Part shown: in pieces, positions 1 through 61,394 of the stretch
How positions within the stretch are numbered: the first letter of the stretch is position 1
Layout of the letters: every line of letters begins with the position of its first letter
Virus record (IMG/VR): IMGVR_UViG_3300036823_000136
Location: 1 to 61,394 of that record
Direction: 5' to 3' (one strand)
From: a virus
Lineage: Duplodnaviria > Caudoviricetes
DNA length: 61,394 bases
Made by a program: the position numbers and the translations under genes
The notes under the pieces: model-generated
Seen by the model: the letters and a program-made list of their open reading frames with translations, nothing else
Told to the model about the DNA's origin: nothing
Databases searched by the model: none

Positions 1-59
1 CCGGGACCAAGGACGACGAGAACCACACCCGGGCCGTATACCTGATCGCTCTGTCGTAG
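1..59 (+). CDS. 3' end of a small hypothetical protein (partial), probably continuing the gene cut at the window end
   Basis: Frame from nt 3 reads GTKDDENHTRAVYLIALS* and is followed by a terminator. Confidence 0.45.
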   Translation, partial: GTKDDENHTRAVYLIALS

Positions 60-86
60 ATCTGTCGCGTTTGTGTCGCACCCAAG

Positions 87-119
87 CAGAAGGCCCCCGG
101 GGAGACCGGGGGCCTTCTG
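87..119. terminator. Bidirectional intrinsic terminator
   Basis: CAGAAGGCCCCCGG/CCGGGGGCCTTCTG hairpin between convergent genes. Confidence 0.75.
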
Positions 120-154
120 TCGTACCGGTTACTTCAACCTCCGACGCGATCATC

Positions 155-997
155 CTAGCTCGTCGGTGGCGCCGCGGTCGGTCGCGACGCCGGGTCGCAC
201 GCCGCATCTCCGGCGGCGCTCGTCGAGTCCGGCCCCGTCGAGTAGTGGACGACGGACTGGCACGCGCTGCCGTCCGCGGTCCACACGAACTCCTGGCCGG
301 TCACGCTCCGCCCGTCCGCACCTGGCACGCCCTGGTCGCCCTTCGCACCCGTGGCGCCCTTGCACGTGCCGTCGGCCTGGTCTCCGCAGTACGAGGCCAC
401 CTGAGCGCGCACCTGCTCGTCGGTGGCGTTCGCGCCCGGCTCCCCCTGATCACCTTTTGGGCCCTGGCACCGCTCGCTCCCACACACCGCGGTGACGGCG
501 GCGAGCACCTGCTCCGCGGTCGGCGCCGGGGCATCCTTCCCCGCGGCCGGGGGATGGGCGGCGTAGACCTGGGCCACCAGGTCCATCACCTCGTTGACGG
601 TGACGGCCTTGCCCGCGATCTGCGAGTTCACCAGGGCCACCACCTGGTCACGGTCCAGGCCGGTACCGCCGCCCACCACCGGCGCGGGCTCGCCCTGCAC
701 GGCCTGCTTCGCCTTGTCGACGGTCGTCGAGCACGCGTTCGGGATGGCGCGCAGGTCCGCCCCGAGCTGATCCTGGCGCTTGCACAGCTGGTCCAGGGTC
801 AGCACTGCGGGCGCCGTGTCCTGCTTCACCGCGGCGGTTTCGTTCTGCGCGGACTGGCCGGTCAGGATGACCGCGATGAACACGCCGGCCATCGACAGCA
901 AGGCTACGATCGCGATGACCGCGAGCACCACCGTCGAGGGCGGCCGCTTCTTGGCCGGCTGGTGGTCGGTCCGGGGAAGATCGTCGAGCACGGTCAT
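155..997 (-). CDS. Membrane-anchored collagen-like protein
   Basis: N-terminal TM helix, G-X-Y repeats (GPKGDQGEPGAN, GATGAKGDQGVPGADG) and paired Cys. Confidence 0.75.
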   Translation of the reverse strand: MTVLDDLPRTDHQPAKKRPPSTVVLAVIAIVALLSMAGVFIAVILTGQSAQNETAAVKQDTAPAVLTLDQLCKRQDQLGADLRAIPNACSTTVDKAKQAVQGEPAPVVGGGTGLDRDQVVALVNSQIAGKAVTVNEVMDLVAQVYAAHPPAAGKDAPAPTAEQVLAAVTAVCGSERCQGPKGDQGEPGANATDEQVRAQVASYCGDQADGTCKGATGAKGDQGVPGADGRSVTGQEFVWTADGSACQSVVHYSTGPDSTSAAGDAACDPASRPTAAPPTS

Positions 998-1326
998 TTC
1001 GCGTCACCCTGCTTTAGCTTCTGGGCGATCTCCAGCAGATGCTCCAGCTCACGGTTGTCCGAGGTCGAGACTTGCCCGCGGAGGTAGTCCACGGTGGCCT
1101 GGGTCGGCAGCGGCGGCCACGCGGGGTCCTGGTCCCAGCCGTTCGTGGCGGCCAGGCGGCGGACCCGATGACTCCACTGGAGCATGACGATACCCAGCTC
1201 GGCGGTCTCTCGGGCGTCGATGGCCTCCTTGTCCTTGCGCCGGGAGCGCAAGGCGAAGGCGCCGATCACATAAGTGACCACGGTGAGGGTGATCGAGCCC
1301 AGGCCACCCAGAAGCGCCAGGTTCAC
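994..1326 (-). CDS. Single-TM membrane protein
   Basis: GTG start after AAGGGGG, hydrophobic N-terminus, 4-nt overlaps with both neighbours. Confidence 0.7.
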   Translation of the reverse strand: MNLALLGGLGSITLTVVTYVIGAFALRSRRKDKEAIDARETAELGIVMLQWSHRVRRLAATNGWDQDPAWPPLPTQATVDYLRGQVSTSDNRELEHLLEIAQKLKQGDAK

Positions 1327-1733
1327 CGGTCCCCCTTCGGTTTCACGTCGCGCGAGTAGCTCGCGGCCAAGATCCAATGGACGGCGGCCAGCGAGCAGCA
1401 CACCACCGGGAGAATGTGCGTTCCCCCATTGGCCCAGGCCCCGACCTCCAGCACGAACGCGAAACCGAACCAGGCTGATCCAGTCGCGAGGTGAGCGAGG
1501 TGCAAGAGCTTGCGCGTCCACAGCGCGGAGACAAGGAACAGGCCGGTCAGCCCGAACCAGATGATCCAGATGGGCCCGACGGCCGCGAGCTGGAGCACCA
1601 CCTTCGTGGTGAGCGGGTTACGCGGGTAGGCCAGGCCGGGGAAGACGTTCATGACCGCCACGACCAGCTGGCCGACGGTCAGCGCCAGGGATTGCTGCCA
1701 GCGACCGGCGATGTACGGATGCGTGCCGACCAC
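1323..1733 (-). CDS. Multi-TM membrane protein (holin-like)
   Basis: About four hydrophobic helices; GTG start after AAGGGGG. Confidence 0.7.
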   Translation of the reverse strand: MVGTHPYIAGRWQQSLALTVGQLVVAVMNVFPGLAYPRNPLTTKVVLQLAAVGPIWIIWFGLTGLFLVSALWTRKLLHLAHLATGSAWFGFAFVLEVGAWANGGTHILPVVCCSLAAVHWILAASYSRDVKPKGDR

Positions 1734-1743
1734 GTCAGCCCCC

Positions 1744-2031
1744 TTATTTCGCGTGGGCTCTGGCCTTCTTCGCTTCCCAGTCGGCAACCGCGGCGCAAGC
1801 CTCCGCCCGCGATCCGGCGTTGACGTTCTGCTTGCCCGGGAAGTTCGTGTCCCCCGTCGCGCACATGCGCTTCACGACGTTGACCGCGGTGGCGATGGCG
1901 CGCGAGGTGGGCATGCCCTTCTCCTCCAAGTGGACCTTGATCCGCTTGATGAAGCTGGGCAACCCGCCCACGTCGTCGACCCAGTTGAACTCGGTCAGCC
2001 CGCCGTCCCACTCGAAGCCGGCGGGAAAGGG
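1744..2031 (-). CDS. -1 frame extension of the maturation protease gene (NWVDDVGGLP domain)
   Basis: Open -1 frame from slippery C CCT TTC (2025-2031) to stop at 1744; no SD before GTG 1971. Confidence 0.65.
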   Translation of the reverse strand, partial: PFPAGFEWDGGLTEFNWVDDVGGLPSFIKRIKVHLEEKGMPTSRAIATAVNVVKRMCATGDTNFPGKQNVNAGSRAEACAAVADWEAKKARAHAK

Positions 2032-4187
2032 CGCACCACCTCGTCGAGCAGGCCCCCCTGGATGATCTCCAGGCTCAGCCGCTCCTGCTCGGCAGCGAGC
2101 TTGTCCGGCTCGCCCTCCGGAGACCGCGCCCAGTCGCCCAGGAGGTTGCTCAGCTCCGCGGCGACCATCTTCGCGAAGGCCTTCAGGTCCATGCCGTCCG
2201 GCCCGAACTCCGCGGCGGGACGGGTGGCACCGGCCGCGACGAGTGCGACCTGGCCAACGCCGGACGCGACGCGAGCCCGCGGCACCGGGTAGCCGGGCAC
2301 GTTGACCGCGAGCACGCCCACCATCTCCAGGCGACCGCCCACTCCGCGCCAGTCGCCGGACGGCGGCGCGGCCATCAGCTTCGTCAGGTCGACCTCGGAC
2401 AGCTCGGGGCGCACGCGACCGGCCACCCAGATTCCGTGCCGATCCTCGCCCGCGGCCAGGTCGGCGGCCACGGTGCCGGTGTTGTCGTAGTGGCTGGTCG
2501 TCTCGTCCACGCTCGCGGAGAGGCTGGCGTGGCCGGTGTTCATGGTCAGGTGCCCCACGCCCACGGTGCGCACCTCATCGCCATCGGCCACGCGCATCGC
2601 GCCCGTGTTGAAGTAGGCGTAGTCGGATGCCGACTTCGGCGGCGGCGTGCAGCGCTTGGACACGCCGATGTGGCAGGTGTTCCAGGTGGCGATGTGGCCG
2701 AACACGCGGCCGTCGTCGGTGAAGGTCAGCGGCGTGGGCTCGCTCAGTTCGGGGTCGGTGAACCAGTCGAGCGGCGGCAGGTCGGCCAGGCCCTTCTTCT
2801 TCAGGAACGCCGGCTTGCCCTTCTTCTTCGTGCCGTCCGGGTTCTCGTCCGCCTCGTCGGCGCCACCGTCCGCGGCGTCCTCGGGATCGGCCTTCTTCTT
2901 CTTGGCGTTCTTCAGGAACGCGGGCGGCAGCGCCATCTCACCGGCCAGGCACGGAGAGCAGGTGTCGCCGTACTCGGGAATGGCGATGGACGCGGTGACC
3001 GCCTGGACGCCGTGCTGGAGCAGGTACGCCGCGAGGCCCTCGGGCGTGCGCTGGTCCTCCGGCACCTCGTCGTCGGCAGCGATGGTCGGCCGCTCACCGT
3101 CGATCTCCACGTAGCCATCGGGGAAGGCGGGGATGGCGCACAGCGTGGTGGCCGCGATCTTGGCGTTCGAGACGGTGACGCGGTGGGACTCGGTACCGTC
3201 CTCGGCGTAGGTCACGTCGTCGGTGAAATCGCCCTCGGACAGGTCCACCGAGTTGCCGGTGAGGTATCCGCGCCGGGCGTAGTCGCCGCCCTTGCTGTCG
3301 CCGTCGACCTCACCGCGGCCCTGCCACACGAAGGTGCCTTTCGGCAGCGGCTCACCGGTCTGCTTGGAGACGAACTCCTCGCCGGGGATCTTCCACAGCT
3401 CATTGATCTTGCCGACGACTTCGGCGCCGCTGTGGCCGCCGTTGCCCGTGTTGACCGTCTGGGCGAACACGCTCAGCGGCGGCTGGCGGAACTCGATGGT
3501 GCCGGGCTCCAGGTAGCGCCCGTCGGCGGTCTCCATGCCCTCCACGGCGAGGCACGGCCAGAACGCCGGCAGCCCCTGGGTAGCGGCCTCGCGGTCCTTC
3601 GTGGCTTCGGCCATCTCGGTCACTCCTTCGGTGGCGTAGACGCTGTCGTGATCGTCGTTCGCGATCAGCGGGTAATCGAAGTGCTGCCCGCCCAGCGCGA
3701 GCCGGATCGTGGAGAACGATGCTTCTCCGTCGGCCGTCGGCAGCACGCCCGGGTCCAGGTCGAACCCGGCGGTGATGTGCGGGAGATACGGCTCGTGCTG
3801 CTCGGGATAGAGCGCGCCCAGCGTGTCGGCCGCGAGCCCGGCGGCGCGGCCAGCCAGCATGTCGAGCTGGTCGTCCTCGTCACCGTCATGGTCACCGGGC
3901 TGGAGCGCGGTCACCGTGGCGGGCTTGAAGGCGCCGGTGGGCCCGCCGTCGCGATTCCAGATGGCGGTACCGAGGATGCGCACCGAGAGTGGCCCGCGGT
4001 TGAGCGCGAGCGCGGCCACCTGGCTCTTGAGTATGTCGACCATGACCGGCGGCAGGTCGGCCACGTCGTCACCGAGGAAGCACAGCGTGCAGTGGATCTC
4101 GCTGGCCGGGTCACCGCCGGGCACCGTGTAGCGGCCGGGGTTGTCTGGGATCAGGGCGATCATGCCGCCGGTCTGCACGTCATCCAC
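1995..4187 (-). CDS. 2H-phosphoesterase (LigT/Acb1-like) fused to capsid maturation protease
   Basis: Two HxT motifs (IHCTLCF, PHITAG), then EGMETADGR..EVVGKI and GHIATW..CH..HYDN..GED..GIW..SGDWR blocks resembling cluster-B-like actinophage head proteases; lies downstream of portal. Confidence 0.8.
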   Translation of the reverse strand: MDDVQTGGMIALIPDNPGRYTVPGGDPASEIHCTLCFLGDDVADLPPVMVDILKSQVAALALNRGPLSVRILGTAIWNRDGGPTGAFKPATVTALQPGDHDGDEDDQLDMLAGRAAGLAADTLGALYPEQHEPYLPHITAGFDLDPGVLPTADGEASFSTIRLALGGQHFDYPLIANDDHDSVYATEGVTEMAEATKDREAATQGLPAFWPCLAVEGMETADGRYLEPGTIEFRQPPLSVFAQTVNTGNGGHSGAEVVGKINELWKIPGEEFVSKQTGEPLPKGTFVWQGRGEVDGDSKGGDYARRGYLTGNSVDLSEGDFTDDVTYAEDGTESHRVTVSNAKIAATTLCAIPAFPDGYVEIDGERPTIAADDEVPEDQRTPEGLAAYLLQHGVQAVTASIAIPEYGDTCSPCLAGEMALPPAFLKNAKKKKADPEDAADGGADEADENPDGTKKKGKPAFLKKKGLADLPPLDWFTDPELSEPTPLTFTDDGRVFGHIATWNTCHIGVSKRCTPPPKSASDYAYFNTGAMRVADGDEVRTVGVGHLTMNTGHASLSASVDETTSHYDNTGTVAADLAAGEDRHGIWVAGRVRPELSEVDLTKLMAAPPSGDWRGVGGRLEMVGVLAVNVPGYPVPRARVASGVGQVALVAAGATRPAAEFGPDGMDLKAFAKMVAAELSNLLGDWARSPEGEPDKLAAEQERLSLEIIQGGLLDEVVRPFPPASSGTAG

Positions 4188-4425
4188 GGCATGCCTCCAT
4201 CAGGTGCCAGGTGCCGCCGGTGCGCATGTCGTCCGACCGCGCCACGTTCTCGTTGAAGAAGAGGCCGGAGGGGTTGAGCACGCACAGCGAAGCGCGCATC
4301 GGCGTGATGCCGTCGAACCCGCCTTCGCTGGTGATCTCGGTGACGACGGCCGCGCGGCACTGGCTGGTGTACTCGCCGCCCGGTGTGCCGTAGCTGACGT
4401 AGTGGACCATGTCGCCGATCTTCAT
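4180..4425 (-). CDS. Phage hypothetical protein
   Basis: MKIGDMVHYVSYGTPGGEY..RAAVVT..GGTWH; SD GGAGG. Confidence 0.7.
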   Translation of the reverse strand: MKIGDMVHYVSYGTPGGEYTSQCRAAVVTEITSEGGFDGITPMRASLCVLNPSGLFFNENVARSDDMRTGGTWHLMEACRG

Positions 4426-4736
4426 GCTTCCTCCCAGCGTCCGTTGCGCACGAAGCCGTGACGGCCACAGGAGCACAGGATCGACGGCTCGACGTGAAGT
4501 GGATCAAGTGAGTGCAGCGTCCACCTTGCACCCGAACTACTGCCCGGTTCGCCGAAGGTCACCGTCCCCGCGCACGGCTCGCCGACGGGGGTGTGGTCTC
4601 CGCCCGCGGCGGGGTGGATGTGGAAGAAGCCGGCCTTCTCGACCTCGCCAGCCCGGAAGATCCGCGCGAAGTGGCCGTCACCCAAATCGATCGCACCTTC
4701 GCCCAGGAGATCGAGCAGGTAGTCCGTATCACTCAC
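4422..4736 (-). CDS. Small Cys/His protein, DUF6527-like
   Basis: C-terminal WTL..PLHVEPSILC-SCGRHGFVRNGRW motif; overlaps portal stop. Confidence 0.6.
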   Translation of the reverse strand: MSDTDYLLDLLGEGAIDLGDGHFARIFRAGEVEKAGFFHIHPAAGGDHTPVGEPCAGTVTFGEPGSSSGARWTLHSLDPLHVEPSILCSCGRHGFVRNGRWEEA

Positions 4737-7351
4737 CGGGGTGCCCTTCGCTCGATCCAAGCTCGCTGGACCTCGACGATACGGTCCCGCTCCGCAGTGG
4801 CGCGCTGGCTCCACGTGCCCGTCCGGCCAGCCGCTTCGTCGAGCCCGGCGAGCACGCGCTCGTGGTGCGCCGCCGGTGAATCCGGCAGGTCGGCCATCAG
4901 CGCGATGTCGTCGGCATCGTCCAGCGCCCAGGCGTAGACGGTGTCGCACATGCAGCCCGCGTGGTCGCCGGGCTTGAGGTGCGTCCCTACCCATTCGGCC
5001 GCTGGCGGGGAGATCAGGGCCGGGTCCTCGAACCCCTCGAACTTGCGGCCGGCCAGGTTCAGGTGAGGCTCGAAGGCGTTGGACCTCGGCGTGATGCCGT
5101 AGCGCCAGGTGAACCCGATCCGCTCCGCGTGGGTGTCAACGGCGCGGAGCAGGTCGCCGCCCAGCGCGATCCCGCCCGGCCCGGCGTGCGGCCCGCCGAT
5201 TTCGGCCAGCGCTTCGCGGATGTCGCCCGGCAGGATCACCGAGTCCGGCACCTCGCCGCGGAGCTGGTCGCCGTGACGGCCGTACATGGCGTCCGTGGCG
5301 CGCGAGCGGAGCGTGCCTTCGAGCTTCTTCCAGGCCGCGGGGATGCGGTCGGTCATGGCCTGGGTGAGCGCGGCCACTGCGGTGAGCGGCAGGCCGACCA
5401 TGCCGGCGACGGTCTTCACCGAGGCCTTGATCGTGGCCGCCGACCACTGCGCGAACTTGCTGGCCAGGTAGGAGAACGCCAGCGTGAGCAGCACGTCCTC
5501 GGTGAGCCCCAGCTCGGTGACGCGCACCTGGCCCAGCGTCCGGCCGGCCAGCGCGGGCGGCACGTCCTTCAGCTCCGCGGCCAGGGCGGTGAACTTCCGG
5601 CCCTGGACCTGGGCCTTGATCTTGGCGCCCGCCTTCTCCAGGGCCCGCTGGAGGTCAGCTTCAGCGGTCGCCCGGATGCGCTCGATGAGGTCGTGATCGA
5701 GGTCGGCCAGCCGATCACCCGTGATGATCTTTACTGAATCGAGTACTCCCTGCGAACCTGCCGCACTTGCGACCCTGGCGCCGGGCGGTGCCGCCTGTGG
5801 AGTTCCCTGGGGCGGCGCGGCCTGACCTGGGCCGACCTGCTTGACCGGCGCGGAGGTGATGACCGGCGGCGTGCCGGGCACGGCGGGCGGCTGGATCGGG
5901 TTGCCGTTGGAGTCCAGGATGCGATCGTTGTTCGGGATGATCGCCTTCACCCCGAGGATCTCCGCGGCGATCTGGGTCAGTGTGTTCGGGTCCGGCCTCG
6001 TCGCCTTGATCATCATGATCTGCTGGAGGTCTTCTTCCTGCGGGGCGTCGTCCTCGCCGAAGCCCTTCGCCGTGCGGTAGGCCTTGAAGCTGATGGCGCC
6101 CCGGTCCATCGCCTGGTCAGCGTCCTGTGAACGGTTCGCGTTCTCCGTCAGGTTGCCCGCGGCGTACCACAGGCGGACGCTCTTGGCCTCCTCCTTGGTC
6201 AGCCCGTAGCCGCCGTCGTCCACCGACAGCATCAGCATGCGGCGGAACCAGGAGTTCGTCAGCGAGTCGACGATCAGCCGGCACGTGGGCTCAAGGTGGT
6301 TCTTGAAGGCCTGGGCATCGATCAGCCACGCCGTCCAGTGGTTCGCGTCCTGGATGCCCCGCATGGCCTGACTCGGCAGGTCGATGCTGTCGCCGACGCG
6401 GTCCAGGTTGCGCGACAGCCGGTTCATCAGCTCGTCGTCGGTCTCCCGGACGAACGGAATGTGCCTGATTTCCTTACCGTCCTCAGCCTCACCCTGGATC
6501 AGGATCGGCACCACGGCGGACGGGTGGCCCTCGTTGTTGATCGGCTGAGTCGCGGCCGTGGTGAAGCCGGACAGGAAGGAGTCGTTCTCCGGGGTCGCGG
6601 TGGGCTCGCCGTCGCGGACCATCGAGCAGCCCGACGGGATGAACAGAATGCCGTTCGAGGCAATGCGGCTCAGGCTCGCGGCCCGGATCTCCCGGCCGGC
6701 CAGCACGATCTCCTCGCACACGTCGAGCAGAGCCCGGAGCGCGGAGTCGGCCAGCTCGTCGTACTCGGGGTGCGGAACCCACAGCCGGATGAGGACTTCG
6801 CCGGAGTCCGGCTTCACCTCGCGGGCGCCGCGGCCCGGAACCTCGATGATCCCCAGTCCCCCGCCGACGGACGGCACGACCTCGCTCGTCGAGCGCACTG
6901 TCCATCGCTCGTCGCCGAAATGGTCCTTGCGCATGTGCAGCCAGCACTCGCCGGCCACGTCGAACCCCTGGACCATCCGGCCGATGAAGCCGTAGCCGTC
7001 CTCCCAGGGAAGCCGCTGGGCACAGTCCACAGCGGCGGCGGCGATGCGCTCATCGACGTAGGCGTGGCCGTCTTCGTCCTTGTCCTGGTCCGGCTCGCCA
7101 GTGAGCACCTTGGGCTCGTCGGCATCCGGCACGACGGCCGCCGCGGTGAACTGGACCTTGGCGATGAGCTGACCCTTCATCCGCAGGGCGCCGCCCAGCT
7201 CGCCGATCGAGTTCCGGTAGTTCCAGGCGAGTGCCTGCCAGGCCATGCGGGTGGCGGAAAGGGTGGCGATGGTCTCCCGGTCGTGCAGGTCGATGACCCG
7301 CCCGGACGCGGTGATGGGCGTCCGGTCCTTGCGTCGACTCCAGAGAGGCAT
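4733..7351 (-). CDS. Portal protein with C-terminal MuF-like head morphogenesis domain
   Basis: WQALAWNY..IGEL and NHWTAW portal-type motifs, Pro/Gln linker, C-terminal PGDHAGCMC. Confidence 0.8.
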   Translation of the reverse strand: MPLWSRRKDRTPITASGRVIDLHDRETIATLSATRMAWQALAWNYRNSIGELGGALRMKGQLIAKVQFTAAAVVPDADEPKVLTGEPDQDKDEDGHAYVDERIAAAAVDCAQRLPWEDGYGFIGRMVQGFDVAGECWLHMRKDHFGDERWTVRSTSEVVPSVGGGLGIIEVPGRGAREVKPDSGEVLIRLWVPHPEYDELADSALRALLDVCEEIVLAGREIRAASLSRIASNGILFIPSGCSMVRDGEPTATPENDSFLSGFTTAATQPINNEGHPSAVVPILIQGEAEDGKEIRHIPFVRETDDELMNRLSRNLDRVGDSIDLPSQAMRGIQDANHWTAWLIDAQAFKNHLEPTCRLIVDSLTNSWFRRMLMLSVDDGGYGLTKEEAKSVRLWYAAGNLTENANRSQDADQAMDRGAISFKAYRTAKGFGEDDAPQEEDLQQIMMIKATRPDPNTLTQIAAEILGVKAIIPNNDRILDSNGNPIQPPAVPGTPPVITSAPVKQVGPGQAAPPQGTPQAAPPGARVASAAGSQGVLDSVKIITGDRLADLDHDLIERIRATAEADLQRALEKAGAKIKAQVQGRKFTALAAELKDVPPALAGRTLGQVRVTELGLTEDVLLTLAFSYLASKFAQWSAATIKASVKTVAGMVGLPLTAVAALTQAMTDRIPAAWKKLEGTLRSRATDAMYGRHGDQLRGEVPDSVILPGDIREALAEIGGPHAGPGGIALGGDLLRAVDTHAERIGFTWRYGITPRSNAFEPHLNLAGRKFEGFEDPALISPPAAEWVGTHLKPGDHAGCMCDTVYAWALDDADDIALMADLPDSPAAHHERVLAGLDEAAGRTGTWSQRATAERDRIVEVQRAWIERRAPR

Positions 7352-7358
7352 TTAACGA

Positions 7359-7655
7359 TCACTCCCTAGTGTCAGCGTGTTCCATCCGATCCACCAGGCC
7401 CGTGATCACCCCGGCTCCAGCTGAGGATGCCAGACCGGCGGCGGCGATGCCCCAGATGCGCGGGGCCACGGCGCGGGCAATCGCGACGCCCATCCCGACC
7501 CAGATGCTCAGGCACCAGGGGCACGTGATCAGCTCCGCGGCCTTGCGATCCCCGTACTTGATGATCAAGTCCTCGCGCTGCTTCTCGAAGATCGTGTCCG
7601 TCTGGAGCAGGCGCACGAGCCGGTACGTGGCGGCGAGGTCTACAGCCAGTTCCAC
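7359..7655 (-). CDS. DUF1360-like membrane protein
   Basis: YRLVRLL..D..F and CPWCLSIW motifs with TM helices. Confidence 0.7.
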   Translation of the reverse strand: MELAVDLAATYRLVRLLQTDTIFEKQREDLIIKYGDRKAAELITCPWCLSIWVGMGVAIARAVAPRIWGIAAAGLASSAGAGVITGLVDRMEHADTRE

Positions 7656-7768
7656 GCCTGCACCGCCCCGATGATCAGGAGCACGAAGGTCATGCCCAGG
7701 ATGAAGCCGGTCCAGCCGGCCCGCCGGATGGCGGTGTCCTCGTCCACCTCGCGTCTGTGGCCACCCAC
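7640..7768 (-). CDS. 42-aa single-TM microprotein
   Basis: MGGHRREVDEDTAIRRAGWTGFILGMTFVLLIIGAVQAWNWL; fills operon gap with GC-rich third positions. Confidence 0.5.
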   Translation of the reverse strand: MGGHRREVDEDTAIRRAGWTGFILGMTFVLLIIGAVQAWNWL

Positions 7769-7774
7769 GCATGA

Positions 7775-7891
7775 TCATCTCCCGTCGTTCTTGCGCTTGC
7801 CGACGATCCCCATGACCCAGCCGGAGTACAGCCACAGGCCGATGGTGAGCACGGCAAAGGCGACGAACCCGACCCACGTCCCGGCGCTCAC
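7775..7891 (-). CDS. 38-aa single-TM microprotein
   Basis: MSAGTWVGFVAFAVLTIGLWLYSGWVMGIVGKRKNDGR; GTGA overlap with upstream gene. Confidence 0.55.
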   Translation of the reverse strand: MSAGTWVGFVAFAVLTIGLWLYSGWVMGIVGKRKNDGR

Positions 7892-8283
7892 GGCCTGCCG
7901 CACAGTTCCGCGGGTGCCGGGCGCTCCTGCACGACCAGCCACAGTCCGGCCTCACGGGCACGGTTGAGCGCGTCGTTCGTACCGCGGGACACGCCCTCGC
8001 CGTAGAGCACGAAGCCCAGGACGATGTCCGGCATGTGGTCCACAAGCAGCTGATTGCGCGCCAGCATCTGGTAGGCCTTCAAGCCCTGCGAGCGGATCAC
8101 GTGCAGGTTGTTGTCCGTCATGTTCTCCCGCCACCACGAGGCCGCGATCTCGTCGGCGCCGGAGGGGCAGTCCCCGACGTACAGCCGCGCGCCCGGGAGG
8201 TCGGGGCCGATGGCCGCCTGGAGCGCGGACCAGACGGCCAGCTTGTCTCCCCAGTGGCGCGAGCCGGTCACCATGATCTTCAC
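7888..8283 (-). CDS. SLOG-family (DUF2493-like) protein
   Basis: VTGSR..W, GDCPSGAD, RNQ and SRGT motifs. Confidence 0.8.
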   Translation of the reverse strand: MKIMVTGSRHWGDKLAVWSALQAAIGPDLPGARLYVGDCPSGADEIAASWWRENMTDNNLHVIRSQGLKAYQMLARNQLLVDHMPDIVLGFVLYGEGVSRGTNDALNRAREAGLWLVVQERPAPAELCGRP

Positions 8284-8618
8284 TGGTCGTCACGTTCGCG
8301 GTCGATGCGGTCGTAGGAGCGTTGCAGCCACTCGATGCGGTCCAGTTCCGCCTGCACGCCCTCCGGCATCGGCGGCGTCTCGCGGCCGTCGAACAGGTGC
8401 TCGAACTCGTGCTCGCGCTGGACCTTGCGCTTGAAGTCGGCGATCGCGCAGAGGATGCCCCAGGTGACGAGCAGGAGGAAGGCGCCGACCACGGTGCCCG
8501 CGGCCACCGCCGTTGGCTCGAACCAGTCAGCGCAGATCGCGTTCAGGGCGTTGATCACCAGGAGGTAGATCAGAATGTCCGGCTCGTGCAGGGACCACCA
8601 GGCCCAGAAGCCCTTCAC
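8280..8618 (-). CDS. Membrane protein
   Basis: Two TM segments; translationally coupled. Confidence 0.65.
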   Translation of the reverse strand: MKGFWAWWSLHEPDILIYLLVINALNAICADWFEPTAVAAGTVVGAFLLLVTWGILCAIADFKRKVQREHEFEHLFDGRETPPMPEGVQAELDRIEWLQRSYDRIDRERDDQ

Positions 8619-9100
8619 GGTTTCGCCGGCCGGGCAGCGGCGGCCACGTCACCGGTGAGCCGTTCGAGCAGCTCCTCCAGGTCGGGAGCCGCGATCTCGA
8701 TGGCGGATCGCACGCTTTCGTCCAGCGCACACCAGGCGCCCACGATGCCTTCGCGCTCGCTGAGCTGTTGCCGGAGGTAGACCGCCATGTCCAGGCACTC
8801 CTCGTACGCGTCCTGGAGCGCGCGGCGGCCGTTGAATGGCTGGAGCCGGGTCCCGTAGCGACGCTCCCCGAGTCGGCCACGAGCAAGCACCTCGTTGGCG
8901 ACGGTGTCGTGGATGAACGGCTGGTCGTCGTGGACGATCGGGAGCGGCTGGTCCTCCGGCTCCGTTTTCGCCCGGCCGACCGGTGTCACGTTGCCGTCCT
9001 CGTCCAGGTCGGCGATCTTGACGAACTCGCCGTCAGCGTTCAGCGCGGCCACGAAGCCGCCGCGCGGCTCCAGGTCGTCTTCTTCCCAGTTCTGGGCCAT
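8615..9100 (-). CDS. Hypothetical protein with possible all-alpha NTP pyrophosphatase-like domain
   Basis: G..RYGT.L...NGR.AL.DAYEE.LD.AVYL motif. Confidence 0.6.
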   Translation of the reverse strand: MAQNWEEDDLEPRGGFVAALNADGEFVKIADLDEDGNVTPVGRAKTEPEDQPLPIVHDDQPFIHDTVANEVLARGRLGERRYGTRLQPFNGRRALQDAYEECLDMAVYLRQQLSEREGIVGAWCALDESVRSAIEIAAPDLEELLERLTGDVAAAARPAKP

Positions 9101-9606
9101 CAGAGTTCCCCGTCCATCGTGATCTCTTCGAGGCGTAGGCCGACGCCGGGCCACACGACCGGCGCGCCCACGCCGTACACCTGCAACGACTGGAGCGTCC
9201 ACGTGCCGCCGATGGTGAACAGTCGCTCGGGCCGGTCGTGGCCGCCCTTGATCTCGCCGCCGACCACCGCGACGCCGCACCCGATAAGCGGGATCTCCGG
9301 AGGGTTCGGGCCCATCCTTTTCGGCAGCAACGAGTCCTCGTAATCCGGGAACATCCGGAACAGCTCGCTGAGATCGAGCTGACCGCGACCGTGCAGCTCC
9401 GCGCCGTAGACCTCCTGGAGCACGGTGACGCCCTCGACGCGCCCGACGATTTCGTTGGCGCCGTCGCTGCGCAGGTCGACGGCGATCACCGGAACCGGCA
9501 TGGCCGGGAAGTGCCGGGGGTCGTCGTCGAACTCCAGGACCCGGCCGTCCTGGGTGGCCACGTTCAGCCGGGCAATGACGCCGCTGAAGCTGGCTGTGCT
9601 GGTCAC
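9100..9606 (-). CDS. Stand-alone protein resembling the first domain of the maturation protease
   Basis: ATQDGRVL..PVPV..EIVGRV..LHGRGQLD mirrors ETADGRYL..PLSV..EVVGKI..WQGRGEVD. Confidence 0.6.
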   Translation of the reverse strand: MTSTASFSGVIARLNVATQDGRVLEFDDDPRHFPAMPVPVIAVDLRSDGANEIVGRVEGVTVLQEVYGAELHGRGQLDLSELFRMFPDYEDSLLPKRMGPNPPEIPLIGCGVAVVGGEIKGGHDRPERLFTIGGTWTLQSLQVYGVGAPVVWPGVGLRLEEITMDGEL

Positions 9607-9926
9607 TGGCCGCCCTCCCGCCGGTTCAGGCGAACTCGGCGGAAGGCCTCGTTCACGGCGCTGACGGCCTGCTCCAGTGACAGCGGCAGCGAGGGCAATG
9701 GCGTGGCCTCCCACTCGGTGATCGGCATCCCGCCGTCGGTCAGGTGTTCGACATCCGCGGGCTCCGTCTTGGGCTTCACCTCGGGGTCGTTCAACGGCAA
9801 GATCTGCGCGTCCACGCGGTCCAAGGTGTCGATGAAGCGCTGAGCCGCGCCGGTGGTGAAGAACGGGCCGTACGCGCTCTGGCCGCCCTTGCCTCCGTAA
9901 CTCACGGCCACCACGTAGCGGATCAC
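9603..9926 (-). CDS. Hypothetical protein
   Basis: Coupled ORF with phage-like codon usage. Confidence 0.6.
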   Translation of the reverse strand: MIRYVVAVSYGGKGGQSAYGPFFTTGAAQRFIDTLDRVDAQILPLNDPEVKPKTEPADVEHLTDGGMPITEWEATPLPSLPLSLEQAVSAVNEAFRRVRLNRREGGQ

Positions 9927-10291
9927 CGGGATGGCCAGGGCGACGTGTCGCGGGCCCAGTTCGGCACCCAGCGCTTGAGCTGGACTCCGCACCCGCACCC
10001 GCCGGACGGAGTGATGATCATCAGCCCGTCCGCGGTGAAGATGTCCTGGCCGACGGCGCGCGCGTGCGGGTTCGGCGGCGTCGTCTGCTCGAAGTCGATG
10101 GCGCTGCTCCAGTGCGGCGCGTCTCCCGAACTGGGCTTCGTCCAGAAGACGTGCATGCCCGTGTCGGTCAGGTAGACCCGGCACAAGCCGCGGGACTTCC
10201 CGGCGGCCGGGTCGTAGACGGTGGCCGGCCAGTACTCGACGTAGACGGTGGACGGCGTGGTGAACGGCTCAGCGGCCGTAGTCTCCGGCAT
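9923..10291 (-). CDS. Hypothetical protein (probably leaderless)
   Basis: ATG 6 nt after TAGACT -10 box; C-terminal GCGCG. Confidence 0.7.
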   Translation of the reverse strand: MPETTAAEPFTTPSTVYVEYWPATVYDPAAGKSRGLCRVYLTDTGMHVFWTKPSSGDAPHWSSAIDFEQTTPPNPHARAVGQDIFTADGLMIITPSGGCGCGVQLKRWVPNWARDTSPWPSR

Positions 10292-10309
10292 GCCGCGAGT
10301 CTAATCCTT

Positions 10310-10326
10310 CCCCCCAAGACGGGGTA
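10310..10326 (-). promoter_or_regulatory. C6-N5-G6 operator 1, upstream of -10 box
   Basis: CCCCCCAAGACGGGGTA. Confidence 0.65.
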
Positions 10327-10337
10327 GAGACGACACC

Positions 10338-10376
10338 AAAAAGCCCCGCCCAATCTCGGAGAGATCGACCGGGGCT
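10338..10376 (-). terminator. Intrinsic terminator
   Basis: AGCCCCG..CGGGGCT stem followed by T5 on - strand. Confidence 0.7.
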
Positions 10377-10473
10377 GCTTGGGTCAGCGGTACTGGGGGC
10401 CGTGTTCGCCCGGTTCGGTGTCCAGGTATCCCTGGTCCTAAGCCTGGCTACTGGGGCCCTTGTTCCCGCCAGC
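10338..10473 (-). ncRNA. Candidate small RNA with two internal 17-nt repeats
   Basis: TTGCCC-N18-TAACCT promoter, no credible ORF, intrinsic terminator at 10338-10376. Confidence 0.5.
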
Positions 10474-10489
10474 CAAGCCAGGTTAGCAC

Positions 10490-10506
10490 GCCCCCAGAAT
10501 GGGGGG
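10490..10506 (-). promoter_or_regulatory. Operator 2 in sRNA promoter
   Basis: GCCCCCAGAATGGGGGG. Confidence 0.7.
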
Positions 10507-10564
10507 CAACATGGACGATCCCCCGTCGTGCTGTGGACACGGCCGGGGGATCGCGGCGAAGAGC

Positions 10565-10747
10565 TTACCGAAGGAGCTTGCGAAGGCGGTCGCGAGCCCT
10601 CGCCACCCTGTCCACCCACTGATCCAGCTCGACTTCACCGGCAACCATCCAGATCTGGCGGCCGTCGTCGTCCTCCAGCTCGTCGAGCAGATCGAGCAGC
10701 GCCAGCGTGGCGGGGGTGACCTCGTCGGGCTTCTCTTCGCTGGCCAC
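10565..10747 (-). CDS. Hypothetical protein
   Basis: 60-aa ORF ending an operon, followed by a hairpin near 10518-10552. Confidence 0.6.
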   Translation of the reverse strand: MASEEKPDEVTPATLALLDLLDELEDDDGRQIWMVAGEVELDQWVDRVARARDRLRKLLR

Positions 10748-11194
10748 TCAGACCACCGCCTTCTTGACGTAGGACCGCGGGTAGAGCACCTCGTGGCCGC
10801 CGACGTTCACGCGCACCGTGTTCGACGGCGCGACCACGGTGCCGCGTACGCCGCCGATGACGATCACCTCTTCGCCGACCTCGAAGTCCTCACCAGGCTG
10901 GTCGCCCCGGGGAAGCAGCTTCCGGGGAAGCGAGTGGTGGCGCACCAGCTCGATGAACGCCATGATGGCGTCCGCGCGCTCCCACGCCAGGTCGTTCTGC
11001 GCGGAGTCGCCAGCGGAGCCCACGTCTTTCACGGCCCCGCACGCTTCGACCAGCATCTCCTGGAATTCCGTGGACCTGATCCCCGCGTCGGGCAGTCGGG
11101 TTGACCGGACGGCGGCGGTCGCCTCGTTCAGCGACTTGGCCAGTGCGGCGGCGAGATCGGCGGCGGCGCGCTCGATCCCGCTGGGCGTGCTCAC
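10748..11194 (-). CDS. Hypothetical protein with possible C-terminal SH3/KOW-like segment
   Basis: FEVGEEVIVIGGVRGTVV..VRV; coupled start. Confidence 0.6.
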   Translation of the reverse strand: MSTPSGIERAAADLAAALAKSLNEATAAVRSTRLPDAGIRSTEFQEMLVEACGAVKDVGSAGDSAQNDLAWERADAIMAFIELVRHHSLPRKLLPRGDQPGEDFEVGEEVIVIGGVRGTVVAPSNTVRVNVGGHEVLYPRSYVKKAVV

Positions 11195-11598
11195 GCGTCC
11201 TTCTCGACGTAGAAGGCTTCGACGAGGTACCGCGCGACGGAGACCCAGTTTGAGCCCGCGAGCGGCTCGCCGTTGAAGTGGTCCGACAGCCAGTAGTCCA
11301 GCTCCTCGACGGTGACGGCCCGGCGCACGCCGTCCGGCACCGGCACAAGCTCGCGCGGCGCCGGCCGGTCCTTGGACCACACCACCGGCTTCGCCTGGTC
11401 GTCGGCAACCCACTGCTTGTCGCCGTTCGGTCCGGTCGCGACTTGCCAGACCATCCCGCACGGGCGCTTGCCGCTGCCCAGCGGTGACCGGCACTCCCAG
11501 CGCGCCCCGACCTTCACGCCCCAGCTGAGCCACGGCAGCTTGCACATGTGCTCCTGGGCACCGGGCGGCAGCCACTTGCCCTTCATACGGTCGGCCAT
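11191..11598 (-). CDS. Hypothetical protein
   Basis: Coupled ORF, Cys/His/Trp rich. Confidence 0.65.
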   Translation of the reverse strand: MADRMKGKWLPPGAQEHMCKLPWLSWGVKVGARWECRSPLGSGKRPCGMVWQVATGPNGDKQWVADDQAKPVVWSKDRPAPRELVPVPDGVRRAVTVEELDYWLSDHFNGEPLAGSNWVSVARYLVEAFYVEKDA

Positions 11599-11831
11599 CA
11601 GGCGCCCTTTCCGTGGTCCGCGGGGTTAGCCAGCGGGTTGCAGATGCAGTGGGGGTCCTTGCACAGGCAGTAGTCGTTCAGCTCCTCGTCGTCCAGGTTC
11701 ATCACCGGCGCGTCCTCTGCGGCGTGGCCGCACTTCTCGCACCGGCCCCAGTCGACCGTCTTCCGGTCGATCACGCGCATTGCGTCGTCGAACTTCTGCC
11801 GGGCGGCCTTGAAGGCTCCGAACATGATCAT
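11598..11831 (-). CDS. Small Cys-rich protein
   Basis: CEKCGH and CLCKDPHCIC. Confidence 0.6.
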   Translation of the reverse strand: MIMFGAFKAARQKFDDAMRVIDRKTVDWGRCEKCGHAAEDAPVMNLDDEELNDYCLCKDPHCICNPLANPADHGKGA

Positions 11832-12205
11832 CCTTTCCGGGTTTTCGGGTCAGCCGGCGGGCGCTCCGGACCGTGGAGCGGCTCCTGCCTCAGCCAGCGG
11901 AGATTGCGCTCCATCAGGCCACCCCACACGCCGTAGTGCGAGGCGTCCGGGTGGTTGATGGCGTACTCCAGGCAGCGCACGCGCACTGGGCAGCGGAAAC
12001 ACAGGGCTCGCGCCTTCCGATCGGCGTTGCTGACCTTGGCGCCCTCGGCGACGAAGTAGAACTCCGGGCCGACCTCGGCGCACAGCGCGCCGGGAAATCC
12101 GAACCCGCGGTCCACGTCCAGCCTGCGGGCGAGGACGGCGACCGCCCGGGAGTTCAGCGCGGGGTACGACGAGCTGGCGCCGCCGTTGCGGCCTGGACGG
12201 ATCAT
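11828..12205 (-). CDS. whiB: WhiB-family transcriptional regulator
   Basis: Four Cys (LC..CFRCPVRVRC) and GVWGG turn. Confidence 0.9.
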   Translation of the reverse strand: MIRPGRNGGASSSYPALNSRAVAVLARRLDVDRGFGFPGALCAEVGPEFYFVAEGAKVSNADRKARALCFRCPVRVRCLEYAINHPDASHYGVWGGLMERNLRWLRQEPLHGPERPPADPKTRKG

Positions 12206-12606
12206 TGCAATCCACTCCTGGGGTAGGGCACGGGCAGGACTCGGCGGGCAGGGCCGTTCATGGCTTCGATGTCGGTGATGGGCTGGGAGTCGACGTACAC
12301 GCCGTACAGCTCGCGCGCGGCGGCGTACGCGGCGTCCAGGATCGAGCCGGGCTCTTCGGGCATCAGCTCGAACTCGAAGACGTGGCCGCCCAGGTGGGCT
12401 TCGTACAGCTCGATGTCCTGGGGCGCGGTGTAGCGCCGGGGTGCCGGGGTCTGCACTCGCGGCACCAGGTTGGTGCCGTCGGTGTCGTACGACTGGGCGG
12501 CGCTGGGCTTCTTGCCGGGCTTGGCCCAGGTGCCGGAGTAGGCGAGGGCAATCGTGGACACCCACGAGCGGACTCGGGTGCGCCAGGTCATGCGGTGCTT
12601 AGCCAC
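12202..12606 (-). CDS. Hypothetical protein
   Basis: GTG after GAAGGAG. Confidence 0.65.
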   Translation of the reverse strand: MAKHRMTWRTRVRSWVSTIALAYSGTWAKPGKKPSAAQSYDTDGTNLVPRVQTPAPRRYTAPQDIELYEAHLGGHVFEFELMPEEPGSILDAAYAAARELYGVYVDSQPITDIEAMNGPARRVLPVPYPRSGLQ

Positions 12607-12886
12607 GACGGTGCTCCTTCGGGTCCGGGGTCGACTCGAACGGAGCGAAGAACGCTGCCGCGAGCCGGTGGCGCTCTTCCAGCTCGGCGCGAGCGCTGGC
12701 GTGAGCTGCCTCGACGAGGCGTTGCCGCGAGCGCTGGCGCATGTGCTCTTGGAGCGCGAGCGCGGTTTCGACCTGGAGGCGATCGCGGCGAGATGGCCGC
12801 CAGAGGGCCAGCCCCAGGGCCAGGCCGACGAGCGCGGAGAAGGCAACCATGACGATCAGGTCGGCCAGGCTCAGGTTGATGATCAT
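12599..12886 (-). CDS. Membrane protein
   Basis: N-terminal TM; SD GAGG; downstream of operator 3. Confidence 0.65.
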   Translation of the reverse strand: MIINLSLADLIVMVAFSALVGLALGLALWRPSRRDRLQVETALALQEHMRQRSRQRLVEAAHASARAELEERHRLAAAFFAPFESTPDPKEHRRG

Positions 12887-12924
12887 TTCGGTGTCCTCTG
12901 TCGGGAGTCTTGTCGAGGATCTTA

Positions 12925-12941
12925 CCCCCCGAAATGGGGGT
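12925..12941 (-). promoter_or_regulatory. Operator 3 abutting TAAGAT -10 box
   Basis: CCCCCCGAAATGGGGGT. Confidence 0.75.
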
Positions 12942-13072
12942 ACGAAAGGTGAAGCCCGGGGCGGAAGAGAAGACGCCCCGGGATCCAGGTCAGCGGTGAG
13001 GACAGTTCGGGCCGTGGCCCTCGTTCGGGAACCGGCCGCAGGTCCCGCATTGCTGCGGGTGCTTCGCCCTGC

Positions 13073-13687
13073 TCACTTGCACGCCGCCGTCTGGTGCGCG
13101 CCGTACGTGGCCTGGACCTTGGTGAACTGGTCCCCGGCCTTGGACGACAGCTGGCCGATGAGCCCGGTGCACGAGAACGACGTGAAGTCGAGGTACTCCT
13201 GAGCCGACTTCGCCGCTTGCGCGTTCCAGTCCACGCCCAGGCTGTCCACGGCCTGGGTCGCCACGTCCTGCGGGTAGCCGTCGCCCGCCTTCGAGGACAG
13301 CTGTCCGACCAGGCCATCGTGAGAGAAGGCCTTGAACCCCAGGTAGGACTGCGCGGAGTCGCGCGCCTGCTGGACCTGGGGCGGGAACTCCGGCGCCTGG
13401 GTAACCGGCGCGGCGGTGGCGCTGTCGGCGGTCCCCGGGAGCTTGGCCCACTCGCATGTGTAGGGGTCCCAGGCCACCGAGCTGCCGTCGGCGGGCGGCG
13501 TCGGCGCGCCCTTGGGCTCCGGGCAGACGGAGGTGGGCGCGGTGGGCGCCGCCGGGCTCGCGGCCGGAGTGGCGCCGCCCGTCACGCTGATGACGATCCC
13601 GAGGACGACGAGGCCGCCGACAATCGCGCCGGTGATCTTCAGGCCACGGTGCTTCTTCTTGGGCTTCGGCTGGATGGGGTAGGACAT
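13073..13687 (-). CDS. ltp: Ltp-family surface protein (superinfection exclusion type)
   Basis: TM anchor, Pro/Ala linker, two repeats A..SA..YL....FS..GL..QL. Confidence 0.85.
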   Translation of the reverse strand: MSYPIQPKPKKKHRGLKITGAIVGGLVVLGIVISVTGGATPAASPAAPTAPTSVCPEPKGAPTPPADGSSVAWDPYTCEWAKLPGTADSATAAPVTQAPEFPPQVQQARDSAQSYLGFKAFSHDGLVGQLSSKAGDGYPQDVATQAVDSLGVDWNAQAAKSAQEYLDFTSFSCTGLIGQLSSKAGDQFTKVQATYGAHQTAACK

Positions 13688-13715
13688 GGCGCCTGCTTTC
13701 GCGGTAGGAGTGCTT

Positions 13716-13770
13716 GCGTGGACCCGGGAGGAGTTGAACCTCCGCTGGCCGATCCGGTATCGGCGGGCCC
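13716..13770 (-). ncRNA. Minimal tRNA-like element lacking a D-arm
   Basis: GGGCCCG/CGGGTCC acceptor stem, GGAGG-TTCAACT-CCTCC T-arm, one extra hairpin, ends ACGC rather than NCCA. Confidence 0.55.
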
Positions 13771-13776
13771 CCTGAG

Positions 13777-14178
13777 TCAGTGGCGGGCGGGGCGCTTCTC
13801 GCCCTTGAACTCGCGGATGATCTTGACGAGGAAACCGGCCTCGTCCTCCGGAACCAGCGCAAGCACGTCGGCCACGGCCTGCTTGGTGGCCTTGGCCACG
13901 GTCATCCCGTCGAGCATCAGCTCGCGGCGGCGCTCAGCCAGCGCGGCGGCGGCGCGGTCCATGAAGTCGTTCGCGGTGAACTGGCGGGCAGGCCAGGGGC
14001 GCCCGCTCCGGCCACAGTCGAGGCAGTCGATCTGCTCGTGGTCGAGAGCCACGTCCGCTCGGAGCATCGCCTTGCTGCCGGTGAACGCCACGTTGGCGCT
14101 CTTGCACGTGAGGCACGTCCAGTTGCGGATGTCCATCGGGTCGACCATCGATTCGATGCGGATCGTGCTGGTGTTCAT
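13777..14178 (-). CDS. Hypothetical protein with two CxxC motifs
   Basis: CLTC and CLDC; SD AGGAGGG. Confidence 0.7.
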   Translation of the reverse strand: MNTSTIRIESMVDPMDIRNWTCLTCKSANVAFTGSKAMLRADVALDHEQIDCLDCGRSGRPWPARQFTANDFMDRAAAALAERRRELMLDGMTVAKATKQAVADVLALVPEDEAGFLVKIIREFKGEKRPARH

Positions 14179-14223
14179 GGCGGGCCCTCCTGGGCTTCAG
14201 TGTTGGTGACTGGTTCAATCTAT

Positions 14224-14240
14224 CCCCCCATTATGGGGGG
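14224..14240 (-). promoter_or_regulatory. Operator 4 in SigA promoter TTGACA-N18-TAGATT
   Basis: CCCCCCATTATGGGGGG fills the spacer. Confidence 0.85.
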
Positions 14241-14288
14241 TGTCAAGCGATTGGGGCGGGGAGCTTTTCGAGCCCCCCGCCCGGGTTG

Positions 14289-14510
14289 TCAGAAGTCGCT
14301 CTCCTCCAGCTCCGCGACGCTCCACGTGTCGCCGTTGGGCGTGACCCGCCACATCCCCTTTTCCTGCTCGACGTGCTCGACATCGACCGGGGTCGTCTCG
14401 GTGATCAGCTTGTAGATCAAGTCCTTGAAGTCCTCCACCGTCAGCTTGTCCTCGAAGAAGGTGAAGAAGTCGAAGAGCTGGGCGACGTTGAAGTTCTGAG
14501 CTGAGAGCAT
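14289..14510 (-). CDS. Small acidic hypothetical protein
   Basis: SD GGAGG; own promoter and downstream hairpin. Confidence 0.7.
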   Translation of the reverse strand: MLSAQNFNVAQLFDFFTFFEDKLTVEDFKDLIYKLITETTPVDVEHVEQEKGMWRVTPNGDTWSVAELEESDF

Positions 14511-14547
14511 CCGGGGCCTCCGTGGTCTGTGTGTGAACACAGTCTAT

Positions 14548-14564
14548 CCCCCCATTATGGGGGG
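14548..14564 (-). promoter_or_regulatory. Operator 5 in promoter TTGTGT-N18-TAGACT
   Basis: CCCCCCATTATGGGGGG. Confidence 0.8.
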
Positions 14565-14627
14565 ACACAACCCCCTGGGGAGAGAAACTTGTCCGCCGGA
14601 AGGGGGCCAATCGTCGTTTCGGGCTGT

Positions 14628-14644
14628 ACCCCCAAGATGGGGGG
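14628..14644 (+). promoter_or_regulatory. Operator 6 directly upstream of the transfer operon
   Basis: ACCCCCAAGATGGGGGG. Confidence 0.75.
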
Positions 14645-14648
14645 TGAG

Positions 14649-14837
14649 ATGATGAGACGCATGAGACTTCGACTGCTCGTGGCCGGACTGGTCCTCGCGG
14701 GGATCGCCGGCACGCTGGCCGGCCAGTTGCCCCTCGTGGCCGCCGGCCTCATCGTCCTGTACGTCATCTCGATGTTCGTCCGGGACCACCTCCGCCGAAA
14801 GCGCGGCGGCTGGTCCGGCGGACGCGACCGGTACTGA
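14649..14837 (+). CDS. Small 2-TM membrane protein (Spd-like); exact start uncertain
   Basis: Hydrophobic hairpin with basic tail; first gene of the + strand operon. Confidence 0.65.
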   Translation: MMRRMRLRLLVAGLVLAGIAGTLAGQLPLVAAGLIVLYVISMFVRDHLRRKRGGWSGGRDRY

Positions 14838-16531
14838 AGGGATCGACATGAACCGCCTGCCTGCCCTCTCCGTCGCCCGGCTCCGCATCTTCGCCGGGCT
14901 CACCATCGCCGCCGCCGCCGCGATCAGCTTCGAGTCGATCCGGCACCTCGCCGTCATCGGCGGCTTCGGGACGCTGGCCATCCTCTTCCCGCTCACCCTC
15001 GACGCGGTCGCCGCGTACGGCATGGACCTGTGGGTCCGCCGGTCCCCCGCCGCGCGCCAGGCGAAGTGGCTCGCGCTGTCGGCCATCTTCGGGTCGCTCG
15101 TCGCGAACGTCGTGGACCACTGGCTCACCCAGCGCGCGGTCCTGGGCGCGGTCCTGGGCGCGGTCCCGCCGGGCATGCTGGCCGCGCTGCTCGCCGTCGC
15201 GCACAAGCACGCGAGCGGTACCGAGGACCAAGCGGTCCCGTTCGACCCGGCGGTCCGGGACGCGGTCTGGTCCGCGCTGCCGCAAGCGGACCGTCGCGTG
15301 GTCCCGCCGCCGGACCGCTACGTGGTACCGAGCGAAGTTCTCGCGCTCGCGGTACCAACCGTTGGACCGCTGGACGCAATGGCGGACTTCCGGTCCCACG
15401 AAGACAAGTTCTGGTCCAAGGTAGAAATGGGCGGTCCGGAGGAGTGTTGGCCGTTCGTCGGGTCCCGGACCCCTGAGGGGTACGGGAAGTTCACGATCGG
15501 GGACCGCACGTACCGGGCCCACCGCATCGCCTGGTCCATCGCTACTAACCAGGTGGTCTCGGGGGATCTGATGGTTCGCCATCTCAAGTGCGACAACCCG
15601 CCGTGCTGCAACCCCGCACACCTGGCTGAAGGCACCGCGGCTGATAACGCGGCCGATCGCGTCCAACGTCTCGCGAAGCTGGAGGTCGTCCAGTCGCTCG
15701 ACGCCAAAATCATGGAGCGGAGCACCCGCCGGACCAGCGCCGCGCGGACCCCCAATCCCGCGGTCCGGCGGACCACCTCCGCCACGGTCCACAGCGACAG
15801 CGACATCGTCACCTGGATCAAGGACCAGCCCAGCCCCACGAAGCGCGCCGTCATGGCGAAGTACTCGGTCGGCTCCGGCCGCGCGCTCCGTCTCATCTCG
15901 CAGGCCAAGGAGGTCTGATCATGGCCAAGCAGCCAGGCGGACTGAACATCGTCCGTGACGTTCTCTGGGTGAAGTTCGCCCTGTGGATCGGCGCCAAGCT
16001 CGGTCGAACCGGGCGGCGTCTCGTGTTCCGCTGGCGTCGCGTCCTCTCGCCGGTCATCTTCGCGACGCTCCTGTGGGCGGTCGCGGCCATCTGGAACTTG
16101 ACCTTCCCCGAGTGGTGCTGGCTCGCGCTCGTGATCCCGGCCGCCGGTGGGACCGTCGCGTGGTTCGGACCGGTGCTGTCGGAACGGTGGTCCCTCATCG
16201 TCACGAAGCTGGTCCCGACCGGACTGGACCGCGGACGGTCCGGGGTGCTGGACCGCCTGATCGAGCGGGCCTACTTCGCCGGTCTCAGTACCACCATCGG
16301 CGGGTACCTGTTCATCCGGTCCGGCTGGGGCGGATCGGACCTCACGCTGTGGTGGTGGCGCGTGGGACTGGTCCTGTTCGGCGGCGCGTGGTGGTACCAC
16401 CGCCGGGTCCGGATGGCTGGGCGCGGGGACCGCGTCGCGCGGCGCTGGGGCCGGATCAACGAGGGCCGGACCAACAGCCGGCTGGCGCCGCTGATCGGGT
16501 CCAAACCCGTCGAGGTTCACGGCCGCGGTCC
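14690..16531. repeat. Dense cluster of GGWCC (plus GGTACC) motifs overlaid on coding sequence
   Basis: About 46 GGACC/GGTCC by manual count, about 40 per kb in the cores versus about 7 in nt 1-1000. Confidence 0.75.
14848..15918 (+). CDS. SpdA/DUF2637-like membrane protein with in-frame HNH domain and C-terminal HTH-like domain
   Basis: SF..I.HLA, FPL.LD, S..ANV and AVPP TM motifs; FWSKV..CW..GYG..AHR..RH.CDNPPCCNPAHL..GT..DN; C-terminal PTKRAVMAKYSVGSGRALRL. Confidence 0.8.
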   Translation: MNRLPALSVARLRIFAGLTIAAAAAISFESIRHLAVIGGFGTLAILFPLTLDAVAAYGMDLWVRRSPAARQAKWLALSAIFGSLVANVVDHWLTQRAVLGAVLGAVPPGMLAALLAVAHKHASGTEDQAVPFDPAVRDAVWSALPQADRRVVPPPDRYVVPSEVLALAVPTVGPLDAMADFRSHEDKFWSKVEMGGPEECWPFVGSRTPEGYGKFTIGDRTYRAHRIAWSIATNQVVSGDLMVRHLKCDNPPCCNPAHLAEGTAADNAADRVQRLAKLEVVQSLDAKIMERSTRRTSAARTPNPAVRRTTSATVHSDSDIVTWIKDQPSPTKRAVMAKYSVGSGRALRLISQAKEV

Positions 16532-17840
16532 GGTGACGGTCATGAAGATCAAGCTCGCGGAGGCTCTCACCCTCGCGGACATGTCTCGTCTCGTCGAGCC
16601 GCTCGCGAGCTACTACGGGATTCGGCCGCGGGCGATCAAGCCGCGCGAGGACCACGGCAACGCCCGGTACGTCTGGCTCACTTTCCTGCCGACCGACCCG
16701 TGGAAGCACGAGCTGCCGCACCCGGCGCCAGCTGTCGGCTCGATCTCGATCGCCAAGACGAAGGGGAAGATCCTCGTCGGGATCAAGGCCGACGGCGAAG
16801 AGCAGTCGTGGATCGTGCAGCACGCGGGCCTGTACGGCAAGACGCGGTCCGGAAAGTCGGGATTGATCCACTCCCTGCTGATGTGGATCTCCGCCTACAC
16901 GGACGCGATCGCCGTCGGCATCGACATGGCCGGCGGAGCCACGCTGGGCGCCTGGCAGCCGATGTTCGCGCGGCCGATCGCCACGAACCTCGACGAGGCG
17001 ATCGTGCTGCTGGAGCGCGTGCTCGCATTCATCCAGGTCAGGGAGCGTGCGATCGGCGCCGACGACTTCGAGGACGACATCTTCGAGCCGTCCGACGAGT
17101 TCCCGTGGTTGTTCCTGGTCATCGACGAGTTCCCGAACCTCTTCACCGCGGCGAAGGCGGCCGGGCAGATGGGCGATGGGCCGAACGCGAAGAGCTACTT
17201 CAAGTACGTCGTGGGCCTGCTCGACCAGATCGCCAAGCAGGCGGCCAAGACGGGGACGATCTTGGTTGAGGGTGCCCAGAACCCGACGAAGGACGACAAC
17301 GGCTCGAAGGAGTTCCAGGCCCAGCTCCGTTCGACCTTCGGCTTGGGGCTCGACGAATTGCAGTCGCGCAACCTGTGGGGCGTCAAAGAGCGCCTGGGCT
17401 GGACCGGCACTGACCTGGCCAAAGGCCAGTACCGGCTGCACGACGACGACCACACCGTCCCCGAGGTCGCCAAGGGGTACTGGGTCCCGAAGCACCAGCG
17501 CAAGAAGCAGGCCGCCGCCGCCGCGAAGCTGCGCAAGTGCGCGGAGCCGACGGCCTGGGCGGCGCTGATGGGCGTGGACGCGCCGGTCATCGACGCCATC
17601 AGCATCTCCAGCGCGCCGGCCGACCGCGTGCTGGCCGCCCTGCTCGACGGGCCGATGAAGGTCGTTCCCGAGCTGGTCGACGCCTCCGGGCTCAGCAAGG
17701 CCCAGGTGTACCGCCGGCTCAACGGCCACGGCGAGGCTGGCCTGGTCCACCGGCTGGAGGACTACCGCTACCAGCTCACGGACGCGGGCCGGGCGTTCCT
17801 GCGCGGCGAGGACCCGGGCACCTGGAAGCGAGTCTCATGA
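15921..17840 (+). CDS. traB: TraB-like FtsK/SpoIIIE DNA translocase
   Basis: N-terminal TM helices, Walker A GKTRSGKS, Walker B FLVIDE, C-terminal winged helix (ELVDASGLSKAQVYRRL..GLV). Confidence 0.85.
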   Translation: MAKQPGGLNIVRDVLWVKFALWIGAKLGRTGRRLVFRWRRVLSPVIFATLLWAVAAIWNLTFPEWCWLALVIPAAGGTVAWFGPVLSERWSLIVTKLVPTGLDRGRSGVLDRLIERAYFAGLSTTIGGYLFIRSGWGGSDLTLWWWRVGLVLFGGAWWYHRRVRMAGRGDRVARRWGRINEGRTNSRLAPLIGSKPVEVHGRGPVTVMKIKLAEALTLADMSRLVEPLASYYGIRPRAIKPREDHGNARYVWLTFLPTDPWKHELPHPAPAVGSISIAKTKGKILVGIKADGEEQSWIVQHAGLYGKTRSGKSGLIHSLLMWISAYTDAIAVGIDMAGGATLGAWQPMFARPIATNLDEAIVLLERVLAFIQVRERAIGADDFEDDIFEPSDEFPWLFLVIDEFPNLFTAAKAAGQMGDGPNAKSYFKYVVGLLDQIAKQAAKTGTILVEGAQNPTKDDNGSKEFQAQLRSTFGLGLDELQSRNLWGVKERLGWTGTDLAKGQYRLHDDDHTVPEVAKGYWVPKHQRKKQAAAAAKLRKCAEPTAWAALMGVDAPVIDAISISSAPADRVLAALLDGPMKVVPELVDASGLSKAQVYRRLNGHGEAGLVHRLEDYRYQLTDAGRAFLRGEDPGTWKRVS

Positions 17841-17918
17841 TCTCGTCTCGTCCGGGACGCACGTAACGCGCAGACGGGCGAGAATCCCCTGAGAATATCG
17901 CAAAAGTGAGACGGTCTA

Positions 17919-17935
17919 ACCCCCATTACGGGGGG
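17919..17935. promoter_or_regulatory. Operator 7 within an extended palindrome
   Basis: TCTAACCCCC-ATTACG-GGGGGTTAGA. Confidence 0.7.
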
Positions 17936-17953
17936 TTAGATTGGGACAAAACA

Positions 17954-17989
17954 AGGCCCCCGGAGCGGATATTCTCGCTCCGGGGGCCT
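17954..17989. terminator. Terminator between convergent units
   Basis: 14-bp perfect stem AGGCCCCCGGAGCG. Confidence 0.75.
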
Positions 17990-17996
17990 GTTCTCT

Positions 17997-18013
17997 ACCC
18001 TCAACTTGGGGGT
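17997..18013. promoter_or_regulatory. Operator 8 (degenerate)
   Basis: ACCCTCAACTTGGGGGT. Confidence 0.5.
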
Positions 18014-18540
18014 CAGGTGGTCCTGATCAGCTTTGGGCGGCCGTCGTAGGCGTTCGCCAGGGCGGCCACCGCGCGCTCCCGGCTCTCCGCCACGTCAGCC
18101 CGCGGCTTGACCTGGCCGGCCCACGCGTACCCGACGGACCACGCGCGGCCGACCGGCTCGACGTAGCCGATCGGCCGGTCGTCGAGCACGATCCACCAGC
18201 GGCCCGGCGTGCGCTCGCCCGCGGGTGACACCCGGGTTCGGCGGAGCCCGCGCTTGCGGAGCCCCTTCCAGCGCCGGGTCTCCGCGGACAGCGCGCCGGC
18301 CTGGAGACCGGAGCAGCTCGCGCAGTGGATGCGCAGGTTGTCCAGCGTGTACTTCCCGCCGCGGATACCCGGCACGATGCGGTCACAGATCATCGTGGTG
18401 TAGGTGACGATGGTCAGGCACTCCCAGCACGACGCGGTGGTGCCGTCGCCGTCGCGCTCCAGCAACGCCTGCTTGCGCTTGCGTCGTTGGCTCGCCGACC
18501 CCCGCGAGTTCGAGTTCGAGGTTCCGCGCGGTCCACTCAC
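18013..18540 (-). CDS. HNH-type endonuclease
   Basis: CWEC..DRIVP..GG.Y..DNL..HCASC. Confidence 0.75.
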   Translation of the reverse strand: MSGPRGTSNSNSRGSASQRRKRKQALLERDGDGTTASCWECLTIVTYTTMICDRIVPGIRGGKYTLDNLRIHCASCSGLQAGALSAETRRWKGLRKRGLRRTRVSPAGERTPGRWWIVLDDRPIGYVEPVGRAWSVGYAWAGQVKPRADVAESRERAVAALANAYDGRPKLIRTT

Positions 18541-18809
18541 CAGGCCGCCCTCCACACGCCGTTGGCCTCGGGGACGATAGTCGGCTGGATCACGCCCAGC
18601 TGGAAGAAGGTCTCATCGAGCCAGAACTCGGTGAGGAAGTCGCGGCCGTCGGGGCTCCACGCCTCCACAGCGCACTCCCCGACCTCGCGGACCTCCAGGC
18701 GCTCGACGTGGTTGCTCTCCGCGCCGGTGCCGGTCACGGCCGCGAACTCCTTGGTCGCCCGCCGGAACGACTGGGCGAACACCGTCTCCGTCACCTCAGA
18801 AGGCAGCAT
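18537..18809 (-). CDS. Hypothetical protein
   Basis: Coupled ORF. Confidence 0.6.
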   Translation of the reverse strand: MLPSEVTETVFAQSFRRATKEFAAVTGTGAESNHVERLEVREVGECAVEAWSPDGRDFLTEFWLDETFFQLGVIQPTIVPEANGVWRAAW

Positions 18810-19167
18810 TACCGTCTTCCTCTCCCACGATCGACGCGTAGTGGTAGTGCGGGTCCATCGCCTGGCGCACGCACTTGTAGACCTCGCTGGGGTGGTGGTC
18901 CGGGTTCAGAAACGTGATCTCGTCGAGCGCGGACTGAGCGGCCTCAGCGGTGTCGTAGACCGGCTTGCCGGAGTAGTGGCACAGGGCGATCCGCGCGTAC
19001 CCGGCGGACCAGTCCATCCGGCCGTAGCGCATGACCACGTCGCGGCGCTGGGTGCCGCCCTGGTTCTCCGCCCAGTACGCCTGGCCTTCAGGCTTGTAGT
19101 GCTGGCGGCGGCGGTCCGCTCGCTTCCTGTTCAGGCGGTTGGACTGGCTCGATCCGGACCTTCTCAT
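18796..19167 (-). CDS. Hypothetical protein with Cys/His motif
   Basis: C..SGK..Y..A..A and VYKC..H.H; ATGA overlap. Confidence 0.6.
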   Translation of the reverse strand: MRRSGSSQSNRLNRKRADRRRQHYKPEGQAYWAENQGGTQRRDVVMRYGRMDWSAGYARIALCHYSGKPVYDTAEAAQSALDEITFLNPDHHPSEVYKCVRQAMDPHYHYASIVGEEDGNAAF

Positions 19168-19916
19168 CGTGAGGCCTCCAGGAGTGCGACGACCGGCGTC
19201 CACCAGGGCGCGCCGTAGGCGATCAGGGTCAGCGCGCCGATGGCTCCGGTGAGCACGGCGAAAGCGCTGGTGGCGATGCGCTCGCCGGTGAACATCGGCT
19301 TGCGCTTGAGCACGACGTGCTTGTCCGAGAACGGGATCTTGACCTTCTCGCCCTTGCGGACGCCACCGGCGCGGAACCGCATCCACCGCGGGAAGCCCAC
19401 GGTGGCCCAGCGTTTGCCATCCATGACGACGAGCGGGCATAGCGGGTGCGGCACGCCGGACAGCGTGCAGGCGTCCCCGATGAACCAGATGTGACAGAGG
19501 CACCCGACGGTGAAGGCGAGCGCCCACATCGGCGCCAGCGCGACGTGACCGGCGAGCAGCCCCGCGTACACGGCGCCGCCGGTGAGCAGCGTCCCGAAAT
19601 TCGTGTGCGTGAACGTGCGGTGGACGGCCTCCGGCTTGTCCTTCTCGGTGCGGGTGGCCTGGTAGACAACGTGGCTGATCCACATGAACAGCTTGTTGAG
19701 CAGCCAGCTGACCGGCCCCGCCACCTTCGATATGAAAGCGGGCGGGTGGTCGATGTCCGGCCACAGCGCACCGATGCCGACGATGGCTGAGTACGCCACC
19801 GTGCGCGCGACGGCGGTAGCCGGAGTGGCGGGCCCGCTCGTGGTCAGTTCGAGCGCCAGCGGCGCCGTGAGCAGCCCGGCGGCCACGCCGGAGAGGAAGT
19901 GGCCTTTCGCCATCAT
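19164..19916 (-). CDS. YdjM-like membrane-bound metal-dependent hydrolase
   Basis: H..SG, PDIDHP, HRTFTH and H..GD..T..GVP motifs. Confidence 0.85.
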   Translation of the reverse strand: MMAKGHFLSGVAAGLLTAPLALELTTSGPATPATAVARTVAYSAIVGIGALWPDIDHPPAFISKVAGPVSWLLNKLFMWISHVVYQATRTEKDKPEAVHRTFTHTNFGTLLTGGAVYAGLLAGHVALAPMWALAFTVGCLCHIWFIGDACTLSGVPHPLCPLVVMDGKRWATVGFPRWMRFRAGGVRKGEKVKIPFSDKHVVLKRKPMFTGERIATSAFAVLTGAIGALTLIAYGAPWWTPVVALLEASR

Positions 19917-20050
19917 CGATCATCACCGGCCAGCTCGCGCAGCTCTCGAAGCACGCGCTCCGCGACGTACTGGCGGTCCTCGCCACCGTCGAGCGCGTCC
20001 TCCAGCGCATCCGTTATGCGCCGGAGTTCCTCCAGCTCCAGGCGGGTCAC
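19913..20050 (-). CDS. 45-aa helical microprotein
   Basis: MTRLELEELRRITDALEDALDGGEDRQYVAERVLRELRELAGDDR; overlaps both neighbours by 4 nt. Confidence 0.55.
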   Translation of the reverse strand: MTRLELEELRRITDALEDALDGGEDRQYVAERVLRELRELAGDDR

Positions 20051-20262
20051 TGGTTCTCCAGGGCAGTCCGGAGGGCGTCCAGGTTGTCGGTCAAGTCCTT
20101 GACCAGAGTCAGTGCGGAGGCCAGGTACTCATCAGTGGGCGGCGCCGTGGAAACCCAAGCCGGGTGTTCCATGTAGGCCACATCCGCCGTCAGGTCGGAG
20201 ACCATCTTGCGGATCTGCTCGACGTACTCGCCGGCGGAAACGTGCGCTTCGGGTTTCGTCAT
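20047..20262 (-). CDS. Hypothetical protein (probably leaderless)
   Basis: ATG 6 nt after TACAGT. Confidence 0.7.
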   Translation of the reverse strand: MTKPEAHVSAGEYVEQIRKMVSDLTADVAYMEHPAWVSTAPPTDEYLASALTLVKDLTDNLDALRTALENQ

Positions 20263-20275
20263 GGGGTCACTGTAT

Positions 20276-20292
20276 CCCCCTATTCTGGGGGG
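20276..20292 (-). promoter_or_regulatory. Operator 9 in promoter TTGCGT-N18-TACAGT
   Basis: CCCCCTATTCTGGGGGG. Confidence 0.8.
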
Positions 20293-20302
20293 ACGCAATG
20301 GT

Positions 20303-20770
20303 CTATTCGATACCGAGCAGGCGTCGGTTCTCGATCACGCGCTGAACCATCGGCGTGTCCTCGCGGAAGATCCTGCCCGCCGGCGAGCGCCACCGGCCGT
20401 CGGCGAGCCGAGCCCACTCGCTCGGGTGACGAATGTCCGACCGCACGGTGCGGTCGCGCCGCCGCGGTGGCTGGCGAAGCTCGGTGTCGGGATCGCCGGG
20501 CACCACGTCGGTGAGTGCGTCCAGGTCGTAGACCTCGCCCTTCCAGGCGGCGTAGCTGGCCAGCTGGACCTCGGTGAAGGCGCACTGGATGGCGGAGAGC
20601 AGCTCCCGCTGGTTCCGCGCCACGGCCGCCCAGCCGCGGGCCTGGGGCGAGGACACGCGCAGGCCTCCATCCACCTGCTCCACGACGAGGGCCACCCGGC
20701 GCGTCTGGTGCGCGATCGCGGGCGGCCCCATCACCTCTTCGGTGACCTGGCGGCGGAGGGGGCTCGTCAT
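20303..20770 (-). CDS. Hypothetical protein, possibly HicB-like N-terminal fold
   Basis: LVVEQVDGGLRVSSPQARGWAAVARNQRELL; coupled to terL. Confidence 0.55.
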   Translation of the reverse strand: MTSPLRRQVTEEVMGPPAIAHQTRRVALVVEQVDGGLRVSSPQARGWAAVARNQRELLSAIQCAFTEVQLASYAAWKGEVYDLDALTDVVPGDPDTELRQPPRRRDRTVRSDIRHPSEWARLADGRWRSPAGRIFREDTPMVQRVIENRRLLGIE

Positions 20771-22560
20771 CGGAACCGCCGGGACTCGCCTTGGCGGCGG
20801 ATCGTGTTGCCCAGGCCGACTGACGGGCGCGTCGGCAGCGGCTGGACCGGCCGCGCGGGCGCCGGGTTGGCGGTGGCCGCGTCCGTCTTGGACAGCTCGG
20901 TGAGCCCGTGCACGTAGGCGTCCATCCGGTCCGGGCTGTCGAGCCCCTCCTTCCAGCTGACCAGCTGGTGCTGAAGCTCGGGGAACAGGCCGACGTGGTG
21001 CACCTTGCCGTACTCGTGCAGCGGCGCCACCATCTGCGCGCGGAACGTCTTCGTGCCCTTCGGCGTGATCGGCCGGATCGGAATACCGGTCTCTGGCAGC
21101 GCGAGCACCTTCGGCACCAGCGGCCACAGGGCGGCCAGGGACTTCTCCATGGCCAGAACCTCCTCCGGCTCCGCGTCGTCGCGCACCAGCGCGCGTGCGG
21201 CGACGTGGATCAGCGCTTCGTCGGCCACGCGGGCGCGCTTGCCCGGCATCTTCTTGAACGGGTCCAGCTCGTGCAGCTTGACCGCGTCACGGCGGATGTC
21301 CTTCCAGGCTTGCCGGCCGCTCTTGCGGAGCTGGGACAGCGACCGCTCGTAGCGGATGGCGGTGGCGTCGTGGCGGAGCGCGGCGAGGAAGGCCCGGCGG
21401 AACCACTGGCCGACGGTCATGTGCCCGGACTCGTCAGCGAGCAGGTAGAAGTGCTCGTCCACGCCGCGGGCCAAGGTGACGATGCCAGCCTCGTCGCCGT
21501 CGCCCTCGTTGTCCGCAGGGTCCACGAAGACCTCCGTGCGGAGCAGCTCCGGCGCGACCGGCACGCGGTGGTAGGCGATCCAGGCCAGCTGGAACACGCC
21601 ACCGGCAGGTGGGTGCGGGTCGGCATCGTAGAGCGCGGCCCAGACCCACTCGCCAACCCGGCGCCGGATATCATCCCAATCCGAGGGCTTCCGACCGCGC
21701 GTGCTCACGAGGTACTCGCCGGCCTTACGCCCCAGCGGGTCGTTGCTCTTGGCGATCGCGGGGATAACGAGCTGGTGGAAGTCCGGGCGCTGGCTCTGCT
21801 CGTCCTGCGCAATGAGCCGGCCGATCAGGTCGTCCTCGTGCCAGCGGGTGCCGATGACCACCAGGAGCGCGCCGGGCGACAGCCGGGTGGACGCCACCGA
21901 GAGGTACCAATCCCACATCAGCTGCCGCTGTTGCGGGCTCCCGGCCTGCTGGGGTCCCTTCACCGCGTCGTCGATGATCAGCACGTCGGCAGATCGACCC
22001 GTGAGCGCGCCACCCACGCCGACCGCGACCATGCCGCCGTTCCGCCGGCCGGGCGTGTCGGTCAGGGACCAGTTCGTCTGCTGCGCGCGGTCCGGGTCCA
22101 GGATCAGTCCCAGCTGGTCTTCCTGGTGCGCGTAGTGCCGGTCGCCCTTGTAGCCGGCGCCGTAGGTCTCGATCGACTGGCGGACCGCGAGCGTGGAGCG
22201 TCCGGCCACGGACTGCTCATAGGAGGCGACGACGATCCGTCGCGTCGGGTCGCGCATCAGGAGCCACAGCGGGACCGCGGTGCCCATGCGCATCGTCTTG
22301 CCCTCCTGAGGAGGGGTGGAGATGATCCATCGGCGCTGGAAGCCGGAGTCCGCGGCGATCGCCACCTGATCGAGCGCGGTCATCATCTTCGTCTGGACGG
22401 TGTCGGGCTGGATGAACTTGGCGATGTGGCCGGGCGAGGGGAACCGCTCCAGGGCCTTCCGTCGACGGAGGATGCGATCGAGCCGGAGCTGAGCGAGGCG
22501 CCGCTCGCCGGGGTTCAGCTCGTCGAGCTTGCGGCGTACCTCCAACTCCAGGTCGATCAC
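20767..22560 (-). CDS. terL: Terminase large subunit
   Basis: PPQEGKT Walker A, LIIDD Walker B, GTRWH, VFVDPA and SPDRMDA nuclease motifs. Confidence 0.92.
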   Translation of the reverse strand: MIDLELEVRRKLDELNPGERRLAQLRLDRILRRRKALERFPSPGHIAKFIQPDTVQTKMMTALDQVAIAADSGFQRRWIISTPPQEGKTMRMGTAVPLWLLMRDPTRRIVVASYEQSVAGRSTLAVRQSIETYGAGYKGDRHYAHQEDQLGLILDPDRAQQTNWSLTDTPGRRNGGMVAVGVGGALTGRSADVLIIDDAVKGPQQAGSPQQRQLMWDWYLSVASTRLSPGALLVVIGTRWHEDDLIGRLIAQDEQSQRPDFHQLVIPAIAKSNDPLGRKAGEYLVSTRGRKPSDWDDIRRRVGEWVWAALYDADPHPPAGGVFQLAWIAYHRVPVAPELLRTEVFVDPADNEGDGDEAGIVTLARGVDEHFYLLADESGHMTVGQWFRRAFLAALRHDATAIRYERSLSQLRKSGRQAWKDIRRDAVKLHELDPFKKMPGKRARVADEALIHVAARALVRDDAEPEEVLAMEKSLAALWPLVPKVLALPETGIPIRPITPKGTKTFRAQMVAPLHEYGKVHHVGLFPELQHQLVSWKEGLDSPDRMDAYVHGLTELSKTDAATANPAPARPVQPLPTRPSVGLGNTIRRQGESRRFR

Positions 22561-23099
22561 CCGACCTCCCCGGACTCGACGAGTTCGCCGTCCACGATGG
22601 TCGGATCGAGCTGGAGAACACCCGCTTCGAGCAGCGCGGGGACCTGAGAACTCCGGTCCTCGATGAGACTCAGCACCTGAGAAACCGTCTCGTCGATGCG
22701 CTGGTTCGAGATCTGGATCTTCAGCTCCGCGTTGAGCCCGCACAGGTTGGCGATCCGGTCGACCACCCCGAGGATCACGCGCGCGGCCTTCTCGTCGCCG
22801 TTGAGCGCCTTCTCCATGAACACCTGCTTGAGCTGCCGCAACGTCTCCAGCTCGTTCGCCAGCTGGTTCTGCCGGAGCGAGAGATCGCCCTCCATCGTCC
22901 GGGCCAGCTCTTCGTTGTAGAGCTTCGAGGCCTGGGGCTCCGTCATCGCCAGCTCTTTACCGGCGTCGGTGACGGTGTAGCCCTGGGCGACCAGGCGGAA
23001 CAGCCGGGTTGCCTTGACCCTCGTCTCCGCGATCGTGGCGCGTGGCGCGCTGGCTTGCCGCGGGTTCACCGCTCGCAGGTTGGACTTCCTCGGTGGCAC
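22557..23099 (-). CDS. terS: Terminase small subunit
   Basis: N-terminal HTH-like segment; coupled immediately upstream of terL. Confidence 0.75.
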   Translation of the reverse strand: MPPRKSNLRAVNPRQASAPRATIAETRVKATRLFRLVAQGYTVTDAGKELAMTEPQASKLYNEELARTMEGDLSLRQNQLANELETLRQLKQVFMEKALNGDEKAARVILGVVDRIANLCGLNAELKIQISNQRIDETVSQVLSLIEDRSSQVPALLEAGVLQLDPTIVDGELVESGEVG

Positions 23100-23190
23100 G
23101 TCGTCTCCCTCCAGGGTGAGATCAGGTCGGGAATCTCACGAGACGACGCGCGCTGGTAAGCACGCTGAGTCACGCATGGCGTGATCATAA

Positions 23191-23207
23191 CCCCCCAAAT
23201 TGGGGGT
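23191..23207 (-). promoter_or_regulatory. Operator 10 in the terS promoter (TATGAT -10), inside a 57-bp imperfect palindrome
   Basis: CCCCCCAAATTGGGGGT flanked by CACGCATGGCGT/ACGCCATGCGTG. Confidence 0.75.
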
Positions 23208-23227
23208 ATGCCACTACGCCATGCGTG

Positions 23228-25360
23228 TCAGTACAGCTCTGCCCACTGGCGGAACGCATGCGGGGCGAAGGTCTTGGCACCCGCGGCAGCGTTGAACATC
23301 GAGACGACGCCCGTCAGCACCGCCGTGTCCGTCGACTTGCCCGCGGTGATGAAGCCTAGGCCTTGCTGGTTGAGCTTCGCGAACGGCGCAGTGTTGCCGA
23401 CGTACACGTTCGCCGTGGTGATCGGGACGGACATCACCAGGTAAACGACGTAGCCGGCCGGAATCCACACGGGTCCGCTGATCGCCACGTCGATGATCGC
23501 GCTCGCGGTCGGCGTGAGCGTGCCGGAGTTGACGACCTTGAGCTTCGCCGGGTCCGCGCCGGCGAACAGGGTCCAGGCGCGCGACGCCGCAGTGGCCGAC
23601 CCAGCGCCGGAGCGGAAGCCGTAGTAGTAGCGGCCGGGCGACACGCCAATGAAGGTCGCGAAGCTGCCCGCGGCGGCTTCCGACGGGCTGGAGCCGGTGA
23701 CGAGCGCGCGCTGGTAGCCCTGGATCGGCGGCTCGCCCTGGGGGTTGTAGCGAGGGAACGGCTGGTCTGCACCCTGGCGTCCGAGGATGACCGGCTCCAT
23801 CTGCGCGACGGTGTAGGCCGCCTGCACAAGCACGGCCGCCGGGACCGGGTGTGCCCCGTCGGCCGTGTAGCCCGGGTTCCACTTCCACGAGGTCTGCGGA
23901 TCGGCCATCAGCCCGCACCAGTCGATCAGCCCGTCCAGCGGGTGCTGGCGCTCGCCCGTTTTGACCGTTGTCCCGTCGGCGAGTGCCAGTGTCGCGCCGT
24001 CCTGGGACAGCCACATCGAGATGAGACCGTAGATGGAGGTGAGATAGCTGGCGTCGTCGGTCGGGTTCTGGGTGGTGTTGATGGCGCCGCCGTTGGTGAA
24101 CCGCGACTGGTTCGCCGTGGTCGCCCAGGCATCCGAGCTGGCGGAGATCGGCGTGGGGTACCCGGCGCGTACCGGCGGCCCGGCCGCATCGAGCATCTTC
24201 CACAGCGTGATCATGTTCGCCTGGACCTGGGCGAACGTCAGGTTCGCGTTGATGTCGTTCATGCACAGGTTCGTCACGGTCGCCGTGCAGCGCGCCACCA
24301 CGCTCATCTGCCACGGCGCGTTCCCCGGCACGTAGCAGCCCGCACGGTTGCCACCCTGGGCGATCCGCCACCAGCTCGATCCGTCGACCGACCGCGGGAA
24401 GACGCCGCACGGCTCGCCGTCTCGCACGTCACCGCCGGTTCCCTGCATGAGACTGTCGCCGAACAACGCGACGCACCGCTTGTTCGGGATGTTGCCGGTG
24501 ATGGCGGTCGCGTACGGAATCTGCATCCAGGCCGACGCCACCGTGCCGCCGGAGGTGGTGGTGTTCCCGTTCGTCTGGGTCGTGATGCCCGTCTCGGTGA
24601 GCGCCGTCCCCGCGGTCGCGGCCGGGAGCGCCGTGGTGTTCAGGATGACCCAGTCGACGAACGGCGCGGTGTTGCTGGCGCCCGCGGCTCCGGCGTACGG
24701 CACGCGGTTGGTGGTGCTGCCGGTATCGAACTCGCCGAGGACGGCGATGCAGTCGCCCTGCCGGGTGGTCTCCGAGAGCGGAATGGGCTGGGACCGCTTG
24801 TAGTCGCCCGCGGCGAAGAGGACGGTCCCCGCGGTATCGGTCTGGTCCTCCCAGTTCACGACGTAGGTGTTGACCAGGCGCCAGTACGCCGACCCGGCGG
24901 CGGGAAGCTGGTTCGTGCCGGCCTGGATGGCGACCCACTTCGAGCCGCCGGAGACGACCTGATCGAGCAGCGCGTAGGCGGTCGCGCTGCTCCACGCCGT
25001 GCTGCCGGAGGTCATCCGCGGGTTGCCGGCCGGGTACTCGATGGCCATCCGCGAGGTGACCGAGTTCGGGCCGGGCAGCTCGCACGTAGCGTTCCCGGCC
25101 TGTGGCGTGTTCGACGTGGCGATGTTCGCCCACTCCACCTGAAGGGTGTCGGCGCCGGAGGAGATCACCCGGAGCAGCTTCCGCGTGCCGAAGCGGCGGC
25201 CCTGGGGGAGCGTGCTGGTGGTGCCGCCGCCTAAACCATTAAAGTGACTCCCATTTGCTACTGGAAGAAAGGTCTTTGATACCGCGTCGGTGTACTTCCT
25301 TGTCGTCGGATCAGCGTTCTGACCTGGAGAAACAACGCCAGAAATGAACTTTTGAGCCAT
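23228..25360 (-). CDS. Tail-associated protein with carbohydrate-binding and SGNH hydrolase domains
   Basis: AWSSATAY..VV..W..W (CBM5/12-like), FGDS, MND and DGAHP; N-terminus MAQKF resembles the adjacent tail fiber. Confidence 0.75.
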   Translation of the reverse strand: MAQKFISGVVSPGQNADPTTRKYTDAVSKTFLPVANGSHFNGLGGGTTSTLPQGRRFGTRKLLRVISSGADTLQVEWANIATSNTPQAGNATCELPGPNSVTSRMAIEYPAGNPRMTSGSTAWSSATAYALLDQVVSGGSKWVAIQAGTNQLPAAGSAYWRLVNTYVVNWEDQTDTAGTVLFAAGDYKRSQPIPLSETTRQGDCIAVLGEFDTGSTTNRVPYAGAAGASNTAPFVDWVILNTTALPAATAGTALTETGITTQTNGNTTTSGGTVASAWMQIPYATAITGNIPNKRCVALFGDSLMQGTGGDVRDGEPCGVFPRSVDGSSWWRIAQGGNRAGCYVPGNAPWQMSVVARCTATVTNLCMNDINANLTFAQVQANMITLWKMLDAAGPPVRAGYPTPISASSDAWATTANQSRFTNGGAINTTQNPTDDASYLTSIYGLISMWLSQDGATLALADGTTVKTGERQHPLDGLIDWCGLMADPQTSWKWNPGYTADGAHPVPAAVLVQAAYTVAQMEPVILGRQGADQPFPRYNPQGEPPIQGYQRALVTGSSPSEAAAGSFATFIGVSPGRYYYGFRSGAGSATAASRAWTLFAGADPAKLKVVNSGTLTPTASAIIDVAISGPVWIPAGYVVYLVMSVPITTANVYVGNTAPFAKLNQQGLGFITAGKSTDTAVLTGVVSMFNAAAGAKTFAPHAFRQWAELY

Positions 25361-25361
25361 T

Positions 25362-25967
25362 TCACAGACCTCCGCAAAATGCGTACGCCGCTTCAAGCTC
25401 GCGGTACATTTCCCAATCAGCGCGGGTTGCGCCCTTCCGTAGGTTGCACGGCGAACAGCTGGCTACGACGTTCGCCCGCACGTGGCCAGGGCTGTACGGG
25501 TGCGACAGCGGTACCAGGTGGTCGATGTGCCAGCCGTGCCGATTCAGCCGGGCTCCGCAGTGCTGGCACCTACCCTTGTCGCGCCTGATGATCTCCTGTT
25601 TGGTGATCGTGTCGTCCACCGCGATCTCGGACCGGCGAGCTTGAGCACGAGCTAGCCGTTTTGGATCGGTGTAGGACCGGGCTCGATCCATCGAACGAGC
25701 GCGCTCCAAGTCGGCAGCACGGCGACGGCGGTTTTCGGCAGCAAAGTACCCCGGATGGCTCGCTGACCACTTAGCGGAACGACAAGCCGTAACGCCCGGG
25801 TTTCGCTCGCGCCATCGCCGCATGGATTCGCGAGCACTCACGCGCGCGCCCTCGGGATCGGAGGCGCGACGACCTCGCGCCCTGTGTACGGGGCAGCAGA
25901 AACGGGCGTCCGATCGGCGACCTTCCAAGCTCACTTCACAACCCGTTAGCTGGCACGTTCGCGTCAT
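25362..25967 (-). CDS. Free-standing HNH homing endonuclease
   Basis: C..GC..FC zinc segment; RD..RCQHC..HIDH..P..N..SC..CN..K; atypical codon usage; own leaderless promoter (TACGCT-7nt-ATG). Confidence 0.85.
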   Translation of the reverse strand: MTRTCQLTGCEVSLEGRRSDARFCCPVHRARGRRASDPEGARVSARESMRRWRERNPGVTACRSAKWSASHPGYFAAENRRRRAADLERARSMDRARSYTDPKRLARAQARRSEIAVDDTITKQEIIRRDKGRCQHCGARLNRHGWHIDHLVPLSHPYSPGHVRANVVASCSPCNLRKGATRADWEMYRELEAAYAFCGGL

Positions 25968-25994
25968 GATCGCCAGCGTACCCGTACACACTTG

Positions 25995-27131
25995 TCAGGC
26001 AACAATCGTGAACTGGTACTGGTTGGTGGCGTAGCCGGTCGGCAGGTAGACGGTCAGGTTGTTCGCGTCGGTCACCGTCGGCGGCTTGTTGTCGGCCCAC
26101 ACCGTGTTGCCCGGGTCGCTACCGGCGGAGCCGTAGCGGAGCCCGAAGATCGGACAGACGTTGCTCAGGCCGTGGTTGATGGTCACCGGGACGAACCCAC
26201 CGCTGGCCGACCCGACGGTGAAGATGCCGCTCGTTGCGGTCGGGATGGCGCCGGTGATCTTGCGCCCGACCACGCTCGTGTCGATAACCACCGAGCTGCC
26301 AGGGGTGGCCGCCACCAGGATGCCCAGGCCGGCGTTGACGTTGACCTGGTTGCCGGACGCGGTGGTGCCGAAGCCGTTCGCCAGCACGAAGGCCGGGAAC
26401 GGGTTCGTCCAGGTCTGCGCGTCGGTGTCGACGATGATCGCACCGTTCGTCCCGGTGCCGGTCGCGGTCTGCATGTAGAGCACGCGGTTCGTGGCGTTGA
26501 AGGCCTCGACGATGGTGCCCGCGATCACGGCTCCCGTGTTGCCGGTCGGCGCGTCGGCCGGCCGGGTCATGGCGCTCGACGCGGTGTTCCACACCCACAG
26601 GCCGTTCTGGCTGGCGGTGGTCTGGGCGGTGAGGAGGACGCGGTCGCCGGCGACCATCGTCCGGCCGTTGATCGTGGCACCCGGCGCAGTGATGGTGATG
26701 TTCGTCAGAGCCGCGATCGAGGCGTGCTCCTTGAAGTCCATGCCGACCTGGATGTTCGCCAGGGCCGTCTGGAACTGGGCGTACTCGACGGCCTGGCCGC
26801 CGACGGTGGCCGCCGCGAGGTTCGCGAACTGCTGCGAGTTCATGTCGACGGCGCCGTTCGGGGCGACCATCGAGGCCCAGCGGATCGCCTGCACGGCGGC
26901 CGTGAAGTCGCTGATGGTGCTCGCGGTCTGGGTGCCGTTCATGGTGCCGCGATTGCGCAGGTCGATGGTGACGCCGTTGATCTGGACCTTCACGGTGTTG
27001 GCCGTGCTGTCGTACCAGATCCGGCCGTCGTTCGGCGTGGTGCCGGGGTTGCCGGCGATCGTCTCCAGGAGCTGGCCCAGGATGTGGTACCGGCCGGCCA
27101 GGTCGATGTCAGTCTCGAACTTCTGGGACAT
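25995..27131 (-). CDS. Tail fiber / minor tail protein
   Basis: Thr/Gly/Ala-rich; GDRVLL..QT.ASQNG.W motif; TINHGL C-terminus. Confidence 0.75.
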   Translation of the reverse strand: MSQKFETDIDLAGRYHILGQLLETIAGNPGTTPNDGRIWYDSTANTVKVQINGVTIDLRNRGTMNGTQTASTISDFTAAVQAIRWASMVAPNGAVDMNSQQFANLAAATVGGQAVEYAQFQTALANIQVGMDFKEHASIAALTNITITAPGATINGRTMVAGDRVLLTAQTTASQNGLWVWNTASSAMTRPADAPTGNTGAVIAGTIVEAFNATNRVLYMQTATGTGTNGAIIVDTDAQTWTNPFPAFVLANGFGTTASGNQVNVNAGLGILVAATPGSSVVIDTSVVGRKITGAIPTATSGIFTVGSASGGFVPVTINHGLSNVCPIFGLRYGSAGSDPGNTVWADNKPPTVTDANNLTVYLPTGYATNQYQFTIVA

Positions 27132-27141
27132 GATCAGCTCC

Positions 27142-27717
27142 TTACGAGCAGTACGCGCGACCGCTCACCGGGGCGCCGAATTGCAGGACGGTCGAATTCA
27201 GATCCGGGTCGAGCCGGTAGCGCCACCACAGCCCGTCGGCCGGGTCCTCGCGCGCGCCCACGCCTTCGAGGCACTGGATGACCGGCGGGTAGCCGAGGCC
27301 GTGCGGGATAACCCACTCCGCGCTGGCGAAAGACTGCTCGAACTGGAAGACGCCGGACGGGACGGTGGGTCCGGTGCCGGAGTCGCCCGGCGGGATGTGC
27401 ACGAGCAGGTCGCGAAGCTCGTAGTCGCCGCCGTCCGGCATCCGGATGGCCCACTTCTGGCCGCCGGGCGCGCACGTCTCGTCCACCACGTAGTAGGTGT
27501 CGGCCTGCTCGAACTCGGTGTTCGCGAGGAGGCTAGCGACCCACGCGCCGCTGGTGCCCGTATCGACGGCGACCGCCTGGAGCACCTCGCCCAGCCCGTT
27601 GAGAAGAAACGGGTTTCGCGGGGCAATCAGCGAGATCTTCACCGTGACGTTCTGGAGGGCGCGGCCGGCCCCGTCCGTCAGCTCGTTCCTGACCGTTCCG
27701 ATCACCGGGTCCGGCAT
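27142..27717 (-). CDS. Virion structural / tail fiber-associated protein
   Basis: DGAG.AL.NV.V..G.W...L.AN and FEQ..AS.EW.I.H.LG..P..F..P.SG.AY motifs. Confidence 0.7.
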   Translation of the reverse strand: MPDPVIGTVRNELTDGAGRALQNVTVKISLIAPRNPFLLNGLGEVLQAVAVDTGTSGAWVASLLANTEFEQADTYYVVDETCAPGGQKWAIRMPDGGDYELRDLLVHIPPGDSGTGPTVPSGVFQFEQSFASAEWVIPHGLGYPPVIQCLEGVGAREDPADGLWWRYRLDPDLNSTVLQFGAPVSGRAYCS

Positions 27718-28111
27718 CGTCCACCTCCTCGACTTCGAGGATCACTGTAGGGCTGGTGCGTCCTTGCGGGTCGGCTGATCGCGGAACGACCTCGGTCGCG
27801 GTCCGCTTGACGTACCGGTGGTTGTCGTCCGGCCAGATGCCCGCAGCGGTGAGCCCGTCGAGCACGGGCTTCAGGGTGTCGGAGGGGTTGTCCGAGTCGG
27901 CCCGGCGGTCGCTACCCGGGTACCAGAGCAGCGTCACGTTCACGCGGCCGACGGGGAAGAAATCCTCAGTCTGCTGCCAGTACTTCCCGAGGTAGAAGAG
28001 GTCCTGGGCGACCTCGCGGTACTCCTTGTGCGCCGACGCCCAGTGCTTACGCCGGTTCGCGGACAGCGGCGGGCGCTGATACGGAAGCTCGAACACCCAC
28101 CGCCGTCCCAC
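27533..28111 (-). CDS. rusA: RusA-like Holliday junction resolvase
   Basis: S.N..HW and RRAD.DN..LKP.LDGL..AG..PDD. Confidence 0.85.
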   Translation of the reverse strand: MGRRWVFELPYQRPPLSANRRKHWASAHKEYREVAQDLFYLGKYWQQTEDFFPVGRVNVTLLWYPGSDRRADSDNPSDTLKPVLDGLTAAGIWPDDNHRYVKRTATEVVPRSADPQGRTSPTVILEVEEVDDAGPGDRNGQERADGRGRPRPPERHGEDLADCPAKPVSSQRAGRGAPGGRRRYGHQRRVGR

Positions 28112-28112
28112 G

Positions 28113-28481
28113 TCACACCGTCACAGCGGGCTTGGCTACCACGCCGCCGGAGCTGTTCACCGGCGCCGTGACCTGGGTCCGCACGAGCAGGCTCAGCACC
28201 GCCTGGACCATGAGCATGATCTCGACCTGCTGTTCCGGGGCGAGCTTCAGTCCGAACGCCAGGCTCAGCGCGATGCCGGCCTTGAACAGGCCGGTGATTG
28301 CCGGGACCGCAGTGCCGTCGCGCACCACCACCGCCTGGATCACGCCGACGATCGCCACGGCGAACGCGGAGATCACGCCCTGGGTGTCGACGCTGATCGG
28401 GAAGAAGAACGCGCTCACGAACTGGACGACGGCCGCAACGAGCGCGAGCCACAGCACAGGGTCTCTGCCGAAGATCTTCAA
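28113..28481 (-). CDS. Holin
   Basis: IFGRDPVLW..VRTQVT.P, multiple TM helices, directly after the endolysin. Confidence 0.8.
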   Translation of the reverse strand: MKIFGRDPVLWLALVAAVVQFVSAFFFPISVDTQGVISAFAVAIVGVIQAVVVRDGTAVPAITGLFKAGIALSLAFGLKLAPEQQVEIMLMVQAVLSLLVRTQVTAPVNSSGGVVAKPAVTV

Positions 28482-28494
28482 CTTCTTAGCCTTC

Positions 28495-29388
28495 CTACTT
28501 CGTCGTGTAGACCAAGTTCGAGGCCGTCGGCCCCGCACAGACGTAATCCCAGCTGATCGACTCGCAACCGTCGGGAACCTGCCACCAGGCGCGCGTGTTC
28601 GCGGCCAGCGTGTCGAGATGGATCGGCGCGTGGACGCCGTTGAGGTAGACGTTAAGGTCGGCGATGTCGTTGTAACCGCTCGACAGCGAGAACCACACCT
28701 CGTCGACGACCTGGCTCTTCTTGGCCGTCTCGATGGTGCGGTGCCGGTACTGCCGCGCCGCGCCGCCGGGCGCGTAGCTCTCCGGTGCCATTCCGGGCAT
28801 GTCGTTACCTCCGATGATCGGCGCGGCGTGCACCGCGAGCGGCGCCTCCCCGCTGTTCAGGTCCACGCCGGAGGCCGTGATGCCTGCGACGGTGCCCGTG
28901 GAGCTGTGCTGCCACGTGCGGTAGGGGTTCTTCGGCTGGGCGCCGTAGCGGGCGATCCAGGGCCACGTGTCCGGCACCGCGGCGCGCACGGCCGCGAGGA
29001 TGTAGCCCATCATCGAGTCGTTCGCGTAGAAGACGGGCACCTGTCCGTTCGCCACGGCCTCGGTGAGCCATTCGATCGCGAAGGCCGTGGCCGCCGCGCC
29101 CGGCACGAACGGGCTTTCCAGGTCCAACGCCGGCGAGAGGTCGATGGCGCCGCGCCCGGCCGCCGTACGGAGCAGGAGCTGGTACTGGTCCCGCGCGGAG
29201 CCAGGCTGGGCGTAGCCGTAGCCGCCGATGGAGAGCCCAGCCGCGTGCGCCCGCGTCGGCCAATCCAGGGTGTCGCGCAGGGCGAGCCCGTCGGTCATCT
29301 TGAAGTAGGCGAAGGAGTAGCCGGCGCGCACGACGGCGCCGAAGTCGTTGATCGTCTGGTACTTCGGGTACGCGTCAAATCCTTGCAA
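28495..29388 (-). CDS. Endolysin, GH25 muramidase
   Basis: GFD..YQ, YFK.T.G, ALDLE and WQ.SS.G.V.GI...VDLN; TTG start after GGAGGG. Confidence 0.88.
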   Translation of the reverse strand: MQGFDAYPKYQTINDFGAVVRAGYSFAYFKMTDGLALRDTLDWPTRAHAAGLSIGGYGYAQPGSARDQYQLLLRTAAGRGAIDLSPALDLESPFVPGAAATAFAIEWLTEAVANGQVPVFYANDSMMGYILAAVRAAVPDTWPWIARYGAQPKNPYRTWQHSSTGTVAGITASGVDLNSGEAPLAVHAAPIIGGNDMPGMAPESYAPGGAARQYRHRTIETAKKSQVVDEVWFSLSSGYNDIADLNVYLNGVHAPIHLDTLAANTRAWWQVPDGCESISWDYVCAGPTASNLVYTTK

Positions 29389-29920
29389 TTTCCAGCCCTC
29401 CTTCCACGTAGCTCGCCGCACGACGCATCAGCTCCGGGTCATCCTGGAACATCCCCAGCGCCGTATTGCAAGATCGGCACAGAAGTCCTCGCCGACGAAG
29501 GTCGTCATGGTCATGATCAGCGTGCAATCCCTCACCCGACGGCGGTCGCCCGCACAACGCGCATCGGTTGCCCTGCTCGATCAGTGCCAGGTCGTATTCC
29601 AGCTGGCTCCAGCCCGTCACTTTGGCTCGATCGCTAGTACGCATCCGTTCGCGGCAGGTGGCCGCAACGCCGCGCGCGTCTTTCGACTTCATGGAGTACA
29701 CCTTCACGAAGTAGCCACACCGGACGCACCAACGGCGCCCGTCGGGCCTCGTTTCCGCCAAGCCGTGATGGCCTTTTCGATGGATCTTGAACTTCGGCGG
29801 AAGGGTCCCGTAGCTCCATGCTTTCTGATGGTGCGGCTTGCACAGTGCTCGCGAGTACACCACTCGATCACAGCCGGATTCATCTGCGCACAGCTCGGTA
29901 TCGTCGAAACCCTGGGCCAC
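29375..29920 (-). CDS. Endonuclease VII-family homing endonuclease
   Basis: Q..RCALC..L.ADHDH...RGLLC..CN..LG...D....R.A..Y. Confidence 0.88.
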   Translation of the reverse strand: MAQGFDDTELCADESGCDRVVYSRALCKPHHQKAWSYGTLPPKFKIHRKGHHGLAETRPDGRRWCVRCGYFVKVYSMKSKDARGVAATCRERMRTSDRAKVTGWSQLEYDLALIEQGNRCALCGRPPSGEGLHADHDHDDLRRRGLLCRSCNTALGMFQDDPELMRRAASYVEGGLEIARI

Positions 29921-29921
29921 G

Positions 29922-30716
29922 TCAGCTCACCACCGGAACCGAGCAGTCACCGTGTTGGGCCAGGAGCGCCTGCATGTCGGCGAAGGAGATCCGGCAGCGG
30001 CCCGACAGCGCCCACGACGGGCCCCACGAGTTCGTCAGCTCGACTTCCTGGTTCTCGAAGTCGATGCCGGTTCCGTCGATCTGGTGGCCGCCGGCGAGTC
30101 CCGAGGACTGGTCGACGTGGATACGGCCGTACTTGTCGGGGGTGAACATCGAGTTGTACCAGGGCACGCCGAACGAAACCGGGTCGACCTGGAGCAGCTT
30201 TTTCACCGTGGCGAAGGAGAACGCGTGCTTGTAGCCGGAGATCAAGCCCATCTTGCGGAGCAGCTTCATCGACCACAGGCCGGTGCTGCCCGTGTCGTCC
30301 GGCGGGTAGACGCCGGGGATCTGGGAGTTGTCGAGCGCGGTCTCCTGCTCGTAGAACTTGATCGCGTCGGCCGGGCCGTACTTGAAGCTGGTCCGGTAGA
30401 ACGGCTCCGTCATCATCAGGCCCAAGCCTGCGAACGCCGTGCACGCGCCCAGCTGACCCTGATCCCAGACCGGCGCAACCCGCTTGTGGAAGGTCGTCAC
30501 CTCCTTGGTGACGTGCTCGACGAGGTCGGCGGCGTTGTAGTTCAGCGAGCGTGTGTCGTGCAGGACGTGCCGCCCGAGGCCGGGCTTCTGCTCCAGCAGG
30601 TGGAAGTACTGGCCGCGGACGTGCGGTACGCCCAGGTCGGCATCTCCGTCGGCCGGCCGGACCTGGTCGGCGTAGTCGGCCACGCCGTCGCCGTCCGTGT
30701 CAGTGTGCTTTGCCAT
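29922..30716 (-). CDS. Papain-like (C1) cysteine peptidase
   Basis: DQGQLGAC, GGH and NSWG..W..G motifs. Confidence 0.88.
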   Translation of the reverse strand: MAKHTDTDGDGVADYADQVRPADGDADLGVPHVRGQYFHLLEQKPGLGRHVLHDTRSLNYNAADLVEHVTKEVTTFHKRVAPVWDQGQLGACTAFAGLGLMMTEPFYRTSFKYGPADAIKFYEQETALDNSQIPGVYPPDDTGSTGLWSMKLLRKMGLISGYKHAFSFATVKKLLQVDPVSFGVPWYNSMFTPDKYGRIHVDQSSGLAGGHQIDGTGIDFENQEVELTNSWGPSWALSGRCRISFADMQALLAQHGDCSVPVVS

Positions 30717-30751
30717 GGTGGTTACCTCCGAGGGAAAGCGTACGTGCTCTC

Positions 30752-30768
30752 CCCCTCGTTCTGGGGGG
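30752..30768 (-). promoter_or_regulatory. Operator 11 (degenerate, within a hairpin) upstream of the lysis cassette
   Basis: CCCCTCGTTCTGGGGGG; TACGCT -10 box further downstream on - strand. Confidence 0.55.
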
Positions 30769-30780
30769 AGGGCACGGTGG

Positions 30781-32064
30781 TCAGCGCGGGGTTTCGGGAC
30801 GGTCCCAGTACTCGCCGTTCGGACGCCACGGCAGCATGCCCGGATGACCGCGCACGAGTCCCGTCGGCCAGTCCCGCTCTTCACGCTGGCCGCGCCAGGA
30901 GACGAACTCCGCGGCGGCCTGGTCGTGCTCACCACGGCGCAGGCCGAACCCGAACTCCGGCCACCCGAGGTACAGCGACGAGCCGCGTGGGCGCATGACC
31001 CGACGGCCGGAGCCGTCCTTGCCGTTGCCCGCGTGCGCCTCGGTGATGATCGCGCACCCGTGGCGGGCCCGGATGTTGTCGAGCACCTGGACGATCGCCC
31101 GCGCGGCCTGTGAGCTGTTCTCGTCCTCGTGATGCAGCTTGTAGAGCGGCCCGACGGCGAGGATGTCCGGCGACGTTTTGGCCACGAAGCGCTCCAGGCG
31201 CGCCACGTCGCCACCCTTGAGCAGGTCGATGCCCTCGGTGGCGAAATCCATGTAGAGCTGCTTCTCCCAGCTCAGCGACGGCAATCCGATGGCGCCGCGG
31301 CACGAGTCGACGAGCTGGATCATCCGGCGGTACCGGCGCTTGGATTGGCTCTTCGTGTTCTCGCAGTCGATCACCGTCACGCGGAGCGCGCTCTCGCCGT
31401 CGTAGATCGGCTCACCGCGGAACGGATGCAAGCCTGCCGCGAGGCAGCACAGGATCTGGGCCACCAGCTCCGTCTTCCCGAAGCCCTCTTCGCCGGTGAT
31501 GACCATCCGGTCCATGCGCTCGATGAGCCCTGGTACCAGCCAGTCGTATTCGATCTTCTCCGAGAGCAGGTCGGCCAGCGTGAACGGCTCATCTTGATCG
31601 GCGGGGACGGACAGCTCCTCGATCTCGTCGACCGCGAGCCGGAGCTGTGCCGCCGCGGCCGTGACCGGCAGCGAGTCGCCGTTCTCCCACTCGGCATCGA
31701 GCCGCTGCATCAGGCGGTCGCACTCCTCCGCGAGCCGACGGCGGCCGTACAGCTCGCACACCCGGGAGGCGTAGCTGGCAGCGTTCCCGGGGTAGCTGTC
31801 GTGCTGGAGGATCGTGACCAGGTCGCCCGCGGGGATGCGAGAGACGAGGCCCTGATCAAGGATGATCGCGAGGACGGTGTTCACGTCCACCTCATCACCA
31901 CGGATGATCATGTCGCGGATGATGGCGGCCAACACCTGGTGCTGGATGCCGTAGAAGGCCTCTGGTGGGACGGCCAGGAAGTGCGGCTGGGTGACCTCGG
32001 GATTCCGGAACAGCGCGCTGAGCAAGGCCCGCTCGTTCATCACGTCGTGCGCATTTCGTGCCAC
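30781..32064 (-). CDS. DnaB-like / AAA replicative helicase
   Basis: DnaB-N-like ERALL..FY..HQ; Walker A GEEGFGKT; IDCEN; RPRGSS..WPEFG. Confidence 0.85.
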   Translation of the reverse strand: MARNAHDVMNERALLSALFRNPEVTQPHFLAVPPEAFYGIQHQVLAAIIRDMIIRGDEVDVNTVLAIILDQGLVSRIPAGDLVTILQHDSYPGNAASYASRVCELYGRRRLAEECDRLMQRLDAEWENGDSLPVTAAAAQLRLAVDEIEELSVPADQDEPFTLADLLSEKIEYDWLVPGLIERMDRMVITGEEGFGKTELVAQILCCLAAGLHPFRGEPIYDGESALRVTVIDCENTKSQSKRRYRRMIQLVDSCRGAIGLPSLSWEKQLYMDFATEGIDLLKGGDVARLERFVAKTSPDILAVGPLYKLHHEDENSSQAARAIVQVLDNIRARHGCAIITEAHAGNGKDGSGRRVMRPRGSSLYLGWPEFGFGLRRGEHDQAAAEFVSWRGQREERDWPTGLVRGHPGMLPWRPNGEYWDRPETPR

Positions 32065-32065
32065 G

Positions 32066-32995
32066 TCAGACTCCCTCGACTTCGGTGCCGTTACGGAACG
32101 GATGGCCCATCAGCACGCACACCAGGCCACGCCGGTAGTACTTGATCCACTGCTTGCGGTCGGCCAGCTGGAACTCCGCCGGGTCCATGCCCGGCGGCGC
32201 GCTCTTCGGGTGCGGCGCTTCGTACTTGCGACCGGTGCGCGCGGCCACCTCTTCGGCGGCGGCGGCGTGATACCGATCCAGGAGCCACGCCTCTGCCTCG
32301 TCGGCCGTCATCGCCGGAGCACCGTCGAACCCGGCCGTCCGGCACTCCGCGGACTCCCACACGTCTCCCTTGAGCCAGCGCTCGAAGTCCTTCCGGAACT
32401 TCGCATCCGGATGAGCAGCGAGGTACGGCGGGATGGCGGCGAGGATCGTCTCGACGGTGGTGCGTTGGATCGCGCGAGCCCACTCGGCCCAGGCCGTCCT
32501 CTTGGCGCCCTTCAGCCCGTAGGCCTTCCAAGCCGCTTCGAAGTCGTCGGAATAGTCGACGACCGTCCGAGTCTTCTTCGGCTTGGACGCGACAGCGTCG
32601 TGATCTTTAGGTTCTTCTTTGGGTTCTAAGACACGGTTATGGGTCTCAATTTGAGACCCCTTCACCTCAATTTGAGACCCCTGGAGGTCTCGATTTGAGA
32701 CCCCCCCGACGGCTGGGGTCTCAATCTGAGACCCCTCGATGGCGTCCACATCGAGGTAGAAGATCGTCGACCGGTTACGTCGGAACTCGCGCTTCAGAAG
32801 CCCCTCGTCCTCCAGCTCCTTCAGCACGCGCTGGACGGAGCTTTCACCGGCGCCGGACTTCCGGGCCAGGGTGGAGATCAGGAGGAAGCACGAGCCCTCG
32901 TCGTTGGCACTATCGGCGAGCGCGAGCAGCACGAGGCGCTTCGTCGCGGGGCCGATGCTGGACCGCCAAACGGTGGTCATCAAGGAGATGCTCAC
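32066..32995 (-). CDS. Replication initiator (HTH, lambda O-like)
   Basis: KRLVLLALAD.AND.G.C..LA..SG...VQR.L..L...G; F...W..Y..K..K..A..W C-terminal domain; internal iterons. Confidence 0.85.
   Translation of the reverse strand: MSISLMTTVWRSSIGPATKRLVLLALADSANDEGSCFLLISTLARKSGAGESSVQRVLKELEDEGLLKREFRRNRSTIFYLDVDAIEGSQIETPAVGGVSNRDLQGSQIEVKGSQIETHNRVLEPKEEPKDHDAVASKPKKTRTVVDYSDDFEAAWKAYGLKGAKRTAWAEWARAIQRTTVETILAAIPPYLAAHPDAKFRKDFERWLKGDVWESAECRTAGFDGAPAMTADEAEAWLLDRYHAAAAEEVAARTGRKYEAPHPKSAPPGMDPAEFQLADRKQWIKYYRRGLVCVLMGHPFRNGTEVEGV
32601..32735. repeat. Replication origin: four palindromic iterons plus AT-rich segment
   Basis: GGTCTCAATTTGAGACCCC-like units near 32641, 32663, 32685 and 32716; T-rich tract at 32601-32640. 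Confidence 0.8.
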
Positions 32996-33050
32996 GCCGA
33001 CTCGCCACCCTGAGGTGCGAAAATGTCGGCGGGGATGGTTACAATCAAGG

Positions 33051-33153
33051 CACGTGCCCTTCGCTTAGCTAATTGTCGGTGGTACGGGTCCTTGGCCGGA
33101 CGAAGTTCGAAGCGTGAAAGAGCCGGGTCCTTGTCGGAGGGACCCGGCTCTTC
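33051..33153 (+). ncRNA. Candidate counter-transcribed antisense RNA upstream of the initiator
   Basis: TACAAT at 33040-33045; repeated TTGTCGG/TTGGCCGG motifs; terminator hairpin at 33118-33152. Confidence 0.55.
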
Positions 33154-33292
33154 GCGTTGCTAGGGGGGTAACGTCTTCACGGCTTGGCCTTCCGTACGAG
33201 TCGGAGGGCCAAGCCCTCCACGGGGGTCATCCGAGCATAGGCCGGGAACGGTCGTTCTCCGCCGGACTCCACGGCGCGTCGGCGATCACCCA

Positions 33293-33853
33293 TCAGAACA
33301 GGCTCTGCACCGGCTGCACGCCGCCGTCGGGCTTCCTCTCCTCGCCGGCCAAGTCCCGCGCCGCGCTCGCTCCGGCCGCGGTCAGCGTCCACAGCTGCCA
33401 GTCCGATCCCTTGTGCCGCCGGGTGTTCCCGAGACCGTCGGCGGTGAGCACCGGCGCCACGAGCCCACCGTCCACCAGCTCACCGCGGCGCGGTCGCTCC
33501 GAGTTCTGGTCGATCTCCAGCCGCTCCTGGATCTCGAAGTCAGTCAGGTCGCCCCAGCGGTAGAGCGCGAGCAGCACGGCGGCGCGCTGGGTTCCGCTCC
33601 GCGGCCGGATCGCGGCGGCCGTGGCCCGGCTCGTCGGCAGCGCATCGGCGCGTACCTTGCCCTCGCGGTTGCCCGCGGCGGTGGTGCGGATCTGGTCCTG
33701 GCCGTCGGCGAGCCGCTGGATGATGCAATCGACCTCCAGGCGGAGACCAGCAGCCACTTGGCGGAGGTCGCCCGGCGTGCGGACCTGATCGAGGTCTCGC
33801 GCGAGGTCGCGCGCCCGTTCGGCGCACTTCATCGCCTCATCGAAGTGGGTCAC
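33293..33853 (-). CDS. Winged-helix DNA-binding protein
   Basis: TS..A....R..VL..L....LTD.E..L...NS.RPRR.ELV..G.V. Confidence 0.7.
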   Translation of the reverse strand: MTHFDEAMKCAERARDLARDLDQVRTPGDLRQVAAGLRLEVDCIIQRLADGQDQIRTTAAGNREGKVRADALPTSRATAAAIRPRSGTQRAAVLLALYRWGDLTDFEIQERLEIDQNSERPRRGELVDGGLVAPVLTADGLGNTRRHKGSDWQLWTLTAAGASAARDLAGEERKPDGGVQPVQSLF

Positions 33854-34044
33854 GATGTCAGCTCGATTCGGATCTTGACGCGGTTGCCGTCCGGCGTGAT
33901 CGCGTCGAAGTCCGACCAGTCCGGAGCGTTGAACAGGCTGCCGGACTGGATCGCCGGCTCCGCGCCGGACTTGAGCTGGTTCCACACCCAGGTCGCGGCG
34001 TCTTCCTGGAGTTCGGCCTTCGTGGCGTGGGAGTTTTCGGCCAT
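33850..34044 (-). CDS. Hypothetical protein
   Basis: SD AAGGAG; coupled. Confidence 0.65.
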   Translation of the reverse strand: MAENSHATKAELQEDAATWVWNQLKSGAEPAIQSGSLFNAPDWSDFDAITPDGNRVKIRIELTS

Positions 34045-34047
34045 GAT

Positions 34048-34335
34048 CTATTTCTCCTTGGGGTCGTGACGGATGATCCTGACGTGCTCGCGGGGGCTGA
34101 GCCCCCATTCCTCGGCCAGCGCGAAGCCGTGCTGGGTGACGTTCTCGCCGACGACGTATCCGGCAGCGACCAGTTCGAAGTACGCGAGCAGGAGCGGCAC
34201 CTCGAACAGCTCGTCCGCGGGCGGCGCGTACTTCCGTATGGGGTGCCCGGCCCAGGCGTAGATCCGGCCGTTGACGATCTCCTTCAGCATGGCCAAGCGC
34301 TGCTTGGTCTGCTCGAACGGCGGCGCCTCGGTCAC
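34048..34335 (-). CDS. Hypothetical protein
   Basis: Coupled ORF; resembles the next gene (ELVAAG..T.HGF..A..WGL). Confidence 0.6.
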   Translation of the reverse strand: MTEAPPFEQTKQRLAMLKEIVNGRIYAWAGHPIRKYAPPADELFEVPLLLAYFELVAAGYVVGENVTQHGFALAEEWGLSPREHVRIIRHDPKEK

Positions 34336-34565
34336 TTCACCAGCCCCCATTGCCGCGCGACGACGAACCCCTTCGGCGTGTAGTAGTGGGCGATGATCAG
34401 CCCGGCCTCGACCAGCTCGCGGTACGTCTCCTGACCGCGGAGGTCGAGCTTCCCGAAGTCGACGTGTGCGGACTGGTCGTCGGCGATGAGGAGGTCGCCG
34501 CGGATGGCGAGCATGAGCACGGCGGCGCGCTGGGGCGTCCGTTCGAAGGGCTTCGACTTAGCCAT
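34332..34565 (-). CDS. Hypothetical protein, likely paralogous to 34048-34335
   Basis: ELVEAG..TPKGFVVARQWGL. Confidence 0.6.
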   Translation of the reverse strand: MAKSKPFERTPQRAAVLMLAIRGDLLIADDQSAHVDFGKLDLRGQETYRELVEAGLIIAHYYTPKGFVVARQWGLVK

Positions 34566-34953
34566 GGAATGTCCACCACCCGTCGAACCCCTCAGGGATG
34601 GCCGGGAACGCGTCGAGCATCGGCCGGAGGAGGTCCAGGTCATCCTGGATCGCCGAGGGCGCCTGCTCGCCCCAGTACCCCTCACCGTCCCAGCGGCCCG
34701 TGGTGGTGCCGCCGTAGCGGCCGTCGCCGTGGGCCTGAAGGAACTGCTCGGTGGTAACCGGCTCCACGTCCTGGTAGTCCCACAGCGTGCCGATGCACGC
34801 CACGGTGACGCCCTTGCGGCGCCGGAACCAGACGGCGGTGGCTCGGCAGTTCCAGAAGCCGCCGTACTTGGTGGGATTGAACCGCTTGTACAGGCTCCCC
34901 AGGTCGACCGCGTACGGCCGGTGGCTCATGAGGAACCGCTCCTCGCGCTTCAC
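34558..34953 (-). CDS. Hypothetical protein
   Basis: Coupled ORF, Trp/Gly rich. Confidence 0.65.
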   Translation of the reverse strand: MKREERFLMSHRPYAVDLGSLYKRFNPTKYGGFWNCRATAVWFRRRKGVTVACIGTLWDYQDVEPVTTEQFLQAHGDGRYGGTTTGRWDGEGYWGEQAPSAIQDDLDLLRPMLDAFPAIPEGFDGWWTFHG

Positions 34954-35357
34954 TGGTCGCCCCCGAGAATGTCCCGGATGCGAGCGATTGCGTAATCCTG
35001 ATCGCCCATTCCGATCAACCTCTGGCTGTTCAGAACCGAGCGGATCTCGTTGAGCCGGACCGCCTGCTTGCGCTCCCTATGCCTCAGCTCGTCGTACGCC
35101 TTCCGCCACTCCACGTCCGTCTCGACGAGTTCCGCGCGCAAGGCATCGACGCTTCCGAGCTTCACGGCGTCGGCGGGCATCTCGCCCTGGTGGTATTCGG
35201 GAGCAGGAAGCGGCCGCGTTTTGTTGTCGAGCAGGTTCCAGTAACCACCGGCGCCGCTGTTGATGAGCGCTCCCAGTATCGGGCTCCACCACAGCTCGGG
35301 CGTCGCGGGCACGGGGTCCTTCCCGGGGTCCATGCACTGGCCGGTGAACTCGGTCAT
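34950..35357 (-). CDS. Hypothetical protein
   Basis: SD GGAGGGG; coupled. Confidence 0.6.
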   Translation of the reverse strand: MTEFTGQCMDPGKDPVPATPELWWSPILGALINSGAGGYWNLLDNKTRPLPAPEYHQGEMPADAVKLGSVDALRAELVETDVEWRKAYDELRHRERKQAVRLNEIRSVLNSQRLIGMGDQDYAIARIRDILGGDQ

Positions 35358-35527
35358 TTCCCCTCCAAGATGGCGCGGATGGCGTCGAACGCGTCCAGCT
35401 TGTCGAGGAACGCTCCGTTGTCGTAGTCGGCGACTGCTGCACGAGCGTCGGCAATCACGGTCTCGGCGGCGATCAGCTGGTTCTGGGCGGCATTGAAGGC
35501 CTTCTCCAGCCATTCCAACCTGTTCAC
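35354..35527 (-). CDS. 57-aa helical protein
   Basis: MNRLEWLEKAFNAAQNQL..; overlaps both neighbours by 4 nt. Confidence 0.55.
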   Translation of the reverse strand: MNRLEWLEKAFNAAQNQLIAAETVIADARAAVADYDNGAFLDKLDAFDAIRAILEGK

Positions 35528-36222
35528 TTTTCCCCCTTCGGGAACGTGCGCGTGACGGAAGTCCCGCGCTCCTTGATGATCTTCGTGTGGGCGTCGGTGA
35601 CGGTGGCGCTGACCTGGTCCAGCTCCGCCTGAGCCAGCTCCGCCTGGAGCTTCTTGACCTTGGTCACCTGGGGCTCGAACTTGCCCAGGCCGACGAGCGT
35701 CTTCATCACGTCGGCGAGCAGCCCGGCGAGTAGCTCGCGCGAGCGGTCGCCCTGGCCGGAGAACTCCGCCTGGAACAGCTCGAACAGCCGGGCCTTCGCG
35801 TCCGGAGTCTCGATGTGCGCCGCCGCGACGGCGGAGATCAGCGCGTCGAGATCGAACTTGTGCTCGTTGATCAGGTCGGGCCGGACGGTGATGGTGCTGC
35901 CGTCGGTGTCGACGATGGCCAGCAAGCCGTTCGGCACACCGTCGGAGTCCCCGTTCACCGTGAGGAGCGCGTGCTCGCGGAGCACGTCCTTCACGGTGCG
36001 GGCGGTGTCGGTGAAGGCGCGGCCGTAGTCGGTCAGCGTCTCGTTCATCGCACCGAAGCGGCGCACCAGCGCGGCGGCGTCCTCCGGCGTCTTGATCTCC
36101 CCGGCCTTGGCCAGCTCGTCGGCGAGCACCGAATCCACGCCGTCGCGGAGAGCGCGGCGGAGGTCAGGCGTCGCGGGAAGCTGGCGGCCGTCGTGCAGGA
36201 CCAGTTCGTTCTCGTCGGTCAC
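35524..36222 (-). CDS. Hypothetical protein
   Basis: Long helical ORF; coupled. Confidence 0.7.
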   Translation of the reverse strand: MTDENELVLHDGRQLPATPDLRRALRDGVDSVLADELAKAGEIKTPEDAAALVRRFGAMNETLTDYGRAFTDTARTVKDVLREHALLTVNGDSDGVPNGLLAIVDTDGSTITVRPDLINEHKFDLDALISAVAAAHIETPDAKARLFELFQAEFSGQGDRSRELLAGLLADVMKTLVGLGKFEPQVTKVKKLQAELAQAELDQVSATVTDAHTKIIKERGTSVTRTFPKGEK

Positions 36223-36494
36223 TTGCGGCTCATTCCCTTCGAGTACTCCACGAGCACGTCGCGCGTGGGGTCGTAGCCCGGCGTGTCCAAGACGGCGGCG
36301 ACGACACAGCACAGGCAGGACTCGTTGATCTGTCGGCCATCCCGAGTCGGGACGTAGATGGTGGCCTCGACGACGTTCCCGATCGTCGAGCAGACGGGGC
36401 AGGCCGCGCCGAAGTCGTCGACCTGGTCGGTCCAGACTTCGCGGTATTCCACAGTGACGGACGGGCTGCCGGTAAGGCTGATCGTGGTGGACAT
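36219..36494 (-). CDS. Small Cys-containing protein (probably leaderless)
   Basis: CPVC and CLCC; ATG 6 nt after TACGAT. Confidence 0.7.
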   Translation of the reverse strand: MSTTISLTGSPSVTVEYREVWTDQVDDFGAACPVCSTIGNVVEATIYVPTRDGRQINESCLCCVVAAVLDTPGYDPTRDVLVEYSKGMSRK

Positions 36495-36506
36495 GGGTTG
36501 ATCGTA

Positions 36507-36523
36507 CCCCCCATTTTAGGGGG
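36507..36523 (-). promoter_or_regulatory. Operator 12 in promoter TTGTGT-N17-TACGAT
   Basis: CCCCCCATTTTAGGGGG. Confidence 0.8.
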
Positions 36524-36614
36524 ACACAAGTAACCCCCCGGCATCCGCGACCGGGGGGCTACTTCTCAAGCTGGAGCGCGAGGTGTGCAGTCACCTCGTG
36601 GCCGCTCCGTCAGA

Positions 36615-37151
36615 TCAGAAAGGCGGCTCGTCGGGGAAGCCGGCGCCACCACCGCCGCCGCGGGAGAAGCCGCCGCCCTGGGGCGCGCTGCCCCACGGGT
36701 CGTCGGCGGGCGGGCGACCGCCGTACTGACCGCCGCCGCCCTGCTGGTTCCCGCGGTTCTGCTGGCGCTCGTAGCTGTCCCCGCCGCCGCGCTGCACGCG
36801 CTTCACGGCAACCTGGGCCCAGCGAAGCTCGGGGCCGATGCCGTCCACCTGGACCTCCAGGGTGTACCGCTTGCCGCCCTCCTTGTCCTCCCAGGGGCGG
36901 TTCTCCAGGCGTCCGGTCACGATGACGCGGTCGCCCTTACCGAGGCTCTCCGCGACGTTCTCAGCCTCTTCACGCCAGATGTTGCAGCGATACCAGGTCG
37001 TGTCGCCGTCGAGCCATTCGCCGGCCTGGTTCTTCTTCCGCGCGCCGACGGCGACACTGACCGTGCAGACGGCCACGCCGCCCGACGTGAACCGCAGCTC
37101 GGGGTCGCCGCCAAGGCTCCCGATGAAGGTGATGGTGGCCTCTCCAGCCAT
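36615..37151 (-). CDS. ssb: Single-stranded DNA-binding protein
   Basis: G.L..DPELRFT.GG.AV; acidic tail DEPPF. Confidence 0.95.
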   Translation of the reverse strand: MAGEATITFIGSLGGDPELRFTSGGVAVCTVSVAVGARKKNQAGEWLDGDTTWYRCNIWREEAENVAESLGKGDRVIVTGRLENRPWEDKEGGKRYTLEVQVDGIGPELRWAQVAVKRVQRGGGDSYERQQNRGNQQGGGGQYGGRPPADDPWGSAPQGGGFSRGGGGGAGFPDEPPF

Positions 37152-37190
37152 GACGTTCTTCCTCTCGATGGTGCTGCTTGGGCAGGACGG

Positions 37191-38243
37191 TCAGTGCTCC
37201 CAGGGGCGCGCCGGGGGCGGCTCCTGGTTCCGGGGCGACGTGCCCAGGGTGTTCCCCATGCTGACGCCCAGCGAACGGGCGACGGACTGGAAGCCGGACA
37301 GCTGGGAGCGGAGGTTGTGCTGGTTCCCCTGGAGTGCCTTGACCAGCATTTTCGCCTCACCGGCCTCGTACTGCTCGTCCGCCGACGCGAGCCAGGCCTC
37401 AGCCTCCTGCTGCTTCTGGTTCTTCGCGTCCGACTTGGCCAGCGCCAGGTTGTACTTCAGGTTGAGATCGTGCTCTGCGGCGTGCAGGCGCCCCATCTGC
37501 TGGCGGAGGAACACCTCGCTGTTCTCCAGCTGCTCCAGAATGGAGACGATCTTCAGCTCCACGTCCTGGGGCGTGTAGAGCACGGTCGGGTCCAGCGCGG
37601 GCAACTTCTTCGTCAGCGGGTCCAGGGTGTGCTCACCCTCGCGTGGGACGATGGGCACGCCGGTACCGGGCCTCGGTGCCTCGCGCCGGGCGAGATCCGT
37701 GCTCACGGTGTCCGGCTCGCCCGGCTCCGGTCCGTCGTGCAGCCCGGCGCGGAACTCGTGGCCGTAGTCGAGCGGCGCCGCCTGAGCTTCGTCCGGCTCG
37801 TCCTCGACGCGGTCGATCTCGGCAGGAACCGCGGCCACGGCAGCGATGACCTCCTCGACGACCTCGGCATCCACCGTCTCGGGCTCGACAGAGTCCTGAG
37901 TGGACTGTCCGTAGACTCCGAAGGCGCCCTGCACCACGGCCTCCTTGCTCGCGTAGTCGTCCTGCACCGGCTCGCCCGCGACGCTCCGGACCTCAGCCTC
38001 AGCCTCGACCTTGCGCCGGGCGGCGTCCACCTTCTCCTGGGCGTCGCGCTTCATCCGAACTGACAGCGGCTCTTCCTCGAACTCCGGCAGCTCGTACTCG
38101 ACAGCGTCGGGCGGCTCGTCCTCCATCGGGAAGCCCAGCGTCTCGCCGCACGCGCAGACGAAGCCGTCGGTGGCGCTGAAGCTCGTGGAGCCCTCGTGGT
38201 CGGCGTGCTCCGGCCAGTACTCAGCGATCTTGTTGCTCGTCAC
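37191..38243 (-). CDS. Acidic hypothetical protein with C-terminal coiled coil
   Basis: Lies between ERF and SSB. Confidence 0.7.
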   Translation of the reverse strand: MTSNKIAEYWPEHADHEGSTSFSATDGFVCACGETLGFPMEDEPPDAVEYELPEFEEEPLSVRMKRDAQEKVDAARRKVEAEAEVRSVAGEPVQDDYASKEAVVQGAFGVYGQSTQDSVEPETVDAEVVEEVIAAVAAVPAEIDRVEDEPDEAQAAPLDYGHEFRAGLHDGPEPGEPDTVSTDLARREAPRPGTGVPIVPREGEHTLDPLTKKLPALDPTVLYTPQDVELKIVSILEQLENSEVFLRQQMGRLHAAEHDLNLKYNLALAKSDAKNQKQQEAEAWLASADEQYEAGEAKMLVKALQGNQHNLRSQLSGFQSVARSLGVSMGNTLGTSPRNQEPPPARPWEH

Positions 38244-39058
38244 TGGGCACCACCGGCGGGCATCGCGGTGTTCGGGTCGATGCCGAAGTTCCCCAGGCGC
38301 GCGCGGATGTGCTTCTCCAGCGGCAGGCCGCCGACCTCGAACCCGAGCATGCCGCGCTGGGCGGAGTAGGCGTGCACCTGGTTGATCCGCGCCACGGTCA
38401 GCTCCGGGTCGTTCAGCTGGCGACCGACCCAGTCGGAGAACTCGATGCGCTTCTCCGGCGTCATGCTGCCGTCGGGCGCGCCGGTGGTGTCACCGCGCTG
38501 CTCCGCCTGGCGCCGCTCGCGGGCCTCGGACTGGGCACGCTGGTAACCCTGACCACCACCGGTCGGCTGGGCGAAATCGCCGGGGCGCTCGCTGTCCGGG
38601 TCCGGGTCGTCGGTGGCGATCATGAACGCCTGGGTGAGCGCCGACTTCATGGCCATGGTCATCGCCTTGGCTGACGATTTGTCGCTGGAGTCCTTGCCCT
38701 CGCCGATCGAGCCGACCGTCAGCATGGTGCCGTCGACCAAGCTCGTGAAGGTGTACTCCATCGTCACCCACACCGAGGTCCACATGGTGTAGCCGGAGCC
38801 CTCCTTGTACGGCTTCTTGTCCTCGGACCGCTCGCGCGAGACCACGCGGGACTGGACGAACACGCCGTGGTCGCGGAAGGCCTGCCCCAGCGCGGCGGCG
38901 GTGTCCTCGAACCGGCGGAAGGCGTACTTCGTGCCACCACTCCGCTTGCCGTCGTCGTACTGCCCGGCCTTGGGAACGTAGGTGACTTGCTGCATGACGG
39001 CCGCGACGGCGGCGAGGATCTTGGGCGCGCCGTCGGGCGCGGAGTCCTGGGCAGGCAC
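38240..39058 (-). CDS. erf: ERF-family single-strand annealing recombinase
   Basis: V.K.G..Y.FR..ED; GEG.D..DK...KAMT.A.K.AL...F.I.T..DPD. Confidence 0.88.
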   Translation of the reverse strand: MPAQDSAPDGAPKILAAVAAVMQQVTYVPKAGQYDDGKRSGGTKYAFRRFEDTAAALGQAFRDHGVFVQSRVVSRERSEDKKPYKEGSGYTMWTSVWVTMEYTFTSLVDGTMLTVGSIGEGKDSSDKSSAKAMTMAMKSALTQAFMIATDDPDPDSERPGDFAQPTGGGQGYQRAQSEARERRQAEQRGDTTGAPDGSMTPEKRIEFSDWVGRQLNDPELTVARINQVHAYSAQRGMLGFEVGGLPLEKHIRARLGNFGIDPNTAMPAGGAQ

Positions 39059-39064
39059 GGTGTG

Positions 39065-39580
39065 TTACTCGCTCTCGTTCGGGTTGATGATGACGCCCTT
39101 GTCGACGTAGATCTTGAGCAGGTCTTCGACGGTCGCCGGGACGGACTTCCCGGCGGCCTCGATGCTCTTGAACGCGGCCGTCTTCTGGTCCTTCGGCACC
39201 CGGAAACGGATGCGCTCCCGGTCCTCGCCGTACTCGCGCGGCTTGATCTTGCCCACGCCCAGTTCGCGCGCCTCGTCGCTGTCGGTGCTGAGAACCTCGG
39301 TCGGGTACTCGATACCGGCGGCGGCGTCGCGCGCGGCCTGCTCGGTGGCGAAGATGGTGCCTTCCCACCGGGGCTTCTTGTGCTGGGTCACGGCGATGAC
39401 CCAGCCCACGATGGGCACCGCTTCGGCGGCAGCCTGGAACAGCGCGGCACGAGCCACACTGGCCAAGGTCTGACCCTGAAGAAGTGCCCGCTTCATGGCG
39501 GCCTCGTACACGTCCAGCTGAATCCACAGCTCGACGGACACGCGGCCGGCCTCCTCCGGGGCTGTCGTTGCGTTGTCCAT
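39065..39580 (-). CDS. Tandem ribbon-helix-helix DNA-binding protein (candidate repressor)
   Basis: VSVELWIQLDVYEAAMKRA..GQTLASVARAAL and IRFRVPKDQKTAAF..AGKSVPATVEDLL; leaderless from an operator-bearing promoter. Confidence 0.7.
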   Translation of the reverse strand: MDNATTAPEEAGRVSVELWIQLDVYEAAMKRALLQGQTLASVARAALFQAAAEAVPIVGWVIAVTQHKKPRWEGTIFATEQAARDAAAGIEYPTEVLSTDSDEARELGVGKIKPREYGEDRERIRFRVPKDQKTAAFKSIEAAGKSVPATVEDLLKIYVDKGVIINPNESE

Positions 39581-39592
39581 ACGAGCATCTTA

Positions 39593-39609
39593 CCCCCTAT
39601 GATGGGGGG
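39593..39609 (-). promoter_or_regulatory. Operator 13 abutting TAAGAT -10 of the RHH gene, between divergent genes
   Basis: CCCCCTATGATGGGGGG. Confidence 0.8.
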
Positions 39610-39637
39610 TAACACAAGCCCGACACCTGGAGCGATC

Positions 39638-40033
39638 ATGGCGAAACGTCCTGCCCCGAACTGGCGCGAACTGCGCGAACGGCTCTGGATGCGCAGCAAC
39701 GGGTATTGCGAGGTCAGCGGCGTACCGCTCGACTTCGACACCTTCGACGCGCACCACCGGCGGAACAAGCAGATGGGCGGCACGTACCGCCTGGACACCG
39801 ACACCCTGGCCAACCTGATCGCGGTGGACCCGATCGTGCACAACGGCCACCGGAACTCGATCCACCAGGCTCCGCTCTGGTCGCGCCCGCGCGGCTACCT
39901 GCTCCACGGGAACTCGGTACCCGGCGACGAGCCGATCCTCTACCGCGGCCAGACTTGGCTCCTGCTTAACGCCGGGGGCACGCACGAAGTCCTCACGCCG
40001 GACGATCCGCGCGTCGCCGACCGCCTGGCTTGA
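39638..40033 (+). CDS. HNH-like endonuclease
   Basis: RS.GYCE..HHR...MGG..NL..H..IH..P..S...GYL. Confidence 0.75.
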   Translation: MAKRPAPNWRELRERLWMRSNGYCEVSGVPLDFDTFDAHHRRNKQMGGTYRLDTDTLANLIAVDPIVHNGHRNSIHQAPLWSRPRGYLLHGNSVPGDEPILYRGQTWLLLNAGGTHEVLTPDDPRVADRLA

Positions 40034-40040
40034 TCAGCGA

Positions 40041-40076
40041 GAAGCCCCCACTCCTCGCCGTAGGAGTGGGGGCTTC
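40041..40076. terminator. Bidirectional terminator
   Basis: 15-bp perfect stem GAAGCCCCCACTCCT. Confidence 0.8.
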
Positions 40077-40145
40077 ATCGTCACCATGCCTGCCCAGGCA
40101 CGAGCCACCTTGTCCAGGGGGGCCGGACCCAAGTGTAAGGCTCGA

Positions 40146-42599
40146 TCAGCTGAAAGTGCGCAAGGTGAGCGTCTGCTTCACGCCGTTTTGCGCATCCGCT
40201 GTTTCGTTGATCCCGACCACCGACGCGTAGATCGGACCGCCCATCCCGCCCGCGTCGTCGATCGTCACCACGTCCTGGAGCTGGAGCCGCGGGTCGCCGA
40301 CGATGCTCGCGCTCTGGAAGTAGGGCTGAGCCTGCTTCACGTCGGCGAGCAGCGACGGCGCGAGCAGGCCGCCGATGGTCAGCGCGTCCTGGTGCCAATC
40401 GTCCTGGGGCAGCGAGAGGTTCCGATCGCCGAACTGGGCCTGGCTGGCGGAGTCCATGATCGAAGCAGAGCCCGAGGAGTCGGCCACCAGGATGATGCCC
40501 TTCACGTGGAGAAACGGCGTCGTGTCCTCCACCGACTCCTGCATGGTCGTCGCGGCGTCGTTGGTGATGAACACGCGCATGTGCCGCTGGTTCTGGTCGC
40601 CGGTGGTCCAGCCGGCCCAGGCGTAGACGTTCACGCCGGTGCCGACCGGCGGGCATCCGCTCGGATCGCCGTTGTTGCCAGGCTGGTGGCCGGCGTAGCC
40701 GTCGAGCCAGAAGTCCGGCTTGTAGAAGTTCATCACGTCCTTGCAGGCGAAGCCGCCGCCGGAGATGCTGCCCTGGGTCTGGGGGTGCCAGCTCACCTGA
40801 CCCACGCGGATGGACTGCACGCCCGACAGCGTGATGACGCCGGTGCGGTTGGAGTGCGCGCCGGTGAGCCACTGCCCCGGGTCGGTGGTGGCGTAGGCGA
40901 CGCCGTCCTGAGCCACCTTCGTCTGGACGAAGTACGTGATCCGGTTGATGATCGAATCGAAGGTGGTCTGCGGGTTGATCTCGTCCATGTCGTCGATGCT
41001 CAGCGTCCGCACCGACAGGCCGCCGGAGTGCTTGGCCTGGATGTTCAGCCGGTTGGCGAAGTGCATCACCCCGAACTCGTCGGCGGCCAACGAGCCCATG
41101 TCCGCGGAAGCGGCCGCCTTGAGCACCTCCCAGGACTCCACGCTCTGGAGGTCCGGCAGCCAGTTCAGGCGCATGACCGAGGTATCGATCTGGGCCCGCG
41201 GGTTCGCCTGGTCCTTCGGCCAGGTGACGCTGCCGGATGCGGTGTCCGGCATCCACCAGAGCTGCCAGTACTGGCACGGGCCGTTGATGGCCAGCGTGAC
41301 GTAGTTGGTGTTCGTGGTGTCGAACCCGCGGGTGACCGACGTGATGCCGCCCGACGTGCCGCCGGTGCCGCGGTTGGTGATCGTGCCGTCCACGTTCGAG
41401 AAGAGCGTGATCGAGGTCGACACGAACGAATAGTCCACGGCGATGTAGTGCCAGCCGGTGGTGAGGCCCGACGGCGTGAAGGACCAGTTCCACATCTTGA
41501 CCTGGCCGGAGTTCTGCACGTAGCCGGTGACGAGGCCGGTCTGGTGCGAGACGGACAGCGACATTAGCGCCGGCTGAGCCTCGGTGGGTGACCGCCGCTG
41601 CTCCAGGAGCACCGTCATTGAGCTGGTCTGGGCGATCGCCGAATCGATGTACACCCAGCCGCCCAGCGCGAGCTGGTTCGCTCCGTTGGTCGGCGCCGGG
41701 GCGGCCACGAGCACCGCGGCGGACGTGTGGGCGGCGCACGTGTTGAACAGCCGGAGCCCGGTCGGATCGAGCCCACGCGGCTTCAGCGCCTGACCGTACC
41801 GGCCAGCGACGTAGTTGTCGGTCGGGTAGCCCGTCGACGAGTCGGGCGCCGGCGGGGTGATGTACGACGAGACGTTGAAGGCGGACCCGTTGTTGATCAG
41901 GTCGGCATCCTCGATACCGATAGTGCCGATTTCCGGCAGGAAGCCGTGGCACAGCGGCCAGCTCAGCACCGCGTTCGCGTGCGGCGCCGGGCCCTCGTAG
42001 ACACCGGAGCTACGGAGCGTGTACTCCAGCACCCACGACAGCGGCAGCGTGCCGCGGTCGACGCTGATGCCGTACTTCGGCCCGGCGCCCTGGGCCCACA
42101 CGGGCAGCGTGACCGGGTTGGTCAGGATGCCGGAGAGGTCGGTGCACGTCACGACCACGTTGCCGTCCTTGCGGCTGGGCAGCGCGCCCTGGATGAACCC
42201 GGTGAAGCGCCGGACCGCTGTGGTTCCGGTGGACGTTTTGACGAGCAGGTTCAGGTACATCGGAGTGCCGACGGCGCCGATCGTGCCCGGCCAGAAGCCG
42301 GAGTAGGGCGAGAACATCCGCCATACCGGCGTGCCGTCGGCCACGGCGCCCTCCAGCGTGATCTGGAGCTGGGCCCCGGAGTAGCCCTCGGTCACTTCGA
42401 GCTTGTCGGGGAACGCGCCGGTCAGCTGCCGGTCGACGGTGTACGACGAGTAGTTGTCGGACAGGTCGTTGTTGGTGTAGCTGTAGCTGCCGTCGCGCTG
42501 CCAGTCGAACCTCAGCTCCACGCCGAAGTACCGCTTCTGGCCGGGCGCGAGCGCGTCGGCCAGCGCAAGCGAGGTGGGCGACCCGTCGTTGAATTGCAT
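40146..42599 (-). CDS. Minor tail protein (baseplate hub-like, with lectin-like insert)
   Basis: Second gene after tape measure; GWHYIAV; GDPRLQL.D.V. Confidence 0.75.
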   Translation of the reverse strand: MQFNDGSPTSLALADALAPGQKRYFGVELRFDWQRDGSYSYTNNDLSDNYSSYTVDRQLTGAFPDKLEVTEGYSGAQLQITLEGAVADGTPVWRMFSPYSGFWPGTIGAVGTPMYLNLLVKTSTGTTAVRRFTGFIQGALPSRKDGNVVVTCTDLSGILTNPVTLPVWAQGAGPKYGISVDRGTLPLSWVLEYTLRSSGVYEGPAPHANAVLSWPLCHGFLPEIGTIGIEDADLINNGSAFNVSSYITPPAPDSSTGYPTDNYVAGRYGQALKPRGLDPTGLRLFNTCAAHTSAAVLVAAPAPTNGANQLALGGWVYIDSAIAQTSSMTVLLEQRRSPTEAQPALMSLSVSHQTGLVTGYVQNSGQVKMWNWSFTPSGLTTGWHYIAVDYSFVSTSITLFSNVDGTITNRGTGGTSGGITSVTRGFDTTNTNYVTLAINGPCQYWQLWWMPDTASGSVTWPKDQANPRAQIDTSVMRLNWLPDLQSVESWEVLKAAASADMGSLAADEFGVMHFANRLNIQAKHSGGLSVRTLSIDDMDEINPQTTFDSIINRITYFVQTKVAQDGVAYATTDPGQWLTGAHSNRTGVITLSGVQSIRVGQVSWHPQTQGSISGGGFACKDVMNFYKPDFWLDGYAGHQPGNNGDPSGCPPVGTGVNVYAWAGWTTGDQNQRHMRVFITNDAATTMQESVEDTTPFLHVKGIILVADSSGSASIMDSASQAQFGDRNLSLPQDDWHQDALTIGGLLAPSLLADVKQAQPYFQSASIVGDPRLQLQDVVTIDDAGGMGGPIYASVVGINETADAQNGVKQTLTLRTFS

Positions 42600-42612
42600 G
42601 GTGCCTCCGGCG

Positions 42613-43491
42613 TCAGGCTTCGAGCAGGGCGAGCGAGCCGGACGTGCGGGTGCCCAGGTACTCGCTGTGCTGGGGGAAGTCGTTCACGATGACCTTCGGA
42701 ACGCCCGTCCCGAGAACCCAGGCCCGCGGCGTGTCCGTAGTGGCGCGCTGCCCCTCCAGCTGGCAGGCCAGCACCACCGTGGTCCCGGCGGCCGTGAGGT
42801 TGAACGTCGGCATGACGGCCTGGACGGTGCCGTTGGTGGGCACGGTGTAGCGGATGTACTTCCGGGTGGCGTCCGTCGGGTCGGTGAGCACGGTGACCGT
42901 GACCGTGGTGGGACTGGCGCCCGGTGTGGCGTAGGTCAGGATGCCAGGCGTGGCGGAGCCGGAGATCAGGTAGAAGCTGAAGATCACCGTCTCGCCGGGG
43001 ATCACCGGGATCACCGTCTTGCCGCATGCCACCGCGCCGGCCGCGGTCGCTACCCACTTCGCCGCGAAGGACGGGCCCGGCGTCGTCTCGGTGGTGGTGG
43101 TCACGTCAACCCGCTGGCTCGTGAGCATCAGCTTCGTGTTCGCCTGGGCGGAGACGACGCCGTTCGGCGCCACGAACGGCACGGTGCGCGAATAGCTCGA
43201 CATCGTGTCGGCGACCGCCGCGTGCAACACGTTCATCCGCCGCGGGTCGCGCAGGAAGTACGGCCCCGCGATCGAGCCGCGGTACAGCATCTCGAACCAG
43301 CTCAGCGCCCGCCGGTCCATGCCGTCCAACGGGATGTTGAACGAGCGCTTCCAGCCGAACACGTCCTTCGTGTGCATCCCGGACAGCGGCTCCTGGAGCG
43401 CGCCGAACTCCACCATGCCGGAGTCGAAACCGTCCGCGCCCACGTCCATCGCCATCAGCCGTCCGTACGGTCCGACGTAGATCAGGCCCAT
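42613..43491 (-). CDS. Minor tail protein (distal tail-like)
   Basis: Directly after tape measure; GPY..RDP..N.L. Confidence 0.7.
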   Translation of the reverse strand: MGLIYVGPYGRLMAMDVGADGFDSGMVEFGALQEPLSGMHTKDVFGWKRSFNIPLDGMDRRALSWFEMLYRGSIAGPYFLRDPRRMNVLHAAVADTMSSYSRTVPFVAPNGVVSAQANTKLMLTSQRVDVTTTTETTPGPSFAAKWVATAAGAVACGKTVIPVIPGETVIFSFYLISGSATPGILTYATPGASPTTVTVTVLTDPTDATRKYIRYTVPTNGTVQAVMPTFNLTAAGTTVVLACQLEGQRATTDTPRAWVLGTGVPKVIVNDFPQHSEYLGTRTSGSLALLEA

Positions 43492-43495
43492 GGCT

Positions 43496-46400
43496 TCACC
43501 TCCTGGAGTTGCTCTTGTTGACCCTATTCACCGCGCTGGCGGTTTCCTGGGCCGACACGACCACCTGGACGCCGGTGAGCGCGTCGGCGAGCGCGGCCGG
43601 GAGATCGCCCTGTCCGGCCATCACGCCGGCGAGCCGGTTCGTGGCGTCGGCCTGAGCCTGTCCGGCGACTGCGGCCTTCTGGGTGAAGTCGGGCACCGAC
43701 GGGATGATCGGCGCCGACACGCCCGGCGTGGTGATGTTCATGGCGTCGCTGACGGCGGCGGCCATCCGCGCGGCCTCGCCGACCGCCGCGCCGGTCTTGA
43801 TCTTGATACCGTCGGCCAGGGCCTGGACGATCGACATACCGGAGTAGAGCGTCCAGCCGCGCCCGGAGAACGGGCCCTCCTTCGCCGGCGAGAAGGGGAG
43901 CAGTGATCGGACCTTCCCGAGGATGTCCTTCACGACGCCGCCCAGCGCACCCGCGGCGGCCTTGATGCCGTCGATGAGTCCCTGAATGATCGCCTTGCCC
44001 GCACGGAAGAGCACGCCGCCCAGGTCGCCCAGGGCACCGAGGATCTTTCCGGGGATGCCCTTCACCCAGTTGATCAAGTCGACGATGCCCTGAGAGGTCG
44101 CCTGCACGGCGGAGTTCCATGTCCGGTTGAAGAAGTCGCGAATGTTGGAGATCAAGTTTCCGATGGCGGTGATGGCGCGGCCGGGGAGGTTGCGGAAGAA
44201 GTCGACGACGGCCACGACGCCTTCGGCCACAGCCGTTTTGGCGCTGTTCCAGGTGTTGACGAAGAAGTCGCGCAGGCCGGTCGCGAGCGACTGGATGCCG
44301 GCCCAGATTTTGCCGGGGAGCGAGGCGAAGAAGCTGCCGACCGCGTCGACGCCGTTGATCACCGCCGTCTTCGCGGCCTCCCAGGCGTTCACGAAGAAGT
44401 CGCGGAGCCCGGTTGCGAGGGTCTGGAGGGCGTCCCAGATTCGGCCCGGCAGGGCGTGGAAGAAGTTCACCACGGCCTCGATGCCCTGGGTGGTGACCTG
44501 CACACCCCACTTGAACGCGGCCACGAGGGCATCACCGATGATCTGGACGAGCTTCCCCAGCGCGAAGAAGATCTGAATCGGCAGCGCGATCATCTCGGCG
44601 ATGACCCACTCGACGCCCTGCACGGTGGCCTGAAGCATGAACTTCGCGGCCTTCAGGAAAGCATCCCACACGATGCCAGGCAACTTGGCCAGGAAGTTTC
44701 CGATCTTGCCGGGCAGGCTCTCGACGAAGCTCAGGGCGGCATTAAACCCGTCCTTGATCTTGTTTCCCAGGTTGACGAAGAAGTCGCCGACGGAGCCTGC
44801 GGCAGACGCGATGCCCGATCCGATGCCCTTGAAGAAGTCGACGATCTTCGTGATGACGCCCTGGAAGAAGCTCGCGATGTTGTTCCAGATCGCCGTCACG
44901 TTCGTCTTGAAGTCGGTGAAGAAGTTGACCACGCCGGTGACGACCTTCTGGACGACGCCCAGGAATCCGACGAGGACAGGTACGACCTTTCCGAGGATCA
45001 CGGCGGCCGTCTGGATCATCGGCGTTTCGGTGGCGGCCCAGAGCTTGATCAACGGCGGCAGGATCGTGGTGATCAGCTGCACGAGCGGCGGCACGAGCGG
45101 CAAGATCGCGGGCAGCAAGCTGACGAAGGCGCCCGCCACCTGGACGATGCTGTCGACCAAGGTCGGGATCTGGGGGATGATCAACCCCAGGGCCTGGACC
45201 AGCGTGCCCGACAGCGAGTCGAGCACCGGCGACAGCGCGGTGAACAGCTTGCCGAAGGCGTCGGCCAGCTTCGGCAGCACCGGCGCGAGCTGGGCGCCCA
45301 GGCCCTCGACGAGCTTCGTCACCGGCGGCGCCAGCGTCTCGATGGCCTTCCCCAGCACCCCGCCGATCAGGCCGGCCAGCTTGCCGACGATCGGCAAAAG
45401 CGCGGTGATCACAGGCGCCAACGCGGTCAGCGCGCGGCCGAAGCCGTCGGCGAAGGCCTTGATGCCCGGCATGGCCGCGGTGAGCCCGTCCCCGACCGCC
45501 TTGACGATCGTCGCCAGCGGGCCCTGGAGGCTGGCTCCGAGCTGAGCGAGAATGCCGATGATCGGCTGGATCACGGACCCGAGAGCCTTGATCACCTGAG
45601 ACAGGCCGGTGATGATCGTCTGCACCTGGCCGGATGCCGCGATCTGGGCGAAGGCGTCGCCAACCGACTTGAGCAGCGAGCCGAACGCGCCGCCCAGCTC
45701 CCTCAGCTGAGGCGCGACCGCCGCGCCCAGGTTGAGGAACCCCTGGACGAAGGCGTTGATGCCCGGCTGCATCTGCTGGATAAACGCGCCGGTCTGCTTG
45801 AACAGGTCGCGGATCTTCGCCAGGTTGTCGCTCTGGGTGAGCAGGTCGGTCATCTTGCCGACGGTCGCCCCGAGGGCGGTTGCCATGGCCTGGAGTCCCA
45901 CGGTGCTCGCGTTGAGCAGCGCCGGCATCTTCGCCACCGCGGGCGCGAGGCTGTGCTCGAAGCTCGCGGAGACCTTCGCCTTCAGATCGTCGACCTGGGC
46001 CCCCAGCGGCTGGAACGCCTTCTTGATCCCGTCGAGCCCCAGTACGATCGCCCCGAGGGCGACGCCGCCGACCGCGGCCAGCGCGGGAAGCGCGGTGATC
46101 AGGCCGCCGATGGGCGCGGCGATCGCGGCGATGCCGCCGCCCATCAACGTCGCCTTGCTCGTGAGCGTGCCGAACACGCCGGAGCCAATCGAGCCCATCG
46201 CGCTGAACTGGCTGGAGAGCAGCGATAGCGGCGACTTGGCGACGCCGTCGATCAGCTTGCCGAAGGCGGACGTGTCGGTGCCCAGCTTGCGCAGCTTCGA
46301 GGAGAACGACGTGCCCTCGTCGCCGGAGTCCTTCGTCTTCTTGCGGAAGATGTCCAGCGAGCCGCTGACCGCGGAGAGCACTTTCGAGCCGTCGACGAGC

Positions 46401-46819
46401 GACTTCAGCCAGCTTTTGTTCTGGGTTTCGCCGTCCTTCTGGACCTTCGTCAGCTGGCCGTGCGCGACCGCGAGCTTCTGTGTCGAGATGGTGACCTTGT
46501 CGCCGGCCACGGCGGCTTCGGCCTTGGCCTTGGTGAGGGAGCGCTCCGCGGCGTCGATCTCCTTGGTGGTGGCGCCTTCCTTCTGCCGCACCGTCTGGAG
46601 ACTCTTCTCGGCGGCCGTCACCTTGTCGGTCGCCGCGCGGAGCCCGTCCTCAGCGTTGATCAGGTCCAGGTCCGCCTTGCGGAGGTCCTGGGTGACCTTG
46701 ACCAACGGGTCACTGTCGATCTTCACGCCCTTGAGCGCGTCGTTCAGATCCCGGTTGATCGTCTTCTTCAGGTCGTCGGCCATGGCGTCGATCCGGATGG
46801 ACGCTTCACCAATCAGCAC
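43496..46819 (-). CDS. Tape measure protein
   Basis: IGEASIRI N-terminus; helical Ala/Leu/Gly content; FF..LPG.IW repeats; PFSPAKEGP. Confidence 0.92.
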   Translation of the reverse strand: MLIGEASIRIDAMADDLKKTINRDLNDALKGVKIDSDPLVKVTQDLRKADLDLINAEDGLRAATDKVTAAEKSLQTVRQKEGATTKEIDAAERSLTKAKAEAAVAGDKVTISTQKLAVAHGQLTKVQKDGETQNKSWLKSLVDGSKVLSAVSGSLDIFRKKTKDSGDEGTSFSSKLRKLGTDTSAFGKLIDGVAKSPLSLLSSQFSAMGSIGSGVFGTLTSKATLMGGGIAAIAAPIGGLITALPALAAVGGVALGAIVLGLDGIKKAFQPLGAQVDDLKAKVSASFEHSLAPAVAKMPALLNASTVGLQAMATALGATVGKMTDLLTQSDNLAKIRDLFKQTGAFIQQMQPGINAFVQGFLNLGAAVAPQLRELGGAFGSLLKSVGDAFAQIAASGQVQTIITGLSQVIKALGSVIQPIIGILAQLGASLQGPLATIVKAVGDGLTAAMPGIKAFADGFGRALTALAPVITALLPIVGKLAGLIGGVLGKAIETLAPPVTKLVEGLGAQLAPVLPKLADAFGKLFTALSPVLDSLSGTLVQALGLIIPQIPTLVDSIVQVAGAFVSLLPAILPLVPPLVQLITTILPPLIKLWAATETPMIQTAAVILGKVVPVLVGFLGVVQKVVTGVVNFFTDFKTNVTAIWNNIASFFQGVITKIVDFFKGIGSGIASAAGSVGDFFVNLGNKIKDGFNAALSFVESLPGKIGNFLAKLPGIVWDAFLKAAKFMLQATVQGVEWVIAEMIALPIQIFFALGKLVQIIGDALVAAFKWGVQVTTQGIEAVVNFFHALPGRIWDALQTLATGLRDFFVNAWEAAKTAVINGVDAVGSFFASLPGKIWAGIQSLATGLRDFFVNTWNSAKTAVAEGVVAVVDFFRNLPGRAITAIGNLISNIRDFFNRTWNSAVQATSQGIVDLINWVKGIPGKILGALGDLGGVLFRAGKAIIQGLIDGIKAAAGALGGVVKDILGKVRSLLPFSPAKEGPFSGRGWTLYSGMSIVQALADGIKIKTGAAVGEAARMAAAVSDAMNITTPGVSAPIIPSVPDFTQKAAVAGQAQADATNRLAGVMAGQGDLPAALADALTGVQVVVSAQETASAVNRVNKSNSRR

Positions 46820-46830
46820 CGGCCGGCCTC

Positions 46831-47133
46831 CTACCCGTTCAGCAACCCGCCCCCCAGCGCTTGCTGCTCAGGCGTGATGCCCCAGGTCTCCCTGGCCGCC
46901 TTCGGGTCGATCTGGGCATCAACGGCAGTCAGGGCGTCCTCGACCTTCTTGATGTCCTCGACCGGAGTCTCCAGCATGATGACGAACAGCGCGTCCAACC
47001 AGCCGGAAAGCGGTGTCCGTGGACCGCGGCCGTCGAGCCCAGCCAAGCCGGCCATGGCCAGGCGTCCGTTGGTGTACCGGTCGTGGAAAGTGGACTGGGC
47101 GATGGTCAGCAGACCTACCGCCCGGTGGTAGGG
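46831..47133 (-). CDS. Tail assembly chaperone, frameshifted (GT) portion
   Basis: -1 frame open from CCC TAC at 47128-47133 to stop just before the tape measure. Confidence 0.7.
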   Translation of the reverse strand, partial: PYHRAVGLLTIAQSTFHDRYTNGRLAMAGLAGLDGRGPRTPLSGWLDALFVIMLETPVEDIKKVEDALTAVDAQIDPKAARETWGITPEQQALGGGLLNG

Positions 47134-47675
47134 CGCCCGCTGCTCGCGGTGAACAGATCCTGCATGACCTGGACGACAGTGTTGATCTGGATCTTCGCCG
47201 TCTCGTCCTCGAACATCAGCTGGTGCAGCCGCCGCCGCGATGACCCGGCCTCGAAGGCCTCGAACTTCTCCCGCTCGACGATCGGACGGATCGAGCCGTC
47301 CGGCGCCCGGAAGTTCGCCGGTTCGAGCAGCTGCTCCTCGTCGTCGTCCACGGTGCCGATCACCAGCGTGGCTCCGGGCTCGACGCGCTTGGGCACCCGC
47401 GGCAGCTCCTGAAACTCCCACGACAGCGGCACGCCGTCGTTGTTCTTGATCATTCGCGGGAGGATGTCCCGGAGCACCAGCAGGAGCTTCGAACCGTCGT
47501 CGGAGTTCGCGGCCACGGCGAACCGCGTGAAGTCCGACGAGGACGGGTCGGGCCGGCCGACGAAGTCGTGCTCCCGGATCTCGCGCTCACCGTTGTCATC
47601 CTCGTGCACCACGCGCAGGGAGAAGGGGACTTCGGGGATCTCGGGAACCGTGTCGGGACCGTACGTCTTGGGCAT
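47115..47675 (-). CDS. Tail assembly chaperone (G)
   Basis: Ends GRPTTGR; upstream of tape measure. Confidence 0.75.
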   Translation of the reverse strand: MPKTYGPDTVPEIPEVPFSLRVVHEDDNGEREIREHDFVGRPDPSSSDFTRFAVAANSDDGSKLLLVLRDILPRMIKNNDGVPLSWEFQELPRVPKRVEPGATLVIGTVDDDEEQLLEPANFRAPDGSIRPIVEREKFEAFEAGSSRRRLHQLMFEDETAKIQINTVVQVMQDLFTASSGRPTTGR

Positions 47676-47685
47676 GGCGTTCCTC

Positions 47686-48114
47686 TCAGCGAGCGGCTTG
47701 AGTGATGGAGTCGCGGACGAAGTTGTTCGCGCGCGTGCCCGGGTGGCGGACCTCGCGGGCGAACCGGACGGCGCCGCCGGACATGAAGCGCAGGGCGGCA
47801 TTCGGACGGTCCGGCCGCGCGCGGATGACGTGCGCCGGCGTGCCGTACAGGATGTACCCGAGATAGTCGGTCTGCCCCTGCTTGCCCATCAGCACCTCGA
47901 CGAACGGTCGGAGCCCGTTGCTGCCCTCGTTCTTGCGCGAGGTGGCCGCGAGCCGGCCGGTGCGCCGCGGGACCCGGCGGAGCTGGTACTGCTGGACGTT
48001 GTTCGCCCGGCGGCGGATATCCCGGCGGATCGGCCCGTTCGAGTCGTTGACGAAGACGGCGAACTCACCGTCGTCGACGCCGCCGTGGGCCGACTTGATC
48101 ACGATGCGCGCCAT
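47686..48114 (-). CDS. HK97 gp10-like tail completion protein
   Basis: P.RTG.L; Y...GT.AH.I; V.HPGT.AN.F. Confidence 0.8.
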   Translation of the reverse strand: MARIVIKSAHGGVDDGEFAVFVNDSNGPIRRDIRRRANNVQQYQLRRVPRRTGRLAATSRKNEGSNGLRPFVEVLMGKQGQTDYLGYILYGTPAHVIRARPDRPNAALRFMSGGAVRFAREVRHPGTRANNFVRDSITQAAR

Positions 48115-48677
48115 TACAGCACCACGGGATCGGGCAGCGCGAGCAGCGCCTCCACTGAGTAGGCGATGGAGGCCTCGATGGCGTAGAAGGCGCCCGTCGG
48201 GCCCAGCGGCGCAACCGGGCCCACGTCGACCGGGACGTTCTTCGGCGCCCAGTCCGGCGGCGCGCTGCCGACGTTCACGAGCGCCTGGGAGAGCAGCGCC
48301 ATGTCCACGAGCATCTGGCGACCGGCCGCGTCCGTCTCCTCGTTGCTCGGGTAGCCCGCGGCGGTGCACGAGCCCGCGCATCGCACGATCTGGATCATGT
48401 AGCTGACCGCGCGGTACGTCATCACCGACGCCGGGGTGCCGACCCGCGGCCGGAGCGCCGTCGTTCCGGTGCCACCCGCGGCGTCGATGATGCCGCCGGT
48501 GCCGACGCTGAACTGTTCGCAGTCCCAGGCGTCCAGGGACAGCTGGCCGGGCGCGATGCGGCGCGCGGTCGGCAGCGCGACGTTGTTCGCCGTGAAGTGG
48601 TCGGTGACGTAGGCCGCGATGTTCTCCGCGTACGAGACGAGGTCCGGCCCCGTCTTCGGCAGCACATCGGGGTTCAC
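48114..48677 (-). CDS. Tail terminator-like protein
   Basis: WDCEQ, I.RC and GP.G motifs; position in tail module. Confidence 0.65.
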   Translation of the reverse strand: MNPDVLPKTGPDLVSYAENIAAYVTDHFTANNVALPTARRIAPGQLSLDAWDCEQFSVGTGGIIDAAGGTGTTALRPRVGTPASVMTYRAVSYMIQIVRCAGSCTAAGYPSNEETDAAGRQMLVDMALLSQALVNVGSAPPDWAPKNVPVDVGPVAPLGPTGAFYAIEASIAYSVEALLALPDPVVL

Positions 48678-48889
48678 CGCCGCGCCACCTTCGCCCGCGC
48701 GGCCTCCATCTCCGCCGCGGTGGGCGTGCGGCGCGGCCGACGACCCTTGCGCGCCGGGCGCTTCTCCTCCACGGCGACGGGCTCAGGCGGAGTGGGCTCC
48801 ACGACGGGCGCGGGCGGCGGGGTGGTGTCTTCGTCCGGTGGCGGCTCCGCGTGGCCGGAGAAGGGATCGTGCGGCCTGATCAGCGTCAT
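48674..48889 (-). CDS. Small Pro-rich, basic-tailed protein (probably leaderless)
   Basis: ATG 7 nt after TACGAT. Confidence 0.6.
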   Translation of the reverse strand: MTLIRPHDPFSGHAEPPPDEDTTPPPAPVVEPTPPEPVAVEEKRPARKGRRPRRTPTAAEMEAARAKVARR

Positions 48890-48913
48890 GCCGGATATCG
48901 TAGCCGGATCTTG

Positions 48914-48930
48914 CCCCCTTAAGCAGGGGG
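48914..48930 (-). promoter_or_regulatory. Operator 14 upstream of an internal tail-operon promoter
   Basis: CCCCCTTAAGCAGGGGG. Confidence 0.6.
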
Positions 48931-49761
48931 ACCGATCCGTGTACCGGTCGGCATGTCCGGCGTCCACACGGCGGCGCGCATGGTCCGCCGACCACCGCCC
49001 TTGAGCGTGGGGTTCACCGACTCGATCCAGGTGTCCACTGCGGGGACGCCGGTACGGCGCTCCTTCAGATACACCGACGGGTCCAGGGTGATTGAGATCC
49101 CCTGGCGCACGACCTGGGTCGCGTTCTGCGGGATCGCGCACTGCTCACCGCACCAGGACTTCACCAGCTCGATCGCCAGCGTCACGCACGCGACAATCCC
49201 GCCCATCGGCGGGTTGTCGCCCTTGGCGTAGGTGATGGTCGTCGGTCCGGTCGGGCCGCACACCGACCACGTCTTGCCGTCGACCCGCTCCAGCCAGCCG
49301 GACTTGCTCAGCCGGTACGCGGTCGGATCGAGCACCGTGGCGTCGCCCAGCACCACGGACGTGATGGCCGTGGTGTCCACCTCCAGCTGGATGGCGGTCG
49401 GGGATGGGTGGCCGCCACGCCACGCCGAGCTGTAGGCCCACGAGTCGTAGATCGAGCCGCCCCACGAACCCCCGAGCCGGTACCAGCACCCGCACGTCCA
49501 CGCGGCCGGCCACAGCGCGGAGCCGATCCGCGGCGGCCGGGAGCGCAGGACCATCCGGTCAGTGCAGCCCTCGCCGCGCCACTGCCGCCCGGTCAGCTCG
49601 TAGAGCTGCTCCGCGGCCATGCGCAGGATCGTCACCCACTGGTCGTCGCTGGCCTTCGGCCGGAACGTCTCCGGGATGTTGCTCGGAGACGCCCACGGCC
49701 CGCACAGGATGGCGCTGGCCTGTGCGGGCGGGACATCGGGAATCGGGAGCGGCTGGCTCAC
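48919..49761 (-). CDS. Head-to-tail adaptor
   Basis: A..L..LTGRQ..C; LA.E....C...C.IP....V.RQG; TG...VD.WI..VNP. Confidence 0.8.
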   Translation of the reverse strand: MSQPLPIPDVPPAQASAILCGPWASPSNIPETFRPKASDDQWVTILRMAAEQLYELTGRQWRGEGCTDRMVLRSRPPRIGSALWPAAWTCGCWYRLGGSWGGSIYDSWAYSSAWRGGHPSPTAIQLEVDTTAITSVVLGDATVLDPTAYRLSKSGWLERVDGKTWSVCGPTGPTTITYAKGDNPPMGGIVACVTLAIELVKSWCGEQCAIPQNATQVVRQGISITLDPSVYLKERRTGVPAVDTWIESVNPTLKGGGRRTMRAAVWTPDMPTGTRIGPPA

Positions 49762-50423
49762 GTCTGAGCGATCACCGGGACGAAGCCCGCGTCCATGTCC
49801 GGAAGCGCGGCTTCGCGGACGTACTGCCAGACGCGGTCCGACGGGTAGGTGAAGTCGTTGTTCGGGCCAGTGCCCCAGCCGGGGTTCTGGACCGAGTAGC
49901 CGTCGAACTCCGGCAGCATCGCGGAGTCGCCGCCCAGGACCCACGAGCCCGACGGGATCAGGAACGTCTTCGGCAGCACCCAGTGGAAGAACGGCAGCGT
50001 GCCGGCCATCGAGCTGCCGATGATGGCGCGCGTCCAGAACTCCAGGCTGACGCCGTTGGGGGTCTCCTCCACGCCGGTCTGCGGAGCCCGGTACCCGATC
50101 TGGTTCGGGATGGTGGCGGAATCCGAGATGGTGTCGCCGCCGATCAGGAACTGGAGCAGGTTCGGATCCGGCGTGCAGATCTGGAGACCGGCGATGGAGC
50201 CGCGCTTCAGGGTGTAGGGCGCCTGGTAGTTGACGCACGCCACGCCGGTGCCGTTGAGCTGGGTGACCTGCTTGGCGTCCTCGTACTCCAGGCCGACCTC
50301 GACCTTCACCAGGGCGTCGCTGACGTAGCTGTTCTGGGCGCCCACGACAGGCAGCCCAGCCGCGTCGAGCTTCGTAGCGCGAAGGCCAAGCGCGAACAGC
50401 GTGCCCGCACCGTCATAAGACAT
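49758..50423 (-). CDS. Major tail protein
   Basis: RATKLD..G.P; G..C; C..DP; LE.W; WG.GP. Confidence 0.8.
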   Translation of the reverse strand: MSYDGAGTLFALGLRATKLDAAGLPVVGAQNSYVSDALVKVEVGLEYEDAKQVTQLNGTGVACVNYQAPYTLKRGSIAGLQICTPDPNLLQFLIGGDTISDSATIPNQIGYRAPQTGVEETPNGVSLEFWTRAIIGSSMAGTLPFFHWVLPKTFLIPSGSWVLGGDSAMLPEFDGYSVQNPGWGTGPNNDFTYPSDRVWQYVREAALPDMDAGFVPVIAQT

Positions 50424-50435
50424 GATCGTTTCTCC

Positions 50436-51581
50436 TCACGGTTCCGGGAACTGGATCGCGTAGTGGCAGCAGGGGTCGAACGCCACGCCGAACATGCGGT
50501 CCGCCCACAAGGTCCGGAGATTGGTACGGCGGTCGACCGTGACCGCGTCGTCATCCGGGGTGGACACCACCTCGGACAGCCGCGCGAGCACGGGCCCGGT
50601 CGCGTACGCCCAGTTACCCGCACGGGGAGCAGGCGCGACGCCGGGAGTAGTGGTGGCCACCGTGACGCCCGGCGTGGTGCCGCCCGTCAGTGAGCTGGTG
50701 GCCGTCATCTGCGGAACGTTGCCCAGCGTGGATGGGAAGGTCACCGTGTACGGGCCGCTCCCGGTGACGGTGACGCCGCCTAGGCCCGGCAGCGCGCGCA
50801 AGGCCGTCTGGACCGCGCTCGCCGTCGCGTTGAAGGCGATGGCCGCCGTTGTGCCCGCTCCCGCGATAGGCACGGTCAGGGTGAAGGTTCCGCCTGTCGG
50901 CGAGCCGCCGATGGTGACCGTCTGGACTTCGGCGGTGCCGCCGTCGAGCGGACCCTCGCCGGAGTAGCCCGCGTCGGCCACCACGATCGCGTCGGTGAAG
51001 GTGCGGATCTCGTTGCCCGCGCGGAGCAGCTGGGCGGCCACCTGGGTTGCGTACCGGATCGGGACGTGCAGGATGACCTGCTGCCCCTTGGTCTGCTCGC
51101 GCGCCGCCTGCTCCAGGTAGCCCAGCGCGTCGAGCGCGGACGTGGCGCCGGTGAGCACGGCGGCGTTGCCGTCGGCCAGGTACGGGTTCTGGGTGCTTCC
51201 GTCGAGCGCCGGCGCCGGGAACGGGTCGGCCAGCGTGCCGGCGCCGGTCCACAATTCGCGGGCCACGGCGTACGAGGCGACTGCCTGGGCCTGCCGGAGC
51301 AGCCGAGCCAGGTGCTGATCCCGTCCGAGCTGGCCGGTGGAGCACACGTCCTTCAGCCGGTAGGCCGACGGCTGCACGTAGACCGGCGCGTTCAGCGTGC
51401 CGTCGGTGTCACCCGGATCGGCGCAAGCTGCGAACACCTGGAGCTGAGGGCACGTCTCGCCAGCGAAGGCGAACCCGTTGGCCCATCGGGTGTCGGGACT
51501 CGCGGGTGGGACCGCGGTCGCGAGGAGGTTCGCGGAGTTCTGCGCCGCGGCGCGAGGCGCGTCTACCGGCTGGTAGTACAC
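50436..51581 (-). CDS. Capsid pentamer-type protein with inserted beta-rich domain
   Basis: Follows major capsid; RW.NG..C..YATGPV..R..N..A.R..FDPC; insert EVQTVT..GGTFTL. Confidence 0.7.
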   Translation of the reverse strand: MYYQPVDAPRAAAQNSANLLATAVPPASPDTRWANGFAFAGETCPQLQVFAACADPGDTDGTLNAPVYVQPSAYRLKDVCSTGQLGRDQHLARLLRQAQAVASYAVARELWTGAGTLADPFPAPALDGSTQNPYLADGNAAVLTGATSALDALGYLEQAAREQTKGQQVILHVPIRYATQVAAQLLRAGNEIRTFTDAIVVADAGYSGEGPLDGGTAEVQTVTIGGSPTGGTFTLTVPIAGAGTTAAIAFNATASAVQTALRALPGLGGVTVTGSGPYTVTFPSTLGNVPQMTATSSLTGGTTPGVTVATTTPGVAPAPRAGNWAYATGPVLARLSEVVSTPDDDAVTVDRRTNLRTLWADRMFGVAFDPCCHYAIQFPEP

Positions 51582-51616
51582 GTGGCGCTCCTTTCAGCGG
51601 ATGTCCGGTCAGGATG

Positions 51617-51654
51617 AAACCCGGCGATCCCCGTCGGGGTAGGGGATCGCCGGG
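51617..51654 (-). terminator. Terminator/attenuator after major capsid gene
   Basis: 13-bp stem CCCGGCGATCCCC followed by TTT on - strand. Confidence 0.7.
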
Positions 51655-51660
51655 GGATCA

Positions 51661-53397
51661 TCAGCTGGCCGCATCCGTCCAGCCGCCGGCGGGAACGGCC
51701 TTGGTACCGGCCGCGGACCCGTCCGGTCGGAGCGGCAGCACGATGCGCAGCGACTCCTTGCCCTCGAAGGCCACGCCCTCGAAGGTCTCGATGAACGTCT
51801 GGTAGCGGTTCCGCTTGTTCAGCTCGGAGTCCCGGACCAGGCCCAGGTCCAGGGTGCCGCCGTCGAGGAACAGCCAGTCGCCCTCGACGAACAGCAAGCT
51901 GTCGACGTTGGCGGGGTAGGCCGGGACCACGGCGCCCGCGGTGCTGTCGGCGTACCACTGCTGGGCGATGGAAACGCCGTTCACGGTGGCGGCGTTCAGG
52001 CCGTCCAGGTGCCAGGTGACGTTCACGTTCCGGGTGGAGAACCAGGCCTCGATCTGGGCCTGGGCGATGGCGAACAGCTCCGCCGGCGAGCCCATCGTCA
52101 TGCGGCGCGCGAGGTCGGTACGGAGCAGGTTCACCACCCACTGGGGCATGATCGTCCGCAGAGCCACCGAGTCGTTGAGACGGTGCCGCGAGCGGTAGTA
52201 GGCGATCACCCGGTCGTAAGTGGTGAGCAGGTCGGCCACCGCGGAAATGACGCCGCCCAGGCCCTTGAGCACCTTCGAGCCGGCGTTGAGCTGGGTGAGC
52301 AGCTGGTTCTCCGCGAAGCGGGACCACGCGATCTGTGCGGCCTGGGTGGTCGCGCTGACCCACTCGGTGTCGAACCGCGCGGTCATGTTCGGGAACTCCA
52401 GGCACATGTACGTGGAGTAGATCGACGCTTCGAGCACGCCGGGGCAGTCCACCACGTAGCAGCTCTTGTACACGTTGGTGTCCGGATCGGCCGGCGGGAT
52501 CACGATCGCCTGGTCGTCCGACTGGGTCCAGATGCCCAGCCCGGCCGACATGCTCAGCGCGTCGAAAGGCGCCCGGTACTGGATGACACCGCGATCGGTC
52601 CGGAACGCGTTGAGCGCACCCTTCACCGGGCGGTCGGTGACGCCCAGCACGCGGATGTCGTACTTGACCTCCGGCGGCAGGCAGAGCCCGCCCGCGGCCA
52701 CGATGGCTTCCGGGTCGGTGGCCGCCGCGATGCGCTTGGTGTTCAGCGACGGGTCGGACCCGAGGACGCGCTCCGCCGGGTAGGCGAACTCGACGCGGGC
52801 AACTTCCTGGCGCCCGCTGCCACCGGCCGCGTTGATCTTGGTGGCGAAGGCCTCCAGGAAGGTCTCGTCCGTCAGCGGGGTGCCCGCTTCCATGCCCGGC
52901 ACGCCGCCGCGAACCACCGTCTTGGTGTTCACGAACTGGGCCGCCGCCGCGGTCGCCTCGGGGGACTTGTCGCCGTTCAGCTTGCCCAGTCCGGCCGACG
53001 CGGTGCGCGACTTCGCCGGGGCCTTCTTGGTGGCGGGCTTCGCGTCGTCGTCGGCGGGCTCGCCTTCCTTGGCCAGGTCGTCGCCGGTCGGCACGGCGCC
53101 CTCGTTCTCCGGGGCGTCCGGGTGCGGAACGTTGTCGCGGGACGGGTCGTGCACACCGTCCAACTCCGCGAGCGCGGCCTGCTGATCCGCGGCCAGCTGG
53201 CGGTTCGCCACGATCTGGGCGGACAGTGCCTTCGCGTTGTCGCGAGCCGCAGTCAGTGCGGCCACGTTCTCCGCGCTGGGAGCGTTGGTGGCCAGCTCCA
53301 CGCCGTTCGCACGGACAGCCTCCAGGGCGGCCGACAGGTCCGTTTCGCTGGCGTTCGCAAGATCCGCGAGGATCTCCGCAATGCGCTTCGGGTCCAC
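51661..53397 (-). CDS. Major capsid (hexamer) protein with N-terminal scaffold-like region
   Basis: AIVAAGGLC.P; LDGGTLDLGLVRDS.LN..N.Y..F.ETFE; GTG after GAAGGGG. Confidence 0.9.
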   Translation of the reverse strand: MDPKRIAEILADLANASETDLSAALEAVRANGVELATNAPSAENVAALTAARDNAKALSAQIVANRQLAADQQAALAELDGVHDPSRDNVPHPDAPENEGAVPTGDDLAKEGEPADDDAKPATKKAPAKSRTASAGLGKLNGDKSPEATAAAAQFVNTKTVVRGGVPGMEAGTPLTDETFLEAFATKINAAGGSGRQEVARVEFAYPAERVLGSDPSLNTKRIAAATDPEAIVAAGGLCLPPEVKYDIRVLGVTDRPVKGALNAFRTDRGVIQYRAPFDALSMSAGLGIWTQSDDQAIVIPPADPDTNVYKSCYVVDCPGVLEASIYSTYMCLEFPNMTARFDTEWVSATTQAAQIAWSRFAENQLLTQLNAGSKVLKGLGGVISAVADLLTTYDRVIAYYRSRHRLNDSVALRTIMPQWVVNLLRTDLARRMTMGSPAELFAIAQAQIEAWFSTRNVNVTWHLDGLNAATVNGVSIAQQWYADSTAGAVVPAYPANVDSLLFVEGDWLFLDGGTLDLGLVRDSELNKRNRYQTFIETFEGVAFEGKESLRIVLPLRPDGSAAGTKAVPAGGWTDAAS

Positions 53398-53481
53398 GTT
53401 CGGCCCCTTCCATCTCGTCTCGGTGACGGGGGCCGTCCGGTGCTTAGAGCGCCAGCGCGAGGGGCTTGGAGCCGAAACGCG

Positions 53482-53521
53482 CAAGTGCCCCGTCTTCGCC
53501 GGAGCGTAGACGGGGCACTTG
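53482..53521. terminator. Strong hairpin upstream of the capsid leader
   Basis: 14-bp stem CAAGTGCCCCGTCT. Confidence 0.6.
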
Positions 53522-53533
53522 ATCGAACGCGCG

Positions 53534-53782
53534 CTATCTGCGGACGGTGATCCGTGGATTGCGGATGTACTCCGGCGGCCGGAGCGCGTGCATGGCCGCG
53601 CGGATTGTCTGGCGCCGCTGGGGCAGCGCGAGAGCGAGGAACGCCCAGGGGAGCACGAAGGCCAGGGCGCCAAAGGCGAGGCAACCCCAGATCATCACGG
53701 CCATCAGCCAGAAGGAGGCCTTCAGAATCACGGCCATCAGGCGGTAGAAGGCGTACCCGAAGGCGAAGGCAACGAGGGTCAT
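53534..53782 (-). CDS. Membrane protein
   Basis: Strongly hydrophobic; ATGA overlap. Confidence 0.65.
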   Translation of the reverse strand: MTLVAFAFGYAFYRLMAVILKASFWLMAVMIWGCLAFGALAFVLPWAFLALALPQRRQTIRAAMHALRPPEYIRNPRITVRR

Positions 53783-54198
53783 CGGGGGTATTCCGAGTTG
53801 ATCCACTCGAAGGCCGCGCCGCCGGGGAAGACGGAGTTGAAGTCCTCGCGGAACAGCTCCATGAGCGACCCCGGGAGGTCGTACCGGTTCACCTCGATGG
53901 TGGCACCCAGGGAGCCATCCTTTTTGAGGTTGTTCGCGGTGACGAACGCGGGACGGCCCTCGCTCCAGGGGGAGCCGTTCAAGGAGTAGTACTCCACGGT
54001 CAGCGTGCGGGCCTGGACCTCGTTGGGTGACTTGGTCGTCTTCCTGAACGGTTCGGCATCCGTGACCTCGAACAGCGCGATGACGGTCTCCCGGGTGCTC
54101 TCCTTGTGGTCCTTGACCTGGAAGCTCTCCGATCCGTACGCGGTCTCCGCAGTGTTGACCGTGGTGTAGCGGTGTCCGGCGATCTTGATGGTGGCCAC
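53779..54198 (-). CDS. Hypothetical protein
   Basis: GTG after AAGGAAGG. Confidence 0.65.
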   Translation of the reverse strand: MATIKIAGHRYTTVNTAETAYGSESFQVKDHKESTRETVIALFEVTDAEPFRKTTKSPNEVQARTLTVEYYSLNGSPWSEGRPAFVTANNLKKDGSLGATIEVNRYDLPGSLMELFREDFNSVFPGGAAFEWINSEYPR

Positions 54199-54306
54199 GG
54201 CGAGCCGCCTTCCTTGTTTGGTGCGGGCCCCGCCGTCCGGCCTAACGGCATCCTGGCGGCGGGGCGCCCGCTGTGGGTAGTTCAAGTCCTTGTAAAACCA
54301 ATGTAT

Positions 54307-54323
54307 CCCCCCATAATGGGGGG
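54307..54323 (-). promoter_or_regulatory. Operator 15 in promoter TTGTAT-N18-TACATT
   Basis: TGTAT-CCCCCCATAATGGGGGG-ATACA. Confidence 0.85.
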
Positions 54324-54335
54324 ATACAAGGAGTC

Positions 54336-54578
54336 TCACCCGGTTGGGTGAGTCGGCGGGTCGGATCGGCCCTGGCCGGCCAGCGGGATGACCTCCCACT
54401 GGCCGTGCTCCTTCCAGTCGCGCGACCGCCGGAGGGCCTGCATCCTCGCGGTCTGCTCGTCCTTGTAGACGTTCCACCAGTGCCAAAAGCCGACCGTGAC
54501 CTTGCGGTGCTCGTCGGGGCACCAGGCGTGCGCCACCCACACCATCCCGCGGCCGTCCCCCTCGGAGCCCGCCACCAT
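54336..54578 (-). CDS. Hypothetical protein
   Basis: Coupled Trp-rich ORF. Confidence 0.55.
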   Translation of the reverse strand: MVAGSEGDGRGMVWVAHAWCPDEHRKVTVGFWHWWNVYKDEQTARMQALRRSRDWKEHGQWEVIPLAGQGRSDPPTHPTG

Positions 54579-55006
54579 CAGAATTTCTTCCCGCCGTCGG
54601 CGAGCCGGGCCTCGTCGGTGTGGTCGCGCCGGTAGGCGTTGTAGACCATCTTCTCCTCGAAGGCGCCCTGGAGATCGAGACCGAACCCGCCGGCGTAGTC
54701 GAACACGCGGATGAGCAGGTCGACCAGCTCGACCTCCTCGCCCGACCGGTGCGGCAGATGGTCGTCTGGCAGGCCCTTGCGGATGCCCTCCAGGGCCTCC
54801 GACAGCTCGCTGTGCATGAGCGCGATCAGCTCGCCCTTGTTCCGCTCGATCGGCTCGCCGGTGGCCGGGTCCTTCCACCACTGGCGGTTGGCACCGTGTG
54901 CGGCGGCAGCGTAGGCGTTGAGCCCGAAGAAGCTGGGCTCCGCGACGATCTCGACGCCGTCCAGCCCAGACCCGTCGGCGGGGTTGACCCGCGGGTAGTG
55001 CGTCAC
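54578..55006 (-). CDS. MazG-like nucleotide pyrophosphohydrolase
   Basis: LMHSELSEALE..RK; EEVELVD..IR..D; K..YN..R. Confidence 0.85.
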   Translation of the reverse strand: MTHYPRVNPADGSGLDGVEIVAEPSFFGLNAYAAAAHGANRQWWKDPATGEPIERNKGELIALMHSELSEALEGIRKGLPDDHLPHRSGEEVELVDLLIRVFDYAGGFGLDLQGAFEEKMVYNAYRRDHTDEARLADGGKKF

Positions 55007-55221
55007 TCATTCACCTCCGCCTTGCGCTCCTCGATCCGCTTGGCGGCGATCTCTTCGAGCCGACGGGCCCAGGTGATGACCCGCTCCAGCTCGCCGATAT
55101 CCAGGCTCACCATCGCGGCCTGCTCCAGCACCTCGTCGCCCTCGCTCGCCGCCTGAAGCCCGCTCAGCGCGTTCGCCGTGACCCAATCCTGGCCCACGTA
55201 CGGGTATCCGTAGAGCTGCAT
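55003..55221 (-). CDS. Hypothetical protein
   Basis: Coupled ORF. Confidence 0.6.
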   Translation of the reverse strand: MQLYGYPYVGQDWVTANALSGLQAASEGDEVLEQAAMVSLDIGELERVITWARRLEEIAAKRIEERKAEVNE

Positions 55222-55445
55222 CAGCTCCCACCGCCCATCGGAACCCAGTCGCTGGGCCGGGTTCGCACGCCGATGTCGCAGGTTTCGGCCAGGAACTGGG
55301 CGGCCTCCGAAAGCTCTTCCAGCTCGGGGACGCTCAGCTTGTGCAGAACGTCGGAAAAGGCCAAGCCGTTTCCCTCGACGACCGCGGTCAGGGCTTCGCC
55401 CGCGGCCTCGATCACGGGCCCGGAAGCCGGGTTCGGGTATCCCAC
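55221..55445 (-). CDS. Hypothetical protein
   Basis: SD AGGAGGG; coupled. Confidence 0.6.
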   Translation of the reverse strand: MGYPNPASGPVIEAAGEALTAVVEGNGLAFSDVLHKLSVPELEELSEAAQFLAETCDIGVRTRPSDWVPMGGGS

Positions 55446-55446
55446 G

Positions 55447-55689
55447 TCATCCCTCCTTCACGATCATGACGGTTTCGTGCGGGGCGAGGGTCCAGGCGAA
55501 TTCCGGCGCGGACTCGCCGACGATGTAGATCAAGCCCCCATCGGAATCCACCTCGATCACCTGCTCGTTCGCGCGCGCGTTGGCCATCGAGAACGTCTGG
55601 AAGGCGCCCGCAGCGGGCCGCTCGCCAACCAGGACCGCGTCAGCGCGGACCTCTTCAACCTGAGGGTTGATCTTTCCGAGCAACTTCAC
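55447..55689 (-). CDS. Hypothetical protein
   Basis: SD AAGGAG; coupled. Confidence 0.6.
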   Translation of the reverse strand: MKLLGKINPQVEEVRADAVLVGERPAAGAFQTFSMANARANEQVIEVDSDGGLIYIVGESAPEFAWTLAPHETVMIVKEG

Positions 55690-55856
55690 GATCGGCTCTC
55701 CTTTGCGAGCGCGCGGACGTTCAGGCGGTCGGCCATCTCCTGGGCCATGCTGCGGTGCTCCGGACGGAACATCGCAGCGACAAACGTCATTGGCTGGTTG
55801 ACCACCATGAACCAGCCGTCCCCGCCCTGCACGGGGATCACCTCGAATCGATCCAC
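55686..55856 (-). CDS. 56-aa hypothetical protein
   Basis: MDRFEVIPVQGGDGWFMVV..; SD GAGGAG. Confidence 0.55.
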   Translation of the reverse strand: MDRFEVIPVQGGDGWFMVVNQPMTFVAAMFRPEHRSMAQEMADRLNVRALAKESRS

Positions 55857-55877
55857 GTCACTCCTCTCGGTTGTGGC

Positions 55878-56636
55878 TCACGCGACCGCGCGGGCCAGGT
55901 TCAGGTGGGCGATCAGCTGCCGCCCGACGTACGCGGCGTACCGCGGCGGGATGGACTCGTTCATGCCCTTCTGGGTCATCCAGTCGATCCCGAGCAGCGC
56001 CTTGGCCTCCTCGTTGCTGGCCTTGTTCCCGTGGCCGTCACGCGAGCCGTCCGGACGACGCTTCTCGCGATAGGCGCCCCCCCCGTGGACGTTGATCGTG
56101 GCGCGCCACTCGACGCCGGTGCGCTTGCGGCACGAGTCGTCGGCGAGTGGCTCCAGCTCGAAGCCGCCGCCGGACTCGAACAGCCGGTGCCGCTTGAGCA
56201 GGAGCCCGTCCACGGTCGGCGCCGGGTTGAACATCGAGCCGCACAGCATGATCGGGTCGATCAGCTCAGCCTCGGGGTTGTCCGGGCGCGCCTCGACGTT
56301 CTCGATCACGTACGGCAGGCCGGACGCGAGCAGCTTCCGGCGGAACGGCGGCACCAGCTCGGGGTAGTCACGGCCGGTGCGCTTCTGGAGCGGGGAGCGG
56401 GATTGGCACGGCGGCGAGCCGACGGCCGCCCAGGGGTTGTAGGCCTCGATCAGCGCCTCGAAGTCGTTGAGCGCGTCGGCCTGGACGAACTCGAACGGGA
56501 AGAGCGGCTGAGGGTCCTTGTCCACGCCGACGACACAGAACCCGGCCTGGTCGTAGCCGTAGCTGGAGCCGCCCTGGCAGCTGAAGAAGTCGATCAGCAC
56601 GGGGCGTCCGCATCGGACACAGAATGATCCGGGCAC
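55878..56636 (-). CDS. DNA cytosine-5 methyltransferase (orphan)
   Basis: Motif I DFFSCQGG, catalytic SPPCQ, ENV, RHR.FE. Confidence 0.85.
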   Translation of the reverse strand: MPGSFCVRCGRPVLIDFFSCQGGSSYGYDQAGFCVVGVDKDPQPLFPFEFVQADALNDFEALIEAYNPWAAVGSPPCQSRSPLQKRTGRDYPELVPPFRRKLLASGLPYVIENVEARPDNPEAELIDPIMLCGSMFNPAPTVDGLLLKRHRLFESGGGFELEPLADDSCRKRTGVEWRATINVHGGGAYREKRRPDGSRDGHGNKASNEEAKALLGIDWMTQKGMNESIPPRYAAYVGRQLIAHLNLARAVA

Positions 56637-56697
56637 GCGATCACCTTCGGGTAGGAGTGCGGCGGGGCGCGGCCGGTGATGGCCGCGCCCCGGTGGG

Positions 56698-57102
56698 TCA
56701 GAGGATCACGGAGGCGATCAGGGAGCTGGTCGCGGCCTCGACCCGGCGGAGCGACATCTCCGCGCGCAGGGCCCACACGGCGGCGGAAACCTTGTCGCTC
56801 GCGCTGCCGGACTTCGGCCAGCTGTCTTCCATCCGCTGAAGGCGCTCGAAGGGCTCGTCCGCGAACAGCTTGGCGGCCTCGATACCCGGCGTCGGCAGGC
56901 CGTAGGCCAGCGCGTGCTGCCACTCGCCCCGGCGGCCCAGCTCGCACGTCACCTGAGCGGCGCTGGCCAGGTCCATGTCCTCGTGGGCGACGTACTGGGC
57001 GGCGGCCTTGCGCAGTTCGATCAGCGTCGAGTTCTGGAGGTTCTCCGCCATGTCGGTCCGGTGCTGGACCTCTTCGCGGGTGAGGGGCTGGATCATCTGC
57101 AT
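56698..57102 (-). CDS. Hypothetical protein
   Basis: SD AGAGG; own promoter. Confidence 0.7.
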   Translation of the reverse strand: MQMIQPLTREEVQHRTDMAENLQNSTLIELRKAAAQYVAHEDMDLASAAQVTCELGRRGEWQHALAYGLPTPGIEAAKLFADEPFERLQRMEDSWPKSGSASDKVSAAVWALRAEMSLRRVEAATSSLIASVIL

Positions 57103-57138
57103 GGTGAGCCTCTTTCGATCGGTGTCATGCCAATCTAT

Positions 57139-57155
57139 CCCCCCAAGATAGGGGG
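57139..57155 (-). promoter_or_regulatory. Operator 16 in promoter TTGACT-N18-TAGATT
   Basis: CCCCCCAAGATAGGGGG. Confidence 0.85.
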
Positions 57156-57163
57156 AGTCAAGC

Positions 57164-57523
57164 TCACACTCCGGCGGACTCGTTCAGGGCGTCGCGGGCG
57201 ATGACCGACACGCCGCGGTGCAGCCGCTTCAGAGCGAAGGTCAGAGCGGTGATCAACCCGGAGACGTAGTCCTCGGAGATCTCGCTGCCGCCGACGGCGC
57301 CGTGGTCGTTGATCCGGTACTCCATGCCGCTTCGGCGGACCCCCGCGTACCAGAGCGCCACGCCGTCCGTGCGGCTCGCGGAGAGGCTGAATCCCCAGCC
57401 GGTGCGCTGGACCTCCAGGAAGGTGTTGCCCTCCCAGCCGTAGTGATGCCAGGTGCCGACCGCCATCCGGCTGATGATGATGGGGAGGTCGCGTTCCGCC
57501 GGCCGATCGAAGTCGAAGTTCAT
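57164..57523 (-). CDS. Hypothetical protein (probably leaderless)
   Basis: ATG 7 nt after TAAGAT. Confidence 0.7.
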   Translation of the reverse strand: MNFDFDRPAERDLPIIISRMAVGTWHHYGWEGNTFLEVQRTGWGFSLSASRTDGVALWYAGVRRSGMEYRINDHGAVGGSEISEDYVSGLITALTFALKRLHRGVSVIARDALNESAGV

Positions 57524-57536
57524 GGGGCCAATCTTA

Positions 57537-57553
57537 CCCCCCAAGATGGGGGG
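57537..57553 (-). promoter_or_regulatory. Operator 17 in promoter TTGTAT-N17-TAAGAT
   Basis: CCCCCCAAGATGGGGGG. Confidence 0.85.
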
Positions 57554-57557
57554 ATAC

Positions 57558-57598
57558 AAGAGAAAACCCGCCGTGTGCTCGCACGACGGGCTTTTCTT
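57558..57598. terminator. Intrinsic terminator
   Basis: CCCGCCGTG/CACGACGGG stem flanked by A and T tracts. Confidence 0.7.
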
Positions 57599-57738
57599 GC
57601 GCTTCTGCGGAAGCTACCGCTGGTGCGGTCCACTCAGGATAGCCGCTCCGCCCTCGTTCTCCCACGCCGACACGGCGTCGAGTTGCTGCTCCAGCGCGAG
57701 GAACACGCGGTCTGCGAGGTCGACGGGCGGATCGTCGA

Positions 57739-58224
57739 TCACAGCGCCGAACCACTCATCCGGCCCTGCATCGCCAGCTCCATCGCCAGTTCCTTCAGCT
57801 CCCGCCAATGCACCTCGTTGGCGAGGATGGCGACCGCCGCCGACCGGGCCTCGTTCTGGTCGTACACAAGCTCGGACTCGTCGCACAACTTCTCGTAGGA
57901 AGCCAGGTCGTACGCGTCGGTACCGACTACGGCAGGCAGGCCCATCTCCGTCGTCCAGAGGTGCTGGGCTTCGATGCCGGCCATGTACACCTGGCACACC
58001 CCCCGAACTCCCTCGTCGCCGTACACCTGGCCTTCCTTGATCTCGCAGTACCCGTCACCACTCCAGAACTGGCGGATGACGAGCTTCGTCGGCGTAAGCC
58101 CGACCTCGCGCGCGACGATCGCGTGACCTACCTCGTGCACGGCCATCGACATCGTGTCAGTGGAGATGCCGTTGTTCTCCAGCTTCCTCAGCTCGTCGAA
58201 GCCCTCAAGCGTCGAATCGATCAT
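57739..58224 (-). CDS. Zinc metallopeptidase (M41-like, stand-alone)
   Basis: AVHEVGHAIVA (HExxH), MAG..A, downstream Asp. Confidence 0.8.
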   Translation of the reverse strand: MIDSTLEGFDELRKLENNGISTDTMSMAVHEVGHAIVAREVGLTPTKLVIRQFWSGDGYCEIKEGQVYGDEGVRGVCQVYMAGIEAQHLWTTEMGLPAVVGTDAYDLASYEKLCDESELVYDQNEARSAAVAILANEVHWRELKELAMELAMQGRMSGSAL

Positions 58225-58703
58225 GACTTCCCCTTCTCTCGCAGAGCTACCAGGTATTCACCCTTCGGCCACTTCGAGACCTGGGGGCACGTCTTCACGT
58301 GGCGCTGGAACGTCGGCCTGCCGGCGGCGCGCCAGCCCGCGGCCATGCCGTAAGCCATCTCTCCGCACGTCGGCCGGTCGCCCGCCGCGGACGGCGTCAG
58401 CGCCCACTTGCCGTGGCTGTCCGGCTCCGAGTCGAACGGCACGAGCTTGACCTCCGCGCGCTTCGCCGCCGTGCGAGCCCGCGGGTTCGGCTGGGTCTGG
58501 GCCCAGATGATCGGCTCGTGGCAGAAGCTGCACGGCGCGACCTTCATCCCGTCGGCCCGCGGTGGCGACGTGGCCACGGTGGGCCCGCACACGCCGCACA
58601 ACCTCGGACCACCGCACCGCGCCCGCGGCGGACGGCCCTGGGTTGGCTCGTCCTCAGCCGGCCCGACCCAGTACCCGTGCTGGTTCCATCCAACGGCGGC
58701 CAT
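58221..58703 (-). CDS. Cys/His-rich hypothetical protein
   Basis: CGGP.LC.VC; C..C..PIIWA; H..TCP. Confidence 0.7.
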   Translation of the reverse strand: MAAVGWNQHGYWVGPAEDEPTQGRPPRARCGGPRLCGVCGPTVATSPPRADGMKVAPCSFCHEPIIWAQTQPNPRARTAAKRAEVKLVPFDSEPDSHGKWALTPSAAGDRPTCGEMAYGMAAGWRAAGRPTFQRHVKTCPQVSKWPKGEYLVALREKGKS

Positions 58704-59443
58704 CAGAACAGCACCCCTTCCGACCCCTCGTCGGACGGCACGTACGCGGGGGTGAGCGGCCACATGCGGCGGCGGCAGTCCGCGGCGGCGTCAGCATTTC
58801 CCTGACGCTCGAAGTAGGTGGCGAGCCCCGAGGCCTGCGACTTGGCCCAGGCGATCTGGAGCGTGTGCAGCTCCTGCAAGCTCAGGTCGCCGACGACCGG
58901 GTAGGCCCGGGAGAGCTTCCAGGCCAGCCGGGCGGCGGCCATCGCGTCGGCGGCAGCGCCGTGCGCATCCTCTTCGGACAGCGTGATCCCGTAGTGGGAG
59001 CACGTGTCGATCAGCTTGCGCGAGCCCTTGCGGTACCGGTCGTGCTTCTTGTCGATCACGAACGGGTCGACGACGGGACCAACGTCCAGCGGCAAACCGC
59101 CCATCCGCGCGATCTCGCGATCCAGCACCGTCAGGTCGTACACGGCGTTGTAGGCGATCAGCGGGTGGCCCTCCCGCCAGGAGATCCTGATCGTGGCCGC
59201 GATCTCCTCGACGACCTCGTGCAGTGGTGCACCCTTGGCGCGCGCCTGCTCCGTCGAGATCCCGTGAACGGCGGTCGCATCCGCCGGAATCTCCACGCCG
59301 GGGTCGGCCAGGAGCACGCGCTCGATGACCTTCTTCCCCGGGACGATGTAGCAGAGCGCGGCCTGCACGATATGCGCCGACTCGGGGTCGGCCCCCGTGG
59401 TCTCCAGGTCGAATGCGAGAAGCGGTCCGTCTGCCCAGGTCAT
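58703..59443 (-). CDS. DnaQ-like DEDDh 3'-5' exonuclease
   Basis: FDLETTG, YNAVYDL, AH.A.ADA. Confidence 0.92.
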   Translation of the reverse strand: MTWADGPLLAFDLETTGADPESAHIVQAALCYIVPGKKVIERVLLADPGVEIPADATAVHGISTEQARAKGAPLHEVVEEIAATIRISWREGHPLIAYNAVYDLTVLDREIARMGGLPLDVGPVVDPFVIDKKHDRYRKGSRKLIDTCSHYGITLSEEDAHGAAADAMAAARLAWKLSRAYPVVGDLSLQELHTLQIAWAKSQASGLATYFERQGNADAAADCRRRMWPLTPAYVPSDEGSEGVLF

Positions 59444-59658
59444 GCCTTCTCCCGTGCCATCGTGCGCATCTTGCGCGCCAAGTCGTCGAACTCGACGGCG
59501 AGGTGAGCCAGCTGGACCTCACTGAGTTCGGAAAGATCGCTCGTGACCAGGTCGCCGCCGCCCTCGACTACGCCCGGGAACGCCACGTGACCGATCCGGA
59601 GCTGAACGCCGGTCCGATAGTCGTACTCGCCGACGAGGTGGACCTCCAGCTTCCTCAC
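59440..59658 (-). CDS. Hypothetical protein
   Basis: Coupled ORF. Confidence 0.55.
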   Translation of the reverse strand: MRKLEVHLVGEYDYRTGVQLRIGHVAFPGVVEGGGDLVTSDLSELSEVQLAHLAVEFDDLARKMRTMAREKA

Positions 59659-59855
59659 GCCTTCACCCCGTACTGCTCGCGGAACAGGGCGACGATCTCG
59701 CGCGCGGCGTTCTCCTCGTCGAGCACCACGCTGTTGCCGTCGCCGAGAACCTCGCTCGCCTCGTAGTTGCCCTGGAGGATGCGCACGATATCCGCTTCCG
59801 GGCCGACCGGCGGGACGAAGGAGCCGCCGTGCGTCGAGGCCCTGACGCCGCTCAC
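59655..59855 (-). CDS. Hypothetical protein
   Basis: Coupled ORF. Confidence 0.55.
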   Translation of the reverse strand: MSGVRASTHGGSFVPPVGPEADIVRILQGNYEASEVLGDGNSVVLDEENAAREIVALFREQYGVKA

Positions 59856-60484
59856 CGGCCGCCACGCCGCGCGCGGTCCTGGTCCTCGAAGAAGCCGGGG
59901 CGCGCCTCCCCGCGGTCCACCAGGGTGCCGAGACGAGCCATCTCGCGCGCGGCGTCGGCACCGGCAGCCGGGTCGATCGGCGGCAGCTCGTTGAGCACGC
60001 GCTCCTCCGCGCTCTCCAGCATGCGCACGGCGGCAGCCTCCCAGCCGCGCGAGGTGGGCAGCTGATCGACAACGAGCAGCATCTGGGGATGCAGCAGGGA
60101 CATCGCCTGGGCGGCCAAGGTCTGGACCTGACGGCTCTCGGGGGTGCCGCCGACGACGCGCCGCGAGCCGTAGAGGTTGTCGCCCATCGAGTCGGTGATC
60201 AGGGCGACCATGCCGGAGACAGGAATCTGGGTGACGGCGGTGCTGCCGAGAGTCGCGGTCACGACGGGGCCGTAGCTGTCGTCGCCGTAGACGATGTGCG
60301 CGCGGTAATCGACGCCGTTGGGCTCCAGCGGAATGAATGGGGTCGGGAGGCTGTCCTGGTCGGTGAACAGGTACTGGGCAGCGTCATCCGCGGACTCGTA
60401 GTTCGTCACCTCGCGACCGCCGGCGATACGCTCGACCACGTCGCGGCCGGCCTGCGACAGGCCGATGGTGATGATTGGGAGCAT
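59852..60484 (-). CDS. Hypothetical protein
   Basis: SD GAAGGGG; downstream of operator 18. Confidence 0.7.
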   Translation of the reverse strand: MLPIITIGLSQAGRDVVERIAGGREVTNYESADDAAQYLFTDQDSLPTPFIPLEPNGVDYRAHIVYGDDSYGPVVTATLGSTAVTQIPVSGMVALITDSMGDNLYGSRRVVGGTPESRQVQTLAAQAMSLLHPQMLLVVDQLPTSRGWEAAAVRMLESAEERVLNELPPIDPAAGADAAREMARLGTLVDRGEARPGFFEDQDRARRGGR

Positions 60485-60525
60485 GAGGCCCCTTCCAGGG
60501 GGTGCGGTACAGGTTGGTCAATCGT

Positions 60526-60542
60526 ACCCCCAGATTAGGGGG
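60526..60542 (-). promoter_or_regulatory. Operator 18 abutting TACGAT -10, between divergent genes
   Basis: ACCCCCAGATTAGGGGG. Confidence 0.75.
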
Positions 60543-60560
60543 ACAGACAAGGAGCATGCC

Positions 60561-60863
60561 ATGGCTGACACGGCCAAGCGATTCGCCGCCACGCGCGGCC
60601 AGAACGGCACTGCCATGGGGAAGCTGTCCAACGCGATGATCGGCGTAGCCGCGGTCATCGACAAGTGGTGGGACTCGTCGGAGCCTGGCGTCCAGGGTGC
60701 CATTCAGCACTTCGAGCAGGGCCTCGCGCGGTTGAAGATGACGGCGCCAGAGGGCTTCGTCTCCGACGACGAGGACGACGAGCCGAAGAAGGCAGCGCGC
60801 AAGCCGGCTTCGAAGAAGGACGACAGCGAGTCGACCGAGGAAACTCCGGCCGCAACGAGCTAA
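60561..60863 (+). CDS. Hypothetical protein with charged low-complexity tail
   Basis: SD AAGGAG; followed by a terminator. Confidence 0.7.
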   Translation: MADTAKRFAATRGQNGTAMGKLSNAMIGVAAVIDKWWDSSEPGVQGAIQHFEQGLARLKMTAPEGFVSDDEDDEPKKAARKPASKKDDSESTEETPAATS

Positions 60864-60888
60864 TCTGCCCGCGGTGGGAGTCACCAGC

Positions 60889-60927
60889 GAAGGCCCGGGG
60901 TTCAGGAGTGCACCCCGGGCCTTCTTC
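60889..60927 (+). terminator. Intrinsic terminator
   Basis: 13-bp stem GAAGGCCCGGGGT. Confidence 0.75.
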
Positions 60928-60945
60928 ATGTTTACGTGCTTGACA

Positions 60946-60962
60946 CCCCCCATAATGGGGGG
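60946..60962 (+). promoter_or_regulatory. Operator 19 in promoter TTGACA-N18-TACATT
   Basis: CCCCCCATAATGGGGGG. Confidence 0.85.
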
Positions 60963-61009
60963 ATACATTGGCGTGGTCACCAAGTAAGCGAGCAGCCGCG
61001 GAGGGCACC

Positions 61010-61189
61010 ATGTACGCAAACGAGCAGGGAATCCGGATCTTCGAGATCGATGACGTGGTCACCGTGGACGACGAGACGGTTCAGTGGTCCGTCGACCAGG
61101 TCGGCCAGGTTTGGGTCCGGCTCGTGAGCGGTCTGGCAGCTCGGAATGTGCTCCCCACCGCCCTGACCTTGGTCGACTCGAACGCCTGA
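61010..61189 (+). CDS. Small beta-rich hypothetical protein
   Basis: SD GGAGGG. Confidence 0.65.
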   Translation: MYANEQGIRIFEIDDVVTVDDETVQWSVDQVGQVWVRLVSGLAARNVLPTALTLVDSNA

Positions 61190-61242
61190 TCTTCGGGGGC
61201 GGCCACCCGGCCGCCCCCTCTCTCTATCGAAAGGGGCCCGCC

Positions 61243-61394
61243 GTGGCTCTCACCGTTGGACAGCTGACCAAGAAGCTCGACGAGGTCCGGGCGCTGGTCG
61301 GCAGCGATTACCCCGTCGTCTTCCTGTCCGGCCCGCTTGACCCGAACATGGACATCAACGACCCGAAGCCGGACGCCAAGGACATCGAAGCCGT
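61243..61394 (+). CDS. Hypothetical protein (truncated by window end)
   Basis: GTG after AAAGGGG; MALTVGQLTKKLDEV.. Confidence 0.6.
   Translation, partial: MALTVGQLTKKLDEVRALVGSDYPVVFLSGPLDPNMDINDPKPDAKDIEA

Follow-up and report, generated by a model that had tools for sequence, protein, structure and literature searches.

A three-gene operon encoding a TraB-like FtsK-type ATPase and a DUF2637-type membrane protein, together with a 2 kb array of a short DNA motif that lies within these genes and changes from lineage to lineage, forms a conserved core gene block in a clade of tailed phages. The protein architectures, the gene order of plasmid pWTY27 and the phylogeny of the ATPase support the view that this module is the phage equivalent of the Tra/Spd loci found on actinomycete plasmids. 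We consider it an even chance that the operon is a TraB/SpdB2-type dsDNA translocation module that acts on phage DNA, is expressed from a phage-type promoter and spreads the infection without virions.

The operon and its place in the phage genome

The window analysed here, 61,394 nt of DNA, spans a whole IMG/VR record and represents a tailed phage of ~61 kb, rated 99% complete by CheckV, whose gene set covers the portal, terL, the major capsid protein, the tape measure, lysis and replication. Cultured actinophages, from mycelial as well as non-mycelial hosts, share no more than ~40% identity with it in the capsid protein. The minus strand carries 60 of the 70 ORFs retained by a crude GC3 filter, and the ORF calls bear out the original prediction of a plus-strand operon set in this mostly minus-strand genome, with three tightly packed genes at 14661–17840 (GC3 0.78–0.93); there is no start codon at 14628, where the operon had been proposed to begin. 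The features of the region are as follows.

14543–14571, minus strand: divergent predicted promoter of the gene at 14289–14540 (TTGTGT, palindrome, TAGACT)
14623–14650, plus strand: predicted promoter-like element at the head of the operon (GCTGTA as a weak -35-like hexamer, palindrome CCCCCAAGATGGGGGG, -10-like TGAGAT or GAGATG)
14661–14837, plus strand: ORF1, small membrane protein of 58 aa with two hydrophobic stretches, alternatively called from 14529
14848–15918, plus strand: ORF2, 356 aa, with an N-terminal 4-TM DUF2637-type (SpdB2-type) domain, an HNH_3-bearing linker and a C-terminal tail
15322–15726, plus strand: HNH-bearing segment of ORF2 (residues ~159–293), in frame; near relatives have a shorter, unrelated linker in its place
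15921–17840, plus strand: ORF3, TraB-like translocase of 639 aa, with N-terminal membrane helices, an FtsK alpha/beta motor and a C-terminal wHTH
17841–18012, no strand assigned: conserved non-coding stretch 3' of ORF3, with palindrome CTAACCCCCATTACGGGGGGTTAG at 17915–17938 followed by a hairpin at 17954–17989
19164–19916, minus strand: YdjM-family membrane protein (PF04307, E 2.8e-14)

The operon appears to stand under a phage-type promoter element. The palindrome CCCCCAAGATGGGGGG, at 14629–14644, is a variant of a motif present at ~15 sites (27 matches counting both strands, against 0.71 expected), which agrees with the earlier suggestion of an operator common to the phage promoters, and a pair of palindromes 70–80 bp apart precedes the plus-strand module in seven relatives too. 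The promoter hexamers of the operon are poorer than those of the minus-strand promoters, among which the sister site at 14217–14246 reads TTGACA-18-TAGATT and scores 10/12 in a consensus scan. The site at 14548, judged by its orientation, serves the divergent minus-strand gene and is not the promoter of the operon. If the promoter is read correctly, ORF1 should start at ATG 14661; an alternative ATG at 14636, inside the palindrome, would give a protein of 67 aa. The two hydrophobic stretches of ORF1 match its earlier description as a 2-TM protein, no family could be assigned to it in Pfam, PHROG, NCBIfam or PADLOC, and tblastn finds relatives only in loci L012 (93%), L014 and L023 (32–39%). 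At the other end of the operon, the non-coding stretch is nearly invariant in all four near relatives, in which the last ~30 codons of ORF3 diverge; the hairpin within it is predicted to be a strong bidirectional terminator, and a C5-6/G5-6 palindrome lies 80–100 bp past the ORF3 stop in seven more distant relatives.

The module is a core component of this phage clade. Its position and strand, with terL within 8 kb, recur in 15 of 21 distinct viral contigs; across these relatives ORF3 identity ranges from 37 to 91% and terL identity from 42 to 98%. An assembly chimera at the module borders, which had been named as a potential objection, is rejected: an independent 59.9 kb contig is colinear over both borders and bridges the module, whose place is kept in at least 15 related contigs. 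In 19 of the 21 contigs, including those of unrelated 150 kb phages, the ATPase gene has downstream of it a homologue of the YdjM-family gene, which may be part of an extended module. All holders of the module come from soil or rhizosphere metagenomes. ORF3 has no match at E 1e-5 in a cultured-phage collection, and tblastn of ORF3 and of a DUF2637 relative against 50,697 phage records gives no match.

A TraB-like ATPase and its membrane partner

ORF3 has the architecture anticipated for it, that of an FtsK ATPase with N-terminal TMs, Walker A and B motifs and a C-terminal winged helix, as judged from hydropathy, alignment, profiles, an AlphaFold model and Foldseek. Membrane helices occupy residues ~41–86 and perhaps extend up to 164 (hydropathy peaks at 41–59 and 66–86), and the motor spans ~195–550, with Walker A GKTRSGKS at 306–313 and Walker B LVIDEF at 398–403; GxxGSGKS and DE are invariant in all 29 aligned family members. 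The AlphaFold model (pLDDT 82.3) has long N-terminal helices and places an H-H-H-E-E succession at 569–619 (pLDDT 86–89), within the wHTH at ~565–630. In a PDB profile search ORF3 matches wHTH chains at profile positions 564–618 and FtsK at E 8e-10, and its C-terminus resembles PF25213 (E 3.5e-6) without reaching the cut-off of that family. Foldseek returns the FtsK motor 6t8b as the top hit (E 6e-17, ~400 columns), followed by the conjugation coupling protein TcpA and by EccC. The Pfam FtsK_SpoIIIE score of ORF3 is 16.2 bits against a cut-off of 24, many relatives carry PF01580, and ORF3 matches the FtsK/SpoIIIE-like family phrog_31069 at E 2e-11.

The assignment of this ATPase to TraB stands in part. 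Its best NCBIfam family is plasmid_TraB (NF041214), at 30.7 bits against an equivalog cut-off of 800; membership in the TraB equivalog is not supported. The same family is the best one for 63 of 76 representative relatives (EccC for one, none for 12), with a top score of 182.6 bits. In an IQ-TREE phylogeny of 46 rows, hand-picked from 145, chromosomal FtsK, EccC and other paralogues are split from canonical TraB, TraB-like proteins and the phage family with an SH-aLRT value of 96, and ORF3 is nested among TraB-like proteins with weak support (81–86); FastTree, applied to all 145 rows, gives the FtsK/EccC group a support of 91. With a motor-domain profile built for this work, by contrast, chromosomal FtsK reaches 37 bits and canonical TraB no more than 19 bits. 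The phage family and chromosomal FtsK/SpoIIIE have the same motor fold, according to Foldseek, but lie apart in the tree, as does EccC.

ORF2, which is separated from ORF3 by 2 nt in a coupled arrangement, appears to belong to the DUF2637 family and to be of the SpdB2 type. It has four hydrophobic stretches within residues 8–115. Its own sequence gives no match to PF10935 (DUF2637) even at E ≤ 10; the family is matched by 11 of 17 aligned sequences (ORF2 and 16 relatives), with a best E-value of 2.5e-10. A direct hhalign comparison with the DUF2637 protein of pWTY27 gives a weak match (E 0.003, probability 10%). With an HMM of the N-terminal domain, a DUF2637-type gene is detected directly upstream of the ATPase gene strongly in 12 of 18 viral loci and weakly in two more. 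Part of the basis for equating DUF2637 with SpdB2 is the gene order of pJV1, which we take to be indicative of this identity. The other part is that the pWTY27 paper, in its available portion, names an SpdB2 homologue. In the original prediction ORF2 was a "DUF2637/SpdA-like membrane protein", a description whose SpdA part is not supported: SpdA, as described in the accessible text of PMC4170104, is a small (117–163 aa) soluble DNA binder with an sps palindrome in or at its gene, whereas ORF2 is a 4-TM membrane protein of 356 aa, and the palindrome CGTCACGTGACG has no match when up to one mismatch is allowed. The C-terminal tail (VGSGRALRLI) is conserved.

The first reading of the region had overlooked an HNH endonuclease segment inside ORF2. 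This segment matches PHROG endonuclease (HNH) families at E 5e-24 to 5e-6 and Pfam HNH_3 at 23.6 bits (cut-off 24.8), and 1,219 phage records match ORF2 in the HNH part only. It would seem to be dispensable because near relatives do without it: the nearest protein relatives of ORF2 (P0213 and P0214, 280–282 aa) and locus L012 have no such segment, contigs of X2, X6 and X7 join 15321 to 15727 by 177 other letters, and the colinear 59,871 nt contig of X8 joins 15330 to 15869 by 316 letters.

An array of short motifs within the module

14812–16851, no strand assigned: CGGWCC/CGGWCCG array, candidate cis-acting (clt-like) sites, within ORF2 and the first ~900 nt of ORF3

This ~2 kb zone holds 43 of the 178 CGGWCC sites of the genome (4.6 expected) and 10 of its 33 CGGWCCG sites (0.8 expected), compared with 12 CGGWCC sites in the richest 2,040 nt window elsewhere. 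An unbiased scan ranks the array first among 6-mer clusters, and the array's count exceeds that in all 500 synonymous-codon shuffles. Its motif differs by lineage (CGGWCC, CGGTACC, GGTGCCA or CACCAGG) and is replaced between lineages without the array changing place; the complete relative G406 has 15 of its 34 sites within 1.1 kb at the same gene junction. Recognition-helix residues of ORF3 and tail residues of ORF2 change along with the motif. The 150 kb phages whose ATPase is of this family show no array. Phylogeny confounds the covariation of motif and wHTH, and the tail of ORF2 covaries too.

The array is the new element described in this work and, from its sequence and position, may be the docking site of the pump. 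Similar arrays occur in canonical conjugative plasmids, in or beside the DUF2637 genes, and the scan that reveals them also recovers a pJV1-type clt repeat directly after traB of pSSPS4.7a. The pSVH1 motif GACCCGGA is not enriched in the phage (seven sites, 6.1 expected). Chromosomal FtsK/SpoIIIE likewise has a wHTH that reads 8-mers, but its KOPS/SRS motifs are polar and genome-wide, in contrast to the phage motifs, which are clustered in one zone.

We regard it as quite improbable, and as the least favoured of the readings considered here, that the array is not a docking site at all and is instead a regulatory or silencing element of a toxic (kil-like) operon, bound for example by the ORF2 tail or a host nucleoid protein, a product of local mutation or repeat expansion, or a feature related to restriction-modification. 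The last of these possibilities is raised because GGWCC, GGTACC, GGYRCC and CCWGG are classical restriction-type palindromes. The palindromic cores of the motifs, tandem forms such as CGGTCCGGTCCG, the covariation of the ORF2 tail as well as the wHTH, and the scarcity of CGGWCCG outside the module (23 sites against ~40 expected pro rata from the shuffles) are compatible with such explanations, as is the toxicity of unregulated traB in plasmids, mentioned in the available part of PMC4447253. On the other hand, the sites use all three frames and both orientations across 2 kb of two genes and extend into well conserved coding parts, the place of the array is kept though its motif is replaced, and the arrays at the same place in plasmids are non-palindromic.

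Known systems and the proposed function

In Streptomyces plasmids and AICEs (pSVH1, pIJ101, pJV1, pWTY27), TraB uses a winged helix at its C-terminus to bind short clt repeats and works together with Spd proteins in spreading, according to the accessible sections of PMC4447253, PMC3583192 and PMC5133688. The phage module shares with these systems a single membrane-anchored ATPase of the FtsK type that carries a wHTH at its C-terminus, an operon in which a 4-TM DUF2637/SpdB2-type gene is linked to it along with small membrane proteins, and short DNA motifs repeated in or close to the genes. The DUF2637 gene of pWTY27 precedes traA-traB, a gene order like that of the phage module, and that of pJV1 comes just after traB. 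The differences are that ORF3 falls far below the TraB cut-off, that no TraA was found in the window with Pfam or PHROGs, and that the module resides in a tailed phage lacking genes for plasmid replication-partition or integration. Furthermore, pWTY27, pJV1, pCQ4 and pSSPS4.7a all have a GntR-type regulator, whereas no GntR-type TraR/Kor repressor was detected among 61 window proteins with Pfam or 43 with PHROGs. Published clt loci, where the available literature describes them, comprise 50–175 bp of direct repeats beside tra, while the phage array has palindromic cores and runs in both orientations through ~2 kb of coding sequence.

Phage-borne modules of the Tra/Spd type are already known, in the sources as far as available, from pZL12, pCQ4 and the SpdB2 homologues of actinophages. 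The plasmid-phages pZL12, pSLE1 and pCQ4 likewise combine tailed-phage structural genes with a Tra-type translocase on one replicon, TraA and a canonical TraB lying 3.4 kb from the terminase gene in pCQ4. Elements of this type are 85–90 kb plasmids with ParAB (reported for pZL12 and pSLE1 in the accessible text of PMC4487206), whereas Pfam and PHROGs reveal no ParA/ParB family in the phage genome, and the phage is therefore not assigned to this group. Among cultured actinophages, phiC31 and VWB have annotated SpdB2 homologues and FtsK/SpoIIIE-like genes (PHROG families), and the DUF2637 protein of an Amycolatopsis prophage matches phrog_733. In comparison with these, the present clade keeps both partners and the site array together as a core block.

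On these comparisons we base the following model. ORF3 would be a membrane-anchored, probably hexameric, FtsK-type motor, the C-terminal winged helix of which reads a short DNA motif, ORF2 its SpdB2-type four-helix membrane partner, and ORF1 a small accessory membrane protein. Expressed from the phage-type promoter, the pump would find in the CGGWCC(G) array a likely docking or loading zone (clt-like) that marks the phage's own DNA as substrate; self-DNA is pointed to because the array lies on phage DNA and changes together with the module. In a multicellular actinomycete host, replicating phage dsDNA would most likely be pumped through the membranes at septa or between cells, so that one infection could reach neighbouring compartments without virions. 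We infer the binding of the array by ORF3, the translocation of DNA and the route between compartments; the hypha-to-hypha transfer put forward originally, and the segregation role proposed alongside it, are purely conjectural.

That segregation role, in a fuller form, would have the pump and the array act as a centromere-like system that distributes or clears genomes, replicating ones or those of a plasmid-like prophage, across septa as these close during branching or sporulation, replacing the missing ParAB or integrase. The absence of ParAB that underlay the idea is confirmed by both Pfam and PHROGs, neither of which finds ParA/ParB, integrase or repressor families in the phage genome. No block other than the operon lies on the opposite strand, where genes expressed outside the lytic programme are commonly found, the genome has a lambda-like replication initiator with iterons, an Ltp-type exclusion lipoprotein is encoded nearby, spd functions are tied to plasmid stability in the available text of PMC4170104, and a site array of 2 kb resembles a centromere more than clt. 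We nevertheless consider this explanation unlikely. Genomes contain almost no close relatives (a close match in one of 401 class genomes, the chosen centre genome, with seven others weak, including G016), the holders all derive from the soil and rhizosphere metagenomes mentioned above, there is no sign of a carrier or plasmid state, and the homologous plasmid proteins have transfer and spread functions.

Other forms of DNA handling at the membrane, such as keeping superinfecting or conjugating DNA out, interfering with host septal pumps of the FtsK/SffA type, or exporting or degrading host DNA, in which the HNH nuclease might help in the window's variant, seem to us improbable, more so than a segregation device. 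PHROGs does place phage FtsK/SpoIIIE-like proteins among moron and host-takeover genes, the exclusion lipoprotein, WhiB and HNH genes are neighbours of the module, and the Streptomyces phage papers, in the portions available, offer for FtsK-like genes only guesses on development or replication. However, PADLOC detects no defence family save for a wHTH resemblance, a self-DNA substrate is indicated by the array, which the phage carries in its own genome and which changes along with the module, and the HNH segment is missing in near relatives.

Translocation of phage DNA between host compartments thus remains our preferred reading. Spread of phages in the form of DNA inside the actinomycete mycelium is in print as a suggestion for SpdB2 homologues: in the available text of Thoma et al. 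(2015), putative homologues on some actinophages might aid the spread of phage DNA. The clade described here is a compact, conserved and apparently complete candidate for such a system, with motor, partner and site array. If the array serves in docking, the motif bound by the wHTH should be CGGWCCG in this phage, GGTACC for L029 and GGTGCCA for G406, and function should be lost once the sites are recoded. More tentatively, and as a possibility to which we give somewhat less than even weight, a clade of soil actinophages may own a virion-free "naked DNA" route made up of a pump resembling TraB, a channel partner resembling SpdB2 and a 2 kb in-gene array that evolves together with them, with the in-gene arrays of pJV1, pWTY27 and pSSPS4.7a reflecting a general part of actinomycete DNA spreading; no description of such arrays as a general spreading element was found in the available portions of the TraB/Spd literature. 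The module could also be put to use in transferring DNA from one actinomycete strain to another, and the array in classical conjugative plasmids, if real, would add a cis element to the Spd/TraB model of spreading.

The operon and the phage genome that carries it

The virus record is linear, with a CheckV completeness of 99% and a GC content of 66-71%, and 60 of the 70 ORFs that pass a crude GC3 filter lie on the - strand. PHROGs profiles match, all on that strand, structural and lysis proteins (portal, head-maturation, large terminase, major capsid, major tail, tape measure, endolysin and holin) and DNA-processing proteins (DnaB, replication initiator, SSB, Erf, exonuclease and methyltransferase), and Pfam profiles also detect a WhiB domain, an Ltp-type lipoprotein and a YdjM membrane protein. 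Compared with its counterparts in cultured actinophages of Arthrobacter, Gordonia, Microbacterium, Mycobacterium and Streptomyces, the capsid protein shows at most about 40% identity, a likeness that indicates an actinomycete host, with a placement that stops above genus. No tRNA genes were found in the window. Neither Pfam nor PHROGs detected integrase, repressor or ParA/ParB families among its proteins, which bears out the absence of ParAB noted in the original prediction. That the module is itself a segregation or maintenance device is an unlikely alternative to a role in DNA transfer.

The module consists of three closely spaced genes, with gaps of 10 bases (ORF1/ORF2) and 2 bases (ORF2/ORF3), and is surrounded by the following features.

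Features of the module and its surroundings
14529 or 14661 to 14837, + strand: ORF1, coding-type GC3
14848-15918, + strand: ORF2, coding-type GC3
15921-17840, + strand: ORF3, coding-type GC3
11903-12088, - strand: WhiB-type regulator domain, between module and portal gene
13073-13687, - strand: Ltp-type surface lipoprotein (PHROG: superinfection exclusion), between module and portal gene
19164-19916, - strand: YdjM-family membrane protein (also at 11208-11912 in related locus L018 and 10809-11423 in related locus L026)
10490, 12925, 14224, 14548, 14628, 17919, 20276, 23191: promoter palindrome sites, CCCCCC-N5-GGGGGG type
36507, 39593, 54307, 57139, 57537, 60946, and weakly 30753: remaining palindrome sites of the same type

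The WhiB-type domain and the Ltp-type lipoprotein are both encoded in the accessory region that runs from the portal gene to the module. The palindrome, CCCCCCATWATGGGGGG, occupies about 15 intergenic places, with 27 matches over both strands against 0.71 expected. In context it forms a nearly fixed spacer of 17-18 nt between TTGACA-like and TAGATT-like hexamers, and one such site was recovered by a consensus promoter scan; it may serve as the operator of a dimeric regulator or else belong to the structure of these promoters. The copy at 14548 points to a - strand gene (14289-14540). The operon had been thought to be headed by the operator of the phage promoters and to begin at 14628; a palindrome variant at 14629-14644 does face it, although the hexamers on either side are poor, and there is no start codon at 14628. 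If the variant is the promoter, ORF1 would start at the ATG at 14661. Seven relatives have the same pair of palindromes 5' of the module plus one 3' of it, with loop letters that vary by phage and arms that are kept.

A strong hairpin (17954-17989), common to a convergent HNH gene, closes the operon. The 170 nt non-coding stretch that follows ORF3 (17841-18012) is more conserved than the end of ORF3 and contains a promoter-type palindrome with a 9 bp stem, facing the terminator about 20 nt off; it could give rise to a tiny transcript, act as a decoy operator or supply a second cis site.

ORF1 (58 amino acids) has two hydrophobic stretches and was assigned to no family in Pfam, PHROGs or NCBIfam. 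ORF2 has four hydrophobic stretches; its own sequence falls below detection by the Pfam DUF2637 profile, which is matched by 11 of 17 aligned sequences, including relatives 60-70% identical over that part. Its middle is an HNH endonuclease (PHROG, E 5e-24), to which tblastn matches with ORF2 are restricted. Within the DUF2637 protein, this HNH_3 segment (15322-15726) is an in-frame insertion in the linker. It is missing from the nearest relatives (proteins P0213 and P0214) and from related locus L012, and is found in several relatives of 45-57% identity (P0215, P0216, P0218, P0220 and locus L025), a distribution in the sequences that suggests that gain or loss has recurred at a single site. 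In contigs from four soil runs of four studies, positions 15322-15726 (or 15331-15868) are swapped for 177 or 316 other letters, and the HNH stretch is therefore a dispensable, mobile-looking segment. The publications retrieved by our literature search, in their available portions, gave no account of the function of DUF2637. A control-free complex prediction for full-length ORF2 and ORF3 with their own alignments scored 0.00, which counts neither way.

Placement of the ATPase and conservation of the module

In an alignment of ORF3 with 28 relatives, the Walker A and B motifs and an N-terminal FRWRR-type motif are invariant and a winged helix-turn-helix (wHTH) at the C terminus is conserved. 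In relatives otherwise 90-95% identical, and also in related locus L013, a diverged stretch of equal length takes the place of the last ~30 codons (window 17739-17828). An AlphaFold model of ORF3 (pLDDT 82.3) matches FtsK motor domains best (E 6e-17, ~400 columns), followed by TcpA, EccC/EssC and HerA. We consider it quite improbable that the module serves another membrane DNA-handling role. PADLOC returned nothing beyond a resemblance of the wHTH to Csa3, and a reading as a defence system was set aside.

The best NCBIfam family for ORF3 is plasmid_TraB, with a score of 30.7 bits where the cut-off is 800. Among 76 representative relatives the best family is TraB in 63, EccC in one and none in 12, and not one of the 76 reaches the TraB cut-off. 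Trees were built from the motor domains of three PGAP-named TraB proteins (from plasmids pWTY27, pCQ4 and pSSPS4.7a), together with chromosomal FtsK, EccC and other paralogues from two Amycolatopsis genomes and unnamed representatives. With FastTree (145 rows), the phage family and intermediates form one clade (95), and FtsK and EccC fall in another group (91). IQ-TREE (LG+C20, quick search; 46 hand-chosen rows) separates FtsK, EccC and the paralogues from TraB, TraB-like proteins and the phage family with an SH-aLRT of 96; canonical TraB is the first branch, and the phage family (91) lies inside the TraB-like rows with weak support (81-86). As evidence against TraB affinity, a profile of the phage family scores FtsK higher than canonical TraB. 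The expected grouping with TraB thus held for the side of the tree but not for the cut-off or the profile comparison. Because of the sub-cut-off score, the split in the trees and the FtsK-favouring profile taken together, we label ORF3, at the level of its sequence, as TraB-like and outside the curated TraB family.

Relatives of ORF3 form 64 clusters in a large protein database, with a longest contig of 57.9-63.7 kb in 15 and of 153-157 kb in four, and number 289 (E<=0.001) in a representative library of 1.84 billion. Twenty-four sequencing runs carry relatives as contigs, all of them soil or rhizosphere metagenomes, with no RNA dataset listed among them. Cultured phages yielded no relative of the operon DNA (megablast), of ORF3, of a DUF2637 relative or of the module in Amycolatopsis.

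The ATPase gene runs against the strand of its neighbours in 21 distinct IMG/VR contigs, 15 of which also have a terL homologue within 8 kb of it; one further contig has a terL homologue elsewhere in its record. Identity to the window declines jointly across relatives (37-91% for ORF3, 42-98% for terL). A DUF2637-type N-terminal domain is encoded directly 5' of the ATPase strongly in 12 of 18 viral loci and weakly in two. The YdjM gene is 3' of the ATPase gene in 19 of the 21 viral contigs, unrelated 150 kb phages included, and its product may be part of the same functional unit. An independently assembled contig of 59,871 nt from another study is colinear with window positions 13003 to 19915, departing only at the HNH segment and at the 3' end of ORF3, where 88 nt are diverged. 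With both sides bridged by this contig and the module kept across related contigs, the concern that the record might be chimeric at the module borders is dispelled; on these sequence comparisons, the module is not a chimera and is old in the phage clade.

Terminal repeats are present in two complete virus records, G403 (155,347 nt) and G404 (149,735 nt; loci L019 and L026), which encode an ATPase of the same family (42-44% identity), YdjM and, near the ATPase gene, ArdC-N/MPTase and LPD29 domains. They contain no homologue of the window terL or capsid, no Terminase_6N match and no motif array, and may be either large phages or phage-plasmids. A DUF2637 gene (78 bits) and an FtsK-wHTH gene also lie at the margin of a prophage-like region in an Amycolatopsis chromosome, beside comEC and 6 kb from a minor tail protein. 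Among 401 sampled genomes of its class, a close match is present in that centre genome alone, with weak matches in seven, one of them the unpublished G016.

A motif array across ORF2 and the beginning of ORF3

When the whole window was searched without bias for 6-mers and 7-mers that cluster locally, two clusters ranked first. One, near 32.6 kb, lies in the replication-initiator gene (32066-32995), which holds 5-6 copies of TCTGAGAC / GGTCTCA at ~23 bp spacing (window 32625-32725); as in replicons of the lambda type, these are probably iterons of the origin. The second cluster, CGGTCC/CGGACC, falls at the module. Positions 14812-16851 contain 43 of the 178 genome hits of CGGWCC (4.6 expected) and 10 of the 33 sites of CGGWCCG (0.8 expected), and any other window of 2,040 nt has at most 12 CGGWCC hits. 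When synonymous codons were shuffled per gene, none of 500 shuffles reached the 25 copies in ORF2 (11.2 +/- 2.9 shuffled) or the 15 in the first 900 nt of ORF3 (5.3 +/- 2.4), and the motif is at expectation in the remainder of ORF3, in ORF1 and in eight control genes, two membrane proteins among them. The sites occur in all three reading frames and both orientations and are not a peptide repeat. An earlier attribution of six copies of CGCGGTCC at 15135-15261, from an 8-mer clt search, to an AVLG peptide repeat was overturned by this wider analysis. The pSVH1 motif GACCCGGA is not enriched in the window, and the sps palindrome is absent from it.

The same excess is found in ORF2 and 5' ORF3 in seven relatives, and in 5' ORF3 only in an eighth (L020). 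The motif is specific to the lineage: CGGWCC in eight phages, CGGTACC in loci L028 and L029, a mixture in L025, GGTGCCA in L030 and CACCAGG in the Amycolatopsis prophage. L029 has 19 copies of GGTACC in 2 kb against one in the remaining 15.8 kb. In the complete genome of the L030 phage, 15 of 34 GGTGCCA sites fall within 1.1 kb over the same gene junction, remote from the record ends, which adjoin terL. In the CGGWCC phages, the recognition helix predicted for the ORF3 wHTH has the sequence S-[RK]-A-[TQ]-x-[YF]-[RK]-[RK]-L, and in the CGGTACC/GGTGCCA phages it is A-[RK]-[AP]-T-x-[YF]-R-[HS]-L; the tail of ORF2 shifts with the motif from GSGRALRL to G[TS]xRAxxIA. This pattern in the sequences is consistent with reader and site having co-evolved, but the motif groups are also the most distant phages. 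A regulatory or other meaning of the array, in place of a clt-like one, strikes us as very improbable.

Arrays are present in classical plasmids as well. DUF2637-like genes occur on 24 Streptomyces plasmids, in the order GntR - hypothetical - DUF2637 - hypothetical - TraA - TraB on pWTY27 and GntR - TraA - (TraB), then the DUF2637-like gene, on pJV1. The same scan finds, in or beside these genes, 12 of 13 copies of CGCTCAC in pJV1 (~1093-2893), 14 of 17 of CCGCGAA in pWTY27 (from 6043) and 14 of 14 of GCGCTCA in pSSPS4.7a (58-1858). As a positive control, it recovers the pJV1-type clt repeat CCGCACA directly 3' of pSSPS4.7a traB. The arrays at the DUF2637 (SpdB2-type) genes are plasmid-specific 7-8-mers, distinct from the clt repeats that adjoin traB. 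For pWTY27, the available part of the published account describes experimental mapping of the transfer gene and clt.

Proposed spread of phage DNA between host compartments

Several precedents link such genes to phages. pZL12 is a plasmid-phage for which citing papers, in the parts available, state that conjugal transfer requires a tra gene plus two neighbours. The 84.8 kb circular Streptomyces plasmid pCQ4 (NC_019307.1), which looks like a plasmid-phage of the pZL12 type, has TraA and TraB (5195-7827) 3.4 kb 5' of a terminase-family gene (11234-13311). Thoma et al. 2015, in the accessible text, reported on actinophage-borne SpdB2 homologues and suggested a contribution of these to the spread of phage DNA, and excerpts of Streptomyces and Thermobifida phage papers regularly mention FtsK-like genes, without a tested role.

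By homology, ORF3 would form both the membrane pore and the motor, loading through its wHTH on the array, with ORF1 and ORF2 as putative membrane partners and the phage's own dsDNA as the presumed substrate. Plasmid TraB/Spd systems are described, in the available sections of two papers (PMC4447253, PMC5133688), as carrying DNA between hyphae and across septa, and the simplest reading is therefore that the phage DNA would spread between host compartments independently of virions, a proposal that our analysis leaves evenly balanced. Plasmid-phages such as pZL12 and pCQ4, SpdB2 homologues on actinophages and FtsK-like phage genes were already known from the literature available to us. The new elements are a deep TraB-like lineage that is fixed, along with its partner, in a clade of uncultured phages with no detectable plasmid or integration genes, and a lineage-specific motif array within genes that is common to classical plasmids.

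Follow-up and report, generated by a model that had tools for sequence, protein, structure and literature searches.

A dense GGWCC array in the coding DNA of a tailed phage: a candidate docking site beside a TraB-like translocase gene

What purpose does a five-base word serve when it is repeated dozens of times through three consecutive genes of a tailed phage, the last of which encodes a TraB-like DNA translocase? The window analyzed here, the whole 61,394-nt stretch of IMG/VR record IMGVR_UViG_3300036823_000136, is the 61-kb genome of a soil tailed phage without an integrase, and not a plasmid. An earlier note on this DNA had estimated about 46 GGACC/GGTCC sites between positions 14690 and 16531. 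Our recount gives exactly 46 GGWCC in this array (14690..16531, no strand assigned), with 26 GGTCC and 20 GGACC on the plus strand, all beginning at positions 14690–16527. The sub-clusters of 22 sites in 15020–15540 and 15 in 16145–16531 were also reproduced, as were the five GGTACC in the array stretch (0.59 expected) and the seven GGWCC in nucleotides 1–1000. Sites occur in both orientations without strand polarity (26 versus 20) and occupy all three reading frames, where the note had spoken of several. The array runs through a plus-strand module of three genes, g1, g2, and the initial ~200 codons of a traB-like gene, with two holes at 15538–15730 (the core of an HNH cassette) and 15827–16149. 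It stops at TraB codon ~202, ahead of the Walker A motif (G306-S313), which agrees with the note's description of an array that fades before the ATPase domain.

The first gene, g1 (14652..14837, plus strand), encodes ~61 aa with two hydrophobic segments and carries 3 sites; its start codon is uncertain because the reading frame is open from 14529. The second, g2 (14848..15918, plus strand), encodes a 356-aa membrane protein and carries 28 sites. In this protein, a disordered linker connects a four-helix hydrophobic N-terminal domain (aa 9–122) to a three-helix HTH at the C-terminus (15796..15912, plus strand; helices at aa 317–326, 332–339, and 343–355). An HNH endonuclease cassette (15373..15702, plus strand; aa ~176–285) is inserted in frame in the linker; L001, the closest relative, lacks this cassette, and it reappears in L013. 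The predicted structure of g2 has a pLDDT of 62 as a whole, and its C-terminal bundle is confident at 96–97. A Foldseek search of the model against the PDB returned generic helical bundles, none of them at E ≤ 0.001, and a PDB sequence profile search gave no meaningful match. While g2 of the window has no Pfam match to DUF2637 (PF10935) at E ≤ 0.01, its homologues score 115.6 bits (L022), 36.2 (L011), 36.1 (L021), and 23.4 (L020) against a cut-off of 22.8, and the window protein is 46% identical to that of L011 and 33% identical to that of L021 (alignment A4). By homology through these relatives, g2 appears to be of DUF2637 type; the available portions of the literature on DUF2637 yielded nothing concerning such arrays. 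The label "spd" that the earlier note gave to this gene holds as an analogy only. Its description as a membrane protein with a C-terminal HTH stands, for a protein that is HNH-interrupted and apparently DUF2637-type.

The third gene (15921..17840, plus strand) encodes a TraB/FtsK-like translocase of 639 aa and carries 15 sites in its first 720 nt. Hydrophobic 19-residue windows at aa 40–63 and 68–86 (Kyte-Doolittle ≥ 1.6) mark a putative N-terminal membrane anchor. Walker B is at D402-E403, and G306, G311-K312-S313, and D402-E403 are invariant. A profile of nine related translocases matches the FtsK motor structures 2iuu/2ius (E 1.4e-9) and EssC, and the protein matches the PHROG FtsK/SpoIIIE-like family (E 1.8e-11); its Pfam PF01580 score of 16.2 bits stays below the cut-off of 24. 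At its C-terminus is a winged HTH (17607..17804, plus strand; aa 563–628, recognition helix SKAQVYRRL), detected by PF25213 (E 3.5e-6; 27.3 bits, under the cut-off of 35) and by matches of the translocase profile to the winged-helix chains 4hob, 4wcg, and 2lvs (E 3e-4 to 2e-3). The plasmid TraB equivalog model NF041214 failed (30.7 bits versus a cut-off of 800), and the best plasmid relatives share 27–34% identity over 25–46% of the protein. Therefore, we refer to the translocase as TraB-like and not as a TraB equivalog. A G+C-rich hairpin of 14 pairs (17954..17989, no strand assigned), terminator-like on the minus strand, follows traB and closes the module.

The density of GGWCC in this module is far above that of the remaining genome (46 versus 6.9 expected from it; 6.7-fold, Poisson p-value 8e-23). 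Counted per kb, there are 28 sites in 15001–16000 and 17 in 16001–17000, and 0–8 in each of the remaining 60 bins. GGWCC is the top enriched 5-mer in 14690..16531, and in the k-mer scan that the earlier note had proposed, run without bias over the whole window, it is the most locally clustered 5-mer (42 in 1.5 kb versus 5.5). Genome-wide, its abundance is ordinary (263 versus 257 ± 14 in dinucleotide shuffles), and there is a mild depletion in the genome beyond the array (217 versus 253 by a 3rd-order Markov estimate). Since neither GGSCC (5 versus 7.6) nor GGCC (20 versus 24.4) is enriched in the array stretch, the enrichment is specific to GGWCC. There is no enrichment in the rest of traB beyond the array (6 versus 7.8). 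The sites of the window have a weak flank preference (C at −1 in 45%), and there is no 10–11 bp period of helical phasing. The commonest spacing in relatives, 5 bp (abutting sites), is absent from the window.

Amino-acid content, named by the earlier note as a possible sole cause of the enrichment, does not account for it. When the three protein sequences were kept unchanged, synonymous permutation within each gene gave 21.0 ± 3.3 GGWCC (maximum 32), and drawing codons from genome usage gave 16.6 ± 3.3 (maximum 28); 46 sites were attained in 0 of 2000 shuffles under either scheme. The sites are built with the rare codons GGA, GGT, CGG, and GGG. Between the window and L001, substitutions fall at 6 of 200 site positions compared to 157 of the 1485 remaining positions in the module (Fisher p-value 2e-4), a rate 3.5 times slower than that of the surroundings, and 36 of 40 aligned sites are retained, against 68% of random 5-mers. 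Individual sites turn over at greater distances: in an alignment of the 5' part of traB from nine array lineages, 19 of 49 site-bearing columns are occupied in a single lineage and 3 are common to all nine. L003 and L004 encode the same conserved peptides in this part of traB with 3–4 sites, versus 11–23 in the array lineages. These data show that GGWCC is maintained by DNA-level selection across g1, g2, and the part of the pump gene that codes for the membrane region. The disordered g2 linker, visibly shaped by this selection, is a clear example.

We examined 24 distinct related metagenomic loci, a tally that omits duplicate contigs (L007, L008, L014–L016, L018, L028, L029, L031, L033–L039, L043, and L044), L002 and L006 (module 5' part missing), and the distant L025–L027. 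An array is found at the equivalent place in 22 of the 24, with translocases only 37–50% identical among relatives. The word is GGWCC in 16 loci (12 strong, 2 mainly in traB, and 2 weak) and another word in 6; the remaining 2, L003 and L004, have no module array. Alternative words are AGTGCCA (L021), GGTGCCA (L046), GGTACC (L045 and L047), and GGTAC (L042/L022), the first two being non-palindromic and present in both orientations. Strong-array relatives have 39–57 sites over 1.7–1.9 kb. In all 10 strong-array loci tested, g2 has 22–31 sites versus 10–14 expected (0 of 500 shuffles each), and traB, present in 9 of these loci, has 11–23 versus 6–9 in its initial 720 nt (0–8 of 500 shuffles). As in the window, the rest of traB is not enriched. 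L030 and L032 follow the same pattern. In L032, the g2 membrane domain is swapped for another type that has no sites, and the array persists in the other parts of the module; its HTH has the helix GSGRALRL. In L040, L041, and L042, the array lies in traB and not in g2.

We found no array at the pump gene of the distant metagenomic relatives L025–L027 (20–23% identity), or at the distant FtsK-like pump gene of the isolated Streptomyces phages L048 and L049, and the accessible portions of the literature on FtsK in actinobacteriophages yielded nothing on such arrays. Megablast of positions 14000–18500 against phage and plasmid collections matched nothing. Similarly, tblastn against phages gave no match for the pump at E 1e-5 or for g2 (L001 form) at E 1e-3. 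A search of the genomes of 185,579 species with the pump alignment gave 20 pattern matches, none of which was confirmed; it revealed no prophage copies and no clue to the host.

Variation of the word among these loci bears on which protein reads it. The third helix of the g2 HTH bears GSGRALRL in the window, making this helix a candidate array reader. It conforms to GS.RAL[RK][LI] in 14 of 16 GGWCC loci, the exceptions being L023 (K for the R) and the weak L019 (GSGKANDAL). The corresponding helix is GT.RA[GT].IAR in GGTAC(C) loci, GSSRATKIA in L046, GSQKASELL in L021, and GAPRWTKI in the array-less L003/L004. When pairs of similar ATPase-core divergence are compared, g2 HTH identity is 18–29% across word classes and 53–54% within GGWCC, while the identity of the TraB winged HTH is 37–54% across classes and 36–46% within them. 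Two pairs depart from the g2 pattern: window and L041, both GGWCC (28%), and L045 and L047, both GGTACC (35%). It should also be noted that the co-variation of word and helix consists of few independent switches (~4 on the TraB tree) among related sequences. Taken together, the comparisons suggest that the word tracks the g2 recognition helix better than the TraB winged helix. The earlier note had expected homologous modules to carry different motifs that co-vary with the HTH helix, and such modules exist. It had also offered the membrane protein's HTH and TraB as alternative users of a loading or tethering array. The selection on the array and its constant location across diverged relatives speak for this idea in general, and of the two readers the co-variation favors g2 and not TraB. 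Prediction of a complex between the full-length pump and g2 scored 0.00, which gives no answer and is evidence neither way.

On balance, we lean towards the view that the array is a cis-acting docking site, similar to clt and sps, of a phage translocation module and that it is read by g2. The C-terminal HTH of g2 would bind each 5–7 bp site singly and in either orientation, although five base pairs make a small core for an HTH to recognize specifically. Coating of ~1.9 kb by g2 would keep the phage DNA tethered to the membrane, beside the product of the adjoining downstream gene, the hexameric FtsK-type pump. This would let the pump load onto phage rather than host DNA, which it may either transport from one cell or hyphal compartment to another or place at the membrane. 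A bolder reading, which we consider doubtful, is that an integrase-less family of soil actinophages uses a conjugation-type machine, composed of an HTH membrane adaptor, a TraB-like pump, and a self-encoded docking array of ~50 sites, to pass naked genomes without virions.

The best surviving alternative, which seems unlikely to us, is classical clt logic, in which the winged HTH of the pump (aa 563–628) reads the sites and g2 has no part in recognition. The TraB of pSVH1 reads repeated 8-bp words via helix alpha3, according to the available text of PMC3583192 and PMC4447253. Furthermore, the 5' part of traB is the sole region with sites in nearly all lineages, including those without an array in g2 (25 versus 8.4 expected in L041 and 18 GGTAC versus 4.5 in L042; 14 versus 5.2 in L019 and 13 versus 5.7 in L020). 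Excess GGWCC is present there even in L021 and L045, which use other words (11–25 versus 5–8 across these two and L019, L020, and L041). This residual GGWCC might be left over from a word used previously, or TraB or another protein could serve as an additional reader. However, known clt loci have 3–10 repeats, as far as the available text of PMC3583192 describes them, and the phage arrays have 46–57 sites in both orientations. The TraB recognition helix also stays the same despite a change of word: SRATVYRKL is identical in L021 (AGTGCCA) and L041 (GGWCC), as is SRATVFRRL in L042/L022 (GGTAC) and L040 (GGWCC), and winged HTH identity fails to separate the word classes. The TraB tree places L021 as the sister of L040/L041, which are GGWCC lineages (support 82/81).

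We regard it as rather improbable that a factor for packaging (pac), partition, or replication, or a host nucleoid protein, reads the sites and that their position in the module is incidental. The module does sit between the portal (4733–7351) and terminase (20767–22743) genes, and the pac sites of phage P1 are arrays of short methylatable words. Nevertheless, the array accompanies g1-g2-traB in 22 of 24 loci irrespective of flanks, and L003 and L004 lack it while still requiring packaging. The likely replication origin, a set of iteron-like repeats inside the initiator gene, is elsewhere (32642–32733), and no ParB was found. The word also varies within one phage family, which points to a co-evolving reader encoded by the phage.

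Control by methylation, which the earlier note had allowed because GGWCC is an AvaII/SinI-type site, fares worse. That restriction-modification targets are kept here as a methylation switch or a decoy is in our view very improbable. GGWCC and GGTACC (a KpnI-type site) are palindromic, off-array GGWCC is mildly depleted as described above, and the phage encodes a DNA methyltransferase-like protein (55878–56636; phrog_363, E 1e-26). However, this protein has no Pfam match, concentrated restriction sites would harm the phage, and the non-palindromic words of L021 and L046 lie at the equivalent place in sister lineages. Last, the idea that protein sequence, codon usage, or mRNA structure produces the array incidentally, without any function at the DNA level, draws on abundant site-compatible residue pairs (17–21 sites in shuffles versus a background of 7) and on the potential of GGUCC and GGACC to pair in mRNA, but it is already largely refuted by the failure of all protein-preserving shuffles to reach 46, the use of rare codons, the far fewer sites encoding the same peptides in L003/L004, and unremarkable RNA folding (z-scores −0.9 and −1.9; control stretch +0.7), and we give it almost no weight.

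If the array is a docking site read by g2, the cis-site logic of Streptomyces conjugation (clt and sps) would extend to tailed phages, and in an extreme form, with ~2 kb of coding DNA carrying a second, protein-binding message. GGWCC, GGTACC, GGTGCCA, and AGTGCCA, each with a variant HTH helix, would form a natural specificity series, so the identity of the reader and the evolution of its specificity would be directly testable. Such a module would also offer an approach to the FtsK-like translocases whose annotation in Streptomyces phages is so far unexplained, and bear on particle-free movement of DNA between cells by phages. Should transfer without virions occur, these phages would have two modes of spread, viral and conjugative, with neighboring cells or hyphal compartments as recipients, and the array would act as a "self" label that lets the pump sort phage from host DNA.

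Several known systems offer partial parallels. FtsK KOPS and SpoIIIE SRS are short words read by the C-terminal winged helix of a pump to choose or orient DNA; they are 8 bp long, strand-polarized, and spread chromosome-wide, whereas the phage words crowd into 1.9 kb and show no strand polarity. Lambda-type origin iterons (3–4 copies of ~19 bp, for replication initiation and not for translocase docking) lie inside the initiator gene O and would parallel the phage array in that the binding repeats are carried by a gene of the system they serve. In pIJ101-type plasmids, SpdA2, a DNA-binding protein of the transfer/spread gene set, recognizes a palindrome within the gene that encodes it. In the available text of PMC4170104, sps is a 12-bp palindrome in 2–3 copies with variants that have one extra central base, SpdA proteins are 117–163 aa long and carry their DNA-binding region at the N-terminus, and the word leaves a peptide motif imprinted in the protein. 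The phage array would be similar in that the word lies inside the gene of its putative reader (28 of 46 sites in g2), and GGWCC versus GGTACC resembles the extra-base variants. It differs in its 5-bp core and 46 copies, and in that g2 has 356 aa, a C-terminal HTH, and apparent DUF2637-type character.

The closest comparison is with clt. As described in the available text of PMC4447253 and PMC3583192, TraB/TraA proteins bind repeated words of 5–9 bp, which in known clt are present in 3–10 copies within 50–175 bp, at the 3' terminus of the tra gene or beyond it (PMC3583192). Among three Streptomyces plasmid loci that we scanned, L051 has 10 (C)GGAACA in 150 bp just 3' of a traB-like gene, while L050 and L052 have no clear clt-like cluster. 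The phage array shares with clt a short word beside or overlapping the gene of a membrane-bound FtsK-type dsDNA translocase with a C-terminal winged HTH, and a word that differs from element to element, to the extent that these sources cover it (PMC4447253, PMC3583192). In contrast, with 46 copies over 1842 bp, the phage array is some 5–20 times larger, and its sites are in coding DNA, in both orientations, and occupy the 5' portion of the pump gene together with the two genes that precede it. Its carrier is a tailed phage without an integrase, and the co-variation of its word points to the neighboring membrane protein and not to the pump.

The dense GGWCC array was confirmed and is far beyond chance. 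Between positions 14690 and 16531 there are 46 GGWCC sites (22 in 15020-15540 and 15 in 16145-16531) and five GGTACC, and nt 1-1000 contain 7 GGWCC, all as counted in the earlier note. Based on the remaining genome, 6.9 sites are expected in the array stretch (6.7-fold enrichment, p 8e-23). In 1-kb bins, the two covering the array contain 28 and 17 sites, compared to 0-8 in each of the other 60. GGWCC is the top enriched 5-mer of the stretch and GGTACC is 8.4-fold enriched there, with no enrichment of GGSCC or GGCC. Genome-wide, GGWCC is unremarkable (263 vs 257 +/- 14 expected); outside the array it is slightly depleted (217 vs 253). There are no abutting GGWCC pairs in the window.

The array covers a rare plus-strand module located between the terminase and portal genes. 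The first gene, g1 (14652-14837), encodes 61 aa with two hydrophobic segments. The second, g2 (14848-15918, 356 aa), encodes a four-helix hydrophobic N-terminal domain, a long low-confidence linker and a C-terminal three-helix HTH (aa 317-355, pLDDT 96-97 in structure prediction). There is no Pfam DUF2637 match for g2 of the window; homologues in L022, L011, L021 and L020, four related loci, match this family with 115.6 to 23.4 bits (cut-off 22.8). An HNH endonuclease cassette (15373-15702; PHROG E 5e-24, Pfam HNH_3 just below cut-off) is inserted in frame in the disordered g2 linker, as it is in L013 (about 4480-4800). It is absent from the closest relatives of these two loci, L001 and L012. 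The cassette looks mobile, moving among these phages at one spot. Array sites are found in its first half and not in its catalytic core. In two other relatives an extra conserved ORF of 143-145 aa lies between g1 and g2 (L030, 2750-3187; L032, 2738-3169).

The third gene (15921-17840, plus strand) encodes a 639-aa TraB/FtsK-like translocase, the pump, with two hydrophobic segments, Walker A and B motifs that are invariant among relatives, and a C-terminal winged HTH (wHTH). Its profile matches FtsK motor structures (E 1.4e-9). Among plasmids, its closest relatives come from Streptomyces (11 records) and Kitasatospora (one record), with 27-34% identity. Classification as a TraB equivalog was ruled out (NF041214, 30.7 bits vs cut-off 800).

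The record itself (61,394 bp, 68.3% G+C, completeness 99% by CheckV) encodes a capsid protease/portal-like fusion (1995-4187), portal (4733-7351), large terminase (20767-22743), tape measure (43496-46819), major tail protein (50436-51581) and major head protein (51661-53673), as well as a DnaB-like helicase, O-like replication initiator, SSB, Erf and endolysin. Nearly all of these phage genes are on the minus strand. Given this gene set, and since no tyrosine integrase, serine recombinase or ParB was detected across the 99% complete record, we conclude that this is a tailed actinophage and not a plasmid; it is either virulent or persists by some unrecognised route. The best relatives of the terminase are from Rhodococcus, Gordonia and Mycobacterium phages (31-36% identity).

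Several other features of the record should be noted. An Ltp-type surface lipoprotein (13073-13687, minus strand; PF07553 E 3e-25, PHROG "superinfection exclusion" E 8e-41) is encoded on the opposite strand, some 1 kb upstream of the module. A DNA methyltransferase-like protein encoded at 55878-56636 (minus strand) matches phrog_363 (E 1e-26) and no Pfam family. Ten copies of the palindrome CCCCC-N5-GGGGG, mostly as CCCCCATTATGGGGG or CCCCCAAGATGGGGG, are present vs 0.33 expected (10491, 12926, 14225, 14549, 14629, 17920, 23192, 54308, 57538 and 60947). Two of these copies closely precede g1 and another directly follows traB. The palindrome is probably a phage operator, promoter or hairpin motif bracketing the module. 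Three to four inverted repeats, GGGTCTC-aattt-GAGACCCC, at 32642-32733 lie within the O-like initiator gene (32066-32995, minus strand) and probably mark the replication origin, which would sit inside its initiator gene as in lambda. GAGACC/GGTCTC, the word of these putative iterons, is also enriched in the module of L032 (13 vs 1.4).

We used synonymous-codon shuffling, as the earlier note had proposed, to determine whether amino-acid content accounts for the array. With the three protein sequences fixed, permutation within genes produced 21.0 +/- 3.3 GGWCC in the window module, and resampling from the phage's own codon usage produced 16.6 +/- 3.3. None of 2000 shuffles reached 46 under either scheme, so amino-acid content is insufficient. 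Sites are found in all three reading frames, and are often built from locally unusual codons (GGA, GGT, CGG, GGG). The shuffled sequences themselves exceed the background of about 7 sites, indicating that the amino-acid sequences are biased toward site-compatible residue pairs (AV-P/L/R, W-S, R-T/S, D-R and G-P), most of all in the g2 linker. This fits the earlier remark that the word shapes the linker, which is modelled as disordered.

By scanning IMG/VR and metagenome contigs, and excluding duplicates, three distant loci and two truncated contigs, we identified 24 distinct loci of the three-gene module; a collection with a single genome for each species yielded none. The pump of L001 is 90% identical to that of the window, and those of the other relatives are 37-56% identical. 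In an unbiased local k-mer scan, GGWCC was the top clustered 5-mer in L001, L005, L009-L013, L017, L018 (the same contig as L010) and L023, with 37-54 sites in 1.5 kb vs 4-12 expected; in each case the cluster covers g1, g2 and the beginning of traB. L024, L030 and L032 were added as array loci by module-versus-rest counts. Where arrays are stronger, the symmetrised consensus extends to CCGGWCCGG, mostly as a result of frequently abutting sites; the commonest spacing is 5 (47 pairs pooled over 9 loci).

Codon permutation gave similar results for these relatives. For g2 of the 10 strong-array loci, 22-31 sites were found vs 10-14 expected (0/500), and for the first 720 nt of traB (9 loci with traB), 11-23 vs 6-9 (0-8/500). 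The remainder of traB has no GGWCC excess in these loci. L030 and L032 behave in the same way. Across the module and pump, the window and L001 share 89.6% DNA identity, and their differences fall at 6 of 200 site positions compared to 157 of 1485 others (odds ratio 0.26, p 2e-4); 36 of 40 aligned sites are kept, compared to 68% of random 5-mers. Across longer distances, sites turn over. In the traB 5' region of nine array lineages, 49 codon columns have a site in at least one lineage, of which 19 are private and 3 are common to all. L003 and L004 have the same conserved traB 5' peptides, yet only 3-4 sites. Site density, and not position alone, is conserved.

In other lineages a different word occupies the same location. 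L021 uses (c)AGTGCCA: its module contains 18 AGTGCC (0.3 expected), and under codon permutation the counts are 11 vs 2.1 for g2 and 7 vs 1.2 for traB. The word is GGTGCCA(G) in L046 (GTGCCA, 23 vs 1.4), GGTACC in L047 (GGTAC, 45 vs 1.6; GGTACC, 19 vs 0.12) and CCGGTACC in L045 (GGTAC, 33 vs 6). In L042/L022, GGTAC is enriched in traB 5' only (18 vs 4.5). GGWCC is mostly within traB in L041 and L040, and L019 and L020 have a weak excess confined to traB 5'. L003/L004 have no array in g1, g2 or traB 5'. A weaker, displaced cluster of GGWCC, GGGACC and CGGGAC is present in these two loci at about 7000-10500, spanning the 3' part of traB and two downstream minus-strand genes. Each word is a variant of GG-(W / TA / TG)-CC. 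Both site orientations are present in all lineages. Two of the words are non-palindromic; that GGWCC is a palindrome is therefore probably incidental, and control by methylation at AvaII/SinI sites, as suggested earlier, is not supported.

To compare candidate readers, we tabulated for each locus, where present, the third helix of the g2 HTH and the recognition helix of the pump wHTH. The g2 helices group by word. GS.RAL[RK][LI] is found in 14/16 GGWCC loci (L023 has K for R, and the weak L019 has GSGKANDAL), GT.RA[GT].IAR in all four GGTAC(C) loci, GSSRATKIA in L046, GSQKASELL in L021 and GAPRWTKI in L003/L004. No such sorting was seen for the pump helix among the tabulated loci: SRATVYRKL is common to L021 (AGTGCCA) and L041 (GGWCC), and SRATVFRRL to L042/L022 (GGTAC) and L040 (GGWCC). 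When pairs with similar ATPase-core identity are compared, the g2 HTHs share 18-29% identity if their words belong to different classes and 53-54% if both loci are of the GGWCC class; for the pump wHTH the ranges are 37-54% between classes and 36-46% within. Same-word exceptions for g2 are W-L041 (28%; W is the window's locus) and L045-L047 (35%). L032 has a g2 membrane domain of the L003 type, without sites, and an HTH with GSGRALRL, and keeps the array elsewhere in its module.

In the pump tree, the two-base-centre words form a separate clade and L021 is sister to L040/L041 (support 82/81), which implies about four word switches or losses. These comparisons favour the g2 HTH over the pump as reader of the array, falling short of proof given the few switch events and related sequences. 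A GGWCC excess persists in traB 5' of L021 and L045 (11 vs 5-6); it may reflect a second reader or be left over from a previously used word. The docking array proposed in the earlier note is the best-supported reading and, of its two candidates, the g2 HTH appears likelier than TraB.

Our data reveal that the module's own genes carry a dense array of a DNA word that is under selection and specific to the lineage. Membrane-anchored g2 would bind this array through its HTH, holding phage DNA at the membrane, where the hexameric FtsK-type pump encoded next door would then engage it, resulting in clt-like self-recognition of phage DNA. TraB and Spd proteins transfer plasmid DNA between compartments or cells (PMC4447253), and by analogy the pump may do the same; alternatively, it may function in positioning or exclusion. 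The specificity series of words makes the array reading directly testable. For this reason, and for what a conjugation-type pump might do in a phage, the array is of high interest.

Streptomyces plasmid-phages have been mentioned (PMC4170104). FtsK-like genes of isolated Streptomyces phages are remote relatives of the pump (22-24% identity), and no array of this kind was found beside the FtsK-like gene in the two examined. In one of them, phage Wofford (L048, 47% G+C), a GGACC/GGTCC cluster (1301-2800, 13 vs 1.2) lies 2-3 kb upstream of the FtsK-like gene, in a region of tRNAs and tail fibres, and may be unrelated. As described for Streptomyces conjugative plasmids, clt consists of 3-10 repeats of 5-9 bp over 50-175 bp, and it lies at the 3' end of the tra gene or beyond it (PMC3583192). 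Our positive control for the word scan, a Streptomyces sp. 11-1-2 plasmid (L051), has a textbook-style clt-like cluster just after its traB-like gene (5716-5864), with (C)GGAACA 10 times in 150 bp, five direct and then five inverted. SpdA2 is described as binding a 12-bp palindrome, with 2-3 copies within its own gene and a variant with one extra central base (PMC4170104). The array shares the logic of both clt and SpdA2, but differs from them in its scale, its position in coding DNA on the 5' side, its likely reader and its tailed-phage carrier.

Follow-up and report, generated by a model that had tools for sequence, protein, structure and literature searches.

Mobile nucleases that lie inside genes spare their hosts by splicing out, introns at the level of RNA and inteins at the level of protein. 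Variable presence between related phages is described in PMC10448857 as a signature of homing endonuclease genes; the same paper locates nuclease genes at the borders of genetic exchange, and describes ICP1 Odn, a soluble protein with a shown anti-satellite role, in which the nuclease domain of a homing endonuclease (T5orf172) is recombined with a DNA-binding domain of other origin (RepA_N). Free-standing HNH_3 endonucleases of the I-HmuI type, known from actinophages and other phages, each have a gene and a start of their own and bring along a DNA-binding domain. In actinobacterial conjugative plasmids and AICEs, a DUF2637 gene can be found upstream of a gene for an FtsK-type translocase (e.g., Kitasatospora plasmid NZ_CP115453), pairing a membrane protein with an ATPase that is anchored in the membrane and carries a winged helix at its C-terminus. 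On Streptomyces plasmids, the clt regions near traB contain 8-bp direct repeats recognized by TraB, as described in PMC4447253.

The locus presented here, in a stretch of DNA of 61,394 nucleotides that was analyzed as a whole (the window), has likenesses to each of these systems. Its nuclease has the family and fold of the free-standing HNH_3 enzymes, but is a core of approximately 115 aa inside another reading frame, behind four membrane helices and followed by a host-derived HTH. As with inteins and intron-encoded homing endonucleases, a mobile nuclease sequence is sporadically present inside a host gene; unlike these, it comes with no Hint/intein or intron family and seems to be tolerated in a disordered linker. 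The combination of nuclease and DNA-binding domains of different origins recalls Odn, except that the HNH_3 domain sits within a membrane protein. Finally, the gene order and a repeated short DNA motif at the locus are shared with the plasmid modules, whereas the carrier is a tailed phage without a detected integrase, and its ATPase resembles TraB only weakly (30.7 bits, where the cut-off is 800). We consider it fairly probable that this is a nuclease module of the homing type, specific to this locus and translated within its host protein.

The window is a near-complete, high-GC, tailed-phage genome of 61 kb and not a plasmid (record completeness estimate, 99%); the conjugative-element setting implied by a sequence-only reading of this DNA was replaced by that of a tailed phage after a PHROG search. 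No tyrosine or serine recombinase (integrase) was found in the record at this completeness, and a moron expressed during lysogeny was therefore not assumed. Recombination functions encoded by the phage include Erf-like annealing, SSB, and exonuclease functions. The gene of interest belongs to a + strand cassette, in which the first gene is a small membrane ORF (14649..14837, + strand) with a hydrophobic stretch in its translation; the ORF listing begins at the GTG at 14529, and the likely start is the ATG at 14649. Four copies of the palindrome CCCCCATTATGGGGG (14225..14239, 14549-14563, 14629-14643, and 17920-17934) bracket the cassette, and 31 strand-matches to it with at most 3 mismatches occur in the window, against 1.2 expected. 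With the N-terminal 175 aa of the protein as the query, tblastn found no cultured relatives in 50,697 phage records and no match in 72,556 plasmids, in searches where the low-complexity filter may mask membrane helices. A scan of one bacterial genome per species for the family pattern yielded 189 pattern matches and 0 confirmed relatives, which, for a single peptide pattern, is not proof of absence.

The gene itself (14848..15918, + strand) starts with ATG, encodes 356 aa, and has a GC3 of 0.88, like other genes. The domain order proposed from the sequence alone (four transmembrane helices, a linker, an intact HNH domain, and a small HTH) was confirmed throughout. The N-terminal domain (aa 1-125; 14848..15222, + strand) consists of four hydrophobic helices within aa 6-122, as judged by AF2 and hydropathy (AF2 helices 7-37, 41-62, 68-95, and 108-122). 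The query itself had no match to PF10935 (DUF2637) at E<=1, and the assignment was made on its homologs: 7 of the 13 close homologs of this type in alignment A1, which share 54-100% identity with the query over the domain, matched PF10935 (best E, 2.5e-10), most homologs have a precomputed PF10935 assignment, and the domain aligned with an atlas structure cluster that is 99% PF10935 at a TM of 0.62. By transitivity through these homologs, the N-terminal domain is a member of DUF2637. The positive-inside rule predicts that both termini are cytoplasmic. The previous label "SpdA-like" is not retained, as the descriptions differ: SpdA2 of pIJ101 is an approximately 14.7-kDa DNA-binding protein for which the main text of PMC4170104 mentions no membrane segment and never uses the word "transmembrane"; it has a conserved N-terminal region and binds a palindrome in its own gene, a description that does not fit the four-helix membrane protein presented here.

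Downstream of the membrane domain lies a linker of low pLDDT that is predicted to be disordered (aa 126-177; 15223..15378, + strand). In the model of the protein with the HNH domain, pLDDT is 42-52 in the blocks spanning 151-170, compared with 74-80 over a helix at 134-143; in the model of an HNH-less allele, the linker (aa 144-189) is modeled as coil, at block pLDDT values of 51-58. The coding sequence for the C-terminal domain and the stop codon occupy 15733..15918 (+ strand). This HTH-like domain is made up of three helices (aa 317-355; AF2 pLDDT approximately 97) and is modeled equally well in an HNH-less allele (approximately 96). In a Foldseek search, it weakly resembled the FtsK gamma domain (E of approximately 2, probability 0.9, rmsd 1.8 A over 39 columns). 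A profile of the domain matched distant DUF2637 proteins (4.5e-14 to 1.5e-8) and had no match at E<0.01 in the other 150 of the 153 proteins searched, which were essentially hits of the HNH search. By these profile matches, the domain appears to be native to this DUF2637 subfamily. As the profile finds distant DUF2637 proteins, and HNH-less proteins carry no remnant of the insert, the host architecture predates the insert, and the ancestral form is an N-terminal domain, a disordered linker, and a small HTH. Import of the HNH and the HTH together as one complete endonuclease was rejected, since the HTH profile also matches DUF2637 proteins that are distant or have no HNH, and matches none of those other 150 proteins at this threshold.

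Between the linker and the HTH, an HNH_3 (His-Me finger) nuclease module is encoded in frame (aa 178-295; 15379..15732, + strand), as supported by profiles, the AF2 model, and structure matches. Pfam HNH_3 (PF13392) matched aa 222-268 of the whole protein at E 4e-5 (23.6 bits, slightly below the cut-off of 24.8), and the six-frame match at 15511-15651 reached 26.5 bits, above the cut-off. PHROG endonuclease families matched aa 185-288, with E-values down to 5e-24. The AF2 model has a pLDDT of approximately 90 over aa 180-295, and 87 BFVD structures matched at E<=1e-3. Among the best 50 of these 87, the named ones were viral HNH or homing endonucleases, except for a single "DNA binding protein" and a few with unspecific names; many of the matches listed align over 170-200 columns, covering the HNH and the C-terminal helical part. 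A tblastn search with the whole protein matched 1219 cultured-phage records, of which the best 30 covered the HNH part only and were mostly annotated as HNH endonuclease or endonuclease. Solved structures gave a chance-level match in a sequence search (E 0.72). Foldseek found nothing in the PDB at E<=1e-3, the best matches being the SMAD1 MH1 domain (E 0.025) and NFI DNA-binding domains; MH1 is a relative of the His-Me finger, so that this resemblance is consistent with such a fold, and nothing more.

When compared with 333 aligned homologous domains, the module retains all residues conserved in the family: C200, W201, H225, R226, H245, C248, C253, N255, P256, H258, L259, G262, T263, N267, and D270. 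At H245 (291/318), N255 (292/333), and N267 (241/266), as well as at the zinc-site positions C200 (331/333), C248 (325/333), C253 (332/333), and H258 (332/333), the residue of the query is that of the majority. We take H245 to be the general base and N267 a metal ligand, from what is known of I-HmuI-type enzymes. The nuclease thus looks intact, as the sequence-only reading had supposed, and is presumably active. That reading had named two properties that would together speak against it, a catalytically dead domain and sporadic occurrence among relatives; the consensus residues are in place, while the occurrence is indeed sporadic. The insert does not bring a DNA-binding module of its own, being the nuclease core only.

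Nothing suggests that the module is removed from the protein. The absence of intein motifs was borne out: no Hint family was found in the protein at E<=0.1 with Pfam, and the junction residues in the alignment show no conserved Cys/Ser/Thr or His-Asn, which would be expected at intein splice junctions. Likewise, no group I or group II intron family was detected by Rfam at E<=1 in 14000-18200 on both strands. The HNH module would be translated as part of its host protein. An error of assembly or gene calling, by which a free-standing HNH gene was joined to the DUF2637 frame, could be suspected in a metagenome-derived virus record, all the more as a 92%-identical contig (L003) stops at window position 15271, just 5' of the insert. 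The same in-frame architecture was nonetheless seen in five separate protein clusters that come from different sources (jgi, ena, and lgn), the frame is open across both junctions and continues into the conserved C-terminal domain, and the carriers do not share a start codon at the edge of the HNH. We consider such an artefact hardly credible.

The search for DUF2637 proteins with an HNH domain that had been proposed earlier identified the HNH motif in 5 of 75 DUF2637-type matches (P0001, P0004, P0005, P0007, and P0009); a sixth motif-bearing match, P0074, is a free-standing HNH protein and was not counted as a carrier. No additional carrier was found among the 64 matches of a second search with words from the N-terminal domain only, and a scan of metagenome contigs returned six loci, none with an HNH. 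The carriers are scattered: on a tree of N-terminal domains (72 rows, omitting P0058, P0060, P0074, and P0076), the 5 carriers need 5 changes, against an average of 4.9 with shuffled labels, counts that cannot separate gain from loss. For 4 of the 5 carriers, there is an HNH-less sister with a 98-100% identical N-terminal domain, and the C-terminal domains of carriers are always nearest to HNH-less alleles, never to another carrier. No remnant of an HNH was found in the 72 HNH-less proteins (best E-value, 4.7), and HNH-less alleles as products of recent decay were therefore rejected.

At the DNA level, carriers were compared for the window and L001, a second locus with an HNH. The window and the HNH-less locus L002 are colinear with approximately 86% identity on both sides, and 403 bp of the window (15324-15726) correspond to 175 bp in L002. 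Between L001 and the HNH-less L006, about 430 bp of N-domain DNA are 99-100% identical and the gene for the FtsK-like protein is 97-99% identical, with the segment from the linker to the end of the gene unrelated or approximately 80% identical. In three soil runs from three studies, contigs connect 15321 to 15727 through 177 other letters, and in a fourth, a contig connects 15330 to 15869 through 316 letters; an HNH was absent from the relatives' contigs at this locus in all four of these other runs (mean word depths of approximately 5 to 126). Two further sets of pieces from the soil runs, at 15408-15452 and 15568-15628, were rejected as alleles with an HNH, having both ends loose and a likeness of 85-90%, and are read as conserved motifs of other HNH genes. 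The comparison with HNH-less alleles suggested earlier thus maps a precise replacement, a polymorphic segment bounded at approximately 15321 and 15727. In the HNH-less model, the insertion point falls in a coil stretch; in the allele of the window, a helix of the linker follows the module closely. Sporadic presence and absence at one site among close relatives is a pattern by which homing endonucleases are recognized, and it was found here.

The inserts also resemble one another most closely. The four other DUF2637-associated HNH domains are the best four matches to the query HNH (165, 159, 139, and 102 bits, phmmer domain score), followed by the next-best protein at 98.6 bits, and P0007 gives the best single-stretch match in a search of 1.84 billion representatives. 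On a tree of 152 domains, 4 of the 5 cluster, with P0009 placed apart. This module is the sole HNH_3 of the window, and the same holds for the one positive record among four related phage records searched. These relationships suggest that the module is a lineage specific to this locus. Because most relatives are without it, the most likely role of the HNH module is that of a selfish mobile nuclease, and not of a fixed machine part. The sequence-only reading had offered both an in-frame homing endonuclease, which fits this sporadic, locus-specific pattern, and a nuclease functionally coupled to the translocase. The latter is now the weaker, since 70 of 75 relatives, and the nearest ones in all four soil runs, have no HNH; the DUF2637/FtsK-like pair itself occurs in the related loci, so the nuclease cannot be an essential part of that machine.

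Such patchiness could also arise without any self-spread, if the HNH were a passive passenger, shuffled by heavy mosaic recombination of the linker region and tolerated there by disorder. Around the gene, L001 and L006 alternate between blocks of 99-100% identity and blocks that are 70-80% identical or unrelated, including a swapped small upstream ORF (approximately 70% identical columns, estimated from per-line counts), which indicates frequent block exchange that requires no nuclease; the linkers of HNH-less alleles are, moreover, hypervariable. Against this, all five carriers retain the catalytic and zinc-site consensus residues despite being only 45-74% identical to each other in the HNH domain, which argues for purifying selection on activity, and there are no decayed copies among the 72 HNH-less proteins. 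A passenger therefore seems distinctly unlikely to us.

The DNA of the insert carries a further mark. A dense array of 43 GGWCC sites (14848..16548, counted without regard to strand) is laid over the coding sequence of both the DUF2637 gene and the 5' part of the adjacent pump gene, and reaches into the HNH. Site density is 25.3 per kb in the array versus 3.7 per kb elsewhere (Poisson, 7e-22), the excess goes beyond what the protein sequence and codon usage would predict under synonymous resampling, and the cluster is also present in related loci. As noted previously, the first half of the HNH shares in the array, with 7 sites against 1.5 expected, a number reached in 0 of 2000 synonymous resamples; the second half has 0 sites against 1.5 expected. 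Over the whole HNH, there are 7 sites against 2.9 expected in the window, and 7 against 1.9 in L001. This enrichment indicates long residence of the HNH DNA and possible selection on it, and long residence fits domestication, too. The shift in codon usage that had been taken as a sign of later acquisition was only partly reproduced: in the window, GC3 is 0.83 in the HNH versus 0.98 in the N-terminal domain and 0.97 in the C-terminus (118-codon windows of 10 long genes, 0.92 +/- 0.045), but in L001 it is 0.88-0.90 in all three parts.

The adjacent gene (15921..17840, + strand) starts directly after the stop codon at 15918 and encodes a membrane-anchored FtsK/TraB-like ATPase with a C-terminal winged-helix domain, as indicated by profiles and motifs. 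It has hydrophobic segments at aa 41-86, a Walker A motif (GKTRSGKS) at aa 306, a Walker B-like motif (LFLVIDE) at aa 397, and matches to wHTH families at aa 563-628. The protein matched phrog_31069 (FtsK/SpoIIIE-like) at 1.8e-11, NF041214 (TraB) at 1e-7 (30.7 bits, far below the cut-off given above), and PF01580 (FtsK_SpoIIIE) at 0.007 (16.2 bits, below the cut-off of 24). From these scores, it would be FtsK/TraB-like, and not an established member of either family. A tblastn search matched 26 plasmids, 24 of them from Streptomyces, Kitasatospora, or Rhodococcus, with 25-34% identity in the best 15 of the 26; in cultured phage records, it found 2 weak matches only, both in Staphylococcus phages.

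This neighborhood raises the possibility of a domesticated nuclease, in which the membrane-tethered HNH works together with the TraB/FtsK-like pump and the GGWCC array to the benefit of the phage. At the membrane, it might cut DNA from co-infecting relatives, from plasmids, or from the host, for exclusion or competition, or it might nick or cut phage DNA for translocation. The fusion of the nuclease to the product of a gene directly adjacent to a DNA-translocase gene speaks for this, as do the presence of the DUF2637/FtsK-like pair in related loci and in one of two actinobacterial plasmid loci inspected (in the order DUF2637, zinc protein, FtsK), the consensus residues kept in all five carriers, the local GGWCC enrichment taken on by the HNH DNA in both carriers with DNA, and the precedent of Odn, described in PMC10448857 as a homing-endonuclease domain turned weapon. 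Nevertheless, an HNH found in 5 of 75 alleles and in the relatives of none of the four soil runs is dispensable for whatever the cassette does, and a strongly beneficial weapon would be expected to be more frequent, or to occur in clades and not as singletons. On this evidence, we regard domestication as rather unlikely.

Under the preferred reading of a homing-type module, the HNH would, during co-infection, cut HNH-less alleles at or near this locus, and recombinational repair with the Erf-like annealing, SSB, and exonuclease functions of the phage would then copy the module in. The disordered linker could tolerate the insertion. As the module comes without a DNA-binding domain, we propose that DNA binding may be borrowed, with candidate sources in the C-terminal HTH of the host protein, its membrane tether, and the GGWCC array at the locus. 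Nuclease activity, target, and homing are in this sense what we infer from the sequence pattern. Some observations run counter to homing. The DNA that replaces the insert in HNH-less alleles is highly variable, while classical homing sites are conserved, so that any target must sit in the conserved flanks. In the invasion-decay-loss cycle model, a purely selfish element is expected to show a decay phase; no such phase was observed, and no degenerate copies were seen among the five carriers. In addition, the carriers' HNH domains are about as diverged as the host domains, so that the module may instead be old and have been lost cleanly many times, or its pattern may reflect mosaic recombination alone.

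A more specific version, which we put forward as speculative and think unlikely as a whole, is a linker-dwelling homing nuclease that borrows host parts, in a new phage setting with a plasmid-type dsDNA module. The host HTH and/or the winged helix of the pump would bind the approximately 1.5-kb GGWCC array, and by this binding, the HNH on its membrane tether would be directed to the corresponding locus of co-infecting phages that lack an HNH. The combination of DUF2637, a TraB/FtsK-like protein, and a clt-like array in an integrase-less phage may also hint that phage DNA is translocated at the membrane, for instance from one compartment to another in a filamentous actinobacterial host.

Full-text literature searches on DUF2637 and PF10935 returned no publication on DUF2637-HNH fusions and no mention of PF10935, and no phage TraB/FtsK-like module of this kind was found in the titles and abstracts surveyed. 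A family of uncultured soil phages of approximately 60 kb carries a DNA pump module like that of conjugative plasmids, along with a conserved embedded motif array. The locus provides natural matched allele pairs with and without the insert, with mapped junctions, making homing versus domestication directly testable. If the homing reading is true, a mobile nuclease that resides in a disordered linker and stays in the protein would be a third solution to the problem of sparing the host, next to introns and inteins. Such linker-dwelling nucleases may be common but overlooked, as proteins of this type are annotated as multi-domain fusions.

The window is a virus record of 61,394 bp, with an estimated completeness of 99% and a G+C content of about 68%. 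PHROG profiles matched a tape measure protein (43496-46819, E 2e-126), a major head protein (51661-53673), a portal (4733-7351), a large terminase (20767-22743), a DnaB-like helicase, an SSB, an Erf-like annealing protein, an exonuclease, a DNA methyltransferase, and a head decoration protein, while Pfam matched a GH25 lysin. Searches of the window found no tRNA and neither a tyrosine nor a serine recombinase. This gene set and these absences mark it as a tailed phage rather than a conjugative plasmid; its host is probably an actinobacterium. The methyltransferase is encoded at 55878-56636 on the minus strand (phrog_363, E 1.3e-26). Portal and large terminase lie about 13 kb apart, an arrangement uncommon in packaging modules, and the region between them (7400-20700) holds an opposite-strand cassette, an Ltp protein, and many small ORFs. 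More than a dozen contigs of 60-64 kb bear homologs, and one related phage record is 100% complete with direct terminal repeats; together these point to uncultured soil phages that form a coherent family. No cultured member of this family was found for the DUF2637 and pump genes.

By GC3-based gene calling, nearly all genes lie on the minus strand, with the target ORF (14848-15918, plus strand), confirmed as real, and the ORF that follows it as clear exceptions. An AF2 model built from 75 aligned sequences contained the four N-terminal helices, linker, and small C-terminal domain proposed in the sequence-only reading. The 4 helices are long and fall within aa 7-122 (pLDDT 50-74), and order in the linker is poor, most of all over aa 151-170. 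The HNH domain is modelled confidently at aa 180-295 (pLDDT about 90), a long helix spans aa 264-296, and the C-terminal domain forms 3 helices at aa 317-355 with very high confidence (pLDDT about 97). The HNH domain had been read as apparently intact, and this was borne out. Pfam HNH_3 scored 23.6 bits on the protein, slightly below the cut-off, and 26.5 bits, above it, in a six-frame search; PHROG endonuclease families matched with a best E of 5e-24. Among the 50 listed of 87 BFVD structural matches (E<=1e-3), the named ones were viral HNH or homing endonucleases, save a single "DNA binding protein" and a few whose names are unspecific. Compared with 333 aligned homologous domains, the target carries the majority residue at all strongly conserved columns, including H245, N255, N267, and the C200/C248/C253/H258 set. 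No intein family matched the protein, in line with the earlier reading, and no intron family matched around the gene. Basic residues at the N-terminus and in the loop at aa 62-74 suggest, by the positive-inside rule, that both termini, and hence the nuclease, would be cytoplasmic.

A search of 5.8 billion proteins returned 76 hits, 75 of which were of the DUF2637 type and shared the N-domain; 50 of these 75 also had a conserved C-terminal motif. PF10935 matched directly in 7 of 13 aligned members, and Atlas agreed. The C-terminal profile additionally matched 3 distant DUF2637 proteins (P0226, P0075, and P0227), but none (E<0.01) of the other 150 of 153 proteins searched, which are essentially the hits of the HNH search. 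Together, these features argue that the ancestral architecture was a membrane domain, a variable linker, and a small HTH, to which the HNH domain was added later. The label SpdA-like, given earlier, does not hold: PMC4170104 describes SpdA2 of pIJ101 as a small DNA-binding protein.

The next gene (15921-17840) encodes a membrane-anchored P-loop ATPase with a C-terminal winged helix, the pump, which shows weak similarity to TraB and FtsK. It also weakly resembles FtsK/SpoIIIE genes found on 26 plasmids, of which 24 come from Streptomyces, Kitasatospora, or Rhodococcus. In 1 of 2 plasmid loci inspected, a DUF2637 gene lies directly upstream of the FtsK gene. The phage pair mirrors a module of the Kitasatospora plasmid NZ_CP115453, where a 468-aa DUF2637 protein is followed by an "RRQRL motif-containing zinc-binding protein" and a "DNA translocase FtsK".

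Several features flank this cassette. The palindrome CCCCC-ATTAT-GGGGG has 31 strand-matches with up to 3 mismatches in the window (1.2 expected); copies at 14225, 14549, 14629, and 17920 bracket the cassette, and further copies include those at 10491, 12926, 20277, 23192, 36508, 39594, 54308, 57140, 57538, and 60947. A similar motif lies upstream of the DUF2637 gene in 2 related loci (L001 and L006), and the palindrome may serve this phage family as an operator, promoter, or terminator. Just upstream of the cassette, a 204-aa protein (13073-13687, minus strand) carries 2 Lipoprotein_Ltp repeats (PF07553, E 2.9e-25), a domain known from a phage superinfection-exclusion lipoprotein. Between cassette and terminase region lies a second, unrelated HNH-type ORF (18013-18555, minus strand; weak PF01844/PF14279 hits, E about 0.003), perhaps of the terminase-associated type.

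Of the 75 DUF2637-type hits, only 5 carried the HNH module, and a second search seeded with the N-domain found no additional carrier. In an N-domain tree with 72 rows, the 5 carriers required 5 changes, equal to randomly shuffled labels. For 4 of them, an HNH-less sister shares 98-100% identity across the N-domain, and the carriers' C-terminal domains are likewise nearest to HNH-less alleles. The HNH family is very large, with 145,433 hits (E<=1e-3) among 1.84 billion representatives, and the top single-domain match there was carrier P0007; by domain score, the best hits to the target HNH were the other 4 DUF2637 HNHs. In a tree of 152 HNH domains, 4 of the 5 carriers clustered, with P0009 separate on a long branch. 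The window contains a single HNH_3 domain, in the target gene, and among 4 related phage records only that of L001 had one, in the same gene. The module thus forms a locus-bound lineage that occurs on a few unrelated backgrounds.

Comparison with HNH-less alleles, proposed earlier as a means of finding the insertion point, mapped a replacement. The HNH-less locus L002 aligns colinearly with the window (about 86% identity) and has 175 bp in place of 403 bp at 15324-15726. Contigs from 3 other soil runs, from 3 studies, join 15321 to 15727 with 177 letters between, the same joint, and a fourth run joins 15330 to 15869 with 316 letters between; the insert was absent from the related contigs of all 4 runs. 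That the arrangement is an artefact is highly improbable. At the protein level, the insert follows a conserved "VGP" of the linker and precedes a linker helix; in the AF2 model of an HNH-less allele, aa 144-189 form a coil (block pLDDT 51-58), followed by a helix at 190-213. No HNH remnants were found in 72 HNH-less proteins. Carriers share no conserved start codon at the HNH boundary, so the module is translated within the fusion.

Between L001, which carries the HNH, and the HNH-less L006, the N-domain DNA is 99-100% and the pump gene 97-99% identical, while the sequence from linker to gene end is unrelated or about 80% identical; a cassette has thus been replaced between two near-identical phages. 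The module might be a passive passenger of mosaic recombination, which we consider unlikely. Other blocks differ nearby: the small membrane ORF that precedes the DUF2637 gene (L001 5757-5950) is a mosaic block of its own, about 70% identical between L001 and L006 (estimated from per-line counts) within flanks of 99-100%, and about 500 bp at 13758-14253, containing a 133-aa ORF with paired Cys motifs (13777-14178, minus strand), are missing from L002.

GGWCC sites occur genome-wide at expectation (263 observed, 257 expected). At 14848-16548 (about 1.7 kb), an array of 43 sites (24 GGTCC and 19 GGACC, no bias) covers the DUF2637 gene and codons 1-210 of the pump gene, at 25 per kb versus 3.7 per kb elsewhere (Poisson 7e-22). 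Density was clearly higher inside than outside in 14 of 15 related loci, the flank of L012 being too short to judge; the excess was about two-fold in the most distant, L009 and L015. Synonymous resampling showed that protein sequence and codon usage do not account for the excess: observed and expected counts were 7 and 2.5 in the N-domain, 8 and 3.5 in the linker, 5 and 1.6 in the C-terminus, 15 and 4.4 in pump aa 1-210, and 6 and 6.3 in pump aa 211-639, with 6 control genes about at or below expectation. The sites noticed earlier in the first half of the HNH were confirmed as an excess (7 versus 1.5), with none in the second half (1.5 expected); the L001 HNH has 7 (1.9 expected). This enrichment indicates long residence, the insert having been in the array long enough to acquire its DNA-level signature. 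The codon argument for later acquisition is weak: GC3 is indeed lower in the window HNH (0.83, about 2 SD under the genome mean, versus flanks at 0.97-0.98), but L001 shows no dip. Purely by analogy with the clt repeats recognized by TraB (PMC4447253) and the palindrome bound by SpdA2 within its own gene (PMC4170104), the HTH or the pump's winged helix may use the array as a binding platform, making it a candidate clt-like or centromere-like site.

Long residence and motif amelioration, together with conserved catalytic residues, would also suit a domesticated nuclease aiding the phage at its membrane DNA pump. This is a serious rival, if a doubtful one, as the module is rare and dispensable. 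The best fit, which we favor with modest confidence, would be a homing-type HNH nuclease module lodged in-frame within a tolerant linker, without splicing. Active homing and domestication are not separable by bioinformatics alone, a point also made in the discussion of PMC10448857. Singly, HNH_3 endonucleases, domestication of homing endonucleases, and DUF2637/FtsK pairs are already known or annotated. Their combination, an in-frame nuclease core in a membrane-protein linker, polymorphic among near-identical phages and within a conserved motif array, appears undescribed in the literature searched.
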